From Camelus ferus (Eukaryota), in contig NC_045696.1 in assembly GCF_009834535.1 (NCBI RefSeq), positions 868,001 through 932,000 on the forward strand: 64,000 bases of DNA, read 5' to 3'. A model generated the notes under the pieces. That model ran no database searches. It was not told the origin of the DNA and saw only the letters and a program-made list of their open reading frames with translations. Within the stretch, counting starts at the first letter, position 1, and the number at the start of each line of letters is the position of its first letter. Shown one piece after another: positions 1 through 64,000 of the stretch. The translations under genes and the position numbers were made by a program.

Positions 1-2319
1 TCACATCAGATCTGGTGGACGCCATCTGTCCCCATCCCACCCTCCTCCCTTCCCAGCCCGCAGACAAGAGGAAGCGTTTCGCTCCAGTGCACGGCATTTC
101 CTTGGGTCTCCTGTCACAGGCCCTCTCCAAACCACTGGAGAAAATGGAAAGCGGCCCGGTTTCCTGAAAGTGGCTTTGCCAGGGGTACCTGCCGTCTGAG
201 CGTCGTAGGGTTTACCAGTGACGGAGCAAAGGAGTAACGAGCACGGGGTGGGGGAGGGGGGCTCTGGACTCTGCCCTGGTGTTGACTTCGGTCTCCTCGC
301 CGATAAAGCCAGATAATCAGAGGCCCAGGAGACCGTGGGGACCAGTGAGGCTCTCGTGCCTGGAGCACAGAAAACGCAAGGCCACCTTGTCGCACTCGCC
401 ATCTTTCACAGGAAGACGCCGCCACCCCTAGCCCACTCTGCAGACGCTTAAACGGCCTGAACCCGACTCCGGGGCCAGGCAAGCCAGCTCAGGAGACCCA
501 GCCCCGACAGGTGAAGAAGCAGCACAGACAGGGACAGCGACTGAGCCCAGGTGCCAGGCCATAGGGCGACCGGTGGGGATGGAAGCAGAACCAGCCCCTG
601 GATCCCCCAGCAGACTCCACCAGCCCAGGTGGGGTCCTGCTGGAAAGTTCTCTTCCCATGACTTGTGCTCACGCTCTGCCAGATTTTAACACAGTGGATG
701 CCAAGCAGCGGTCCCTGCCCGGCGACCGGGACAGCTGCTCTCCAGCTGTGCCCAGCCCTGCTGGCTGCAGCCCAAGGCCCCGGCTCCGCAGACGGCAGCC
801 TCTTCAGCAGCGTGTCGGACCCAGAGCTGGGCAAGATCACCATGTGTCCTCAGTTACAGGGCAGACAAAGCTGCAGGGTCACAGCCTTGTGCCCTGAAAC
901 AGCCAGCTCTCGATAAAGACGAAGGGCTGCCCGGAAGACCTCTGTCCAGCTCAGGGCTAGGAGCCTGTCCCTGGTCACCCCTCACTCCAAAGAGAAGTGC
1001 ACGGCGTGTGCACTGACTCAAAGGGTACAAGCTGTTATGCACCCAGCCTTCTGGAGGAAGTCCTGAATGAGCAGAGACTGTGTTTAACCAGAGAGGCAGA
1101 AGCATCCTTGGCCCTGTGACCATGCAGTGCATCCCCAGGGTGGGAAACCTCAGGTTGCCTTTGGCCAGAGCTGAAGGTGGGTGCTGCCCTCCACACCTGG
1201 GCACACTAACCCACTCCCTCCAGAGCAGCGGCTGAGCTGCTGGCGTGTACCGTGGAACCTTGGTAAACAAAGCGTACAGAGAAGCTGGCTCCTGCTTGTC
1301 TAAACGTGTGCCTAGAGGCCACTCATCCTCCACCCCACACACTGTCCCTGGCCCCACGGGCAGTCCCACAGCTCCACATCCATCACTGCCCCTGCACGCG
1401 GGGCCGCCAGACAGCCTGGCCACAGGCAGCCGGCAGGGGGAGGAAGATGAGTCATCCGGTGAAAAGCCGTCAGCCCCTTCATGCCAGGCTGCTCTGGGAG
1501 CACGGCGCTCCCCAGCGTCTCCAGGAGCGGACAGAAGACCAGAGGAGCCCAGAATGAACTCGAGTCCTCCAAAATGGAAGAAGCCAAGAGAAGGAAGGAA
1601 GGAAGCAAACGGGAGCCTTGGGGCCTGCGTGGACCAGTCTGGGTGGTACCCACGCACCGGGCCCCTCTCTGTGCCCCAGGAGAGGTGCCAGGCCTGTGAA
1701 ACACCCGGCGGAATAAAGAGCCAGTCAGAACCTGGGGAGGCGGGGGAGCAACGGAGCCAGGCGACACCATCTGGAGGCCCTGGCAATGCTCTCGAGGGCA
1801 GGAAGCCGCCAGGTGAGCTCCCCCTCGACGAGCCGGAACGTCCTGACCTCACAGCAATGGGCTCCACGTCTAACCAGCAACCACCCCTGCGAGGTCCCTC
1901 CCTCCCGGCCGCAGTCCTCTCCTCCTCACGCTGCACACCCTCATCCTTGCTGCGGCAGCCAGCCGGCTGTCCCCCGCCCGTCCCTCTGCCGTGACCACAG
2001 AGCTGTGACTGCCCTGGGGCTGCTGCAGAGGAGACCGTGTGGCCCAGCCACCCTACCACCCCACTAGCAGACGTCTAGTCCGTGTAACGCCACCAGTGTT
2101 CACCTGGCCCCGCATAACACTGTTAGTACACAGCACCGTGACAGTTGGCAGAACGCGGGCTTCTAACCCTTAAAAGGCAGTGGCTGGACCCCCATCGCAG
2201 CCCTTCTTCCCACCAGCTGACTCACTTCAGCTAGAGGTCAAGACCACAGAGCGAAGTGGGACCACAGAGTGGCAGGACACCCAGCGTCCCGGGGGCATTT
2301 CCCCCTTGGGTATGACGCA

Positions 2320-2445
2320 GAAACTCACCCTACCCCACCCTCACCCTAGTCCTAACCTTCACTGTAACGGATGTGCACACTAACCCCGTCTTAGTACTAA
2401 CCTTAACTCCAGCTCTAACACACTACTAACCCTTACTCAAGCCCA
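2320..2445 (+). repeat. Degenerate hexameric CTAACC/CCCTCA-like low-complexity tract
   Basis: Recurrent ctaacc, ctcacc and ctaccc units with about 6-nt periodicity; no perfect (CCCTAA)n run. Confidence 0.5.
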
Positions 2446-4170
2446 AACAAAATTTCGAAAGGTACTGCAGTTGGAGGGCATTAAAAAGTATCAAGAAGCT
2501 ATAGATCTTACAAGGTTTATTCCAAGAATCAACACCTGGAGTCTCACCAGTGGAATTCTCTACATTGAGAGATGAAAGGAGACAACCCTGGGACCATCTC
2601 AAGAGCAGCAATGAACATTCAGTAAGATGCAGCTCTTATTTTTGATTTCAAAAAACAAGCAACAGTCAAGCACTGGAAGGAAACTTGTGTAGCCGGGTGA
2701 AGACCACGTACCAGACAGCCGCCGCGGCGAGCACACGCGGGCTGAAAGCGCTTGGGGCGAGTCAGCACCAAGGCAATTCAGTCCAGAACCTACAGCAACG
2801 AGAAGCATGGCTGTGCGCAAACACGTAAAAATTGAAGTATCAGAGAAACGGCACAGGGAAAATCCCAAATACAGTAAGTAGAGAATATAAACAAGTTAGG
2901 AAAGAGCTCAGAAGAGAAAACGTACAGCAAGAAAGCTGTAAAGCGTCACTGAAGGCTGGTAACAGAAGAAACCAAGAGACAGCGCCTCCCTCTGTTGGAA
3001 GCTGAATTCTGCTAGAACATCAGCTGTTCACAAGTTAAGCTATAGGTCTGATCCGTTTGAGATGAAATGCCAATCTGATTAACTTTTCAAGTTGAAGATC
3101 ACCCTAGTTTCATCCAGAGATAGAGCAGCCAAGAACAGCCAGGTTTTTTTACATACTGGGATCGTCAGATAAATATACCATAAAACTAAAATAATTCAAA
3201 AAGTAGCAGCACAAGAACGAACAGAGCAACTGAAGGACGCGGGAGCAGGCGCTGGTGTGGACGACAGCTCTGCGTAAGCTGCACGTACAGGGCGCGAGCA
3301 GCTGCCCCAGGCGTCGGGAAGAGGAAGCATTTTTCAACAAGTTGTGTTTTCAGTCTTTGTGAGACAAAGTAACTTACATGTTCCCCTAATAACATACATC
3401 AAACTAACCCCAAGTGGGTTACACAGCCGATGCCAAAGGAAAAGCAGCAAAGAAAACGCAAGCGGCCACCCCGCACTGCAGGGCGAGGAAGGGTTTCCGA
3501 ACGCAAACACCAGAGGAGACATCACATAGGGAAATTCTGAGGTAGGGGCCCAAAGCGCCCACGTCCGATTAAAGGAGAATGACTGTCTGCTGGGGGCCAC
3601 GTCTGTCCCCAACACCACGCTGAATGTCTTCAGTGAAACAGGAGCGCTGACACACGAGGAGGGCGCACGGGCTCTGGCGGAAGGGTCCCCCGCCTGTGCC
3701 AGACTCTGTCCACACGGGAGATGCGGGGAGTTCTGGCGTTTTGCGGGGACAGGAGCCCCACATTTTGGGAGGACAGGAGCCCTGGCACTGCATGCTGCCC
3801 TCATCCGCCAGCTCGAGGGCAGGCTGGCAGCTGCGCAGACGCCTCTTTAACATGTCCCTCGGTGTCCCTCTCCTCTGACCAGGGAGCCCGCGTGGACCAA
3901 GACTGCAGTACGGCCTCGGCACGAGCGGGAGCCGACTTAAGCAAAAGGATGCCGACCTCACGGCCACTGACATCAGTCACAGATTTGGAGAAAACCCAAA
4001 TGTATTTAACAAAAAGGGAATGATTTAAGAAAATAATACCTACATCCATGTAGTGGAAACTACACAACCCTTTAAAAGCAGTGCTCCCAGTCACGTGGCA
4101 CACTTTGCAGCGTACTACCCAATTTAAAAGGGGAACTGAAGCGTGTGCGTATCTTGACCCCAGAGGCCAA
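2446..4170 (+). mobile_element. Highly diverged L1 ORF2 to 3' remnant (old L1M/L1ME type)
   Basis: ggtttattccaagaat...gaccatctcaa and aagttaagctataggtctgatcc align with recalled L1 ORF2 segments; 3'-end-like text at 3980-4160. Confidence 0.6.
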
Positions 4171-4639
4171 GTCTGGAGTAGAACATACCAAACTGCCCGC
4201 AGCAGAGCCTCGGCCCCCCACCCACGGCCCCGGGCACCAGCCGTCAGCAGGGTCCTCCCGGGGTGCCGAGAAGGAGCTGTGACAGCAGAGTGAAGGCCCA
4301 CGTGCCGGGGGCGGGGGCAGCGGCAGGTGACACACACAAACGTGGAAAACCAGGCAAGCAAAGCCGGAGAAGGGCCTCAGCTCAAGAAGAGGGGGCTCTA
4401 CGGGCCTGAAGCCGCAGAGGCCAGCTCCCCAAGGACAGAGGCCTTCCACCAGATTCGGCAGAGGTGGCGGAGGCTGCGGGCAGAGGCCCCGCGGCAGGCG
4501 GAGCCCCGCTGGGGAGGGCAGATGGCCTGGCAGAAGCACAGCCGGGGGAGCGGAGGGGCCCTGCTTTCCAATTTTTTTTTTTTGTAAAGTAGAATTTTCT
4601 ACATAACTTTGTAATTTATATTTTTAACAAAATTATAAG

Positions 4640-4711
4640 CACAACATTGTAAACTGACTATACTTCAATAAAATATAGATATATATACAAGAAAAACAAA
4701 CAAAAAACCCC
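4640..4711 (+). mobile_element. Ultra-short young L1 3' tail insertion
   Basis: caacattgtaaactgactatacttcaataaaa plus an A-rich tail, flanked by aaattataa at 4630-4638 and 4712-4720. Same tail motif as at 17535-17560. Confidence 0.7.
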
Positions 4712-6799
4712 AAATTATAAATGTAATGGTTTTAGGAGTCCCAGAGCCCCACAAAGCTGATGGTGCAAACAGTATAGCACCCCCCAACCCAGCCCCGCCC
4801 GCCCCCAGCCCCCACCCCATCCCGGCAGTGTTGATCTTCGCCCTCTTTCCTCTTATCTCTGAGGTTCTGGCAACAGGCTCTGAGCCTCTGCGATTTTATG
4901 CACCATCTCCTAGCTTCCTCCCACAAACTCGGGAATTAACCCTCCTCCCCACCCTGTACCCCCCTCTCCCCTCCCCCGCGCAGAGGTCCACAGGGTGTCC
5001 AGGGTTCTGGGTGTGAACAGGGTAGGGCTGGGGTCACAATGCTCCAAAACCCACTGAGTGTGGCCCTGCTTTCTCTTTAGGACAGCCCCCCTGCCATGCC
5101 CGCAGGCCCCTGACCCACCCACGAGGGAGGCCCTCTGTGCCCGGCCAGGGTGGGGAGGGGTCTGTCAAGGCGCGGGCACAGGGCTGGGTGTCTGATTGTT
5201 CCTTAACAAGCTTCCCACCAATTTCCTATCTCAGCTTTTCTCCTTGAAATGAGCTGAGACGGAAAGCTGATTACATTAGAAACCTGAGGAAGAAAGATCA
5301 GATGTACAAGGAAGGCTTCACATAAAAGCAAACCCACTAGGGGTCTGGGCGGGGCTGGGGCCCCCCAGGCCCTTGGGCGGTCTTCAGGGCTGCGTGGTCT
5401 CCCCGGCAAGAGGACACGGCGTGCTAGCGTGGTGCAGAGGGACAGTGTGGGACAGAAGAAGCTATGGGGGTTTGTGAGAAGGAGATTTCAGGGTGACCCT
5501 GTGAAGCGCAGGCTGACGGTGGGGGGTCACCAAGGACAGTCTCATCCACACGGCCCTCCTGTCTGCACTCACTGTCGCTGAGTTTCAGAGTTCTTTTCCA
5601 TGTTTTCCAAATTTTCCAGTTGTGCAGTAAAAGTAGTTATCGTGATGCAGGGGGGGGCGGACATAAAAAGCAAATAATCAATTCAGTATTACCAAGAATA
5701 AAAGACCCCAAAGTCAATAAAAATCTCAGCAAATTTCGCTATCGTTTGTTAGTTTCCTGATCTGCATGTAGTCGCAGGCCCCGGCTTGAGCCGGGTGAGG
5801 GGTGGGCTCTGCCCTGACCGAGCTGTGGGGCCCTGGGAGCCCGAGTCCCCACAGAACAGAGCAGGGATCAGGACACCCACCTGCGTGTCAGCACCGCACA
5901 AAAGCTGGGGGAGGCCTGTCTGCGGCTCCACCACGAAAGACTGCCCTTCTCCACTCTCAGGAAGCGTGGAAAGTTCTCGAAGACGTGAAAATGGAAAACC
6001 AAGTTCTTCCAAAGCCACCATCTCCCCTGGGAAACATCCACCGCAGATGAGTTCCACGGGTTCGTCACACCCACCCCCGGCCCCCCAAGGAAGACACTGC
6101 AGGGTTCCACCAGGATTACCAATGCAAGCAGACTCATTTCTGTTTCCACCAGCTCAGTGCTCCTAACAGCTCCCTCCCCACCCGCAGAAGAGGCACGGGT
6201 GCCCTGTAAATAGCTTGCTGGCTCCCTTAACCAAGCCCTCAGGAATCCCAGAACCTTCCCCCCGTCCTTCAGAATCACTGTCTTGGGGCTCAGCGGCCCG
6301 CGTGCCTCGGGCCTTCTCTGGTGCCCACAGTCGAGCTGGCACACGCAGACAGGGGGAGCAGCTCTGGGCCCGCCCGCCCGCCCCACCCATGCATGTCGGT
6401 TTACCCCCGGAACTGCAGGCCAGGGCAAGCCCCTGCCCCCTGTCTGCCAGGGGAGGGACATGGACACCACCAGCGTCCCGGGAGAGAGGCCCAGCACACA
6501 CAGGGGGCTGTTTACGTGCCTGAGTTCCAGAGGCCCTTCCCTCGGGACTTCTGTGGAAATGAGACCCAGGTCAGCACGATTACAAAGCTGGTCCCAGGCC
6601 AGGAGGGATTCGGATGTCTTCTAAGAAGTGGGTACTGTTACAGCTTTAGTTTGTAAAAAGAATCCGCAAGGAGAGAAAAAAGATGACCTGGCTTCCCGCT
6701 CCCACACTCAGTCCTCATCCCCGCACTGAGACACGACCCTCCAGGCCCCTGGCACGTCCCCTGCGGCCCTCGTCTCCCGGCCCCGCCTTTCCACTCCCC

Positions 6800-7155
6800 G
6801 CCCCCCACCCCCCAGGCACCCCCGGCCCCTGGCTGCCCCGTGAGCACGCCAGACACATGGCCCAGGGCCTCTGCTCCGGGCTCCTTCAGCCTCCACCCTG
6901 CACCCGCCACAGGCTCGCTCCCGCGCCTCCTTCAAGCTCTGCTCAGATGCCTGCTCCCCACCCATTCCAAACTGCACCCGCCTCCTCCAGCCCTGCCCAG
7001 CAAGCGTCACCACCTGACACACTGTGTGACACACTGTGTGACACACTGGCTTACTGCTCCTATGTTCTGTCACCCCCACAAGGTGACACGAACTAATGGA
7101 AGCGGGGTTCCAGGCCCATCACAAGCATTCTTAAATATTTGCTGAATGAACGAAA
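6800..7155 (+). mobile_element. L2 3' end remnant
   Basis: Terminal gcattcttaaatatttgctgaatgaacgaa matches the L2 3' terminus; the 5' limit is approximate. Confidence 0.55.
7015..7048 (+). repeat. 12-bp tandem repeat tgacacactgtg, about 2.8 copies
   Basis: Directly visible in sequence. Confidence 0.9.
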
Positions 7156-7794
7156 GAGCAGTTAAGGGCTTTGTTCAGGCAACTTGCTAACTAAGAACTC
7201 CTCTCTTCAAGTGTCCATCGGCCCCGTCACCACCGTCCCCAAGGGCCCGGGTGCACGTGCTCTCTGACGCCTTGCCACCGTGGCTCATGTCTCCTGAGGG
7301 GGCGGCTGGCGACTCCGGAAGGTCACCATGGTGCTTGTAGGGCTCTGCGACCAGGGCCGGCTGAGCCGTGACCCCACGGCAGCCCCTCAGGGCTGCGGTC
7401 GAGACCACCGGGGAGGACAGACACCGAGTCCAGAGCCCACATCCCACGGCTAGGGCAGCTCCCGCTTCCCCTGCCGTCGTGAAGTGGACTCAGGCTCAAG
7501 AGGTCAGAGGCCTTGGCTCAGACCCCCACCCCTCCCCTGACAAGCACAGAGATGTCGTCGCCTCCCCAAGCCGTGAACCACGGGTCGAAGGACCACCCCC
7601 ACCCTGCGGGCGCTGTGCGGTGAGGGGGAGTCGGGTGTGAGATGCGCAGACCAGCAGAGCCAGCACGAAGCAGGCGCCCCCACCGTGACCACATCCGTCC
7701 TCCACGCAAGACTGCCGCGCGCGTATAAAGAAAGATCGTTCACAAGCTTTGGAAAAACGAAGGCATCTTAAGGATAAATTTAAAAGGAATAATT

Positions 7795-7804
7795 TCAAGG
7801 TGCT
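7795..7804 (-). CDS. Coding part of probable terminal exon: (R)AP-stop, followed by presumed 3' UTR
   Basis: Acceptor ctccggttttgcag|A GCA CCT TGA completes the phase-2 codon left by the previous exon. No canonical polyA signal seen nearby. Confidence 0.45.
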
Positions 7805-8207
7805 CTGCAAAACCGGAGTCACAGCCACAAAGGGGTGTCCACAGGGCCTGGACACACACTGTCACAGCCACAGGGCGTACTTGTCACTGCCCGGCTGATG
7901 GGCACTGCTGGAACAGGGGACACGCTGACAGCTCGTCCTCAGGCCCTGCTGGACGGTTTAGTCAGGTTAACTCTGAAGAAGAAAGGTTAACCAACGAGGA
8001 GGAAACCCTCTTTTTAAACACTGCTTCTGCGGAAGCCAGAAGGTAACCGGTGCGTGTCACTGACACCGCTGTTGCACCTTGACCTGTGACAGGTCCCTCA
8101 TGTGACATAAAACCAGGCCACAGGAGAGTCAGAAAGACACAGGGCTTCATACGAAAGCAAGACTTTAAAAATCAACTGACGCAGAAAGAATTGATTTAAA
8201 GGCATAC

Positions 8208-8278
8208 CTCTCTAAGGGCAGAGTGAGAGGCACCACCAACATGGAACCCTGTGAAAAATCTTCTTTCTGTAGACAGCC
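8208..8278 (-). CDS. Internal coding exon (71 nt): GCLQKEDFSQGSMLVVPLTLPLE(R)
   Basis: Strong acceptor ttttatttttttaacctgtttacag and donor GAG|gtatgc. Phase-0 start matches the 21.5-kb exon. Confidence 0.7.
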
Positions 8279-9329
8279 CTGTAAACAGGTTAAAAAAATA
8301 AAATTATAACTGGAAATCATAGGTAGAAAATAACCCAAAGAATGATCTATCACCTTAGATGTCAAACTTACCCAAATAAAGTAATTCATTTAACGAATAC
8401 AGTCATAACCAGTTATTTGGAAGGGCAGAGGCAGTTTCCAAGGAAAAGAAGTCCATGGAAGGTGCTGGGACTGCCCTGAGTCTGGAACTTAAAAGATACT
8501 GACAAACACCCCGAGCCCAGACTCTCCTGATTGGAGCCCACGGTGCTAAACCCGAGGGAAGCCTGGGGCAGTGCTGACTCCCCAGTCCCTTTCAGTCTGT
8601 GGGGAGCAGTGAGGGGGAGGCAGGGCCCCACCCAGATGCCCACCCCTGTGGTCCCAGCTCCAAGTCTGAGGAGCGCCCTGCCGAGCACCATGAGCCGGCC
8701 CGGGCAGACCTAAGGGGCCGCTGGGCGGCAGCCCGAGCCCCTGTCCAGCGCGGGCTGAAGACCAGGGAGAAGGCGCCCATGGGCAGCCACGGCAGGAGAG
8801 GAGGAAGCAGGCTGGCCCTCTAGCTGCAAACAACGGAAACACAGAGAAAGGACGCCAGACAAAGGAGCGCTGACCCTGGACGACAAGCAGCACAGGACAA
8901 TGACCCCGAGGGAGGGACACCCGGGGTGCGTCCTGGCTGCCCAGCCGACAGCTCGGGGGGCGTCTCAGCCCAGGGAGGGGGAACCCAGGAAAGCCAGGGG
9001 AGGCCTGAGATGGGAAAACAGCTGAGACTCAAGGAGGCCACAGCACCTGGAATTAGCAGGGCAGAGTGGCAGGAAGGAGACGGCTGGGAAATGGCCCAGG
9101 CCCCGGTTGGCGCGGGCTCGCTTGACTCTTCACCGGGACACTGGTCAGCAGGCGGGAGTGAGCGAGCCGCCTGAGGCCAGGGGAGGTGCCAGCAGAAGGA
9201 AGCAGGACAAAGGGTGGCTGTGATCACCACGGCTCCAGGAACAGACCACACTCTCAAAACGCAGACGAGGGAACCTGTGACACAGGGGCCACCGGGCTGG
9301 GCACTCGGGAGAGCAGAGCCTCAGTGGCA

Positions 9330-11080
9330 GGGCCACATCAGCACCAGACTAAACCAGGTGCTGCCTCTCAGTGCTGACAACACACCACCAAAGGGCCTAA
9401 GCTTCCCGAGTAACTGAACTACATTCCAAAAAGAAAGTTCAAAATATTTAAAAGAATACAGAACCCAACAACATAAAATCACACTGTCTTTCATCCACTT
9501 AAAAAATACCAGGCATGCAAAGAAGCATGAGAATATACCTCATAATGAGGATAGTTGATCAGTAAGAAAACCTCCAGAAATCACACATGGAAATGATTAG
9601 TCCATAAGGTCCTTAAATCAGCAATTACAAGCACGGTGCACATGTTCAAGACAGAGGCAAGCACAACAAGCCAGGAGAGACTTGAGAAGCATTAAAAATA
9701 GACTCATATCAAGTATCTAGAGATGAAAAATATATCTGAGATGAAGAATACACTAGATGGCATTAACATCACACTAGACACTAGAAAAAGCAAAATCAGT
9801 CAACGTGCAGGCAAAATAATCTGCACAGACAAATGGTCTGAAATGACACAGGGAAAGAGAGACTCCCTCTTCAAAAAAAAAAAAAACCAGAAATATTTGT
9901 GTAACTGGACACTCAGTGGGGAGAACAGGATGGGACGAAAACAATGACAAAAAATTTTAAAACTTATGAACCCATAAATCCAAGACGGTCAGCAATCCCC
10001 AAGCAGGAGAAAACAGGAAGGAAATCAAGCAAAGGAACATGATAACCACCTAACCCAAAGGAGCAAACCTTAAAAGCAGCCGAAGAAAAAAGAAACATGG
10101 TGCACAGAGGGGCAGACAGACATGGTGGACAAAGACTTCCCAGAAACAGCGCAAGCCAAAGCCAACGGAATGACGTCTCTAAAGTAACAACGGGAAGAAC
10201 AGTCAGCCTGAGTTACCATTTACAGTGAAAATAACTTCCAAATACAAAGGCCAAATGAAGACTTTTTCTAACAAGCAAAAGCTAAAATAATTCATCACTG
10301 GCACTTTTAAACTACAAATAATATTAAAGTAGGTCCATCATACAAAAGAAAAATAATATCAGAAGGAAATCTAAATCTACAAAAAGAAATGAAAAACAGA
10401 AAATTCATGAATAAATACAACAGCTTTTTAAATTTTAAAGACTGTTTTAAAAGATATGGACTATTTAAAGCAAAGAATGTTCACAGTGTATTGTGGGGCT
10501 TACAGCAGTGTGGAGGCAAAGCGGCGTGAACAATGACACGGGCCGGGGGAAGCGAGGCGGACGGGCACTGCTGTGAGGCTTACACTCTACGGGAACTGGG
10601 CTGACGCTACTTGAAGACAATGAATCCCAAAGAAACTTCTAAAAACAAAGAGAGATAGCTAATAAGCGAGGAAAGGTGATAAACTTGACCATAAAAAGTA
10701 CTCGGTCCAAATAAGGCAAAAGAGAGATAGAGAAAATCTAATAGCAAATGGGACAAATAGAAAACCAATAGCAAAATGATGGTTAAACTCAATCATATCA
10801 ATAATCACATTAAATACAAATGATCTAAAACATCCTAATTACAATACAGAGACGTCAAGATTGGATAAAAAACAGGACGTCACCATACACCATTTATAGG
10901 AAACTCACTTTACATGTAAAGATAAAATAGGTTAAAGTAAAGGGGATGGGAAAGATGTCCTAATCCTAATCAAAGGAAAGCTGGAAGGGCTACGTTAACT
11001 TCAGATAAAGTAGGTTTCAGAGCAAGGAGTATTATCAGACGTGAAAGAGGACATTACATGATAATAAAGGGGTCAGAACA
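9330..11080 (+). mobile_element. Old L1: ORF1 remnant and ORF2 endonuclease start
   Basis: ORF 9723..9947 (MKNISEMKNTLDGIN...) is ORF1-like. 10790-11075 carries degenerate endonuclease motifs (ITLN.N.L, ETHF, LKVKGW, KAG, HYMIIKG). Confidence 0.85.
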
Positions 11081-11179
11081 ACTAGTTAGACCGTGAAGGA
11101 TACAGCACACTCAAACAACACTGTCCCCCCAGGACAGCGGACATGTCTAGAGCCCTCCACACAGTAACACTCCACATAC

Positions 11180-11855
11180 ACTCAAGTGTTGGTGAGGATG
11201 TGGAGAAAAGGGCACCTTCATACATGACTGGTGTGAAAGTAAAACTGTGCCGCCTCTGGAAAACAGACTGCCAGTTCCTCAAAACGTTAAACACAGAATT
11301 ATCATATGACCCAGCCATTCCACACCTAGGTATTCACCCAAAAGAACTGAAAAGAGAAAATCAGATACTTGTTTACAGCATCATTATTCACAATAGCCAA
11401 AATGAGGAAACATCACAAAGGTCCATCAACAAATGAATGGATAAGCTAATTGTAATCTGTCCACACAACGGAATATTCCGCAGCCGTAAAAAGCAATGAA
11501 GGGTTGATATATGCTCCAACTCAGAGGAACCTTGAACACGCGATGCTCAGTGAAAGAAGCCAGACAGAAAAGGTCACATTCCGTAGGATTCCATTTATGT
11601 GAAATATCCAGATTAGGTAAATCCACGGAGACAGAAAGTAGCTAAGTGGTGTCCAGGCGATGGGGAAAGGGCAGAGAGGCGAGTGATTACCTAATGGGTG
11701 TGAGATGTTCCTCTGGGTGATAAAAAAAAAGAAAATCTCAGACTTTGAAAAAAAGTCCAAGACTGGGTGGCAGGCTGCACAGCTTTGAACACACGGAGTG
11801 GTGCACTTCCAAATGATTCGTGCGTGTTATGCGAATTTCACTTCCGTGAAAAGAA
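11180..11855 (+). mobile_element. L1 3' end (L1MB-like) nested in the older L1
   Basis: aagtgttggtgaggatgtggagaaa...tatgacccagccattccacacctagg...gaaagaagccagacag; ORF2 C-terminal motif YDPAIPHLGIHPKE. Confidence 0.85.
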
Positions 11856-11859
11856 CAAA

Positions 11860-12650
11860 TACAGCATAATAAGGAATGTTAGGAACTACTGCATGCCAAT
11901 AAACTTAACAACTTAGGTGCAGTTCTCAGAAGAATAAAGCTATCAAAACTCACTCAAGAAAAATCAGATCACCCTATATATTCAAGTTAAAAACCTTCCC
12001 AACAAAGAAGGAGCCAGTCAAGATGGCTTCAATGGAAGAAGTACTCAAGGAAGAAATAATACTAATTCTTTACTAACTTATCCTGGAAACTGAATACGAG
12101 ACCACTTCCCAACTCATTCTACAAGGCAAGCGTTAACCTGATACCAAAACCAAAAAGATACTACCAGTAAGCACATCAAAATTCCTCATAAATATAGATG
12201 CAAAAGTTCTTAAATTTTAGCATATACAATCCTACAATATATGAAAGTATATCGCAACAAAGTGAATTTCAATGCAGAAATGCAAATGACTTTATACTAA
12301 AAAAAAAATCAATATATAAGCAGACCTCATTTTATCACACTTCACTTTATTACGCACCACAGAGATTGCGTTTTTCACAAATTGAAGGTTTGTGCAACCC
12401 GAGTGAAGCAAATTTATCTGCGCCATTTTTCCAAAAGCATTTGCTCACTTCCCGCATCTGTGTCACATTTTGGTCATTCTGGCACTATTTCAAACCCTCC
12501 AGCAGCACAAAGATTACAACTCAAATACGCAAAGAACTCTCAAACTCAACAAGAAAACAAACCATCTAATTTTTTTTTAATGGGCGAAATATTCAATCAG
12601 ATCCTTCACCAAAGAAAGCATGTGGTTGGCATATAAGCACACAGAAAGAT
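11860..12650 (+). mobile_element. L1 ORF2 fragments resuming, interrupted by Tigger1
   Basis: cttcccaactcattctacaaggcaagcgttaacctgataccaaaacc encodes the RT-region motif LPNSFY.AS..LIPKP. Confidence 0.75.
12316..12523 (+). mobile_element. Internally deleted Tigger1 derivative (Tigger1a_Art-like), partial
   Basis: gcagacctcattttatcacacttcactttatt...aaattgaaggtttgtgcaaccc...gtcacattttggt matches the Tigger1 terminal region and is joined to ccctccagcagcacaaagattacaactc. Confidence 0.8.
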
Positions 12651-13029
12651 GGGCTGGTGGGAAAGAGGAAAGTATGTTGTCCGGACCCACCAGGACCTGG
12701 CACAGGACTGGAGTGTGCATGCAGGTCCAAATCCTGAATTCGGAGGGGGAGAAATCTAGAACAGGGCCAGACCTCCCAGAGGGGGACAGTGCTCAGGGAC
12801 AGGCAGCCCAGGGGTGGGAAGGGTGATGCAGTGCCACACAGCCAGCGGAGCCTGGGGAGAGACACTGGATCCCATCGGGCAGCTCCAGCTGCAGGCTCCC
12901 TGGGGGTGGCCCAGGTCCTCTGCTCCCCTCTACTCACTGCACTCACTTCCCAGGGAGAGCCGCCCAGTCTGCAGCCGGAAATGTTCCTTCTGCACTGGTA
13001 ACTCCCTCAGTCCCTCCCCGACACTGTCC

Positions 13030-13480
13030 TCTCCCATGAACCCCTGTGCCCACTGCCCACCTGTCCATGCCACCTGGGTGTCCAGGGCCGAAGTCCGAAA
13101 CCAGCTACTGACTTCCGGCCACCCCTCATCGTCCCCCCAGCTGCTCAAGCCCCTGCATCATCCCCCAGTCCTCACTCACCTCCCTGGCCGCCCCAGCCCC
13201 CCAGCTCCGGTCACCACCTCCGTCGTCTCTCCTGCAGGCAGCAGCCTCCCATCTGAACCTTCCTCCCTGACTCCCCAGGGCCCAGAGGGTGAGACATCTT
13301 CCCCACCCCTTCCTCACCATCCCCAGCTGCGCTCTTCCCTTCCCTCCCCCAACCCACCCAGCTCCCCCCTATCCCGGGCCACTGTGTGCAAGGCCCCCTG
13401 CGCCACCAGCTGGACCACCACCGCCTCAGCAAGGCCCCCGGGACCACCAGCCAGCAGTCCCCCCACTTTGTCATCTCCTC
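13030..13480 (+). mobile_element. L2 remnant (GC-enriched)
   Basis: ccacctgggtgtcc...gtccgaaaccagctactgacttcc and ...ccagctggaccacc resemble the L2 RT C-terminal region. Confidence 0.45.
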
Positions 13481-16400
13481 TTCTCATCCATCTGGCCTGT
13501 GACTGCTGCGTTTTCAGGTCATTTCCTTTGTTCTGCTCTCTTGCCCCCAGTAGAACAAGCTGTGCTCCCTGCCACAGCCCCGAGCCTGGAAGAGCACTCG
13601 CCCGGTGGGAGGCAGCCCCTGCGCGAGCCTGACGGGGCATGTGGAAGACACACTGCCAGGCGGGGCGGCTGCGCTGCCCTGCAGGGCTCCTCTCCCTGCA
13701 GGCTGGGCCCCGGGAGAATGGGCAGAACTTTAATAAGAAAGTGTGCTGGGAGGCCCAGGGTGTGTGTGCCCTTACGCCCATGGGCACTCTCTCTTTTTTC
13801 AGAATCACAGAGTGAAATAATAGTTCTCAGATAGGAAAAGAAAGAGAAGACGTTATACCTACCCCTAGGAGACTCGTAATTCAATTAATGAGGAGAAACA
13901 CAATGAGGGCGCGTGTGACGAGGCGTGCTCCTCCGCTCGGGGCTCAGGCGCTGCGGGCGCCCACACGGCCCAGGTGGAAGCAGGTGGAAGCTGCCGCGGA
14001 CCACACGGGGGCCACGTGAGCCCAGGCTCCCGCACCCTCAGTGGTCTGAACATGACACCCCAGCACCGTGCACGTGACTGCACACCCACGGCAGAATTTT
14101 ACCATTAGAAAGACATCTTAAAAGCACAGACTAGAAAAGAGGCACAATTAACAAGCAAACTTTTATTCCGTTTTCAGACTTAGCCACAGACACAAATAAC
14201 AGTCACACTCTTATTTGAGCTACTGCTTGTAATTTCCCAAATTTTAGGCGGAGAGGACTTTCTTGGAATCTTAGTGTTCCCATCAGAACGTGTACCAGGA
14301 GCAGAAGGGGTGGCTTCATCCTCCTACTGCCCCCTCAGAGCAGAGCTGCCTGCCCAGCCCAGCAGCCTGAGAGCTGACAGCCCCCAGCTCAGGGAGGGAG
14401 GGCCTTCACTAGATCCCACTGAGGCCCCCACCTTGACTCTCGGCCCCCCTACACACACACACACGCGCACATCTGCGCCATTGGCCACCCTCCCACTTAC
14501 ACATTTCACATCAGTTTCAGTGTCCATGTTATGTGCATGGCAGGGCCCATCGTGATGTACACAGGGAGACACCCAGCTGTCCCACCTCGCTTGGCAGGGG
14601 CAGGACAGGGACCCCGCAGGCTCCCTGACCTGAAGCCTTGGCTCCAGAGGCTCCAGTGAGGAGAGGATGAGCGAGCAGAGATCAGGAGAGAGTGGGGGCA
14701 GTGGCCATGGGCCTGCCACCTCCAAAGACCCCTTAATGATGACTGGGGTAACAGTGACTTCACAGCAGGACACACTTGGAGCTACAGATCCTAGGAATCT
14801 GCTCCAGGTTCCCATTTCTGCTAGATGGGAACTCACTCTACGAAAGATCTCAACAAAGGGAGAAGAGCAAATGCCACTGCTTTTACCTAAAACTAAACAG
14901 GCCAGAGCAAAGGTGTGACTTCAAGAGGACACAGTTCCCCCAGATCTGGGGGAAGGAGTGTCTCATTAACTTACCCCTCCAACCGAGCAAATGCGGAGCC
15001 CTGCAGTGCCAGCGAGAAGCTGGGGTAACTAGGATTTGCAAGCGCTTCTGGGGGAGGACAGGCAAGGGTGAGTCCGCTCGACCCCGTCCCAGAGTCCAGC
15101 GATGCAATTACTGCCCCTAAGTAAGTATGCTCTTAGTGGCAGTCCCAGCAGAAAGGCGGCGGCCAGGTGTTGGACCTTTTTACTCCTCCACCTCAAAACA
15201 TAGCAACCTGAGGCCAATGCATGGTGGAACGTGGTCTTCAAAGAACGCAGAGGCCAAGACCCTGAGCGACCCTCGCCTGACCTCCGCCCAGCATTGCCCA
15301 GCACCACCCTGCACGCCGGGCCGGGCGTGCTCCCTGGCCTGGGAGAGCAGGCGCTCGCCCATCCGCACGCCTGACGCGGATTTCCTCTGCTCAGCAGCTC
15401 AGTGTCATGCTCACAGCACCCACTCAAGTCCTGGGATGGGGTAATTTTCTGTTTTGTTTTCCTATTTAAGATAGACCATACTCCACGTGTGCAAATACAG
15501 ACACACACATACATATATCAGTCTTTTTAAGTTATGTCGGTGGACTTTTTCACTATCCACGTGTAATCATTTATAAAAGGACTCTGTTTCAATCTCATGT
15601 TTCAATACATGGATTTCCTAATTAAAATTTTAAACTTCATTATTTTTACTTTCTTAGTGTTCTGAGTCGGTCACTCTGATGACCAGAATCAGACATGGGA
15701 ACTCTCACCAGGGTATCGAAGTTGACTAAAACGCATCTACCAGACTTTCTAGACAACTCCCCAAACACAAGCATTTCAGTCAGGCTCTGCCCTGCCCTCC
15801 TCGGAGCTGGCTGCCGTGTGACAGCGGGTCCTGGTCGGGACAGAGGCCAGGTGCCCAGCCCTGTTCTTCACGACAGCAAACGTACACTCCTGCAAAACAC
15901 ATGCTTGCTCTCCGTGCAGAAAGTTCAGAAAAGGCAGAAAAGTGCAAGAAGTACATTTAAAAGCACCTCCAGTTCCCAGACAGAAGCACTGGCAGCAGCA
16001 GAGTGTGTTTTCTTCTGGTAGTTTCTCATGGTAACATGCACCTATGTATTTTTTAAAATAAAGTGAGACAGATTATAAATGCTTCCAAAATAAAGCTATT
16101 ATCATATATTTAACATACTGAGCCCTTAATAAAGTATAAACAGCAGCAAGTTTTCCTCTTCAGGTGGAAAAGCCTCGTCGATGTCAGAGGCCGCAGCATC
16201 CCCACCACCTCCCTCACCTTCCGTGGGCTCTGGGGACGCGCTCTCTACTAACCACTGGCTATCACACGTGTCCACTCCACTTACTGGCCTTTGAACTTGG
16301 TACGTGGCGATCTTGCCCTATAGAAGTTCTGAAATCTGGCATTCTTTTAGTTTCCAGGTTTGGTGTTATTACTGGAGAAGTCATCCCAAAGATATTCACC

Positions 16401-16848
16401 CACATTTTCTGCTTTTCTTACCCTCTCGGTCAGTTCCTCAGCTGTCTTTCCTTGTGATGCCACCTCTGGCCACTGTGGGAACATCTGTGCTCCTCCCCTC
16501 TGCTGCAGACACACCACAGCTGTCCATGAGTCACCCACATCCACGGCAAAGCCCACCCCTCCCGCAGCCCCCCTTCCCCAAGGCTCAGCTGCACATCCTT
16601 GATTCTGAGGCAAGATCGATCCTTCCTCAGGGCAAGAAACTGTGAATGGTCAGCCACATACATCTGAGCAAGTCACACAAATCTGACCTACTCCCTGCAT
16701 TCTCCTGTCCAGGCTTCTCACACACTGATCTGCCCTCTCACAAGCTGGGCTCTAGATTCTCTCCTTGGATCTGCTGAGCTATTTGCCACTTTCAGAACTA
16801 ATACCCCTGCTCCGGTTTCTTCAGTGTTCTAGAACATCTTGATACCAG

Positions 16849-17594
16849 AGGTTGCTCCCATGTCTTGGCTATTGTAAATAGTGCTGCTGTGAACATTGGG
16901 GTGCAGGTGTCTTTTTGAATTAGAGTTCCCTCTGGATATATGCCCAGGGGTGGGATTGCTGGATCATATGGTAAGTCTGTTTTCAGTTTTTTGAGGAATC
17001 TCCATACTGTTTTCCTTAATGGCTACACCAAACCACATTCCCATCAGCAGTGTAGGAGGGTTCCCTTTTCTCCACACTCTCTCCAGGATTTATCATTCAT
17101 GGACTTTTGGATGGCCATTCTGACTGGTGTGAGGTGATACCTCATTGTAGTTTTGATTTGCATTTCTCTGATAATTAGAGCATTTTTTCATGTGCCTATT
17201 GACCATCTGTATGTCTTCATTGGAGAATTTCTTGTTTCGGTCTTCTGCCCACTTTTGGATTGGGCTGTTTTGCTGTTGTTGTTATTTAATTGTATGAGCT
17301 ATTTATATCTTATGGTTACTGGGGCAAAGGGATGGAAAGGGATAAATTTGGGAGTTTGAGATTTGCAAATATTAGCCACTATATATAAAAATAGATTAAA
17401 AAACAAATTTATTCTGTATAGCACAGGGAATTATATTCAATATCTTATAATAATCTTTAATGAAAAAGAATATGAAAATGAATATATGCATGTATATGTA
17501 TGACTGGGACACTGTGCTGTACACCAGAAATCGATACATTGTAACTGACTCTACTTCAATTAAAAAATTAAAATTAAAATTAAATTTAAAAAAG
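16849..17594 (+). mobile_element. Young L1 3' fragment with inverted 5' part (16849-17309 minus; 17310-17594 plus with A-rich tail)
   Basis: The minus segment is the end of ORF2 (gctattgtaaatagtgctgctgtgaacattgggg...). The plus segment is 3' UTR, ttatggttact...ctacttcaattaaaaaa. Confidence 0.85.
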
Positions 17595-17789
17595 AAGTTA
17601 GATAAACCAGATGAAAAAATCCCTAAAAACAAATATAAACTACACTGATTCAAGAAGAAATAGAAAATCTGACTAGGGATAGATGTAAACAGAGCTGATA
17701 TAGTATAAATGATATATGGAGACACATTGCAATGGAAGAGAATTAAGAATCTGGAAATAAACCCCTACATTTACAGTCCATTGGTTTTT

Positions 17790-18011
17790 TTTTTAACATT
17801 TTTTATTGATTTATAATCATTTTACAATGTTGTGTCAAATTCCAGTGTAGAGCACAATTTTTCAGTTATACATGAACATATATATATTCATTGTCACATT
17901 TTTTTCTCTGTGAGCTATCATAAGATCTTGTATATATTTCCCTGTGCTATACAGTATAATCTTGTTTATCTATTCTACAATTTTGAAATCCCAGTCTATC
18001 TCTTCCCACCC
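17790..18011 (-). mobile_element. 5'-truncated young camelid-type L1 3' end with 18-bp TSD
   Basis: PolyT then aacattttttattgatttataatcattttacaatgttgtg. TSD tacagtccattggttttt at 17772-17789 and 18012-18029. Confidence 0.92.
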
Positions 18012-18031
18012 TACAGTCCATTGGTTTTTGA

Positions 18032-18091
18032 CAACTTAATGAAGAAAGACTATACATTTCAACTTAATGAAGAAAGACTATACATTTCAAC
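18032..18091 (+). repeat. Perfect 28-bp tandem duplication caacttaatgaagaaagactatacattt x2
   Basis: Directly visible in sequence. Confidence 0.95.
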
Positions 18092-18599
18092 AAAGGGTGT
18101 TGGGACAACTGAGTATCTACATGCAAAATAAAAAATTTGGAACCCTACTTCATACCAGATACAAAAATTAATTCAAAATGGCTTAAAGATCTAAATGTAA
18201 GAGCTATATCTGTAAAACTCTTAGAAGAAAACATGAAAAATACAAAAACCTTGCATTAGTCAATAGTTTTTTAAATGCAACAACAAAAGTTGTTGCATTA
18301 AAAAAAACAAAAATAAACAAATTAGATGGACAACTAATTTATGACGAAGGAGAACACAGAATGGAATAGGATAGTCTCTTTAATAAACGGGGTTGGGAAA
18401 ACTGGACAATCACAAGCAAATAAGTGAAACCGGGCCACATCTCACCCCAATCACAAAAACCAACTAGAAATTGATTAAAGACTTGAATGTAAGACCTGAA
18501 ACCATAAAACTTCTAGAAGAAAACACAGGCAGTGAACCCTTTGTCATCAGCTTTAGCATTATCTTTCTAGCTATGTCCAGATGTCAAAGAGAGTCTTCT

Positions 18600-20060
18600 G
18601 TCTTCCATAAATTTTAGTCTTGCTTTTCACACTCAGGATTTTATTCCATCTAGAATTCAGTCTCATATATGAAGCATGAGGTATGGATCTAATTTGACCT
18701 TTACCACACGGGTAGAAGGTTATCCCAGCAACATTTACTAAAAGAGCCATTGTTCGCCATGGACTTGTGCTGCATCCTCCCACATTGTGAATTCCTTCGG
18801 GTGTAGGGTTGTAGGGGAGGGGGGTGGGGAGCGTGGGTAGGTGTGGGTGGGTATATGTACAGGTATAGGGAGGCGGGTGGGTGTGGGGGGTGTGAGCAGG
18901 GTAAGTGTGTTCCCTAACTCTGTTGCACTGTCATATTTGCTTACCCCGGTCTAATAATGCAAACCCTAAACAGCACACCTTTATAAGGAGCATTAATATC
19001 TGAAAGGGTAAGTCCCTCTGCTTTTTCCCGAAGGTCGTCAGGATTTTGGAGCCTTACTCCTCCACCCGTATCTTAGAGTCAGTATTTCAGAATCCGTGAG
19101 AAGCCCCGTCAGGACCTGCTCTGTAGCTAACTGACAGACGCCCTGTTAAATACTGATCATTCACACAGGTAACAAGATACAGCTAATACCGTTTAGTTAG
19201 CCTTCTCTTTTTATTTTTTTATCAATCCTGCCAAGAGTTTGAAATTTTGGTTTTTCTTCAAAAGAACCAGTTTTTTACTTTATTACTTACATTTTTCTTT
19301 GATTCCCACTTTACAAATTTGTTCTTAATGCCGTAATTCCCTTCCACTCCCTGCTGCTCTCCTTCGCTGTCCTAACTTCTTAATTTGGACACTTACTTGG
19401 TCAGTTTGGAGCCTTTATTCTTTTCAGGCGCACAACTCCCAGGACACACTCCCCCAGGGCCGTGCGCCGAGGCCCCGGCCCGCCCGCGGTCAGCCTGGTG
19501 CCCCTGCCATGTCGGCCTCACTGGAACGCCTTGCAGTGCTTCTTAAATGTCAAGTATACATACTTTCATTCTCTGTGATCTTATAATTGAAATCTGCCTT
19601 AGCTTCATTTGGTCAGAGAACATGGTCTGAAAGCATCTGAGATGAGACTCATTTGGTCACAATTTTAAAAATGTTTCACATGCACTGAGAGCTCATATCC
19701 TCTCTAATGGGTGCTTATCTTAGTATGAGCCAGGGGTGGAGCTTGTTCCAATCTTGCACACTCGTATTTACGTATTTGTGTCTGACGTGTCCGTTCCTGA
19801 GAAAGGAACATCAAAGCAGCCCTACGACTGCAGAGTTATCAAACTTCACCGTGTAAAGCAGCCCGTTTTTCTGTACATCCTGAGGTGCGGTTACCACACG
19901 TGTGTAAGTTCAGGACCGTTGTACTCTACCACGATTATTTTCTTTTATCATCATAAACTACATTTCACATTAAAAAGCTTTTTGTCCTTTCATGCATTCA
20001 TCTGACTGTAACAGAGCTATACCAGTTTTAACTGCCTAGTATATTTACTTTATATAAATG
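18600..20060 (-). mobile_element. Old L1 ORF2 remnants, antisense
   Basis: ttttagtcttgcttttcacactcagg...ccatctagaattc and ttttcttcaaaagaaccagtttt match reverse-complement L1 ORF2. Confidence 0.65.
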
Positions 20061-20199
20061 ATCAAACTCTCCCACAGAAGACATTATTAAAAGCACTTGA
20101 GTGGACTTTGTATTGTACCATTTAACTCCAACCTCAGGAGCCTCGTGTCCTCATCAAGTCGCTGGGTGCCCTGAAGCACCGGATTTCCTGGAGGGCTGA

Positions 20200-20480
20200 A
20201 TGTCGGCTTTGAGGTAAGAGGTGCAATCAGGGTGGCTCCAAGGCTTTGGTGGAAGCAACTAGACAGTGGGGCTGAGGGCAAAGTTCAGGAGTTCGGTCCT
20301 GAACACGTTAAGTCTGAGATGCTTGCTGGCCTTGAAGGTGGAGATGTCAAACACACAAAACACAAGTTCGTCCAAGGTTGACGGGGGAAACCGCAGGTGG
20401 GAGTCGTCAGAACAGAGAGTGGGTGAGGTCCCCCCAACCCCGAAGGAGTGAGGGAAGAGGAGCCACATGGGAGAGTCAAA
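20200..20480 (-). mobile_element. L2 remnant
   Basis: Minus translation DISTFKASKHLRLNVFRTELL resembles the L2 RT C-terminal motif DISxWMxxxHLKLNxSKTELL. Confidence 0.75.
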
Positions 20481-21465
20481 ACACACGAGTGAAGGCAGCA
20501 TATTCTCTACAGGGTAGGGAGGCCACCAGCCTCCAGAGGAAAAGAAAAGCAAGATAGCTAAACTCGATACACTGACATCCTCCCAGCCCCAGAACTGAGA
20601 CCAAGTCCCAACACAACAGGAGTTTAACCACGCGGCTCTGGGCACGTCCCCACTTCCTCTCAGCTGTCCTAGGAACAGGTCCCCTTCCCCATGCCAACAA
20701 GGAAGAGAACACAACACGCAAAGGAAGAAAACAGAAATCTGGGCAGAGCCCGGACAGCGGACTTGCGAGGAGTCACTGAATCTGAGAAAGATCGTGAAGA
20801 TCGTGAAGAAAGCCACCTGCATGTGACTCAAGGGGACACCTCGGCCTGCGCACACTGTAGAAGCCTGGGTAAGATGGTGCAGGTGCTTCGGTCACCTTGT
20901 GCAGGTGCGTTGGGGGTCAGAAGTCACGTGGCTGCACGTCTTTGGTGTCAATTCTTGTTGTCACTGTCGTCTCTAAGGGCCTACAGACCAGCTAGTGCAC
21001 ACCCTCACCCCCAAGAAGGTCCTGCAGGCCTGTGCCCCAGAGCAGCGGCCAGCAAGGTGGGCACAGCCTGGAGGAGCCCACGTTGTGCGGGGGGAGAGGA
21101 CACACAGAGCCTCACGTTAGAGGAGGGACACGTGGACCGACAGCCATGACGCAAGGGGGGCAACGCTGCCCCCACCGTGCTGCGGTCACAAGCAGTGGGC
21201 TGCCGTCCTCCCAAGGGGGGATGAGGAGGGCCGCAGGGATGACCTGGCATGCTGTGCCAGGCCACAGGGACAGCACTGGACCCGCAGTTTAGACGGGCGG
21301 TCCTGACAGAGGCAAAGCAAGGACAAGGTCAGGGCTCTGCCCCGGGTGTCTGGAACAGAAACTAAGTGAATGGGAAAAGGGGTGGGCTCAGCAGGACAGA
21401 CGGGTGCAGCCAAAGCCAGAGGACCCAGGACATGTGGCGCCGGGGCTCACAGGCTGGGACCTTAC

Positions 21466-21633
21466 CTGAAAGATAACAGGATGCCAAGGACAACTTCTGA
21501 TCAGCGGTGGCTTGTTGAAATCTAGGATTATATCACTACTGGAGTCATTTCCTAAAGTCCAGATAATACATTCGTCCCGAAACTCCCATGCGGTGCGAGC
21601 AGGTGACCTGCGCATCTCACTGCAGAGGCAGCA
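21466..21633 (-). CDS. Internal coding exon (168 nt, 56 codons): CCLCSEMRRSPARTAWEFRDECIIWTLGNDSSSDIILDFNKPPLIRSCPWHPVIFQ
   Basis: Consensus donor CAG|gtaagg. Acceptor gttgaaatag gives phase 0; an alternative acceptor ctctgcag would start the exon at 21619. Same frame as ORF 21388..21615. Confidence 0.7.
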
Positions 21634-21807
21634 CTATTTCAACATGAATTACACAGAAGCAGCCCTCGCCAACAACGTGCTGTCATGATCAGGATACAAA
21701 CGTGGATCTTGAAAACAGCTCAAGCTAATAAGACGTCAGCCACAAACCTATGTTCACACTGTCAGTGGGAGACTTGGAAACGAATCATTTGGAAAAGTCA
21801 GAGTGCA

Positions 21808-22753
21808 CAGTCATACCCCCTCATCCACAGTGGACACGTTCCAGGACCCCTGTGGATGCCTGAAACCAGTGAACAGTACAGAACCCTTTGTGCACTGTTT
21901 TCTCCTGTACGTATGTACCTATGATAAAATTTAATTTATAAATTAGTCCCAGGAAGAGATTAACAATAATAATTAATAGCCTCTCCAGTAATTTTTATAT
22001 TTTTTGGTCCAAACCTATTCCTGAATCTGCAGAAGCACCCTTCACCTGCAGTAAGTGGCTGGTGTCACTCACTTTGGGGGACCCCTTGCTGAAGACTTCG
22101 TACAGGCGCCGTGCCTTCTGGCCCAACACGTTGCCATCAATGTGCCATCGGAACACATCTTCTATTCTTGTCCTTAACCCACAAATCTAATGACTTTTCC
22201 ATCTTAACTAAGTACTTATTATGCACCGTGGCCATAACTTTTGCAGTTTGAGGTGTGACAGCAAAACTAGCACGAGTTTCTTTTTCCTTCTTCACAATTT
22301 CACAGATAGAAGATTCGTTCTTACCGTAGATCTTAGCAACCTCAGCATACCATTTTTTTCTTTCCTCATTAAGTCAAGAGCTTTCACCTTTTCACTTACA
22401 GGAAGAACTGTACAGCATCTCTCTGGCAGAGCTGAACTGCCAGCACCGCTTCTCTTGCTTGTACTTTGGGGCCAGGATCAGTTAAAATAAGGGTCATCTG
22501 AACACAAGCAGTGGGATGCTGGGACAGTCCATCTGATAACAGAGAGGTCTACTAAGTGACTGGTGGGTGGGGCACACTGGACAAAGGGGTGACTCGTGTC
22601 CCAGGCAGGATGGAATGGGTGGTGCGAGATTTCATCACACGACACACATTCATAAACTTATGAATTATTGATTTCTGGAATTTTCCATTTAATAGTTTTC
22701 AACCCTAGGTAACTGAAATTGAAAAGCAAAACTTCAGATAGCAGGACCCACTG
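21808..22753 (-). mobile_element. Tigger7/MER44-type internally deleted DNA transposon with both termini
   Basis: Ends cagtcataccccctcatcc and gatagcaggacccactg|ta. The minus strand holds a frameshifted N-terminal transposase remnant (VLPVSEKVKALDL; YAEVAKIYGKNESSICEIVKKEKE; RFRNRFG). Confidence 0.88.
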
Positions 22754-22834
22754 TATTTGAAAGAGGTACGAGATAGTGTGTCTTCCAAACTGGCTCACCA
22801 AGTGAAAAACACAGCACAACTGCAAATCTGGGGA

Positions 22835-25170
22835 ACTTAGGGAATCACAAATTAAAATAATAATTTTTTATTATTATACCTATTAGAATTGTTAAAATCT
22901 TAAAAAACCAACAATACCAAATGCTGGCAAGGATGCAGAAAAGCAGGAAATCACTCTCATTCATTTCTAGTGGGAGTGAAAATAGCAGCCACTTTGGATG
23001 ATGGTTTGGAAGTTTCTCATGAAACTAAACACAGTGTTACCACATGACTCAGCAATCGTGCTCCCTGGTATTTGCTCGATAGGTTGAAAACTTAATGTCC
23101 AAACAAAAACCTGCACACAAATGTTTATAGCAGCTTTATTCGTGACCCCCAAAACTGGAAGCACAAAATGTCTTTGAATAGGTGAACAAATAAACAAGCC
23201 ACTAGTACATTCACATGATGGAATATTATTCAGCAATAAAAAGAAATGAACTATTAAGCCACAAAAAGAAAAAGATGAATCTTAAATACACATAGCTAAG
23301 TGGAAGAAGCCAATCTGAAAAGGCTACATACTGCACAATTTCAACTGTATGGCATTCTGGAAAAGGCACATCTGTACAGACGGCAAATAGATCAGTGGTT
23401 ATCAGGAGCTCGGGGAAGGTGCTGAACAGCTGATGCACAGAAGTTTTTTAAGGCCGTGAAACTATCACATGTCATGCTGTAATCATGACCACAAGACAGT
23501 AAGCGTTTGTCAAAAGCCAGCGAACTTTACAGCATGAAAAGTAAATCTTAATGTATGCAATTCTGAAAAACCACTTAGGATGTCAAGAGAATCCAAGATG
23601 GAATGTGGACTGTGACAAAAGACTAACTGTACTACAAATGCAAACCTCCCCGAAGCGAGTGGGGAGTAAGGGGCTGATGTAAGCATCTCTGGAAATGAGT
23701 GGAGTCTAGGAGAGAAAAGGCAAAAGGAACTGTACTCAAGGCTGTACTCTAGTTGATAAAGTTGTTTCCCAAGGGACACAAGTTACTAACTCTACTACTG
23801 CTGTGCATGTGCTGGACCCAACAATTCAGTCACGGATGGGACGGTGGGAGCCAGGTATGTCAGTGTTCAAGGGGGCGGTTACACGTCAGGAAGGGGAGGA
23901 GGCTAGAAGGGTCCATGCTGGGGGAACTGGAGCTGGAAATGTCAGCACGAGCTGATGTTTAGCTCAATACAGATACAGATGGTTCCATCCAGAGGTATTT
24001 ACAAGCTCCGCCAGCCAAGAGGGCCTGGAAGTAACAATACCTCAGTAGCAACAAGCGCACGGGTGCCCAGATATCAGTCTCTCATACCCTTTTCTGATGA
24101 AAGGCACCAGGCTCCCGGTTTCCCGGACGGGGCAGGACACACGCAAAATGACCCTAGAGCATCTTGTAGTCCTGGAAAGGAAAGCTACACCTGAACACAA
24201 AACCAAGGAAACACATGGGCACAACGGTCAGGGCGTCACAGGGACACAGAACAACTCCCTCGGCCAAAGCTGGAACAGTTGAGCAAAAGCATAAAGAAAG
24301 TAGCAGAAGACTCTAAGCCAAAGTAGAAAATAAACACCCGTGGGTCCGACCTGACTTCAGTAAACGACTGGCGAGCAAACCGGGAGACGAGGGAATCTGC
24401 TCCCAGGAGAACCCACGTCGGTTCAGCCGCTGCTCCGTCCTCAGGGAGGGGGGCGGACCCCCTCCTCGGGTGCTGGTGTGCACAGCACGGCGACCTCCTT
24501 CCGGGGGACAGTGGGGGGACAGCCGTGCGGCGGAGAGACCCCACAGACACCCCCACACCAGGTGACCAAGGTCAGCGGCCGCGGTGAAGGTCGTGGGGAC
24601 GGTCGTGCTGACGGCGCACCCTGGACGGGCCGTGATGAGAAGGGCCCTCTCCTCTGTGGTCTTCCTCCCAAAATCTACACCCTCCAATCTAATCAGCAGA
24701 CAAATTCCAACAGAGGAACATTATACAAAATATTTAACCAATACTCCTCCAATCTCCATCATAAACAAGGAAAGTCTGTGGGCGGAGTATAGCTCAGTGG
24801 TAAAGCGCGTGCTTAGCACACACGAAGTCCTGGGTTCAATCCCCAGCACCTCCACTAAAAAAATAAAAACAAATAAAAAGTTAAAAATTTAAAAAACAAA
24901 CAAACAAGGAAAATCTAAGAAAGAATCACAGCCAAGAAGAGCCTGAAGAGACATGACAAATGTATTCTGGGACAGAAAAAGGACAGCAGGGAAAAACCAA
25001 AGAAATCCACAGTATGGACTTCAGTGAATGACAACGAATCAACATGGGTCCATTAATTATGACAAATGCACCCGACTAATGTAAAATGTTAAACTGGGTG
25101 TGAGGTGTACAGGAATTCTCTGTGCTATCCTTACTATGATTCCATAAATCTAAAACTGTTCTAAAGAAGT
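22835..25170 (+). mobile_element. L1 3' end with long 3' UTR (L1MD/L1MC-like)
   Basis: ccaaatgctggcaaggatgcag...catgactcagcaatcgtgctccctgg; terminal taaatctaaaactgttctaaa. Confidence 0.85.
24778..24901 (+). mobile_element. tRNA-derived SINE (Vic-1-like) with 15-bp TSD
   Basis: A box tagctcagtgg, B box ggttcaatccc, A tail. TSD aaacaaggaaa(g/a)tct at 24763-24777 and 24902-24916. Confidence 0.93.
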
Positions 25171-25220
25171 TTGTTTTTTTTTAAAAAACCAGCAGTTAAA
25201 GGAAAAAACACAAAGGTCAC

Positions 25221-25463
25221 CAAGTTTTCTTTAGTCTGTGCACGGTGGGGAAACAGAAACTTCCTCCCAGGGCTGTCCAGTTCAGAAAGATTGTCGTGTG
25301 TCTTAAGACTTGGTATTGCAGAAATCAGAGGGAAGGTGTTTTGGCTAGAAGGTCCAAGTTTACAGGAAATGTTCAAGATATTATCGTTGGGGCACCTGGT
25401 AAGTTGTTGTGTTTTTAAGATGCAAAGTGTCTTCCCTCCCACCACGGTATGTGACCTGCTTAG
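25221..25463 (-). CDS. Internal coding exon (243 nt, 81 codons): LSRSHTVVGGKTLCILK...FPHRAQTKENL
   Basis: Acceptor tttgttctgcatttgttacag; donor TTG|gtgacc is weak. Lies in ORF 25161..25472, phase 0-0, in non-repetitive sequence. Confidence 0.6.
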
Positions 25464-25649
25464 CTGTAACAAATGCAGAACAAAGCGTCTGCAGTGCTTC
25501 AGTAATATTTCAAATTCTTACACTGAATATCAGCATAGGACGGTGAATATTCTGGAAGGCAGGCATCAGTTTTGGACATGATTCAATTCTCACACCCGCT
25601 GGTCACCACCTTGATGGCAGCCCCCTTTTGCTGTTCCTCCCAATTCCTG

Positions 25650-25810
25650 ACACACCGGGTACTTTGTGGGCACTGCCACCCTCCTCACACCAACTCAGCA
25701 AGACAGCTCTATTAGTTCCATTTTCCAGAGGTGGAACCTGAGGCCCAGGAAGGCCAAATGGTTTGTCCATAAGCTTCACAGCTACAAGCAAGGGAGCCAG
25801 CCTTTAAACT
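25650..25810 (-). mobile_element. MIR SINE remnant
   Basis: ttccattttccagaggtggaacctgaggcccagga matches the reverse-complement MIR core. Confidence 0.7.
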
Positions 25811-26799
25811 CCCACCTGCCAGGCACTGAAGCCAGTCCAGGTTCTGCCCGAGGGCCCCTGGCCTCCCTGCACTCAGCCAGGGGTACAACCAGGTGGCTGC
25901 CACCCAGGGCCTCGCCCGGCCATGGGCAGAGCTCACTGGTCAAGCTGACATTTTCACAAACAGTGCAAATACTCCTGGGGGAACAAAGGGCCCTTCCTAC
26001 ATGGAGACAGATCAGGAGTCATCTTAAATCTGTGCCCTTGAAACAGAGCCAGGGTCTAAAAGCTTTTACGGAACCACATGCATCACAGTCATCAATATGC
26101 CATTAGATCCTGGACATTAATTCTCTAAAAGTATTTCTGAACCTTTGAAAGGATTAACCCTTTACTGTATTAAACGCACCCCTCCTCCCGTAAGCTACAG
26201 TTGCTGGCTTTTCTCTTCCCACTTACAATGGACATTGACTTTATTTTTCCACCTCCATTCAGGTCACTTGGACGAAGAGGTTTTGCTACAGACCCCTTTC
26301 ACTTTACTCCCCGAGTATTACGAGGATCCCCTTCAGCTGCCAACAGCTCTATACTCCCAAATCTCACGCCTCAAAGACACTGGCCTTCCCGCGCTGGCTA
26401 ATTGATCCACATGGGGTCGCACGAGGGTTCAGGGAGTCACAGACCACAGGGGCACACAGGGTCCCCAAAGTCTCCCAAGAGAACTGGACAGGGTTTTAGA
26501 AGTCACCTAACCTAACTGCTTCTTGGGGGACTCCGGGTGCCCAACCTCTCGCGGCCACCTGCTCCCACAGGGTGGCCAGAGCCCCGTCCCCACCCTCACG
26601 GTCACCTGGCTGTCACTCTCCCCAGCGCAACTGTCATCCTAAGTGTGCTCCTTTCACACACAGCCAGTCGAATCCTATTTCCAAACCACAGCCTCTCAGA
26701 CAGCTTAGGAGGCGCAGAGGGGAAAGTCAGCTCCTCCTTCCGGGACAGCTTTTCCTGAGTCGGACTAACCTTCCTCGGCCCGGCAGCAGGCTGTCACGC

Positions 26800-26925
26800 A
26801 CGGTGAAGCAGGACCAGGCTCTGCCGTTGGAGAGGCCGGGGCTGAATCCTGACACCTGCACTAGCAGAACGACCTTGGGCGAGCTCCTTGATGCTAGTGA
26901 ACCTCAGCAGCCTCCTCACCTGTGA
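26800..26925 (+). mobile_element. MIR SINE remnant
   Basis: ggctgaatcctgac...gaccttgggcgagctccttga...gaacctcag...cctcacctgtga resembles the MIR core. Confidence 0.6.
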
Positions 26926-27637
26926 GCAGCCAGCGTCCAGGGCTGCGACAGCACCGTGGGGCAGCCCGCGGAGCACACGGCATCCCCGACCTGTCACCTG
27001 CCTGCACGCACCTGTCCAGCCTGCTCGCAGGCAGCACACAGCGGGGCGGGGCAGGGCCTGGAGGGGCAGCATCTCCACCCTCCGGATACCGTGCTCCTAC
27101 TCGCACAACCTGGACTCACCAGCTGCCCTCGGCCACCAGCCTGATCAGGCCTCAAAGATGGCTCAGGAGCCCTGACCGGGGCCTCTCCCGGAGGGCCAGA
27201 GGGGCCGGAGGGGCCCACGTGGAAGGAAGACCCCTAGGCCTCACACCGACCAGGCCGCAGCCCACGTGGTTAGGGACCCCGGCATTCACGTGCACAGTCA
27301 GGTCTGAGACGCACTGGCCCAGGGCCCTAGAGACCAAAAAAAGTCTTTCAATTCTAAGGTTTCTTTCAGGGAACATTTCAGAATAGAAAGCATTCTTTCT
27401 TTCCCACTCCTGCTATTAATAACCTGTGTGCACACTGAGTCAGCATGGAGGGCAAACAGAGGCTGCTTCAAGGGTCTGGAAATAAAAGTTGTAAAAACGG
27501 GGGAAAAGCAGCGTGCTGACAAAGCCCATAACCAGGAGATTTTCCTGTCGCCTTTTCCACCGACCTCCCTCTGAGCACTTTCTCCTTTGATCAAAGTTTG
27601 CAGAGCTAAGTATTGATTTTTTTAAATAAACAAATAC

Positions 27638-27683
27638 CGTATTCCTAGAAGTGAGTCTCACTGGGGACTGGAGCAAAGTCAAA
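27638..27683 (-). CDS. Internal coding exon (46 nt) of an unidentified minus-strand gene; xLTLLQSPVRLTSRNT
   Basis: Strong acceptor gttccttttcctcttcag and donor ACG|gtattt. One open frame ends in phase 0, matching the next exon. Confidence 0.6.
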
Positions 27684-28125
27684 CTGAAGAGGAAAAGGAA
27701 CAGCAAGGCACAGGTGTCTCTGACGACTTCCGGGAGCCAGTGGGCTCAGCCCTGCGTGTCCGCGTGACCAGCACCGCCGCCTCCATCAGCCAAGAGCTTC
27801 TTAACCTAAGCTGCTAAAAGGCCCTTCTGTGCCATCTGGGATTTGTGCTAACTGAACCAGCAATTGCTGATGAAGCCAAAACCTCCCCTCCTTCTAGAGC
27901 ATTTACTGCATGTGGGGAGGGACGTGGTGGGGGGAGGAAAGCCAGCAACAGGGGCAATAATGAACTCCTCACACACCAGCGTGTGTGACCCTGACCAGGA
28001 GAAAACCAGTCGTCGGGGCCCCAGGCCGGAAACAGCAGGATCAATAAACGCACCCCCAGCACTCCAAGGCCTGACCTCCGGGGCTGGGGGCCGCGCACTG
28101 TGTTTCTGCAAAAGTCCCCCGTGAC

Positions 28126-28218
28126 TTTCCTGTGCCGTCAGGGTGGAGAAGCTGCTCCAGGAGCAAGATTTGCTGAGATTCTTTACAACCACCATTTTGC
28201 AGGAGTGAGGTGGGTTTC
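28126..28218 (-). CDS. Possible upstream coding exon (93 nt, phase 2-2): KPTSLLQNGGCKESQQILLLEQLLHPDGTG
   Basis: Acceptor gtgttgtgtcctag and an open frame compatible with the 27.66-kb exon, but the donor AAA|gtcacg is poor. Confidence 0.25.
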
Positions 28219-28430
28219 CTAGGACACAACACCGCTAACGTCATGGGGCGGTGACTGGGTGTCCTGAATGTGGAGGAGTCTCTAAGACAGACAGACAGAC
28301 TGGTGCTCACAATGACATAACTGCCCACGTACACGCACAGTGCTCTGTCCCAGCACGCTCACCTTCAAGCGGACCAAAATAGTGAACCCGAGGCCCAGCT
28401 GACGCTTCAGCTCTGCCTCCCGGGCTATGG

Positions 28431-28611
28431 CAACGGTCAGCAAACACTGCCCACAGCCCGTGTCTGTACAACCTGAGAACTGAGAATGGTTTCTATGATT
28501 TTAAAAGGTTGAGAAAAAAAGAAAAGAATGGAAGACAGAGCCCACGTGTGGCCCACACACATAAAATACTCACCATTGTGGACCTCCATAGAAAGCGCCT
28601 GCGGACTCCTG
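28431..28611 (+). mobile_element. MER58-type hAT MITE (MER58C-like)
   Basis: ggtcagcaaac...gagaatggttt...gacagagcccacgtgtggccc...aaaatactcaccatt...gactcctg. Confidence 0.75.
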
Positions 28612-29951
28612 GGTTGCGGCAGCCGCAGTTGGGATGCCCCAGCGTGGGGCCACACCGGCAGGCACTTTCTCTGCCAACCTCAAAGCCAAAGAAAGACCTG
28701 AAATGCCCTGAAAGGTGGAAATGTGCTCAGTCACCCTAAGACCCTCAAGAGAAAACAGCCACCAACAGCCCAGAGGCTGCTGTCTCCATGTGCACGAGGG
28801 GAGCGTCCAGCCCAGTGAGCCCAGGACTGGCAGCCCAGGTCTCCGCAGGCACCTCGGCTGGTGAGGGGCCAGGCCTGCTCAGGCCCTGGCTGGTCCCTTA
28901 CCTACTGGGCCGGGCCTCACTGTGCCACCAAAGGAAAGCGCCAAGACTCCCAGGGGAGCCTTGAATCCCAAGACGCTGCTGGGACTAATGCCAACAGGAA
29001 CATCCCTGCGCAGCCTAAGGGGCCAATATAGCCATGCTGTCCACGGTTAAACGAGGCGCTGGCCGATGGTGGGGAAGGATGTCAGAACGCCAAACACACA
29101 AGAGTGTGCTACACTCAGGAAGCCAAGCCTAGAACCTTGCCCCGCAGACAGCAACAAGGTGCTAATAAGAAGGGCCCGCGGAGGTCTTCCTGCTGGGCCC
29201 GGGCGCCTCTCCACTTCTGGCCCAGGAGGCTCTGCTGACAGACTCCAACCAGCTCAGCAAACCAGAAAAGGAGGCGCACTTCCCCAAGACAGCCTCCCTG
29301 GAAGCTGCCTGAACAGCACTAACCAGGCTCCCCGAAGCCAAAGGAAAGCAGGATTTGGTTATCTGCAACATCACTGGCGTAAGGCACGAGTCGGACGGAG
29401 GTGCTCTGCCGGGCTCCCGCTCTGTATCACAGCCCTGTGCAGGCCACGTGCTCACAAAATTGATTTAGGAGAGATTATTCATCTCCATTTTACATTTTCA
29501 TGTTCTGGAACTCTGCCAGCAGCAGCTCTTGTTCTTCCAGGGGTCAGGAAGCGGCAGACAAGGCGATCTCCTGCTGCTGTAAACGGAGCCCCACTTCCCC
29601 TTATGAATCTCCTGTCCATTTTCAAATTACTTCAAATACGATTGCCCTTCATTGAGACAGTGTTTTATGTCTCCACGTCTACCTTCTGCCGTGCCTGGTT
29701 ACCTGCTGGCTGCAGGCAGCTCTCCCTCGGAGCCCCCAGGCGCCTGTGTCGGAGGCAGCGTGCGCAGACAGGGCAGGGAGGGGCCCCTGCAGCCTCCGGT
29801 TCCAGCAAGCTTGCTGAGCGCAGCCAACAGAACCAGTACGTCTTGCATTCTAAAAATCCCTGCTCCTGGCCCCGCTTCCCCCACCATCATGTGCCTTATT
29901 CTCTTTTGTGGGAAACACGTGACAGATCATTGCTGTCTTCTGCCCACGCTG

Positions 29952-29996
29952 CACCGCCCTCTGTCACAACACACCGCCCTCTGTCACAACACACCG
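29952..29996 (+). repeat. 20-bp tandem repeat caccgccctctgtcacaaca, 2.25 copies
   Basis: Directly visible in sequence. Confidence 0.95.
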
Positions 29997-30199
29997 GTGG
30001 CTCCATTCTTACAACCCCTGTTCACTGTGTCTGTCTTTCCCAACAATGTGAAGCTCCTTGGGGCAGGGTCTTCATCTATTCTGTTCACCCGGAAAAGGGC
30101 CTGGTAGCAATCTATAAATTTGAATTTAAAAACTGTTGGTCTCAAACCCTGAGTTTCCAAGAAACTAAAGTAAAAAGGGAAGTAAATGAGTTTCAATTT

Positions 30200-33100
30200 T
30201 GACTGTGTTCTCAGTGTCTGAGGAACAGCAAGGATGCCCACATGGTTAACATCAGCTGGGGCGACTGGCAGGAGGTGAGTCTGGGAGCAGGCAGAGGCCA
30301 GGTCATGTGAAACCCACGACCACTCTGCCCTGTATTATGAGGGACACAGGAGACTCCAGAGAGTTAGATAGCAGATGGCATGATCTAATCTATGTTTTTT
30401 AATTAAACTTTTCATTTTGAGATAATTGTAGATTTATATGCAGTTGTAGAAATACTACAGAGATAATCCATGCAACTTTAGCCCACGTCCCCCAAGAGTG
30501 ACATCTTGCCAAATGAAAGCACAATCTCACCACCAAGATATTGACAGTTGACACAATCAAGATATAGAGCATTTCTTTCCCCACAAGGATGCCTCACGTT
30601 TCACTTTCACAGACACAACCACATCCGTCCCACCCCCATCTCCTCCTTAACCCCTGGCAACCACTAATTTGTTCTCCATTTCTGTAATTCTCTCATTCCA
30701 AGAATGTTATATACATAAACAGAATCATACAGTAGATAACCTCCAAGACTGCCTTTTTTCACTCAGCCTGATTCTCTGGGGATTCATCCACGTTGCGTCC
30801 TGTGTCTGTAGGTCAGCCCTTTTTATTGCCACGTAGTGCTCCGTGGTACAGATGCGCCATAGCTTGTTTAATCATTCATCTACTGAAGAACGTCTGGGTG
30901 GTTTCCAGCACGTGGCTATTGCAAATACACCTACTATGAACATTTGTGAACAGGTTTTTTCCGTGAACATAGTTTTCATTCCTCTGGGATAAATGTACAG
31001 GAGTATACATTGCTGTGTTGTGTGGTAGTTACAAGTTTAGTTTTATAAGGACCTACCAAACTGTTTTCCAGAATGGTCGTATCATTTTACACTTGCCTCA
31101 ACACTGTATGAGATCCAATTCCTCCACATCCTCACCATCATTTTTTTAATCTTAGTCCTTCTGATGTATGTGCAGCGATACCTCACTGGGTTTTAATTTA
31201 CATTTGCTGAATGACTAATGATGTTGAACACCTTTCCATGTGCGTATCTGCTGTCTGTAGCTCCCTCGGTGAAATGCCTCCTGTCCTCCACAGAGTTTCT
31301 AACTGTATTATCTACTTTTTTACTGTTGAGTTTTGATAGTTCTTCATATAGCCCATTATCAGTCTTTTCTCAGATATGTGTTTGCAAACATTTCTCCTCT
31401 GTAGCTTGTCCTTTCATCCTCTTACAGATTGTTTTGCAGAGAAAAAGTTTTTAATTTTGAGGAAATCGAATTTATCAATTTTCCTCTTATAAATGACATT
31501 TGGTACTAGGTCCAAGAACTCTTCCCAGCTCTTTCCCTAGAATGTGAAATTTTCTCATATTTTTCCTAAGTTTTATAGTTTTACATTTTAGATTTGAGTT
31601 TGAGATCTATTTTGTGTTAGTTTTTGTATAAGGTGTGAAACATAGATTGAGGTTCATTTTTTTGCCTATGGGTGTACCATTTGTTGGAAAGGCTATCCTT
31701 CCTCCATTGAATTGCTTTTGCAGTTCTCAAAATCACTTGAAAAAATAATTTCACAAAAATTATTTGTGCATACTTCTGTGGTTTTCTGTACCATTTTCTA
31801 TACTGGGTTCCCTATACTGTTCCACTACCCTCTGTGTCTATCCTTCCAACAATATCACATCATCTTGATTACTGTGGCTATAAAATTAGTTCTGAAACTG
31901 GGCAGACTGGTTCCTCTCACTTTATTCTTCCTTTTCAAAACTGTTTTAATTATTTTGGTTCCTTTGTTTTCTATATTTACTTTGGGGTTAGCTTGTCTAT
32001 ATCTATAAAAAATTTTGCTGCAATTTTAATAGAAACTGCATTAAACCTGTATGATAATTTGATAAGACTAGACATCTTTACTGTGTTGAATTTTCCAATC
32101 CATGAACATGGTATGTCACTCCATTTATTTAGATAAACTTTGATTTCTTTCACCAGGATTTTGTATTTTTCAGCATAAAGTCCTATAAATGTCATGTTAG
32201 ATTTACAACTACTTGTTTGTTCATTCTTCAGAAAGTATATTGCATCTTAAATTTTAGTGTCCACATGTACATTGACAGTATACAAAAATAAAATTGATTA
32301 TTGTGTGTTTGTTTTGTATTGTGCAACCTTGCAGAACTCATTTATTAGTTCTACATTTGTGGTTTTTTGGTCTTGTTTTTGTAGATTCCTTGGGATTTTC
32401 TACATAGATAATCGTGTCATCTGCAGATATGTACAACTTTATTTCATCTTTTCTGATCTGTAGGCCTTTTCTTTTCTTATTTTATTGCACAGGATAGAAC
32501 TTTCAGGACCACAGGAAGTAGGAACCTACATCTTGTCCTATTTCTGATCTTTGGGAAAAATCATTTAGTCTTTCATTATTAAGTATAACATTAGCTGTAA
32601 GTTTGTGTAGATGCTGCTTATCAAGCTGAATAACTTCGCCTTTATTCTTAGTTTTCTGAGAGTTTTTAATCAGATGTTGGATTTTGTCACATATTTCATT
32701 ACATTGAGTGATGTGATCATTTGGGTGTTCTTCTTTACTATGTTAATAAGATATATCACACAAATTGATTTTCACATACTGAACCAAGCTTGCATCCCTG
32801 GTACAAACTCCACTTGGTTATGGTGCACAATTATTTGTATGTATTGCAAAACTCTGTTTGGTAATATTTTGCTGCAGATTTTTCCACCTATATTCACAAG
32901 TGATGCTGGTCTGTATTTTTAATGTCTTTTTATGGCTTGAATACAAGGGTAATACTAGCTTTAAAAAATTGACTGGGAACTGTTCAGTCCTTATATATCT
33001 TTTGGGAAATACAATTATCAAAATTAAAAACTCAATGGATGGGCTCAAAAGCAAAAAAAAAAAAAAAAAAAAAATGGAGGAGTCAGATGAAAGAATCAAT

Positions 33101-34410
33101 GAAACAGGAGACGGAATGTTTAAAAATTACCCACTCTGAACAACAGAGAGAGAATAGACTGAAAAACATTAACCAGAGGCTCAGAGACCTGTGGCAGTAT
33201 GACAAAAGAGCTAACAATCATGCCATCAGAGATCCAAAAGAAGAGAAGAAAAATAACAGAGCTGGAAAAGTACTTGAAGAAATAATGGCTGGAGTAGAGT
33301 AGTTATGGTCTAAAAGTTTCTGTCTTGCTAAGCTGTCTCTTTCTTGGTCTTTTGGCTATAGAGAGCAGGCTTTTGTTGCATTTGTTTTCTGTGCCCACTA
33401 GTATTTATTGGTTGCTAACTTCTCAGACTTAAGTCTCTGATATACAAGGCAAAAAGAATACTTAAGGAATTCACTGTTATGTCATTTCTTGGGTCCTGAG
33501 GTCCCTAGCTGGCCTATCTTCCTCTCATCTTCCAGAGTCTATGTGTGTTTAGTATATAACACCCAGGATCTTTAGTTGGACTTGGAAGAATAGAAAAAAG
33601 TACATCAACTCCATCTTCCCAGAAGTGGAAGTTAACCAACATTTTTAGAAAGATCATTCTGACTACTATGGGAATAATTACTTGTAACTGGGCAAAAACT
33701 GAAGCAAGAAGATCTGTTAAAGGCTAATAAAATTATCTAGATGAAAGATAATTGTGACTTGGGAGCAAAGTGATAGTGGTGGAGGTGGTAAGAAATATTT
33801 AGATACTGACTGTGTTGTGAAGAAAGTGCAGACAGAATTTGCAGATATTTTAGACACGGGATATGAGAGAAAGAAGTCAAAGATGAGTCCCAGGGTTTTA
33901 GCCTGACAAATGAAAGAATGAAGTTACCATCAATTAATATAAAGAAAGCTGAGGAAGGAGCAGGCTGCGACAAGGAATGATGATTGAGTCGTTTTTCAAA
34001 TAAGATGAAAGAGACGTTCATGATACAGCCAAAGGACAGTGTTACATATGCTTATGGATATAAGCCTGGAGTTTGGGGGCTAGAAAGATATATTTAAGAT
34101 TCATCAGGGCACAGGTTGTATTTAAAGCCATGAAATCAGGTGAGACTGCTGAGGGAATGAAGTAAAAAGAAAAGAGTACCAAGGATGTAGCCCTGGACTC
34201 TCCAATAAAGACTGGGATACGGGAAGGGCCAAGCAAAAAGATATTGAGAAGAAGTAATCAGAAATCTAGAAGAAAAGCTGCAATAGAGACATGTCCCAGA
34301 AGTCAAATAAAGAAAAGTGTTCTAAGGAAGAGGGAACAATAGCCTGGATGCTGCTGACAGGTCAAGCAATATGAAGACTAAGACTTGATCACTGGATTTA
34401 CCATAGTGTA
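30200..34410 (-). mobile_element. L2 element split by an L1 (pieces at about 30200-30396 and 33640-34410)
   Basis: gcatgatctaatctatgtttt rejoins ttttagaaagatcattctgactact, as in the recalled L2 consensus; gagtcccagggttttagcctgacaaatgaaagaatgaagttacc. Confidence 0.75.
30397..33632 (-). mobile_element. L1MC-like element keeping both its 3' end and 5' end, with an inverted ORF1 piece at about 33005-33290
   Basis: 3' end ttttcattttgagataattgtagatt; ORF2 peptide NKWSDIPCSWIGKFNTVKMS (ORF 31977..32195); plus-strand ORF1 peptide QRLRDLWQYDKRANN...KVLEEIMA; 5' end ccatcttcccagaagtggaagt. Confidence 0.85.
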
Positions 34411-34429
34411 ACTGAAGAAAAAAGAAAAC

Positions 34430-37315
34430 AAAATCAGTTATAAAAATCAATAAAAGTACAGTCAGACCAAAAAAAGAAAGTAAATCAATAAAAGCAAAAT
34501 CTTATATTTGAAAAATTAATAAAATTGATAAACTGCTAGCTAGATTGATTTTAAAAAGAGAGAAAATATATGTTACAAATCTCAGTGAAGCAGGTGACAT
34601 CATTACAGACCTTACAATAATAAAAAGAATAATGATGCAATATAAAGATAAACTTTATATCACTGAACTCAATAACTTAGAAAAATCAGTACTTTACAAA
34701 ACACAAATTACTAAAACTGACTCAGGACACAAAAATCTGAAAAGCTTCAAAAGCTAAAATCTTAATTAAAAATCTTCCCACAAAGGAAATTTGAGGCCTG
34801 GATGAATTCTATCAAAAATATACGGAAAAAAATAATACACCCAACACAAACACTTTCAAAAAATAGAGGAAGAAACATGGCCTAAAACATTTGATGAGAC
34901 CAGCTTTATCCTATGACAAAACCAGGCAACTATATTACAAGAGAAGAAAGCCACTGAACAATTTTCCTCATGATCATAGACATGAAAGTCCTTTAAAAAG
35001 TACTGGCAAATCAAACTCAGGAAAATGGCTAGATATATTTTTATTTTTAAAAAAAGATAATCTGTCAGGACCAAGTGGGGTTCAACCTAGGAATGCAAGG
35101 TTGGCTTAACATTCAAAATTCAATAAATGCAATTCAAATATCAACAGAACAAAAGAAAAATAACCTATGATTATTTCACTAAATGGAAAAAAAGCATTTG
35201 ACAAAATCCAACACACATTCATGATTTAAAAACTCAAAAATTTAGGAGTAAAAGAAGAAATTTCCTCAAGCTGATAAATGGATCTACGAAAAACCTACCA
35301 TTAACATAATTAATAATGAGTGACTGAATGCTTTCCCCCTAAGATAAAGAACAAGACAAAAACATCCTCTCTCACCAATTCCATTAAATATTACACTAGA
35401 GGTCCTAGACAATAAGGTGGGGAAAATAAATATAAGGCATACACATTGGAAAAGAGAAAGTAAAACTATCTTTGTAGATGACAAGACCATGGAGGAAAAG
35501 ATTATTAAAATAAATAAGTGACTTTGGCTAAGTGGAAGACATAAGTTCAAAATACGAAAACAAACTGTATTTCCATATGCTAGCTAACAACTAGAAATTA
35601 AAATCTTTTAAAAACAATCGCTTATAGTAATATCCAAAAACATGAAATGTTTGATGGAATAAACTTAACAAAATACACGTAAGAACTGTATACTGAGATC
35701 TTCAAGACTGCTGAGAGAAATTAAACACTTAATAAACGAAGAGATTACAATATGTATTGATTGAAAGATTCAGTACTCTTAAGATGTCACTTCTTCTTGA
35801 ATTGGCCTACAGATTCAAAGCAATCTCAATCAAAATCCTAGCAGAGTATTTGGAAGAAGTTGAGAAGCTGATTCTAAAATTTTATTAAAAGACCTAGAAT
35901 AGTCACAACTATTTGGAAAAATAAGAACAAAGCTGGAGGATTTAGTTTACCTGATTTCAGATATCCAATAATCAATACAGTGTGATATTAGTATAAGGAT
36001 AGGCATGTAAATGGAAAAGAATAGAGAATTTCAAAATAAACCCAAGCAATTATAATCAACTCATTTTTGATAAAGGTGCAAACACAGTCCAATGGAGAAA
36101 GGAAATAATTTCCAACAACTGCATCAGAAGAACTGGGTATCCATATATATATATAAACCTCAATCCTTACCTAACGCCATACACAAAGATTAACCTAAAT
36201 ATAAAAGCTAAACCTGTGGAAATTTTAGAAGAAAACTAAGAAGAAATTCTTTCTTCTTGGACCTTGGGGTAGAGAAGAATTTCTTAGATACATCAATAAA
36301 AACAATATACCAATCCAGGGAAAAATAATAATTTATATTTCATCAAAATTTTAAAATTCTGCTCCTTGAAAGACACTATTTACAAAATGAAGAGGCAAAT
36401 AACAGATGGAAAAAACATTTCTCATACATATATCTGAAAAAGGACTAGTATTCATAATATACAAAGCACTTTGTAACTCAATAATAAGGAAACACCAGCT
36501 CAATTAAAAAATAGCAAAATACTTCAACAGATACATCACAGAGACATACAAACAGCTAAAAAGCAAATGAAAAAGAAGTTTGCCATCATTAGTCTTCAGG
36601 AAAACAACTAAGATCACAATGAGATGCTAATATCTATCATTAGTCTTTAGGAAAACAAAAACTAAAATCACAATGAGATACTAATACACACCTAGCAGAA
36701 TGGCCAAAATAGAATGACTGACGATAAGAAGTACTGATTCAATACTGGAACTGTCACATGTGGCTGCAGGAGTATACAATCGCTCAACAACTTCAACAAC
36801 ATTCGAAAACAGTTTGGTAGAACCTCGTAAAATCACTTACCACAGCACTGACCATTCTACCTAGCCATTCCACTCGTATATTTACCCAGGAGAAAGATAA
36901 CACATTCTCACACAAAGACATGTACACAAGTATCCAGAGCAGCTTTATTTATCACAGTCAAAAGCCGTAAACAATCCGAACGTTTATCAATAGGCAATTA
37001 AACAAACATGCTGTACAATGGAACAATACTCGGCAGTAAAACAGGAACAAAATATATCCGTACAACATGGATTAATCTCAAAAGCACAGATACTGAACGA
37101 AGAAGCCAGACACAAGAAAGAAGTCAGAGCATGAAATTCTAGAAAAAGGGAATCTTATTAATGGTGACAAAAGAGTATCTGAATGGAAAGGGGCACCAGA
37201 ACCCTTTAGGATGATGCTCTATAGCTTGATTGTGGTGGTAGACATATATATATCAAAATTTATTAACCTGTACACTTAAAATAGATGCATTAGATTGTAT
37301 AAAATTACTCCAACG
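34430..37315 (+). mobile_element. Old L1 ORF2 to 3' end
   Basis: Degenerate RT motifs aaagcatttgacaaaatcca (KAFDKI) and tttgtagatgac (FxDD); 3' end ctgtacacttaaaatagatgc. Confidence 0.88.
36585..36686 (+). repeat. Imperfect duplication of about 50 bp within L1
   Basis: atcattagtctt(c/t)aggaaaacaa...tcacaatgagat(g/a)ctaata occurs twice. Confidence 0.85.
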
Positions 37316-38535
37316 GAGGGGGATTCTGCCTTTCATTAGAATGTTGTGGGTCAGAGCAGGCCAACACTACCAATGGAACAAGATTTTTTTTTAATGATAA
37401 GTTTCAAAAACTGTATTTCTAAAACCATCAAAGCAATGAAGACTATATGAATTAAAATTCCTCACAAGGAAGAGCCCTTCTAGATAAGCTAAAAATAAAC
37501 TGCTAATTCTAAACACTGGCTAAGAATCAGGCTTGGTCCAAGCTAAGGGTTTTTATGGGAGGAAAGAAAAACCAGGAGAGCTTTTTCAAAACCTCAAGGC
37601 CTGCAACAGACTGGAAACTAAAGGAGTGTCTAATGCAAGACCTGCTCTCCCCAACAGACAACTGCTGAGTTCTGGGACTGTGCAAAAGGCCAGGGGACTG
37701 GCCAGCAAGACAGACTGACACCTCTCCCCACATCTTCAGGTGTTTAGGGGCTGAGTTACACTAAAGGAAAAGGGCCTGAAATAAATACACAGTCCATCTC
37801 CCCCTTCAGGTCACTTGCCAGATTGTACACTCATCAGTGTGTAGCAGAAGCTCAAAATCTTTAACTGCCTGAACTTTCAGGGCTGAGGTATAGGATCATG
37901 TAAGCAAGAACCCACAAAGGCTGTTCTCAAGATCAGGGACAAACTAGAGGTTTCTAAACAGTGGCTTAGAGTCCACCTCAAGAAGCTAAAATTAAAAAAA
38001 AGAGAGAGAGCAAAGTAAACCCCAAAAAAGTCAAAAGAAACAAATAATGAGCAGAAATCAACAATATTTTTTAAAGGCATGGAGAAAATTAACCAAGCTA
38101 AAAGACGGTTCTTTGAAAAGATAAACAAAATGTATAAATGTGTATAAACTCATAGCTATAATGATCAAGATAAAAAAATAATAAAGGTACAAATCATCAA
38201 TATCAAAAATGAAAGAAGAATTATCTCTACAGATCCTACAGACAATAAAATAAAAGATTATCTTGAACTACTTTAGCCAATAAATTCAACAACTTAGAAG
38301 AATAGGTAAAATTCCTTGAAAGACAACAACTACAAAAGCTCATTCAGAAAGAAAGAAATAACCTGCAAAGGGCCATACTGATTATATAAATTGAATTCCT
38401 AGTTAAAAACTCTAAGATCAGAGGGCTACACTGATAAAATTCTACCAAACATTTATAAAGGAAATAATACTGATTATACAAACTCTTCCAGAAAACAGAA
38501 GAGAACACTCTGAATTCGTTTTATGAGGCAAACAT

Positions 38536-38609
38536 CTTTTTTTAAATTTTTATTTAATTTTTTTATTGAAGTTCAGTCAGGTTACAATGTTGTATCAATT
38601 TCTGGTGTA
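38536..38609 (-). mobile_element. Short young L1 3' tail insertion
   Basis: ttttttattgaagttcagtcaggttacaatgttgtatcaatttctggtgta is the reverse complement of the tail at 17520-17560; degenerate gaggc.aa..atctt flanks. Confidence 0.75.
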
Positions 38610-41254
38610 GAGGCCAATGTTATCTTGATACCAAAACCAGATGAAGACATTATAAGAATAAAAACCTATGGGCCACCACCTCTCATGTAGCTAGACACTA
38701 AAATCCTTGAAACATTCTCAAATGAAATCCAGAAATATTTTAAAAGGATAAAACATCACACCCAAATGAGATTTATCCCAAGAATGCAAGGTTGGTGTAA
38801 CATTCATCATTCCCTGTAATTTTATTGACATATTAACAGAATAAAGAAGAAAAACCAGATGACCATCTCAACAGATGCAGGAAACATTTAACAAAATTTA
38901 GCACCCACTGATGATAAAAATTCTAAACAAACCAGGGACAGGAATTCTTTCAACCTACTTAATATCTATCTTCATACTTAAAGGTAAAATACTAAACGCT
39001 TTCCTCCTAAGACTAGCAACAAGGCAAGGTTGTCCTCTCACATCACTGCTATTCAACACTGTGCTGATACCCACAGCATGAATTAAACTCAAAAGTATCA
39101 CATCAAGTGAAAGAAGCCAGATAGAAAAAGAGTTTGTGGTGTATGATTACATTAATACAAAATACAAAGTCCTCTAAAATGACTGTGTTTTCTGGGACCC
39201 AAGGGGTGAGCAAGGAGTGGACCATAAAGGGACACAAGGAATCTCTTGGGGTGATGGGAATGCTCTGTCTCGTGACTGGACACAACTGTCTGAACTGGTC
39301 AAACTATACATTTTAAGTAGATGAAGTGCATTTTACATAAATCAGTCCTCAATGAATTTTATAAGAAAAAACTGATCAATATGTTTAAAAACAAAAGAGA
39401 TGAACAAATGGATGAAAAATGAAAAATTTCAACAGTCTTGGGCTCTACAGAAAAGTAATCAAATCAACATTCTACAATTGAAAATCATAACATCTGCCAT
39501 TAAGAACTTGTTGAATGTGTTTAAAAAAAAAAAAAAAGTAGCCAGAACAGAAGACACAATTAGAGGAACTCAGACAGGTCCAAGAAAAAATATCTAAACT
39601 TTTTGATATTTGTATCTAAAACTGAAGTTCAGAGAGAAAGAGTATAAAAAAAGAATGAAAACAGTGTAGAGCATAAGAGATGTATGTGACATGGTCAAAA
39701 GTCTCACATACGTGTAATCAGAAAGAAAATGGGAAAGAATAGGGTAACAGCAGCATGTGAATGAATAATGGCTGAGAATTTTCAAACCTTATTAAAGAGT
39801 CAGTGCATAATTCAAAAAGCCCCATGAACCCCAAGTAGGATAAACACAAAATATGCACATACACATGTACATGTACAGGCACAAAGAGAATCTTAAAATA
39901 TCAGGCAAAGAAAGCACATTTTTTTCTTTGAAACAACAAAAGGCTGACTTTTCAACAAGTACTATAAAAGCCTATTGCAAATGCTGACATATTTAAAATG
40001 CTTCAATAAAACAACTGTCAACCTAGAATTCTACACCCAGTGGAAATAGTTTTCAGAAACGAAGGGAAACTAAGCATGTTGTTCTCAGGCAAAACTCTAG
40101 AGAATCTGCCATCAACAGACCTGCACTATAAAAATACCTTTAGTTCTTCAGGCTGAAAGGAAATACTCCCAAATACAAGAACATCAGAAAAGGTAAATAT
40201 ATGAACAAATATTTTTAAATACTAACTGCTTAAAACAGAAAAAATGTTGGATTTATAACATACATAGAAACAGAAATGTATGACCATATCAGAGTAGTCT
40301 GTAATAAGTCATGATGTAATTGAAATCTTAACTTAAGATTTAACTTAACCATTAACTTTATAATATAAGAAGAATAAATAAGAATCTAGGAGATTAAAAC
40401 AATTAAATGAAAAATGCCTGATTAATCCAAATAAAGGCAGGAAAGGGGGAATAAAGGAACAAAGAACTGATAGAACAAAAATAAAACAAATATAAGATGG
40501 TAGAATTAAGCCCAATATTTCAAAAATCAAATTAAAAGTAAATAAACACTCCAACTAAAATGGAAAGATTGTCAGACAATTAAAATGATTACACCCACTT
40601 TAAAAGAAGCATAATTTAAAAGTAAGGATGCAGTCGGGTTCATAAAATAGAAAACGCTGTACCACACAAACACTAAGCAAAGGAAGCTGGGGTGACTTTA
40701 CCATCAGACGAAACTGACCTTAAGGGAAACATAGAAGCAGAGAAAAAGGACATTTCATAATGATAAAAGGGTCAATTCAACGAGAAGCCATAAGACCTTA
40801 AGCTGGTATGCAACTAATACTGTCTGTTTAAAATACACAAAGCAAAAACAGAACTAAAAAGGAGAAGAGATAAATCCACAATCATAGTTGAAGATTTTAT
40901 CATACCATGACACTAACATGTGTTAAATAAATTTGGCAAGGCCACTGGACAGAAGGTCAATATGCAAAACTCATCTGCATTTCTATATAGTAGCAACAAT
41001 GTCAACAAAAAATTCTCAGAAATAAATCCAACAAAACCTGTGCAAGACCTCTACACTAAAAACAAAACATCACTGAACGAAATTAAAGACAACATACATG
41101 GAGGAATAAACCATATCTTTAATTTAGAATACTACAAAAATGTCAATTCTCCAAACTGCTCTAGGGAACCAAAACACCCCAATCAAAATTCTAGCATATT
41201 TTTTGCATAAATTGGTATGCTTATCCTAAAGTGATAAAGATATGCAGAGGACTT

Positions 41255-41298
41255 AGAATAGTGCAGCCAGTCTAGAAGAATAGTGCAGCCAGTCTAGA
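41255..41298 (+). repeat. Perfect 22-bp tandem duplication agaatagtgcagccagtctaga x2
   Basis: Directly visible in sequence. Confidence 0.95.
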
Positions 41299-41439
41299 CA
41301 AACCCAGGTGGGGGGCCTCCGCGACCCGGCATCGGCCCCACGGTACAACTACGGTGACCAGCACAGCGGCACTAACTACCACACAGAGAAACGGGTCAAT
41401 GAAACAGAACAGAGTTTAGAAACAGATCACACACGTAAG

Positions 41440-42048
41440 TGTGCCAGTTATCTACTATTACCTCCCTGCCCCAAACCCACCCTTCTTTGCCCTGTTTCTG
41501 TGATGCTAGTGCGGGACCCTAAGAGCGTTTCTCCATGGCCAGCTGGCACAGGAATGGGACTGTCAGGAGAGGCCGCTGCAGGAGGAAGGGGTTTCTCTTT
41601 CAGGTTCTAGGGCTTTTTTTTTTTTTTTTTTTTTTTTTTTGCCTTGCTCTATGGCCTAAAGGCCAGTGGGCAGTTTCTCAGTGAGTAGAGCGGGCATCCC
41701 TGCAGAAGACTTCCTGTGAATCACTGGCTCCCCAGCAGCCAGCCCGAGCTTACGGCACCTCAGTGAATGTCTCCAGGGGGTCACAGTCATGCCTTCCCCA
41801 ACAATCCCTGAATCTTAGACTTGCTGGGGAGACATTTTTCTAAGTCTGTTCCATCTCTGGGTACTTTCCTTCAGCCCCAGAGGTAGTGGATGCTCCCTAC
41901 CTGTTATTCCCATATTCTTTACAGCAACCTTACTCTTCACCCTGTTTGATAGTTAATCCCTTTTACAAGTTAACAATTCTTTATATTGAATGTTCCCTAT
42001 TCAAAATCCTGGTGTAACTCCTGTCTCTTGACTAGACCCTGATCCACA
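41440..42048 (+). mobile_element. Solo ERVL LTR (LTR41/LTR33-like)
   Basis: TG...CA ends (tgtgccagttatc...cttgactagaccctgatccaca); interrupts L1 ORF2, which resumes afterwards; contains a long polyT run. Confidence 0.7.
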
Positions 42049-42326
42049 AGGCCACTTGATCTCTTGCAAAAGTACCACCTGAAATTTGGTGGGAAAAAAT
42101 AGTCTTTTCAATAAACGAGACTAGATTAACTGGTTATCCATATGGAAAATGTGAACCTGGATTCCCATTTCACACTAGACACAATTGGATTGGACATAAA
42201 CATTAAAGGAATATAATAAGTTTCTAGAGGAAAACGTGGAATAATGCCTTCATGGCCTTGGGGTAGACAAATGTTTCTTAAATCAGATGCAATAAGCACT
42301 ACTCATAAAAGAAAAGATTGATAATT

Positions 42327-42598
42327 AGAACTCCCTTGTGATTTGTTATTTAATCTATCAATTGAATTATTCATTCTCGAGTTGTTCTGCTTTTCATCTC
42401 AGTAAAAGAGAATGAAATTCTTAATTTTAAAAGATAACAATCCAGTTGAAATATGCTCATTTTTTTAAGCTTTATTTTAAAAACCAATCTGTGTTAGCTA
42501 TAGCTTCCTTGAGTGGAATCAGAAGAAATTTGCATCAAAATCTAGAGCCATTATCATGTCTGACATTGTTAAGATATGTACTTACTAATAATGAAAAA
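42327..42598 (+). other. Retroposed non-L1 fragment with A tail and 15-bp TSD
   Basis: aaaagattgataatt at 42312-42326 and 42599-42613; the insert ends aataatgaaaaa. Confidence 0.75.
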
Positions 42599-42873
42599 AA
42601 AAGATTGATAATTGATTAGTAAGATATTATTACTTCATTAATTTATCAAAAGATACCATTAAGAGTGAAAAGACAGGCTATCCACTGGGGGAAGATGTTT
42701 GCAATGTATATATTAAACAAAGAATTAGTCTCCAAGATGTACAAAAACTACTATAATAAAAAAAGAGAGAGAGAGAACAAACCAAAAATGAGCAAGAGAC
42801 TTGAGCAGGCACTTCACAAAAGACGATCTCCAAATGAATAATAACATATAAAGAAGTGCTCAACCTTATCAGC

Positions 42874-43620
42874 TGTGACATTGTGATTTACAACAAGAAA
42901 TATATATTTGGTCTTCATCCCTGTTCCTGGCACAGAGCTTCTAAAACCCTTGGAATTTCCGGAAGTAATAAGAGGGATAAAGGTATTTTTTGCTACACAA
43001 ATGAAATAACTTTTGGAAAGCTCCTTGGTGGCCAGGGGAGCCAACCACATGACTCTCATCTCTCTAAGGCTAGACCTTCCGGGCAGGGGAGGGGGACTGG
43101 AGATTAGCTGAGTCACCAGTGGCCAGCCATTTCACCCATTCTGCCTAGGAAATGCAGCCTCCACAAAAAAACCCCAAAACGACAGGCTTTGGGCTTTGGA
43201 GAGCTTCTGGGTTGGTGAGCATGTGAAGCTGAGGGAAAAGGGTGCACCCAGAGAGCATGGAAGCTTCCAGCCGCTTCCCACACACTCTGCCTTACAAATC
43301 TCCGCCTGGCTGTTCATCTGTATCCTTTATAATAAACTGGTAAACGTAAGTTAACGTTTCTCTTAGTTCTATGAGTTACTCTAGCAAATCAATCAAACCC
43401 AACAAGGGGGATCATGGGAACCTCCAGTTTACAGCCAGTCGGTCAGAAGCAAAGGTAACAACCTGGATTTGTGACGGGCATCTGAAGGGGGACCAGGGAT
43501 GGTCTGGTGCTGTGGAATCTGACGCCATCTTCCAGGTACATGGTGTCATAAGTGAGTTGAGTTGCAGGACACACAGCTGGTGTTGGAGAATTGCTTGGTG
43601 GTATGGAAAAAAATACACGT
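42874..43620 (+). mobile_element. MER21-type LTR
   Basis: tgtgacattgtgattta...cctggcacagagcttctaaaacccttggaatttcc...ttataataaactggtaaacgtaag; the flanking L1 rejoins across it. Confidence 0.8.
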
Positions 43621-43911
43621 TACCAGTGATCAGGAAGATGCAGATTAAGACCACAATGAGATACCACCACACAGCTCCAGAAAGGTGAACATGAAGAAGA
43701 TGGGAACCAGCAAGTGTTGCTGAGGGTGTACAGCAACTGAATTCCCAGGCTTTGTTGGTTAGATTGCAAACTGGCTCAACCATTTTGAAAAACTGTCTGG
43801 CAATTATCTACTAAAACTAAAAAGACACCAAGCCTATGATACAACAGTTCCACTTCTGGGTATACATGCAAGAAAAATGTGTGTATATGTCTGCAAAAGA
43901 AACTTACAAGA

Positions 43912-44020
43912 GGAGGGAGGGTAACAGCTCAGTGGTAGAGCATGTGCTCAGCAAGCATGAGGTCCTGGGTTCAATCCCCAGTACCTTCCAAAAAAAAAAA
44001 ACAAAAAAAAAAAAAAACAG
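43912..44020 (+). mobile_element. tRNA-derived SINE (Vic-1-like)
   Basis: cagctcagtggtagagc...ggtcctgggttcaatccccagtacc plus polyA; imperfect TSD aaagaaac..acaaga. Confidence 0.92.
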
Positions 44021-47000
44021 AAAGAAACCTACTACAAGAATAGTCAGAAAAGCTTTATTCTCAATAGCCCACAACTGGAAATATCCAAATGCCCATCAGC
44101 ACCAGAACAGTTGAACAAAGAACCAATTTGTGGTATTTATGTACATTAGAATACCAGAGCCATAAAAAAAAAAACTTCTCTAAACATCTTTTTGAATTCC
44201 TGCTCTGGTACAAACCTTTTGAGACATCTGTGCAGATTTCATTGTTTTTACTTTTTCCTCTTATCAGACTAAACACTTTAAAAATCACAGAGATTGCCTA
44301 CTTAACAGTCTCTTACTGGTAGGACAGAGACAGAATACGTGGCCACGACTCTTTTTTTTAATCACATGTGTCTCTTCATCTCCACAAAGTACAGAGGCAT
44401 TTCCTCCACGCTGTGGCAGCAGAAGTGGCAGAGGGTGGACGACACGCAGGCTCTCAGACAGCCAGGGGCCCATGTCACCTGGGCGCCTTCCCTGCACACG
44501 GCTCACAGGTAGCTCCCTGTGGTCTCACCAGCTAACTCCCAGGAGGTGTGGAAGACACTTTTTTCTATTTTACTAATTAGAAAACAGAAGTCTAGGCGAT
44601 AAAGCTTTAACGGCTATTGCTCCTGCACGTCTACTGCGTGCCAGCCCTCATTCCACAGCCTCCAGTGGAGCTGAAACGCCCGTCCTCTCCAGAGCCGTCC
44701 TCATCCTTCCAAAGGGCCTGCCTCCCCGAAGCCCCACACCCTCCTCTGATGGCACGCAGCTGACACTTCGTGGAACTGAGGACACGCCTTGTGCCTCACG
44801 CTCCCACCCCCAGGTGGATTACGTGCTCCTTGGACCACATGGAAACACGTCACCCGTATTTACAGCCTCAGCAGCCACCAGGACAGGGCTTTTTGGTAAA
44901 TAATGTGTTGAGCTGAACTGCTAGCGTCACATCTCAAAGCCCCCACCTAGGAAGGCCTTCTGAAAGAGAAGGAGTTTGGAGCTCATTTGATGAAAGCCAG
45001 GGCCCCCATATGCCACAGGAAAAGAGGAACCTTGGTGAGGACCCTGGTTTGCTGCAGTGATAGGATTAATTCCAGCGGAGCCCTGGGCCAGCAGTGTGGG
45101 AGCCAGAAGGCTGATGAGCTCATGGCTGAAGCACTGGCAAGCAAGCCGGCTCTTGGCCCAGCCCCAAAAGAATGTGATGTGAACATTACCCACCATTAAG
45201 CTGACTCAGAGAACAAATGACTAAGTTTCCGATCATCAGGATTTGGGCTTGGCCAGTCTTCATCCTGATGCCACCTGAGTTTAATGTCTCGTGAGGGATG
45301 ATTCCAGCCCAACTCAAAGGAAATGTCTCCGATACGGCGTGTGTGCTCTCAGCCAGTCTGGCCTCACGGCAGGGGCGGAGCGACAAGCGTCTTACTGCCT
45401 TTCTAATGCTCTGGCAGCCATTCAGAATCCTCTGTGAACCATCTCCTCCAAGATCCGGCCATAAAACAGGTGATTCTGTTTATAGGCGCTGTGCTATTTA
45501 AAGACCAGCTAGCTCAGTTGTCGTCAAGTGTCACAGACCTGCGCTGAACGTAGCAACTCAGACACGGCCACAAATGGAGGAAAATCTTCACACATCAAGG
45601 AAAAGAAAGATGGTAGAGGGACCTGAAATGGGCACAGTCACCTAATCCCTGCCTCTGACGCACCACAAACTAAGTCCCCAGGCAGGAGTGGCCAAGGCGC
45701 TTCCAAGTCACCCAAAGACTGACCATTCCATGTGGTTTTCATTCGGGAGACTGTGCCTCTGTGTGTGTGTGTGTGTGCGTGCACACTGGTGAGGAGGGCG
45801 GGTGGACAGGAGGCTGAAACTCTGGAGAGTGACTTAACGAGCAAGAGGTGATGATGGTGTTCAGAAAGTAAGGCGAAGTTCAAGACGCCCTCCCTCCACT
45901 CGAGCAGAGATCTCAACCACACACCCCTCTTCCTGTTGGGCACAAACACCAACCTTAGTGACACCCAGTTTCTGGGAAGAGACAGGCATTAAGAGAGTTC
46001 ACAGGCGCATGCAGCTTGTCATGTCGGGGATAAGAAGCCGGTTTCCAACTCCATTTCTCCCAGCACAGATCTGGGGACAGGACCCGCTCATGACCGCACC
46101 AGTGTTTACCCTGCAGGCACTTCTACTCTGAGACAGGAGATCTAAACCAGGTAAGATTTCTCAGGAACCTGGGATTACTAATATTCTAGGTCAACGATGC
46201 CCCAAGGCCCTGCAAAATCCTGTCTTTTTAGAACAATTCAATCATGTTTAACATATTCTAGGTAATAAATCAGAAATTGAATCTTAGGGTTTAAAATGTT
46301 TTCCTGATGGTCTGGGAGCTGAAAGGGAAATGAAGTGAAGCAGAAATCCCTACTCTCCAACTCCCTTTAGAAGAAGCTTGACTGTTCTTTCCATAAAAAG
46401 CACTGGTCCCAGCCCAGAGTTACCACCCAGGGAGAGGTGCCAAGGCAGAGCTGGGTGAGCACAGGGCACCCCTCTACAGCCCAGGCTCATGGGCCCATGT
46501 CCAGGCTTCCCCCACCAACGAGGATGACCACCTGGGGCTGAGAGGCCTGCCTCTTACTGTTCCTCCACTGGCCCCCGCCCACCAGTTCTGCTCCCCGACA
46601 CCAGGCAGTGAAACAGGCACTTCCATCCAGGGGATCTAACCCGCCAGACCACTCTGGGACAGCCCGAGGGTCACTGCCCCTCCTCAGCCACCACCTCCCT
46701 CCAGCACAGAGCCCTTCCGCAGAGCTGCTGCTGCTGCAGCGAGACACATTCCCATCTCCTCCACCTTCTATCTTCTAAGGCAGCGTTTCAGTTGAGAGCT
46801 TGTCCTAACAACCCTCTCTCCCTCGTAAATTACTGGAGAAGAAAAACCCTTAGCAGAGAAGGAAAAACATCTGTAAGACCTTTGGTCTCCCTCTAGCACA
46901 GAGGTCTACACCCCACTAATGACGCTGGTGCTCAGAAATGCTGTGGAGTAACTGGATGACCTGGGTTAGTTAGATTCTCCATTTCACAGCGGAACCGCCT

Positions 47001-47375
47001 GTTGGGCTTTTGTCTTTTTTTTTTTTTTTTAAGAGAAGTGTGTCTTTATTTCCTTATCGCACAAATAAAGCTGGCTAGGTTGGTTGCTTTGGTAGGGCTT
47101 TTGTCTTGAAATTCAAATTCTGATGTCAATTTCTAAAAATCATTTATAATATTAAAGTTGAACTGAATCTCCCAGTTTCTATCCAATGTCAGTCTTGCAG
47201 TTGAACCTGCTTTCCTATTAGCATTCACCTAAAAACAAAGAAAAAAGACAACCGAAGAGCGCAGTCTGCTCTCTGACTCAGTGTGGGTGACTCACAGCGT
47301 CTCGGAGGTTCACTAAGGTTCTTCACCAAAACCACCCGCGTTTCCACTCAAGCACCACAGTGTATTTCACTGGGT

Positions 47376-48830
47376 CAGTGGCTCTCAAACTTTCTGGACC
47401 CCTTTCTTGCCTCAAATTATTTTTGAAGTGGATTCTATTTATTGAAATTTACTTGCAATTAACACAGAGAGATTTCAAAATTAGTCATTCATTTACAATG
47501 AATAATAAACCCATTACATAGTTACAAAAATAACACTTTTTAATAAAAAAATAACCATATTTTCCAAACAAAAATAAATTAGTAAGAATTTCTGGAACTC
47601 TTTAATATCAGGATTAATAGAAGACAGCTAGATTGTCATACTTGCTTCTGCATTCAGTCTGTTGTGAAACATTGTTTAGATTAAAGTACATGAAAAAAAC
47701 CCATCTTCACACAGACATGTGGCTGGAAACAGGAGTATTTCATAGGTTTGTCAGATCATCATGGATATTATTTGATAAGACATCAAAATTTGACAGGTGG
47801 TTGTTTCTTAAAGGTTATCTGCAACATGGTATCTGAAGCTCCATCAATAAACTTATTTGCATTAAAACCCATCATCAGGCGGAAGTGCCGCTCAGGGGCG
47901 GAGCGCGTGCTTAGTGTGCCCGAGGTCCTGGGTTCAGTCTCCAGTGCTTCCATTAAAAATAAACAAAAGTTTTTTAAAAAAACAACAAAAAACCCATTAA
48001 CTCTCCATCTTGCACCGTAAGCAGATATCTCACCCACACGAGATCATCGTACGATGTACACTAGTCGTCTGGGGAAGCACGGGCCCACTGAGTTACACGG
48101 GTCATCCAAATGCTAACACATTTCAAAATGTAATGTCAAGAATCACGTTTGTTATTATCCCAGCTGAGTTCATCAGAAACATCTTTAAGTTCTGGGATGC
48201 TGTCAAGTTCACCATGGCAGACACAAGGTTTCAAAATACTAATTATTGACCAAAAACAAGTTTTGTCAGTTGCAGCAAATACCAGCAGTTATTTCCTTTG
48301 AAGTAACAGGCTCACTCAGTTCCATGTTCAGACACTGCCAAAAATGCAAGTCTGAATAACCACGGTTCGTCTGTCAGTTCCTCTTTACAGGAAAAACAGG
48401 CCCCTGTGAGAAGCGGAGCAGTGCAGCCCCCGATCCCAAAAAGGCACAAATGCTTTTCCTCGAAACAATCGTGATGCCATCTGCAGACGTGCACTACGCA
48501 CACCTCCACGTCTGTCTCTCCAACTATTAAAAAGACATGCACTCAAGGGCCGAGATTTAATCAAATTCATAATTCTGATGGCTTCATCAAGGACATTTTT
48601 AAAGGATGTTGGCTTTTTGGGGACAAGCAGCGGGTGGTGAAGGGCACTCCCACCATGAGTCTGGGCTGTGCCGATGTCAGGCCCCAGCAGGTTTGCCCAC
48701 CGGCGCTTTTGTGCCGTCGGCTCAGACGTCAACACAGTGAGACAGGAAATCACACCCAGATACCACTGTGAAAACAGTTCTGACCCCCTGAAAGGGTACC
48801 AAAGAGCCCCAGGGGTCCACAGACCACAGG
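47376..48830 (-). mobile_element. Charlie1(a)-type hAT DNA transposon remnant
   Basis: Terminus cagtggctctcaaact; minus-strand transposase peptides FKNVLDEAIRIMNLIKSRPLSACLF and LTDEPWLFRLAFLA. Confidence 0.85.
47877..47988 (+). mobile_element. tRNA-derived SINE (Vic-1-like) inserted in Charlie1, with mutated A box
   Basis: gaggtcctgggttcagtctccag plus A tail; aaaacccat flanks both sides. Confidence 0.88.
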
Positions 48831-50683
48831 GTTCACTGTCCTTCCGGGGGTGTCAGAGGGCCAGCGAGGGGGTCGGAGTCTCAGGTCTGCCTTTGCTGGC
48901 GAAGCAACACGCCAGTGGCGCCCTGAGCCCGAGCCAGGCCATCGCCGAGCCCGGCGACTGGTCACCAGGGCCCTTGCCCTCAGGGGAGTTTAACCCACTG
49001 TTCAGTAGGCACTGGTGATTCCCTTTCCACTCAATACTCCAGTCTGGTCTGTGCCTGATGCGCGCTGCAAATAACAGTGTTGGGGCCTTGCCTGTGGGTC
49101 CCCTTGGTGGAGCCCAGCTGAGCCTGGGCCTATCTGTAGGGTTTCACCCACCTGAACAAGAGCTGACAGCGGGCAGACAGCCCTGCCAGGGACTGCGACC
49201 TCAGCGGAGACGAAGCACAGAGACTCTGACACAGCACGTTGCATGCTCACTGAACTGACCCCACACCTCCTGCTCTAGGCATGCACTTCTGGGTGTGAAG
49301 GAAGGCAGACCTGACAGCCAGGCTATCCTCAGCAAGTCCAGCAGAGCACAGGGCCTCCCCGCCACCACCTTCTGTTCTCTGGATGGGAGAGGCTCTTGGG
49401 CTGCAGAGTGCTGGGCTGTGGGGACACCCCCCACCCCGCCTCCAGGGCTTGCCTCTAGGGCCAGGAAAAGTTGTGCCAGAGGATGCAGATGCCCAGAGCA
49501 AGAGCAAGAGAAAGAGAAATGACAGGCACCATGCGGGGTGTATCCAAGAGCACGAAGCCCCTTGGAGCCAGTGTGTTGGGACAGGGGTGCTGTGTCCCCA
49601 GGAGCTGGAGCCCAGCTTCCGGAGCTGCAGAAAGCAGGGAATTGAGGTGGCAGAAACCAGGGTCACAGTCCCTTGTGGGGACCAGCAGTCCACCTGTCAT
49701 CTGAGTAGTAAAATAACTACTACACCTCTGTCAGTATCCACCTCTATGCTAAGCACATGGGCAATACATGAATTTGAAAAAACCATTAAATGGAAACTTC
49801 CAGCTTCCTACGTGGACCTAGAGCAGTACCGCTACCTCAAGATTAACAGTTCTCAGTAAGCAAAACAATCTACTTCATTACTGTCTGTTTAATTAATGAG
49901 GTAACTAATCAAGTCTCGGAAATTGAGCAACAGTTTAATCATAAAGGGTTATGGAAGACCTCAGTAAGAAATATGGTTCTATTACAAAATCTCATCTGCT
50001 TAAAACTCCATGAAAACTCAAACCTTCAGTCTGGGACACTAAGTATTACTCCGATTACTAACTGTGTCGCACAACAGATAACTGTAAACTGCACTTGGAA
50101 TGAAGCGTCACAACTCTGGTCTGTTCCTTATTTGCTTAAGGACAATTATGAATAGAGCTCAGGACACTCTAGAAAAGCACCCAACTCAGTGAAAGTCAGA
50201 GGGACATGCTCGCTGGCCCTCCTCACGCTGCGATGCTCTAAGCTTCATTGGTTGGCTTGGGTGCATTACAGTAGGAACACTTGGACTTAGAGGAAGAACC
50301 TAGTGTGCCAGTAAATTATTTATCCCCCAAAGCACTTCAGGATGAAATAATGCCTTTGCCACCCAGAGAGCTTTACTAAGGAACATGTTTGCATGCCAAC
50401 CATCTCATTTCACTTCCACAAGAGAATTCCCCACGAGAATACAGGCCAGGTACCCATATCCCCCTGTCTTCAAAGCAGAAGCCGACTCAGAGCAAGGGGA
50501 GGGCCCCAGGCTTCAGCTACCACAGGCCGAAGAGGAGTGTCCGTGGGTTCTACATCACTGCAACATGGGTTCATAGTGGCTTTCTTCACTGAGTTTATCT
50601 CATTTATACCCCGATTTAGTCCCCAAAACTGAAGCGTCTAATTTTTCTTCTTATAGAAAATCAGAAAACGCTTTTTTAAAAGT

Positions 50684-50810
50684 GGGGGAGGGTATAGCTC
50701 AGTGGTAGAGCATGTGCTGAGCAGGCACAAGGTCCTGGGTTCAATCCCCAGCACCTCCAGTAAACAAACAAACATACATACCTAATTTCCTCCCCCCAAA
50801 AATAAACAGG
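50684..50810 (+). mobile_element. tRNA-derived SINE (Vic-1-like, longer form)
   Basis: ggggagggtatagctcagtggtagagc...ggttcaatccccagcacctcc...cctaatttcctcccccc. Confidence 0.93.
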
Positions 50811-50963
<153 letters not shown>

Positions 50964-52336
50964 GGGAGGAAGAAATGAAGAAAGGAAGAAAGGAAGGGAG
51001 CAGCTTGATGTTTCCAGCGTGAACAGAGTCACCAACAAGAATGAGGGCCCACCAATACCACACCCTTGTAATGTCTGCCTAGAAAAGTGGCCACCAATGT
51101 AGGGCTTCACATCCAAGTGGTGGAGAAACAGAGAAATAGAAAATGCTTCAAATAGTCCCCAAAGAAAGAGTTTAGGTCAGAAATTTTCCTCTTCTAAATT
51201 CTCTATCATTAAATGCATATTTGAACAGGGATGAATTAAGACACAAATGGACTCTTTGAAGAGAGGGGTGACGACATAATAAAAACTGTTGTCAGGCAGC
51301 TGGTAACGAGGAAGCCCTACCTTCCGCGTGGCGAAGCGGTCGGGAAGCAGTCCAGGGATCATCTGAAGGCATCCCACACTCAGGCCCAGCCCGCAGCTCG
51401 GGGAGAGGAGGACAAGACGTGCCAGCAGCCCTGGGTGACTGGTACTCACTTTGCCTAAACAGCCATCACAGTAAGAGAAGGGCTTAGGCAAAAACAGGCC
51501 ACCTTGAGAGGCAGGAAAGCATCGAGAGACAGGCCAGAAACACGGGGCTCACCTAGCCTTCCTCTTCTGCACCCCGAGAGTAAGATGGAAGGCTGAAACT
51601 GTTCTGAGAAGCAAAGGCCTGAGAAGACTCCTTGATTAGAGGGTTCAGCTGTGCACACAGACTAGTTTACAGGCTTTCTCTCCCACCCAGAGCCATGCCT
51701 TCAAGATACCCTCAGTACAAAGAGAGAGGCAGTCACAGAAAAGCAAACACACTGAAGCAGGCCAGAGGTTCATGACCAGGAAAGAACTCGGGGTGTAACA
51801 ATTGGCACATGAAACACTGAAAGCAAACAGATCAGAAGCTACTAGAATTTGGGGGGAATTCTACTGCCAAAGAAACCTGAGCCTAAAATAAGTCAGTGAC
51901 TGTCAACACTGCCAGGCCTCCAAATTCCACAAGCTGGAAGCAAGTTATGGGATCTGTGCAGGCCCCACACCTCAAGGAAGATGCTCTCCCCAAGGTCCCA
52001 GGCAGCAGCGTGCACGGAGGACAAAGCACAAATAGAAGGTGCCCAGGGTCGGGGCGAGGAGTCCGGTAGACAATAGCCAGGAGTTCTTCCCTGGGCAGAG
52101 GTGAGAGAATCAGACTGGGTCACAGTAGAGCCAGGATGGAGCGAGCAAGACCACATCGTCATCATCAGAGCACAAACAAAATATGACCTCGTCTGAGCCA
52201 CAGAAGACCAGCCATGGCCGTCTCGGGCTAACACGAGTGAGGGTTGCTTCCTTACTAGTCCCTGCACTGGCCTCGCCCCAGACCCCCCCCCCCCAGCCCC
52301 CGCCTATAGATAAGCTTTGTTAAGATGCTCATTCAT

Positions 52337-52385
52337 GGAGGAGGATATAGCTCAGGCGGTAGAGCAAATGCTTAGCAAGCACAGG
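52337..52385 (+). mobile_element. 3'-truncated tRNA-derived SINE head
   Basis: ggaggaggatatagctcaggcggtagagcaaatgcttagcaagcacagg; no B box or tail. Confidence 0.75.
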
Positions 52386-52619
52386 ACTGATGTTTATCTT
52401 CCACCCCTCCTCTTTCAAATGGAAGGGTTTTTTTCATTGTCAACTGTCAATGCCGGGGCTCCTCTATCGTACAGTGTGAGCAGCAGATAACCTGTGTGTT
52501 AGTTCAGTCACCAAACCTCAAGAGTCACATCTGGATTCAATTGTCTCCCTAGGGAGGATGAGTGTAAGACAGCTGTGCAAGAAGAATGTGCACAGGTATT
52601 TCAGGGTCAAGATGAAGGA

Positions 52620-53050
52620 CTGAGGGAGAGGTGCCCGTCCACCAAACAGACTGGCAGCTGCCAGCTACGGACTATACTTTCCCATCTCGCACTTGAACTA
52701 GGCAGGGCCATGTGACCAGATCTCCCAGCGGAACGTACACAGTTGTACATGTCATGCCTGGGCCAACATGGGTGAGAAGCATGTGTGCCTCCCCCACACT
52801 GTACTCCCCACCTGCCAGCTGGACAAAAAGGCAGTTCAGGCCCTAGACAAGTTTACCACCCTAGCAGATGGCAGGACCAGCGTGGCCAAGAGCTAGGCCC
52901 AAATCACAGGCAGAGGAAAGCTGCTCACTGAGCATCCTCGGCCTCCTCGGCCTGAGCCTGGGGAGCTCCTCCTTGAACCACTGTGTGAAGGAGAAGGAAA
53001 TCTCCTGTGTAAGGTCCTGACAGCGGGGCGTTTTTACAGATGCTGAGGTT
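52620..53050 (+). mobile_element. MaLR LTR remnant (MLT1J/I-like)
   Basis: actatactttcccatctc...gccatgtgacc...agatggcagg resembles the MLT1/LTR16 core. Confidence 0.55.
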
Positions 53051-53519
53051 ACCCAAAATAATCCAGAAACTGGGGGCTAGAGGCACAAAGGAAAACAGTG
53101 AATCGGACTCTGAGAAACCAGCCTCCACCTTGTGTTGAAAGCACAAAGAGATAAACCCTGAAGGTGGAGAAGTCTCGCCAAGCAAGCCAGCCCACCCACA
53201 CCTTGCAGCTTGTTTTGCTCACCCGCCTGGGCTCAGGCCTCCACTGGGGTTAAGGTGGCTTCTTTACGAATAAAGAACCCTAGAGATGACAAATTAAAGC
53301 CTGTCCAAAAGAGAGACAAATCCTCCTAGGTCTCAGATGAGTCCTCAGACTAACTCTGCAAATACAACGTCTAGCGCACAAAGAAATCAGACGCCGTCGG
53401 CAAGAAACAGCAGAAGTCACAGAAAACAAGAACAGAGCCACAAAGACATAAATGAGAAGTCAGAAATACCCAACATGGACTATCAAAAACTACACTTGCA
53501 ATACACAGAAACAAACAAC

Positions 53520-55010
53520 CACGCTAAAAAAATAGGCAAAAGACTTGAATAGACATGTCTCTAAAGAAGATACACCAATGACCGATAAGTACATAAAATA
53601 ATGTGCAGCATTACTCACCGTAAGGGAAATGCTAATCAAAGCCACAGTGAAGTATCATTTCATACTACTAGGACACAGCAAAGAGGCAGAAAATAACAAG
53701 TGTTGGTGAGGATGTGAAGAGACTGGAATCCCATACATCGCTGGTGAGAATGTAAAATGGTGCAGCTGCGGTGGAAAACAGTATGGTGGTTCTTAAAAAG
53801 TTAAACATTTAGTTATCATATGATCCAGCAACTCCATTTCTGAAAATATGCCCCCAAAGAAGTGAAAGCAGGGACTCAAACAGATATCTTAGAACTATGT
53901 TTAACAGCATACCCATTATAACCAAAAGACAGAAGCAACAGAAGCATCCACTGACCGATGAATGGATAAATAAACTGGGTTTTCCATGAGTGGATATTAT
54001 TTAAGCTTAAAAAAGAAGGAAATCCTGATACATGCTACAACAGGTATGAACCTTGAAGATGCTGTGCTAAGTGAAAGAAGCCAGTCACAAAAGGACAAAA
54101 CTGTATGATTCCACTTATGTGAGGAACACAGAGAAGTCAAATTCATAGAGACAGAAAGTAGAAGGGTAGTTCTACTGGGGACTGGGACTGGGAGATGGGA
54201 CTATTGTGTAATGGGGATGGAGTTTCAATTTTGCAAGATGAAAAAAGTTCCAGAGTTGAATGGTGGTGATGGTTGCACAACAATGTGAATATACTTAATA
54301 CCTCAGAACTGTATACTTAAAATGGTAAATCTTATATTATATATGTTTTACTATAAGAAAAAAACACTATATTCTGTGGGAAAGAGTGTCTCAGTTTCTC
54401 AAAAAATTAAATCTAAAAGTGCCATATGATCCAGCAATTCCACTTTTAGAAATATACCCAAAAGAGCTGAAAATAGGATCTCAAAGAGGTATTTGTACAC
54501 CCATATTCATAGCAGTATTATTCACAATGGCTAAAATGTGGAAGCAATCCCAGTGTCGACTGACAAACTAAATGGATAAGCAAATTGTGGTGTATACATA
54601 CAACGGAATAGTATTCAGCTTAAAAAGAGGAAGGAATTTCTAACATGTGCTACGTGGGTGAACCTTGAGGACATTATGCTAAGTGAATGAAACAAGCCAG
54701 TCACAGAAAGATAAATACTATATGATTCCACTTACATGAGGTACACAGAGTATCTCAGAAATCACTGAGAGAATGTAGAATCAATCAAAGGTGGCTTCAG
54801 GGACTGAGAAAAGTAGAAGTGAGGAATTATTGTTAATTAGGCACAGACTTTCCATTTCATGAGATGAAAAGAACTATGCAGATGGATGGTGGTGATTTGT
54901 CCACAATGTTACGAATTTATTATCACTAAATGGTACATTTTAAATGGTTAAGGTGTTAAATGGTATGTTACGTATATTTCACTACAATTAAAAAAATTAG
55001 AAAAAACAAA
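53520..55010 (+). mobile_element. Two tandem L1 3' ends (about 53520-54360 and 54375-55000; L1MA/MB-like)
   Basis: Each has tatgatccagcaa..cca, gaaccttga.ga and aagccagtcaca; peptide PYDPAIPLLEIYPKE (ORF 54386..54571). Confidence 0.9.
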
Positions 55011-55029
55011 AACCACTACACTTGCTATG

Positions 55030-55635
55030 GTCAAAAACACAAATAAGAGATTAGGAGCTATAAAAAGCAACTTAATTTAAAAAAATTTTTTTTAATTTAA
55101 AACTGAAAATTTTAAAAATCATGAATCAGTTTTAAAGCAGGTTAGGTACTACTGAAGAGACAACTGGCAACTGAAAACTGGGTCAGAAGAAAATGTTCCA
55201 ACTAAAGCAGGGAGAGACCAACACCTGGGAAATACAAAAGACAGGGCACAAGGACACATGGTAAGAAACACACATCTCATTAGAGTCCTAGAAGGACAGA
55301 AGACAGAAAATGAGGCAAAAGCAAAACCGGAAGATAAAGGCAGTGAATTTTTGAGACTTGTGAAAGACATCATGCCATAGATACAAGAAGTCAACATACT
55401 TGTGTGCTGGATGCATGGAATTAGTCAAACTATACAAACCTAAGGTCAATGAGAAAACCCTTTAAAAGCAATAGGAGATCACCTCCAGAGAAATAGCAAT
55501 TATGTTGACTACTGACTCCTGAACAGGAAAACAAAAGCCAGATACAGTGGAAAGATATCTTTAGTGTGCTGAAAGAAAGTAATGTCAACATAAAATTCAA
55601 CATACAGGAAAAAAATTCTTTTAAGAATAAAGGTG
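55030..55635 (+). mobile_element. Old L1 ORF1 remnant
   Basis: attagagtcctagaaggacagaag and aaagccagatacagtggaaagatatcttt resemble ORF1. Confidence 0.65.
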
Positions 55636-56105
55636 ATATACAGTGGAATATTACTCAGCCATAAAAAAGAATGAAATAATGCCATTTGCAACAACATGGA
55701 TGGACCTAGAGTTTATCATACAAGTGAAGTCAGACAAAGATAAAAATCATATATCACTTATATGTGGAATCTAAAAACATGATACAAATGAACTTATTTA
55801 CAAACAAAAGTACACTCATAGACATAGAAAACAAACATATGCGTACCAAAGTGGAAAGAGGAGAAGGAACAAATTGGCAATTTGGGATTTACAGACACAC
55901 ACTACTATACATAAAATACATAAACAACAAGGCCTTACTATATAGCACAGGGAACTATATTCACTGTCTTGTAATAACTTATAATGAAAAAGAATCTGAA
56001 CTAGAATATATAAATATGTGTATATATGTGTATGCATATATCACCGAATCACTTTGCTGTACACCTGAAACATTGTAAATCAAACATATTTCAAAAAAAA
56101 AAAAA
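55636..56105 (+). mobile_element. 5'-truncated artiodactyl-type L1 3' end with polyA and TSD
   Basis: ggaatattactcagccataaaaaagaatgaaataatgcc...tgtacacctgaaacattgtaaatc plus polyA; aagaataaag at 55623-55632 and 56106-56115. Confidence 0.9.
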
Positions 56106-56129
56106 AAGAATAAAGATAGTGAAATCATA

Positions 56130-56936
56130 GTGAAAACCAGCAACCTGGCAGCCACAGAAGTGGACAGAACAGAGCTGGAATGCCTTCAAAGTCCTATTCC
56201 CAGAGAACCATCATTATTTGACACAGTTAATGGGCTCCACTGGCAAGGCTGTCTTTGACCTGAGTCAGAGCTTGCCCAATGAGAAAAGCATTTTCCTTAG
56301 AGGTATACATCAAAACAATTAGAGGCAATTGTTTAATTTTGTAACTACCTGAGACAGTGTATAACTGTTGGGGCAAATACATTAACCCAAAAACTTAAAA
56401 GGAAAAGCTGGAGAATGAGCTGTCTATAGGTGATTTGAAAAGCTCCAATATATTCCTAGAAATCTAGAAAGCCACATCCCATACAGAGAGCTGTGCACAT
56501 ACCCATGATTGTGTGATTGCCCAGGAAAGACCTGAGATAGCTGTAAGTGCTCACATTGGGCTGACTTTGAGGCTCTGAACAAGCAGGACGTGAAGACTAA
56601 GATAGAGATGTAAACTGTCTAATTAAATGTTGAAGCATGCCCCCAGTACACACACAGAGCCCCTCGAGAAAGATTAGGAGACTTATTAATTCCTAGTGTT
56701 TAAGGAAGTCTCTGTCCAATTATTAGCTGACCACTAAACTAGCCAAACCAAGACATCACTGGAAATACATGACAAAGAACACAGATTTTACAGAGTTAGT
56801 TCAGGAAAGTCACTGAACAAACAAATAAAAACTACTACAACAAGCAGCAGCAACAAATACTCCAGACTTAGATTTTCATAGTTGACATATATATTATTTA
56901 AATGTTGGTTTTCAACAAATCATTATAAACAATACC

Positions 56937-56967
<31 letters not shown>

Positions 56968-58995
56968 CTAAGAGAATATGGTCAATATACAGGGGAAAAA
57001 AGCAATCAATAGAAATTACCCCTGAGGAAGCCCTAATGTTGGACTTACGAGACAAAGACTACACATAACCTATTTTAAATATGTTAAAGAACTAAAGAAA
57101 ACCAGGTCAAAAGGATTAAAGGTGACAATGATGTCTGACCAAATAGAGACTATTACTAAAGAGACAGAAACTATTCTTTTAAAAGGAACCAAATAAAAAT
57201 TCTGGAGCTGAAAAGTACAACAACTGAAATGACATATTTATTAGAGGGATTCAACAGCATATTTGAGCAGCAAGAAAAGAACTGGCAAACTTGAAGCTAG
57301 GTCAACTGAAATTTTCCAATCTAATGAACAGAAAGCAAAATGTAAGAATAAAAATGAACAGAGGAGTTGTGCCCAATCCCTCTCCCCTAATACAAAACCC
57401 CATTGTAGTAATCCCCTTGAACAATGTCTTCCTCACAAAAAAATTTAAAAAGAACAGAGCATCAGGGACACCATCAATCATGCCAACATATGCATAAAAA
57501 ACTTCTCAGAAGGAGAGAAGAGACAGAAAGGGGTAAAGTGAGTATTTGAAGAGATAATGGCTATTTGATTTAAAAAGAAATTACAAATCCAAAAAGATCA
57601 ATAAACTCTAAGGATAACTCCAAGATATCTACACATATACACATCATACCCAAACTATCAGAAGACAAAGACAAAGAGAACCTTCAAAGCAGCAAGAAAA
57701 TCAACTCACCATGCAAAAGGGATCCTCAATTAAAGCAACAGCCTATTTCTCAACAGAACCCATACAGGCTAGAAGGTTGTGGGCTGACATATTCAAAGTT
57801 ATAAAAGAAAAAACTGTCAAACAAGAATTCTGTATTCAGCAAAATTATCCTTCAACAGCAAAGAAAAATTAAGATATTCTCAGATAACAAAATTGACAGA
57901 ATATTTCACTAGAAAACTTGCCCTAAAAAAATACTAAAAGGAGCCCTTCAGGCTAAAATAAAATGACACTAGATAGTACTTCAAATCTGGTGAAAATAAA
58001 CACCAGTACAGGTAACTACAGAAGTAAGTATAAAAGACAATATAAATGCAATGTTTGTAACTTTTTTCTCCTATCTGAAATAAAAGATACCTGCAAAAGG
58101 CAATAATAATAAATCTGTGTTGACGTGCACAGAATGTATAAAGATGTACTTTGTAGAGCAATAACAGTACAGGGAGAGGGGGAATAGAGATGTACAGAAG
58201 CAAAGTTTTTATATACTATTGAAATTAAAGTGGTATTAATTCAAAGTAAATTGTTAATAGTGAGAAACTCCAGGCAACCCCTAAGAATATGACTAACAAA
58301 AAAATGGTAAAAGAAATGACAAGGGAATGAAAAGAGAACACTAGAAAATATCTATTTAACACAAAAGAAGGTAGTAACAGAGAATAGAAAACAAGAAAGA
58401 CATGACGTAAAAAAAAAAACAAATAGCAAATGAGAAGAATAAATCCCACCTTATCAAAATTGCACCAAATGTAAATGCATTATACTTTGCAATTTAAAGG
58501 CAGAAATTGTGTTAATGGATTTTTTTTTTCAGTGTGACCCAAATATATGCAGTATACAAGAGACATTCTTAAATTCAAAGGGACAAATAGAGTGAAAGTG
58601 AAAGGATGACTAAATATATAGCTTGTAACAGTAACTAAACAAGAGCTGGAGTGCCGATACTAATATCAGACCAAATGGTCTCCGAGACAAAAATTGTTAC
58701 TAGAGACAAAGAAAGAACACTTTACAATGATAAGAGTCAAATCAACAAGAAGATAGAACAATTATACATGTATGTACCTAATAACTGAGCCCCAGAATGC
58801 ATAAAACGACATTAAGAGAAATGAATGGACAATTAGACAATTCAACAATAAGAGTTGGAGACGTCAATATTCCATTTTCGATACAAAATGAAAAACAAGA
58901 CAAGACCAGCAAGGAAATAGAAGATTTTAACAACTATGAAACATTACACCTAACACGTATCTATAGAACTATCCATTCAAAAAACACAAAACATT
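56130..58995 (+). mobile_element. Old L1: 5' region, ORF1 and ORF2 endonuclease
   Basis: ORF1-like text gagggattcaacagcatatttgagcag; endonuclease peptide STIRVGDVNIPFS (ORF 58797..59150). Confidence 0.85.
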
Positions 58996-59014
58996 ATTTT
59001 TTATTTTATTTGTT

Positions 59015-59278
59015 AGTTAGAAACAACAGAAATGTATTGCTTACATTTCCAGAGGCTGAAAAGTCCAAGATCAAGGTGCCAGTATGGTTGCCTTCTGGTG
59101 AGGGCCCTTCCACATTCACAGCCAATGCCTTCTTGCAGTGTGCTCCATGATGGAATAGCCCAGGGATCTCTCTGGAACCTCTAAGGCAGAGAATCCCTTT
59201 GCGAAGGTTCCGACACCATGACCTAAACACCTCCCAAAGGCTCAACTACTAACATTATAATTTGGGGGAATAGGAGTC
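59015..59278 (-). mobile_element. MLT1A-type MaLR LTR fragment
   Basis: aaacaacagaaatgtatt...gaggctgaaaagtccaagatcaaggtgccag...atgacctaaacacctcccaaagg. Confidence 0.85.
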
Positions 59279-59294
59279 TATCTTCCTCTATTCT

Positions 59295-62200
59295 AATTTT
59301 AGTTGATTTAAAATTTTGTGTTAGTTTTAGGTATACAAAAGAGAGATTCATAATACTCCACTTAGTTATTGTAAAATATTGTTATACAATATAGCCTTGT
59401 AGCTTACTTATTCATTTTATATGAAGTTTGTACCTGTTAATCCCCTTTTATTTATTTTGCTTTTGTTTCCTTTGCTTTAGGAGACAGATTCAAATATATA
59501 TATATATATTTTGCAACATTTTATGTCAAAGAATGTTCTGCCTGTGTATTCTTTGAGGAGCTTTATGGTTTGGGGTCTTTATTTTAGGTCTTTAACCCAT
59601 TTTGAATTTATTTTTGTTTATGATGTGAGATAATGTTCTAATTTCATTCTTCTACATGTAGCTGTCCAGTTTTCCCAACATGAGTTTTTAAAGAGACTGT
59701 ATCTTTTCTCCATTATGTATTCTTGCCTCCATTGTCATGTATTAATTGACTAAAAGTGTGTGCACTTTATTTCTGGGCTTTCTAACCTCTTACACTGATC
59801 CATGTGTCTGTTTTTGTGCCATTCTATATTATTTTTATTACTGTACCTTTGTAGTATAGTCTGAAGTCAGGGAGCACGACACTTCCAGCTCTGTTCTTTC
59901 TCAAGATTGTTTTGGCTATTTAGGGTCTGTCTTGTTTCCTTACAAATTTTAAATTTATTTGTTCTAGCTCTGTGAAAACTGCCATGAGTATTCTGATACA
60001 GATTCCACTGAATCTGTGGACTGTGTTAGTTAGTATGGTCATTTTAACAAGATTAATTCTTCCAATTCATGAACGTGGTATATCTATCTGTTTCTGTCAT
60101 CTTCAGTGTCTTTCATCAGTGTCTTATAGTTTTCTGAGTACAGATTTTTACCTCCATAGTTAAATTTATTCCTAGTTGTTTTATTATTTTTGATGAGATT
60201 GAAAATGGGACTGTTCCCTTAATTTCTTTCTGGTAGTTTATTGTGAGTGTACAGAAATGCAACATATTTTTGTGTATTAATTTTACATACTGGAACTTCA
60301 TCAAATTCAGCTCTAGTAGTGATTAGCTCTAGCAGTTTTTTGGTGACAACTTTAGGATTTCCTACATATACTATTATGTCATCTGCAAAAGTGACAGTTT
60401 TACTTCTTCCCTTCCAATTTACATTTCTTTTATTTCTTTTTCTTATCTGATTGTTGAGCCTGTAACTTCCAATACTGTGTTGAATAAAACTGGCAAGAGT
60501 GGGCACCCTTGTCTTGTTCCTGATATTAAAGAAAATGCTTTCAGCTTTTCACTAATGAGTATTACGTTAGCGGTTGGCTTGCCATATATGATCTTTATTA
60601 TGCTGAAATACGTTCCCACCCACTATCCCTACTTTGTAGAGAGCTTTTATCATAAATGGATGTTGAATTTTATTAAAATGCTTTTTCTGCATTTATTGAG
60701 ATGGTCATATGATTTTTATTTTCAATTTGTTAATGTGGTATATCACACTGACTGATTTGCAAATGTTGAACCATCATTGCATCCATGGGATAAAGCCTAC
60801 TTGATCATGGTGTATCATCCTTTTAATGTTTTGGTGGATTTGCTAATATTGTATGACAAGTATTTTTGCATCTATGTTCATAAGTGATATTGGACTATAA
60901 TTTTCTTGTGATATCTTTGTCTGATTTTGGTATCAGGGTGATGCTGATTTCATTGAATGAGTTTGGAAGTACTCCTTCCTCTGCAACTTTGTGGAATAGT
61001 TTTAGAATGACAGGTGTTAACTCTTCACTAGATATTTGGTAGAATTCACATGTGAGGCCATCTGGTCCTGGACTTTGGTTTGTTGAAAGTTTTCCTAATT
61101 ACTGATTCAATTTCATTACTGGCAATAGATCTGTTATATTTTCTATTTCTTCCGGTTCAATCTTGGGAGGTTGTACATTTCGAGGGATTTTTCCATTTCT
61201 TCTACATTGTCCAACTGATTGGCATATAGTTGTTTGTAGTAATCCCTTATGATCCTTTGTATTTCTGTGGTGTCAGTTGCAACTTCTCCTTTTTCACTTC
61301 TGATTTTATCAATTTGGACTCTCTCTCTTTTTTTCTTGATAAGTCTGACTAAAGGTTTATCAATTTTCTTTATCTTTTCCAACTACCAGTTATTTCATTG
61401 ATCTTTTCTATTGTTTTGCTAGTCTCTGTCTCATACATTTCTGCTCTGATCTTTATGATTTCTTTCCTTCTAATAACTTTGGATTTTGTTCATTCTTTTT
61501 CTAGTTCCTTTAGGTTGTTGCTTTGAGAGTTTTCTTGTTTCTTGATATATTCTTGTACCACTATATACTTTCCTCTTAGAACAGCTTTTGCTGTGTCCCA
61601 TAGCTCTTGGATCATTGTGTTTTCATTTTCATTTGTCTCCAGGTATTTTCTGACATCTTCTCTGACTTCTTGGTTGTTAATTACCATGTTGTTTAGCCTC
61701 CACGTGTGTTTGTGTTTTTTGCAGTTTTTTTCTTGTAGTTGATTTCTATTCTCATAGCATTGTGATGGGAAAAGATGCTTGATATAATTTCAATTTTCTT
61801 AAGCTTACCAAGACTTGTTTTATGGCCCAGCATGTGATCTATCCTGGAGAATGTTCCATGCACACTTGAAAAGATTATGTATTTGGCTACTTTGGGATGG
61901 AATGTTCCATATATATATATATATATTTCATTTGGTCTAATGTCATTTAAGGCCTGTGTGTCCTTATTGATATTCTATCTGGATGATCTGTCCATTGACA
62001 TAAGTAGGGTGTTAAAGTTCCCCATTATTATTCTGTTAGTGTCAATTTCTCCCTTTATGTCTGTCAATATGTGCTTTATGTATTTAATATTCCTATGTTG
62101 GGTGCATATATATTTACAATTGTTATACTTTCTCCTTGGTTTGATCCCTTGATCATTATGTAATGTCCTTCTTTGTCTCTTCTTACAGTCTTCGCTTTAA

Positions 62201-64000
62201 AGTCTATTTTGTCTGGTGTAAGTATTGCTATCCTGACTTTCTTTTAATTTCCATTTCCACAGAATAGCTTTTTCCATCCCCTCATTTTCAGTCTGTGGGT
62301 GTATTTTGGTCTGAAATGAATCTCCTGTTTGCAGCATATAGATGGGTCTTGCTTTTGTACCCATTCTACCACACTAAGTCTTTTGATTGGAGCATTTTGT
62401 CCATTTAGATTTAAAGTAATTATTGATAGGTAGGTACTTATTGCCATTTTGTTAATTGTTTTGAGGCTGTTTTTGAGTTCCTTTTCTTCCTTTCTTCTTC
62501 TTCTGCTCTCCTCCCTTGTGATTTGGTGACTATCTTCAGTGTTGTATTCGGATTCCTTTCTCTTTCGTAAGTATGTATCTAGTATACATATTTGGCTTGT
62601 GGTTACCATGAGGTTTATACACACACACACACACACATATGAATGATTACTTTAACCTGCTAATCTCTTTAGTTCAAACGCATTTTAACAACCTTGCATT
62701 TTTACTTCCTTCTTCCCACACTGCTGGTTTTGACATCGTATTTTACATCTTTTTGTTTTCTGTATCCCTTAGCTCTTAACTACTTATTGTGCATATAGAT
62801 GATTTTACTAATTTTGTCTTTTATCCTGCTAGCTTTGGTTGATTTACTACCTTTACTGCTGCATATATTCCTTTACGAATGAGATTTTTCCTTTTGTAAT
62901 TTTCAAGTTTCTAGTTGTGAACTTTTCTTTTTCACTTAGAGAAATCATTTTAATATTCCTTATAAAGTTGGTTAGTTGGTGATGAACTCTTAGTTTTTGC
63001 TTTTCTGTAAACTTTTGATCTCTCCATCAAAATGAATGAAAGCCTTATCAAGGAAAGTATTCTTCATTGTAGGTTTTTCCCTTTCATCACTTTAAATATA
63101 TTGTGCCACTCCCTTCTGGCCTGCAGTTTCTGCTGAAAAGTCAGCTGGTAGCCTTATGGGAGTTCCCCTGGAAGTAACTTGTTGCTTCCCCTTGCTTCTT
63201 TTTATATTCTCTTTACCTTTAACTTTTGCCAGTTTAATTACAATGTGTCTTGGTGTGATCCTCTTTGGTTGATCCTGCTTGGGATTCTCTGTGTTTCCTG
63301 GACCTGGATGTCTGTTTCCCTTCCCAGGTCAGGGAAATTTTCAACTATTTTGTCTTCAAATACATTCTCTGTTCCCTTCTCTTACTCTTCTCTTTCTGGG
63401 AATCCTATAATGTCAATGTTAGTATGTTCTCACTTCTTTTTATTCTTTTTTGCTGTTTTCTGTTCAGCCTCAGTGATTTCCAATACTCTGTCTTCCAGCT
63501 CTCTGATCCATTCCTTTGTATCATTTAATCTACTGTAGATTCCCTCTAGTGTATCTTTCATTTCAGTTATTGTATTCTTCATCTCTGTTTGGTTGTTCTT
63601 TATATTTTCTAACTCTTTGTTAAAAACGTCTAACTCTGTTCATCCATTCTTCTCCCAAATTCTTTGATCATCTTTATGATCATTATACTGAACTCTTTAT
63701 TGGGTAGATTGCCTATCTCCACTCCACTTATTTCCTTCTGGGGTTTTATCGTGTTCCTTCATTTGGAACATGTTTCTCTGTTATCCCATTCTGTCTAATT
63801 TGCTGTTTTTATTTCTACATATCTGGTAGGTTGGTTACTTTTCCCAACCTTGGAGATGTGGCCTTTTTTAGGAGAAGTCCTATGTGTCACAGCTGCAGAC
63901 TCCCCTCTGGTCATCAGAGCTATATGCTCTAGAGTTGCCCCCTTTTGTGGATTGTGTGGATCCTTCTGTTGTGGTGGGCTGACTACTGTGGGTGATCTGG
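59295..64000 (-). mobile_element. Long disrupted L1 (3' tail, ORF2, ORF1, part of 5' UTR), continuing beyond the window
   Basis: Peptides TFADDIIVYVGNPK (RT), [15 protein letters not shown]...[24 protein letters not shown] and MAISTYLSIITLNLNGQNAPIKR (endonuclease start); many stops and frameshifts. Confidence 0.95.

What the first reader, a model, noticed from the sequence alone, without database searches (positions are those of the whole stretch)
24340..24655. Sharp A/T-to-G/C substitution burst inside an L1 3' UTR: candidate fossil gBGC hotspot
Seen: about 300 bp very rich in GC and CpG, within an otherwise AT-rich collinear L1 end. Against my recalled L1MD consensus, AATAAATGATTGAATAAATAAA reads agtaaacgactggcgagcaaac, and GGTGATCAAGGTTAACATCAACAGTGATAAGTCATG reads ggtgaccaaggtcagcggccgcggtgaaggtcgtg. 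The flank 24660-25160 stays near consensus. Established: old repeats normally lose CpG and drift towards AT, and clustered weak-to-strong changes are the signature of GC-biased gene conversion. Inference: a lineage-specific recombination hotspot that created a de novo CpG-rich patch.
Basis: partly seen in the sequence, partly recalled or inferred. Interest (0 to 1): 0.7.

Follow-up and report, generated by a model that had tools for sequence, protein, structure and literature searches.

The report
GC-rewritten patch in dead L1
A 300-base stretch of an old, dead jumping-gene copy is far richer in G and C than the rest of it, most likely because recombination once favoured G/C bases there; this is a clear but ordinary example of a known process.

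Summary
The patch is real: 24340-24655 has GC 0.68 and 27 CpG, the most CpG-dense stretch of the window. Best-fit edges are 24380-24669, and independent runs hold it. It lies downstream of an L1 ORF2 end. Its left flank is a 52% GC shoulder, not AT-rich.

The central claim, A/T-to-G/C change against the L1MD consensus, could not be tested for this patch: no call returned a consensus, orthologue or sister 3' UTR. Support is indirect. Four shorter patches in other old L1 pieces of the window have the same CpG density and can be polarised against sister copies. Three pooled give W>S 86/172 versus 187/733 in flanks; the fourth gives 47:8 pairwise. The host L1's ORF2 end is unbiased. No insertion hallmarks were found.

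Best reading (0.78): a footprint of GC-biased gene conversion, the largest of a local cluster. This is a known class (gBGC tracts, BGC-made CpG islands). The scan has noted the same kind of patch on other DNA, including 1.3 Mb away in this genome. Age, methylation and PRDM9 dependence remain open.

The parts
24380..24669 (.).
   Evidence: 9, 8 and 10 CpG in three consecutive 100-bp bins
23800..24379 (.). Left shoulder, GC about 0.52; either the GC-richer ancestral part of the L1 3' UTR or a weaker part of the same tract (undecided)
   Evidence: 281/540 G+C for 23800-24339 versus 265/727 for 22834-23560, p 3e-8
22834..23555 (+). Host L1: end of ORF2 and start of the 3' UTR; the ORF2 end (22834-23430) shows no W>S bias
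   Evidence: in-window sister copies; ORF2p match E 0.0066; W>S 54/307, S>W 69/179
24670..24779 (+). AT-rich right flank, presumed L1 3' UTR; sharp edge of the patch
   Evidence: GC 0.38 and 0 CpG for 24656-24779; L1 identity recalled, not tested
24780..24899 (+). tRNA-derived SINE with A-rich tail inserted in the L1; keeps 4 CpG, no W>S excess
   Evidence: W>S 3/30, S>W 5/44 against three sister SINEs; camelid SINE label is recalled
24900..25176 (+). Distal 3' end of the host L1 (AT-rich)
   Evidence: GC 0.37; weak match to the L1 tail at 30401-30551(-), 4 of 1000 shuffles, but not the best hit in the window; subfamily label L1MC/L1MD recalled
2681..2780 (.). Sister patch E in L1 ORF2
   Evidence: W>S 22/49, S>W 2/18, 10 CpG against 4 sister copies
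10480..10620 (.). Sister patch B in an old L1 (ORF1-ORF2 spacer by position; inferred)
   Evidence: W>S 35/68, S>W 7/26; patch-only homology to the best sister copy 0 of 1000 shuffles
19420..19545 (.). Sister patch C in L1 ORF2 (minus strand)
   Evidence: pairwise 47:8 versus 70:50 in flanks, one sister copy only; patch-only homology 36 of 1000 shuffles
41300..41400 (.). Sister patch D in L1 ORF2
   Evidence: W>S 29/55, S>W 8/30, 8 CpG against 3 sister copies

Best explanation
The patch is old L1 3' UTR sequence rewritten in place. A meiotic recombination hotspot sat here; heteroduplex repair favoured G/C alleles at A/T:G/C heterozygous sites, so new W>S mutations fixed several times faster than elsewhere and S>W ones less often. 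New CpGs arose as a by-product. The patch is the longest of at least five such footprints in old L1 DNA in a GC-rich, probably distal-chromosome region. It needs no function. Shown: composition, edges, L1 context upstream, and W>S excess in four sister patches. Inferred: collinearity and polarity of this patch, recombination as the cause, and the chromosomal position.
For: (1) No 316-bp window inside six other old-L1 blocks exceeds GC 0.46; this patch has 0.68. (2) Of 292 100-bp bins alignable to an in-window sister sequence, 287 have at most 4 CpG, one (the patch edge) has 5, and four have 8-10. Those four are exactly the four bins in which at least 75% of W/S differences have S here; one bin falls at or below 25%. 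The main patch has 9, 8, 10 CpG per 100 bp, the same class. (3) In three of those patches, polarised by the majority of 3-4 sister copies, W>S is 86/172 versus 187/733 in flanks and S>W 17/74 versus 93/230; 64 of the 86 are transitions. (4) 21 of their 27 CpGs face neither CpG nor a TpG/CpA majority in sister copies, so they are gains, not survivals. (5) GC is raised outside CpGs too, 0.62. (6) No tandem array, no flanking direct repeat of 7 or more bases, no protein or RNA relative, no unusual fold (z -1.12). (7) Size fits: median gBGC tract length at B=10 is 276 bp in human and 198 bp in chimpanzee, and tracts cluster near chromosome ends (PMC3744432, passages).
Against: No ancestral sequence for the patch itself was obtained from any call, so W>S here is inferred by analogy. 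The sister patches were picked for their GC excess, so their p-values are inflated; the copies are only 50-65% identical and alignments are noisy. Patch-only homology was significant for 1 of 3 comparisons of B and marginal for C. Some bins rest on spurious AT-rich alignments. The left shoulder shows that this 3' UTR may have been GC-richer than ORF2 from the start. No recombination, polymorphism or methylation data.
Confidence: 0.78

Rival explanations
1. Retention, not gain: this part of the L1 3' UTR was GC/CpG-rich when it inserted and stayed unmethylated, so it decayed less than its flanks.
For: CpG 27 exceeds GpC 22 and CpA o/e is low (1.10), showing little CpG decay. The left shoulder is already 52% GC. 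The SINE 125 bp away keeps 4 CpG while two of its three full sister copies keep none.
Against: GC outside CpGs is 0.62, which CpG protection alone would not give from an L1-like start. In the sister patches the CpGs are gains.
Confidence: 0.08
2. An unrelated GC-rich piece (gene or CpG-island fragment) was inserted into, or replaced part of, the L1 3' UTR.
For: The right edge is sharp (GC 0.72 to 0.45 within about 80 bp), and no call showed homology of the patch to any L1.
Against: No flanking duplication; no poly-A at either edge in the sequence; no tandem period; no protein or RNA relative. The left edge is graded, and the purine fraction 0.54 lies near that of the host L1 (0.57-0.61; weak evidence).
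Confidence: 0.07
3. The W>S shift is real but was caused by selection for a regulatory element (enhancer or CpG-rich site) or by a local mutational bias rather than by gene conversion.
For: The stretch meets Gardiner-Garden island criteria (criteria recalled). TpA is scarce, 1 observed against 7.8 expected.
Against: Five patches in unrelated parts of different dead L1s, with about half of A/T sites changed, is more change than selection on binding sites plausibly needs. They share no 7-mer beyond chance (5 observed, 22 of 200 shuffles as many). Both W>S gain and S>W suppression are seen, as a fixation bias predicts.
Confidence: 0.06
4. Assembly or sequencing artefact.
For: GC-rich short patches can be miscalled.
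Against: 20 indexed runs from 7 studies hold 75-93% of the sampled words of 23800-25200, 19 of them at least 81%, while the patch accounts for about a quarter of the words; one run carries a second organism label. One run may be the window's own source.
Confidence: 0.01

Closest known systems
gBGC tracts / biased clustered W>S substitutions (phastBias; Capra et al. 2013, PMC3744432, passages seen; Dreszer et al. 2007 recalled only)
   Same: Short, clustered GC gains in neutral DNA; a few hundred bases long at strong B; several tracts close together; GC-rich regional setting.
   Different: Those tracts were called on a 6-Myr branch with outgroups. Here the shift is read against repeats about 100 Myr old (age recalled), reaches about half of A/T sites in the sister patches, and the branch is unknown.
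CpG islands made by biased gene conversion (Cohen, Kenigsberg and Tanay 2011, recalled and named in a scan note; Bell et al. 2012, PMC3469460, passages seen)
   Same: New CpGs as a by-product of GC gain in non-promoter DNA.
   Different: Methylation is unknown here. CpG outnumbers GpC in this patch, whereas Bell et al. expect acquired GpC to outweigh CpG over time if the CpGs are methylated.
PRDM9-independent (default) hotspots at hypomethylated CpG islands (Joseph et al. 2024, PMC11161765, passages and sections 8 and 12 seen) and dog GC peaks (PMC4053742, passages seen)
   Same: GC gain tied to CpG-rich DNA; such hotspots are active in many mammals that have PRDM9.
   Different: Those are promoter-like loci, with GC peaks of about 1 kb; this is a 0.3-kb patch in a dead L1 and it fails the GC-peak threshold. 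Camelids are not named in the main text of that paper.

Membership tests
gBGC tract | Cluster of lineage-specific W>S substitutions in this stretch, polarised by outgroup or consensus | not testable with these tools
   No orthologue, consensus or sister 3' UTR was returned (paper searches and supplements).
gBGC tract | W>S excess with S>W deficit in neighbouring, polarisable patches of the same composition (clustering of tracts) | tested here: met
   the patches were chosen after seeing the data
gBGC tract | GC gain not confined to CpG sites | tested here: met
   GC 0.62 without CpGs versus 0.35-0.38 in the AT-rich L1 parts and 0.49 in the shoulder
gBGC tract | Fixation bias in polymorphism (W>S derived alleles at higher frequency) | not tested
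   No variant data were obtained for this stretch.
gBGC tract | Overlap with a recombination hotspot or high-recombination, distal region | tested here: inconclusive
   GC-rich setting. A scan note puts DSCAM 3.56 Mb away on the same piece, which by recalled synteny suggests a distal region; not checked.
L1MC/L1MD 3' UTR (host element) | Follows an L1 ORF2 end on the same strand | tested here: met
   (weaker, E 0.17)
L1MC/L1MD 3' UTR (host element) | Aligns to the subfamily 3' UTR consensus through 23560-25176 | not testable with these tools
   The label is recalled; only a weak match of the last 140 bp to another L1 tail in the window.
CpG island (Gardiner-Garden; criteria recalled) | At least 200 bp, GC above 0.5, CpG o/e above 0.6 | tested here: met
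   316 bp, 0.684, 0.73; merged stretch 24190-24788, 0.569, 0.66; 31 such stretches in the window
CpG island (Gardiner-Garden; criteria recalled) | Unmethylated in the germ line | not testable with these tools
   No methylation data; CpG above GpC is only suggestive.
Dog-type GC peak (Axelsson definition as given in PMC4053742) | 500-bp window with 1.5-fold the GC of its 10-kb background | tested here: not met
   24200-24699 averages 0.61 against about 0.51 for 20001-30000, ratio about 1.2 (hand calculation)
PRDM9-directed hotspot | Shared or eroded binding motif at the patch centres; intact PRDM9 in the lineage | tested here: inconclusive
   No excess of shared 7-mers among six patches, but different alleles and erosion would hide one; camelids are not named in the main text of PMC5519329.

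The most novel reading that the evidence does not exclude
Dead L1 DNA in this genome seeds its own long-lived, PRDM9-independent hotspots. A brief burst of conversion makes a small CpG-rich patch, the patch loses methylation and keeps attracting breaks, and it ratchets up to a de novo CpG island. The window would then show the series: 100-140-bp seeds with about half of A/T sites changed, this 300-bp patch with CpG above GpC and a 580-bp shoulder, and the 810-bp, ~85% GC block noted 1.3 Mb away (scan note, untested). Reaching GC 0.68 needs 45-76% of A/T sites changed, 3-7 times background over the whole life of the L1 (conditional on assumed ancestral GC), which is a lot for one short-lived hotspot.
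Probability: 0.12. Interest if true: 0.6.

Novelty: new member of a known kind. Interest (0 to 1): 0.25.

Why it matters
If the reading holds, it is one more clean case of a well-described neutral process: recombination rewriting dead DNA toward G/C and creating CpGs without selection. Its practical value is as a marker. Old repeats with a known ancestor let past hotspots be mapped in a species without a fine recombination map, and five such footprints in about 30 kb of old L1 suggest that this region could be mapped that way. It would matter more if the patch proved unmethylated and still active, because that would give a testable route from a transient hotspot to a new CpG island.

Tried and rejected
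Looking for an ancestral proxy for the patch:
- In-window: BLAST, nhmmer and transition-aware alignment found no sister copy of the distal 3' UTR.
- No whole genome is held for this window.
- Motif scans gave 0, 0 and 35 loci in viral contigs, 14 in metagenome contigs and 20 in genome contigs. None of the 69 loci matched beyond 27 bases. The one CpG-depleted locus, L009, is a chance match.
- An ORF2-end protein query found no viral-contig locus. Plasmid and phage BLAST gave nothing but one tRNA-like hit to the SINE.
- Three open frames over the patch found no protein relative. The representative search gave 3 low-complexity repeat proteins. Atlas best score 0.76.
- Full-text searches for window motifs found 0 papers. 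Readable supplements of PMC9252281, PMC8620236, PMC4971623 and PMC10091562 lack the motifs. Supplements of PMC1395351 (.doc) and PMC5872511 (.fas.fasta) could not be read, and none is listed for PMC8605555; these may hold L1 consensus or aligned copies that bear on the central claim.

Rejected: tandem repeat, structured RNA, coding exon (no strong candidate over the patch among the 18 listed by a rough splice scan), shared motif among patches, dog-type GC peak (ratio 1.2). The weaker bin 39201-39300 was not pursued because its homology to sister copies was doubtful. The SINE next to the patch cannot date it, because it lies beyond the patch edge.

Full report
What is there. The window is mammalian DNA, a mosaic of GC-rich unique sequence and AT-rich old L1 blocks. 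I take it to be camelid from the look of its tRNA-derived SINE; that label is recalled and comes from no call. The stretch 24340-24655 has GC 0.684, 27 CpG and CpG o/e 0.73. It is the most CpG-dense 316-bp stretch of the window, where the best outside has 25, although 31 island-like stretches exist in the 64 kb. Both strings quoted from the window are exact, at 24359-24380 and 24561-24595. A changepoint fit puts the edges at 24380 and 24669, with GC 0.52 to the left and 0.365 to the right; 0 of 40 permutations reached the observed gain. The right edge is sharp. A SINE starts at 24780 inside the right flank.

It is not an assembly error. Of 23 runs listed, the 20 indexed ones, from 7 studies, hold 75-93% of the sampled words of 23800-25200, and 19 hold at least 81%; the patch makes up about a quarter of those words (the quarter is my estimate). 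One holder carries a second organism label. The best holder may be the window's own source.

Host element. 22834-23425 matches seven other L1 pieces of the window by nhmmer, one match extends to 23555, and a 33-residue frame matches human ORF2p residues 1150-1178 (E 0.0066; a second frame E 0.17). So an L1 ORF2 end lies on + about 800 bp upstream of the patch. The last 140 bp before 25176 resemble another L1 tail in the window (4 of 1000 shuffles), but two unrelated places score higher, so this is weak. That everything between is L1MC/L1MD 3' UTR is recalled.

The untested step. The claim that matters is the direction of change in the patch, and it needs the ancestor. I sought one in the window, in three contig collections, in plasmid and phage records, among predicted proteins, and in papers and supplements, and found none. 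Variant and orthologue data were not obtained either, so the age of the patch and whether the bias still acts are open.

Indirect test. Other L1 pieces in the window do have sister copies. I tiled the window and counted, per 100 bp, sites where this copy has G/C and a sister has A/T, and the reverse. Of 292 alignable bins the median share is 0.50; four are at or above 0.75 (2701, 10501, 19401, 41301) and one at or below 0.25. Some bins rest on spurious AT-rich alignments. CpG counts are bimodal: 287 bins have 0-4, one (the edge of the main patch) has 5, and the same four bins have 8-10. The main patch has 9, 8 and 10 in three consecutive bins. Polarised by the majority of 3-4 sisters, the patches show W>S / S>W of 22/49 and 2/18 (2681-2780), 35/68 and 7/26 (10480-10620), and 29/55 and 8/30 (41300-41400). 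Pooled, W>S is 86/172 against 187/733 in flanks and S>W 17/74 against 93/230. The fourth patch, 19420-19545, has one sister and shows 47:8 against 70:50. Of 27 CpGs in the three polarised patches, 21 face neither CpG nor a TpG/CpA majority in sisters, 3 face TpG/CpA, 2 face a CpG in at least one sister and 1 faces gaps, so most are gains. Controls: the host L1's ORF2 end gives 54/307 and 69/179, and the sister copies of 10480-10620, treated as focal, give 9/48, 15/49 and 18/66 W>S over the same columns. Limits: the patches were selected for GC excess, identities are 50-65%, and homology of the patch alone was clear for one of three comparisons of 10480-10620 (0, 65 and 153 of 1000 shuffles) and marginal for 19420-19545 (36 of 1000).

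Alternatives. There is no tandem array, no flanking direct repeat of 7 or more bases, no Rfam match over the patch, no unusual fold and no protein relative. GC stays at 0.62 when CpGs are removed, so protection of CpGs alone does not explain it unless the ancestor was already GC-rich. No 316-bp window in six other L1 blocks passes GC 0.46, though none of them is the homologous 3' UTR.

Mechanism. Non-crossover repair transmits G/C in about 68% of single-mismatch events, and typical tracts are under about 100 bp (10.1101/428987, passages). Tracts predicted from this bias are a few hundred bases long at strong B and cluster near chromosome ends (PMC3744432, passages). A 300-bp peak among several 100-140-bp peaks fits. 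Starting from an assumed ancestral GC of 0.37-0.52, 45-76% of A/T sites must have changed, 3-7 times the background measured in the host L1. That needs either a very hot, short-lived hotspot in a large population or a long-lived one. The narrowness suggests motif-directed hotspots (inference); CpG above GpC, 27 against 22, where the host L1 has 8 against 34, suggests little decay since, so a young or unmethylated patch (logic from PMC3469460, passages). PRDM9-independent hotspots at hypomethylated DNA are active in many mammals with PRDM9 (PMC11161765, passages and sections 8 and 12). Neither that paper nor PMC5519329 (passages) names camelids in its main text. The data here cannot choose between the two routes.

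Novelty. This works like, and probably is, a gBGC tract that has made a small CpG-rich patch; membership is not proven, because the defining polarisation was not testable for this stretch. It meets island criteria by sequence and fails the dog GC-peak threshold (definition from PMC4053742, passages). The scan has noted the same kind of patch before: 1.3 Mb away in this genome (e1-7801595) and in other genomes (e1-7856378, e1-7856341, e1-8046534); these are unchecked notes and were not counted as support. I make no claim that camelid patches of this kind are absent from print; my searches (listings only) were not built to show that. Verdict: composition confirmed, interpretation likely (0.78), new member of a known kind, interest 0.25.

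Noticed in passing
window 2681-2780, 10480-10620, 19420-19545, 41300-41400: Four short GC/CpG-rich patches inside old L1 pieces with W>S excess against in-window sister copies; unlike the main patch these can be polarised from the window alone.
   Followed up: yes
window 47878-47954: A tRNA-derived SINE copy with W>S 12/30 and S>W 6/43 against three sisters and 6 CpG, in AT-rich surroundings. If real, a GC-biased episode younger than the SINE family.
   Followed up: partly
window 23800-24339: GC shoulder (0.52, 15 CpG) left of the patch, with a G-rich run near 23840-23925; ancestral or part of the tract is undecided.
   Followed up: partly
window 8208-8278, minus strand: Candidate 71-bp exon with good splice signals in a rough scan; the window's A>T skew on + fits an intron-rich gene on the minus strand. 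Gene not identified.
   Followed up: no
window 17322-18013: Two young L1 3' ends in opposite orientation close together (inverted arms 17401-17452 and 17916-17967, 87% complementary).
   Followed up: no
window 41255-41298: A perfect 22-bp tandem duplication lies directly left of the W>S patch at 41300-41400.
   Followed up: no
window 39201-39300: GC 0.52 bin with 115:43 S-here excess inside an AT-rich block; homology to sister copies doubtful.
   Followed up: partly
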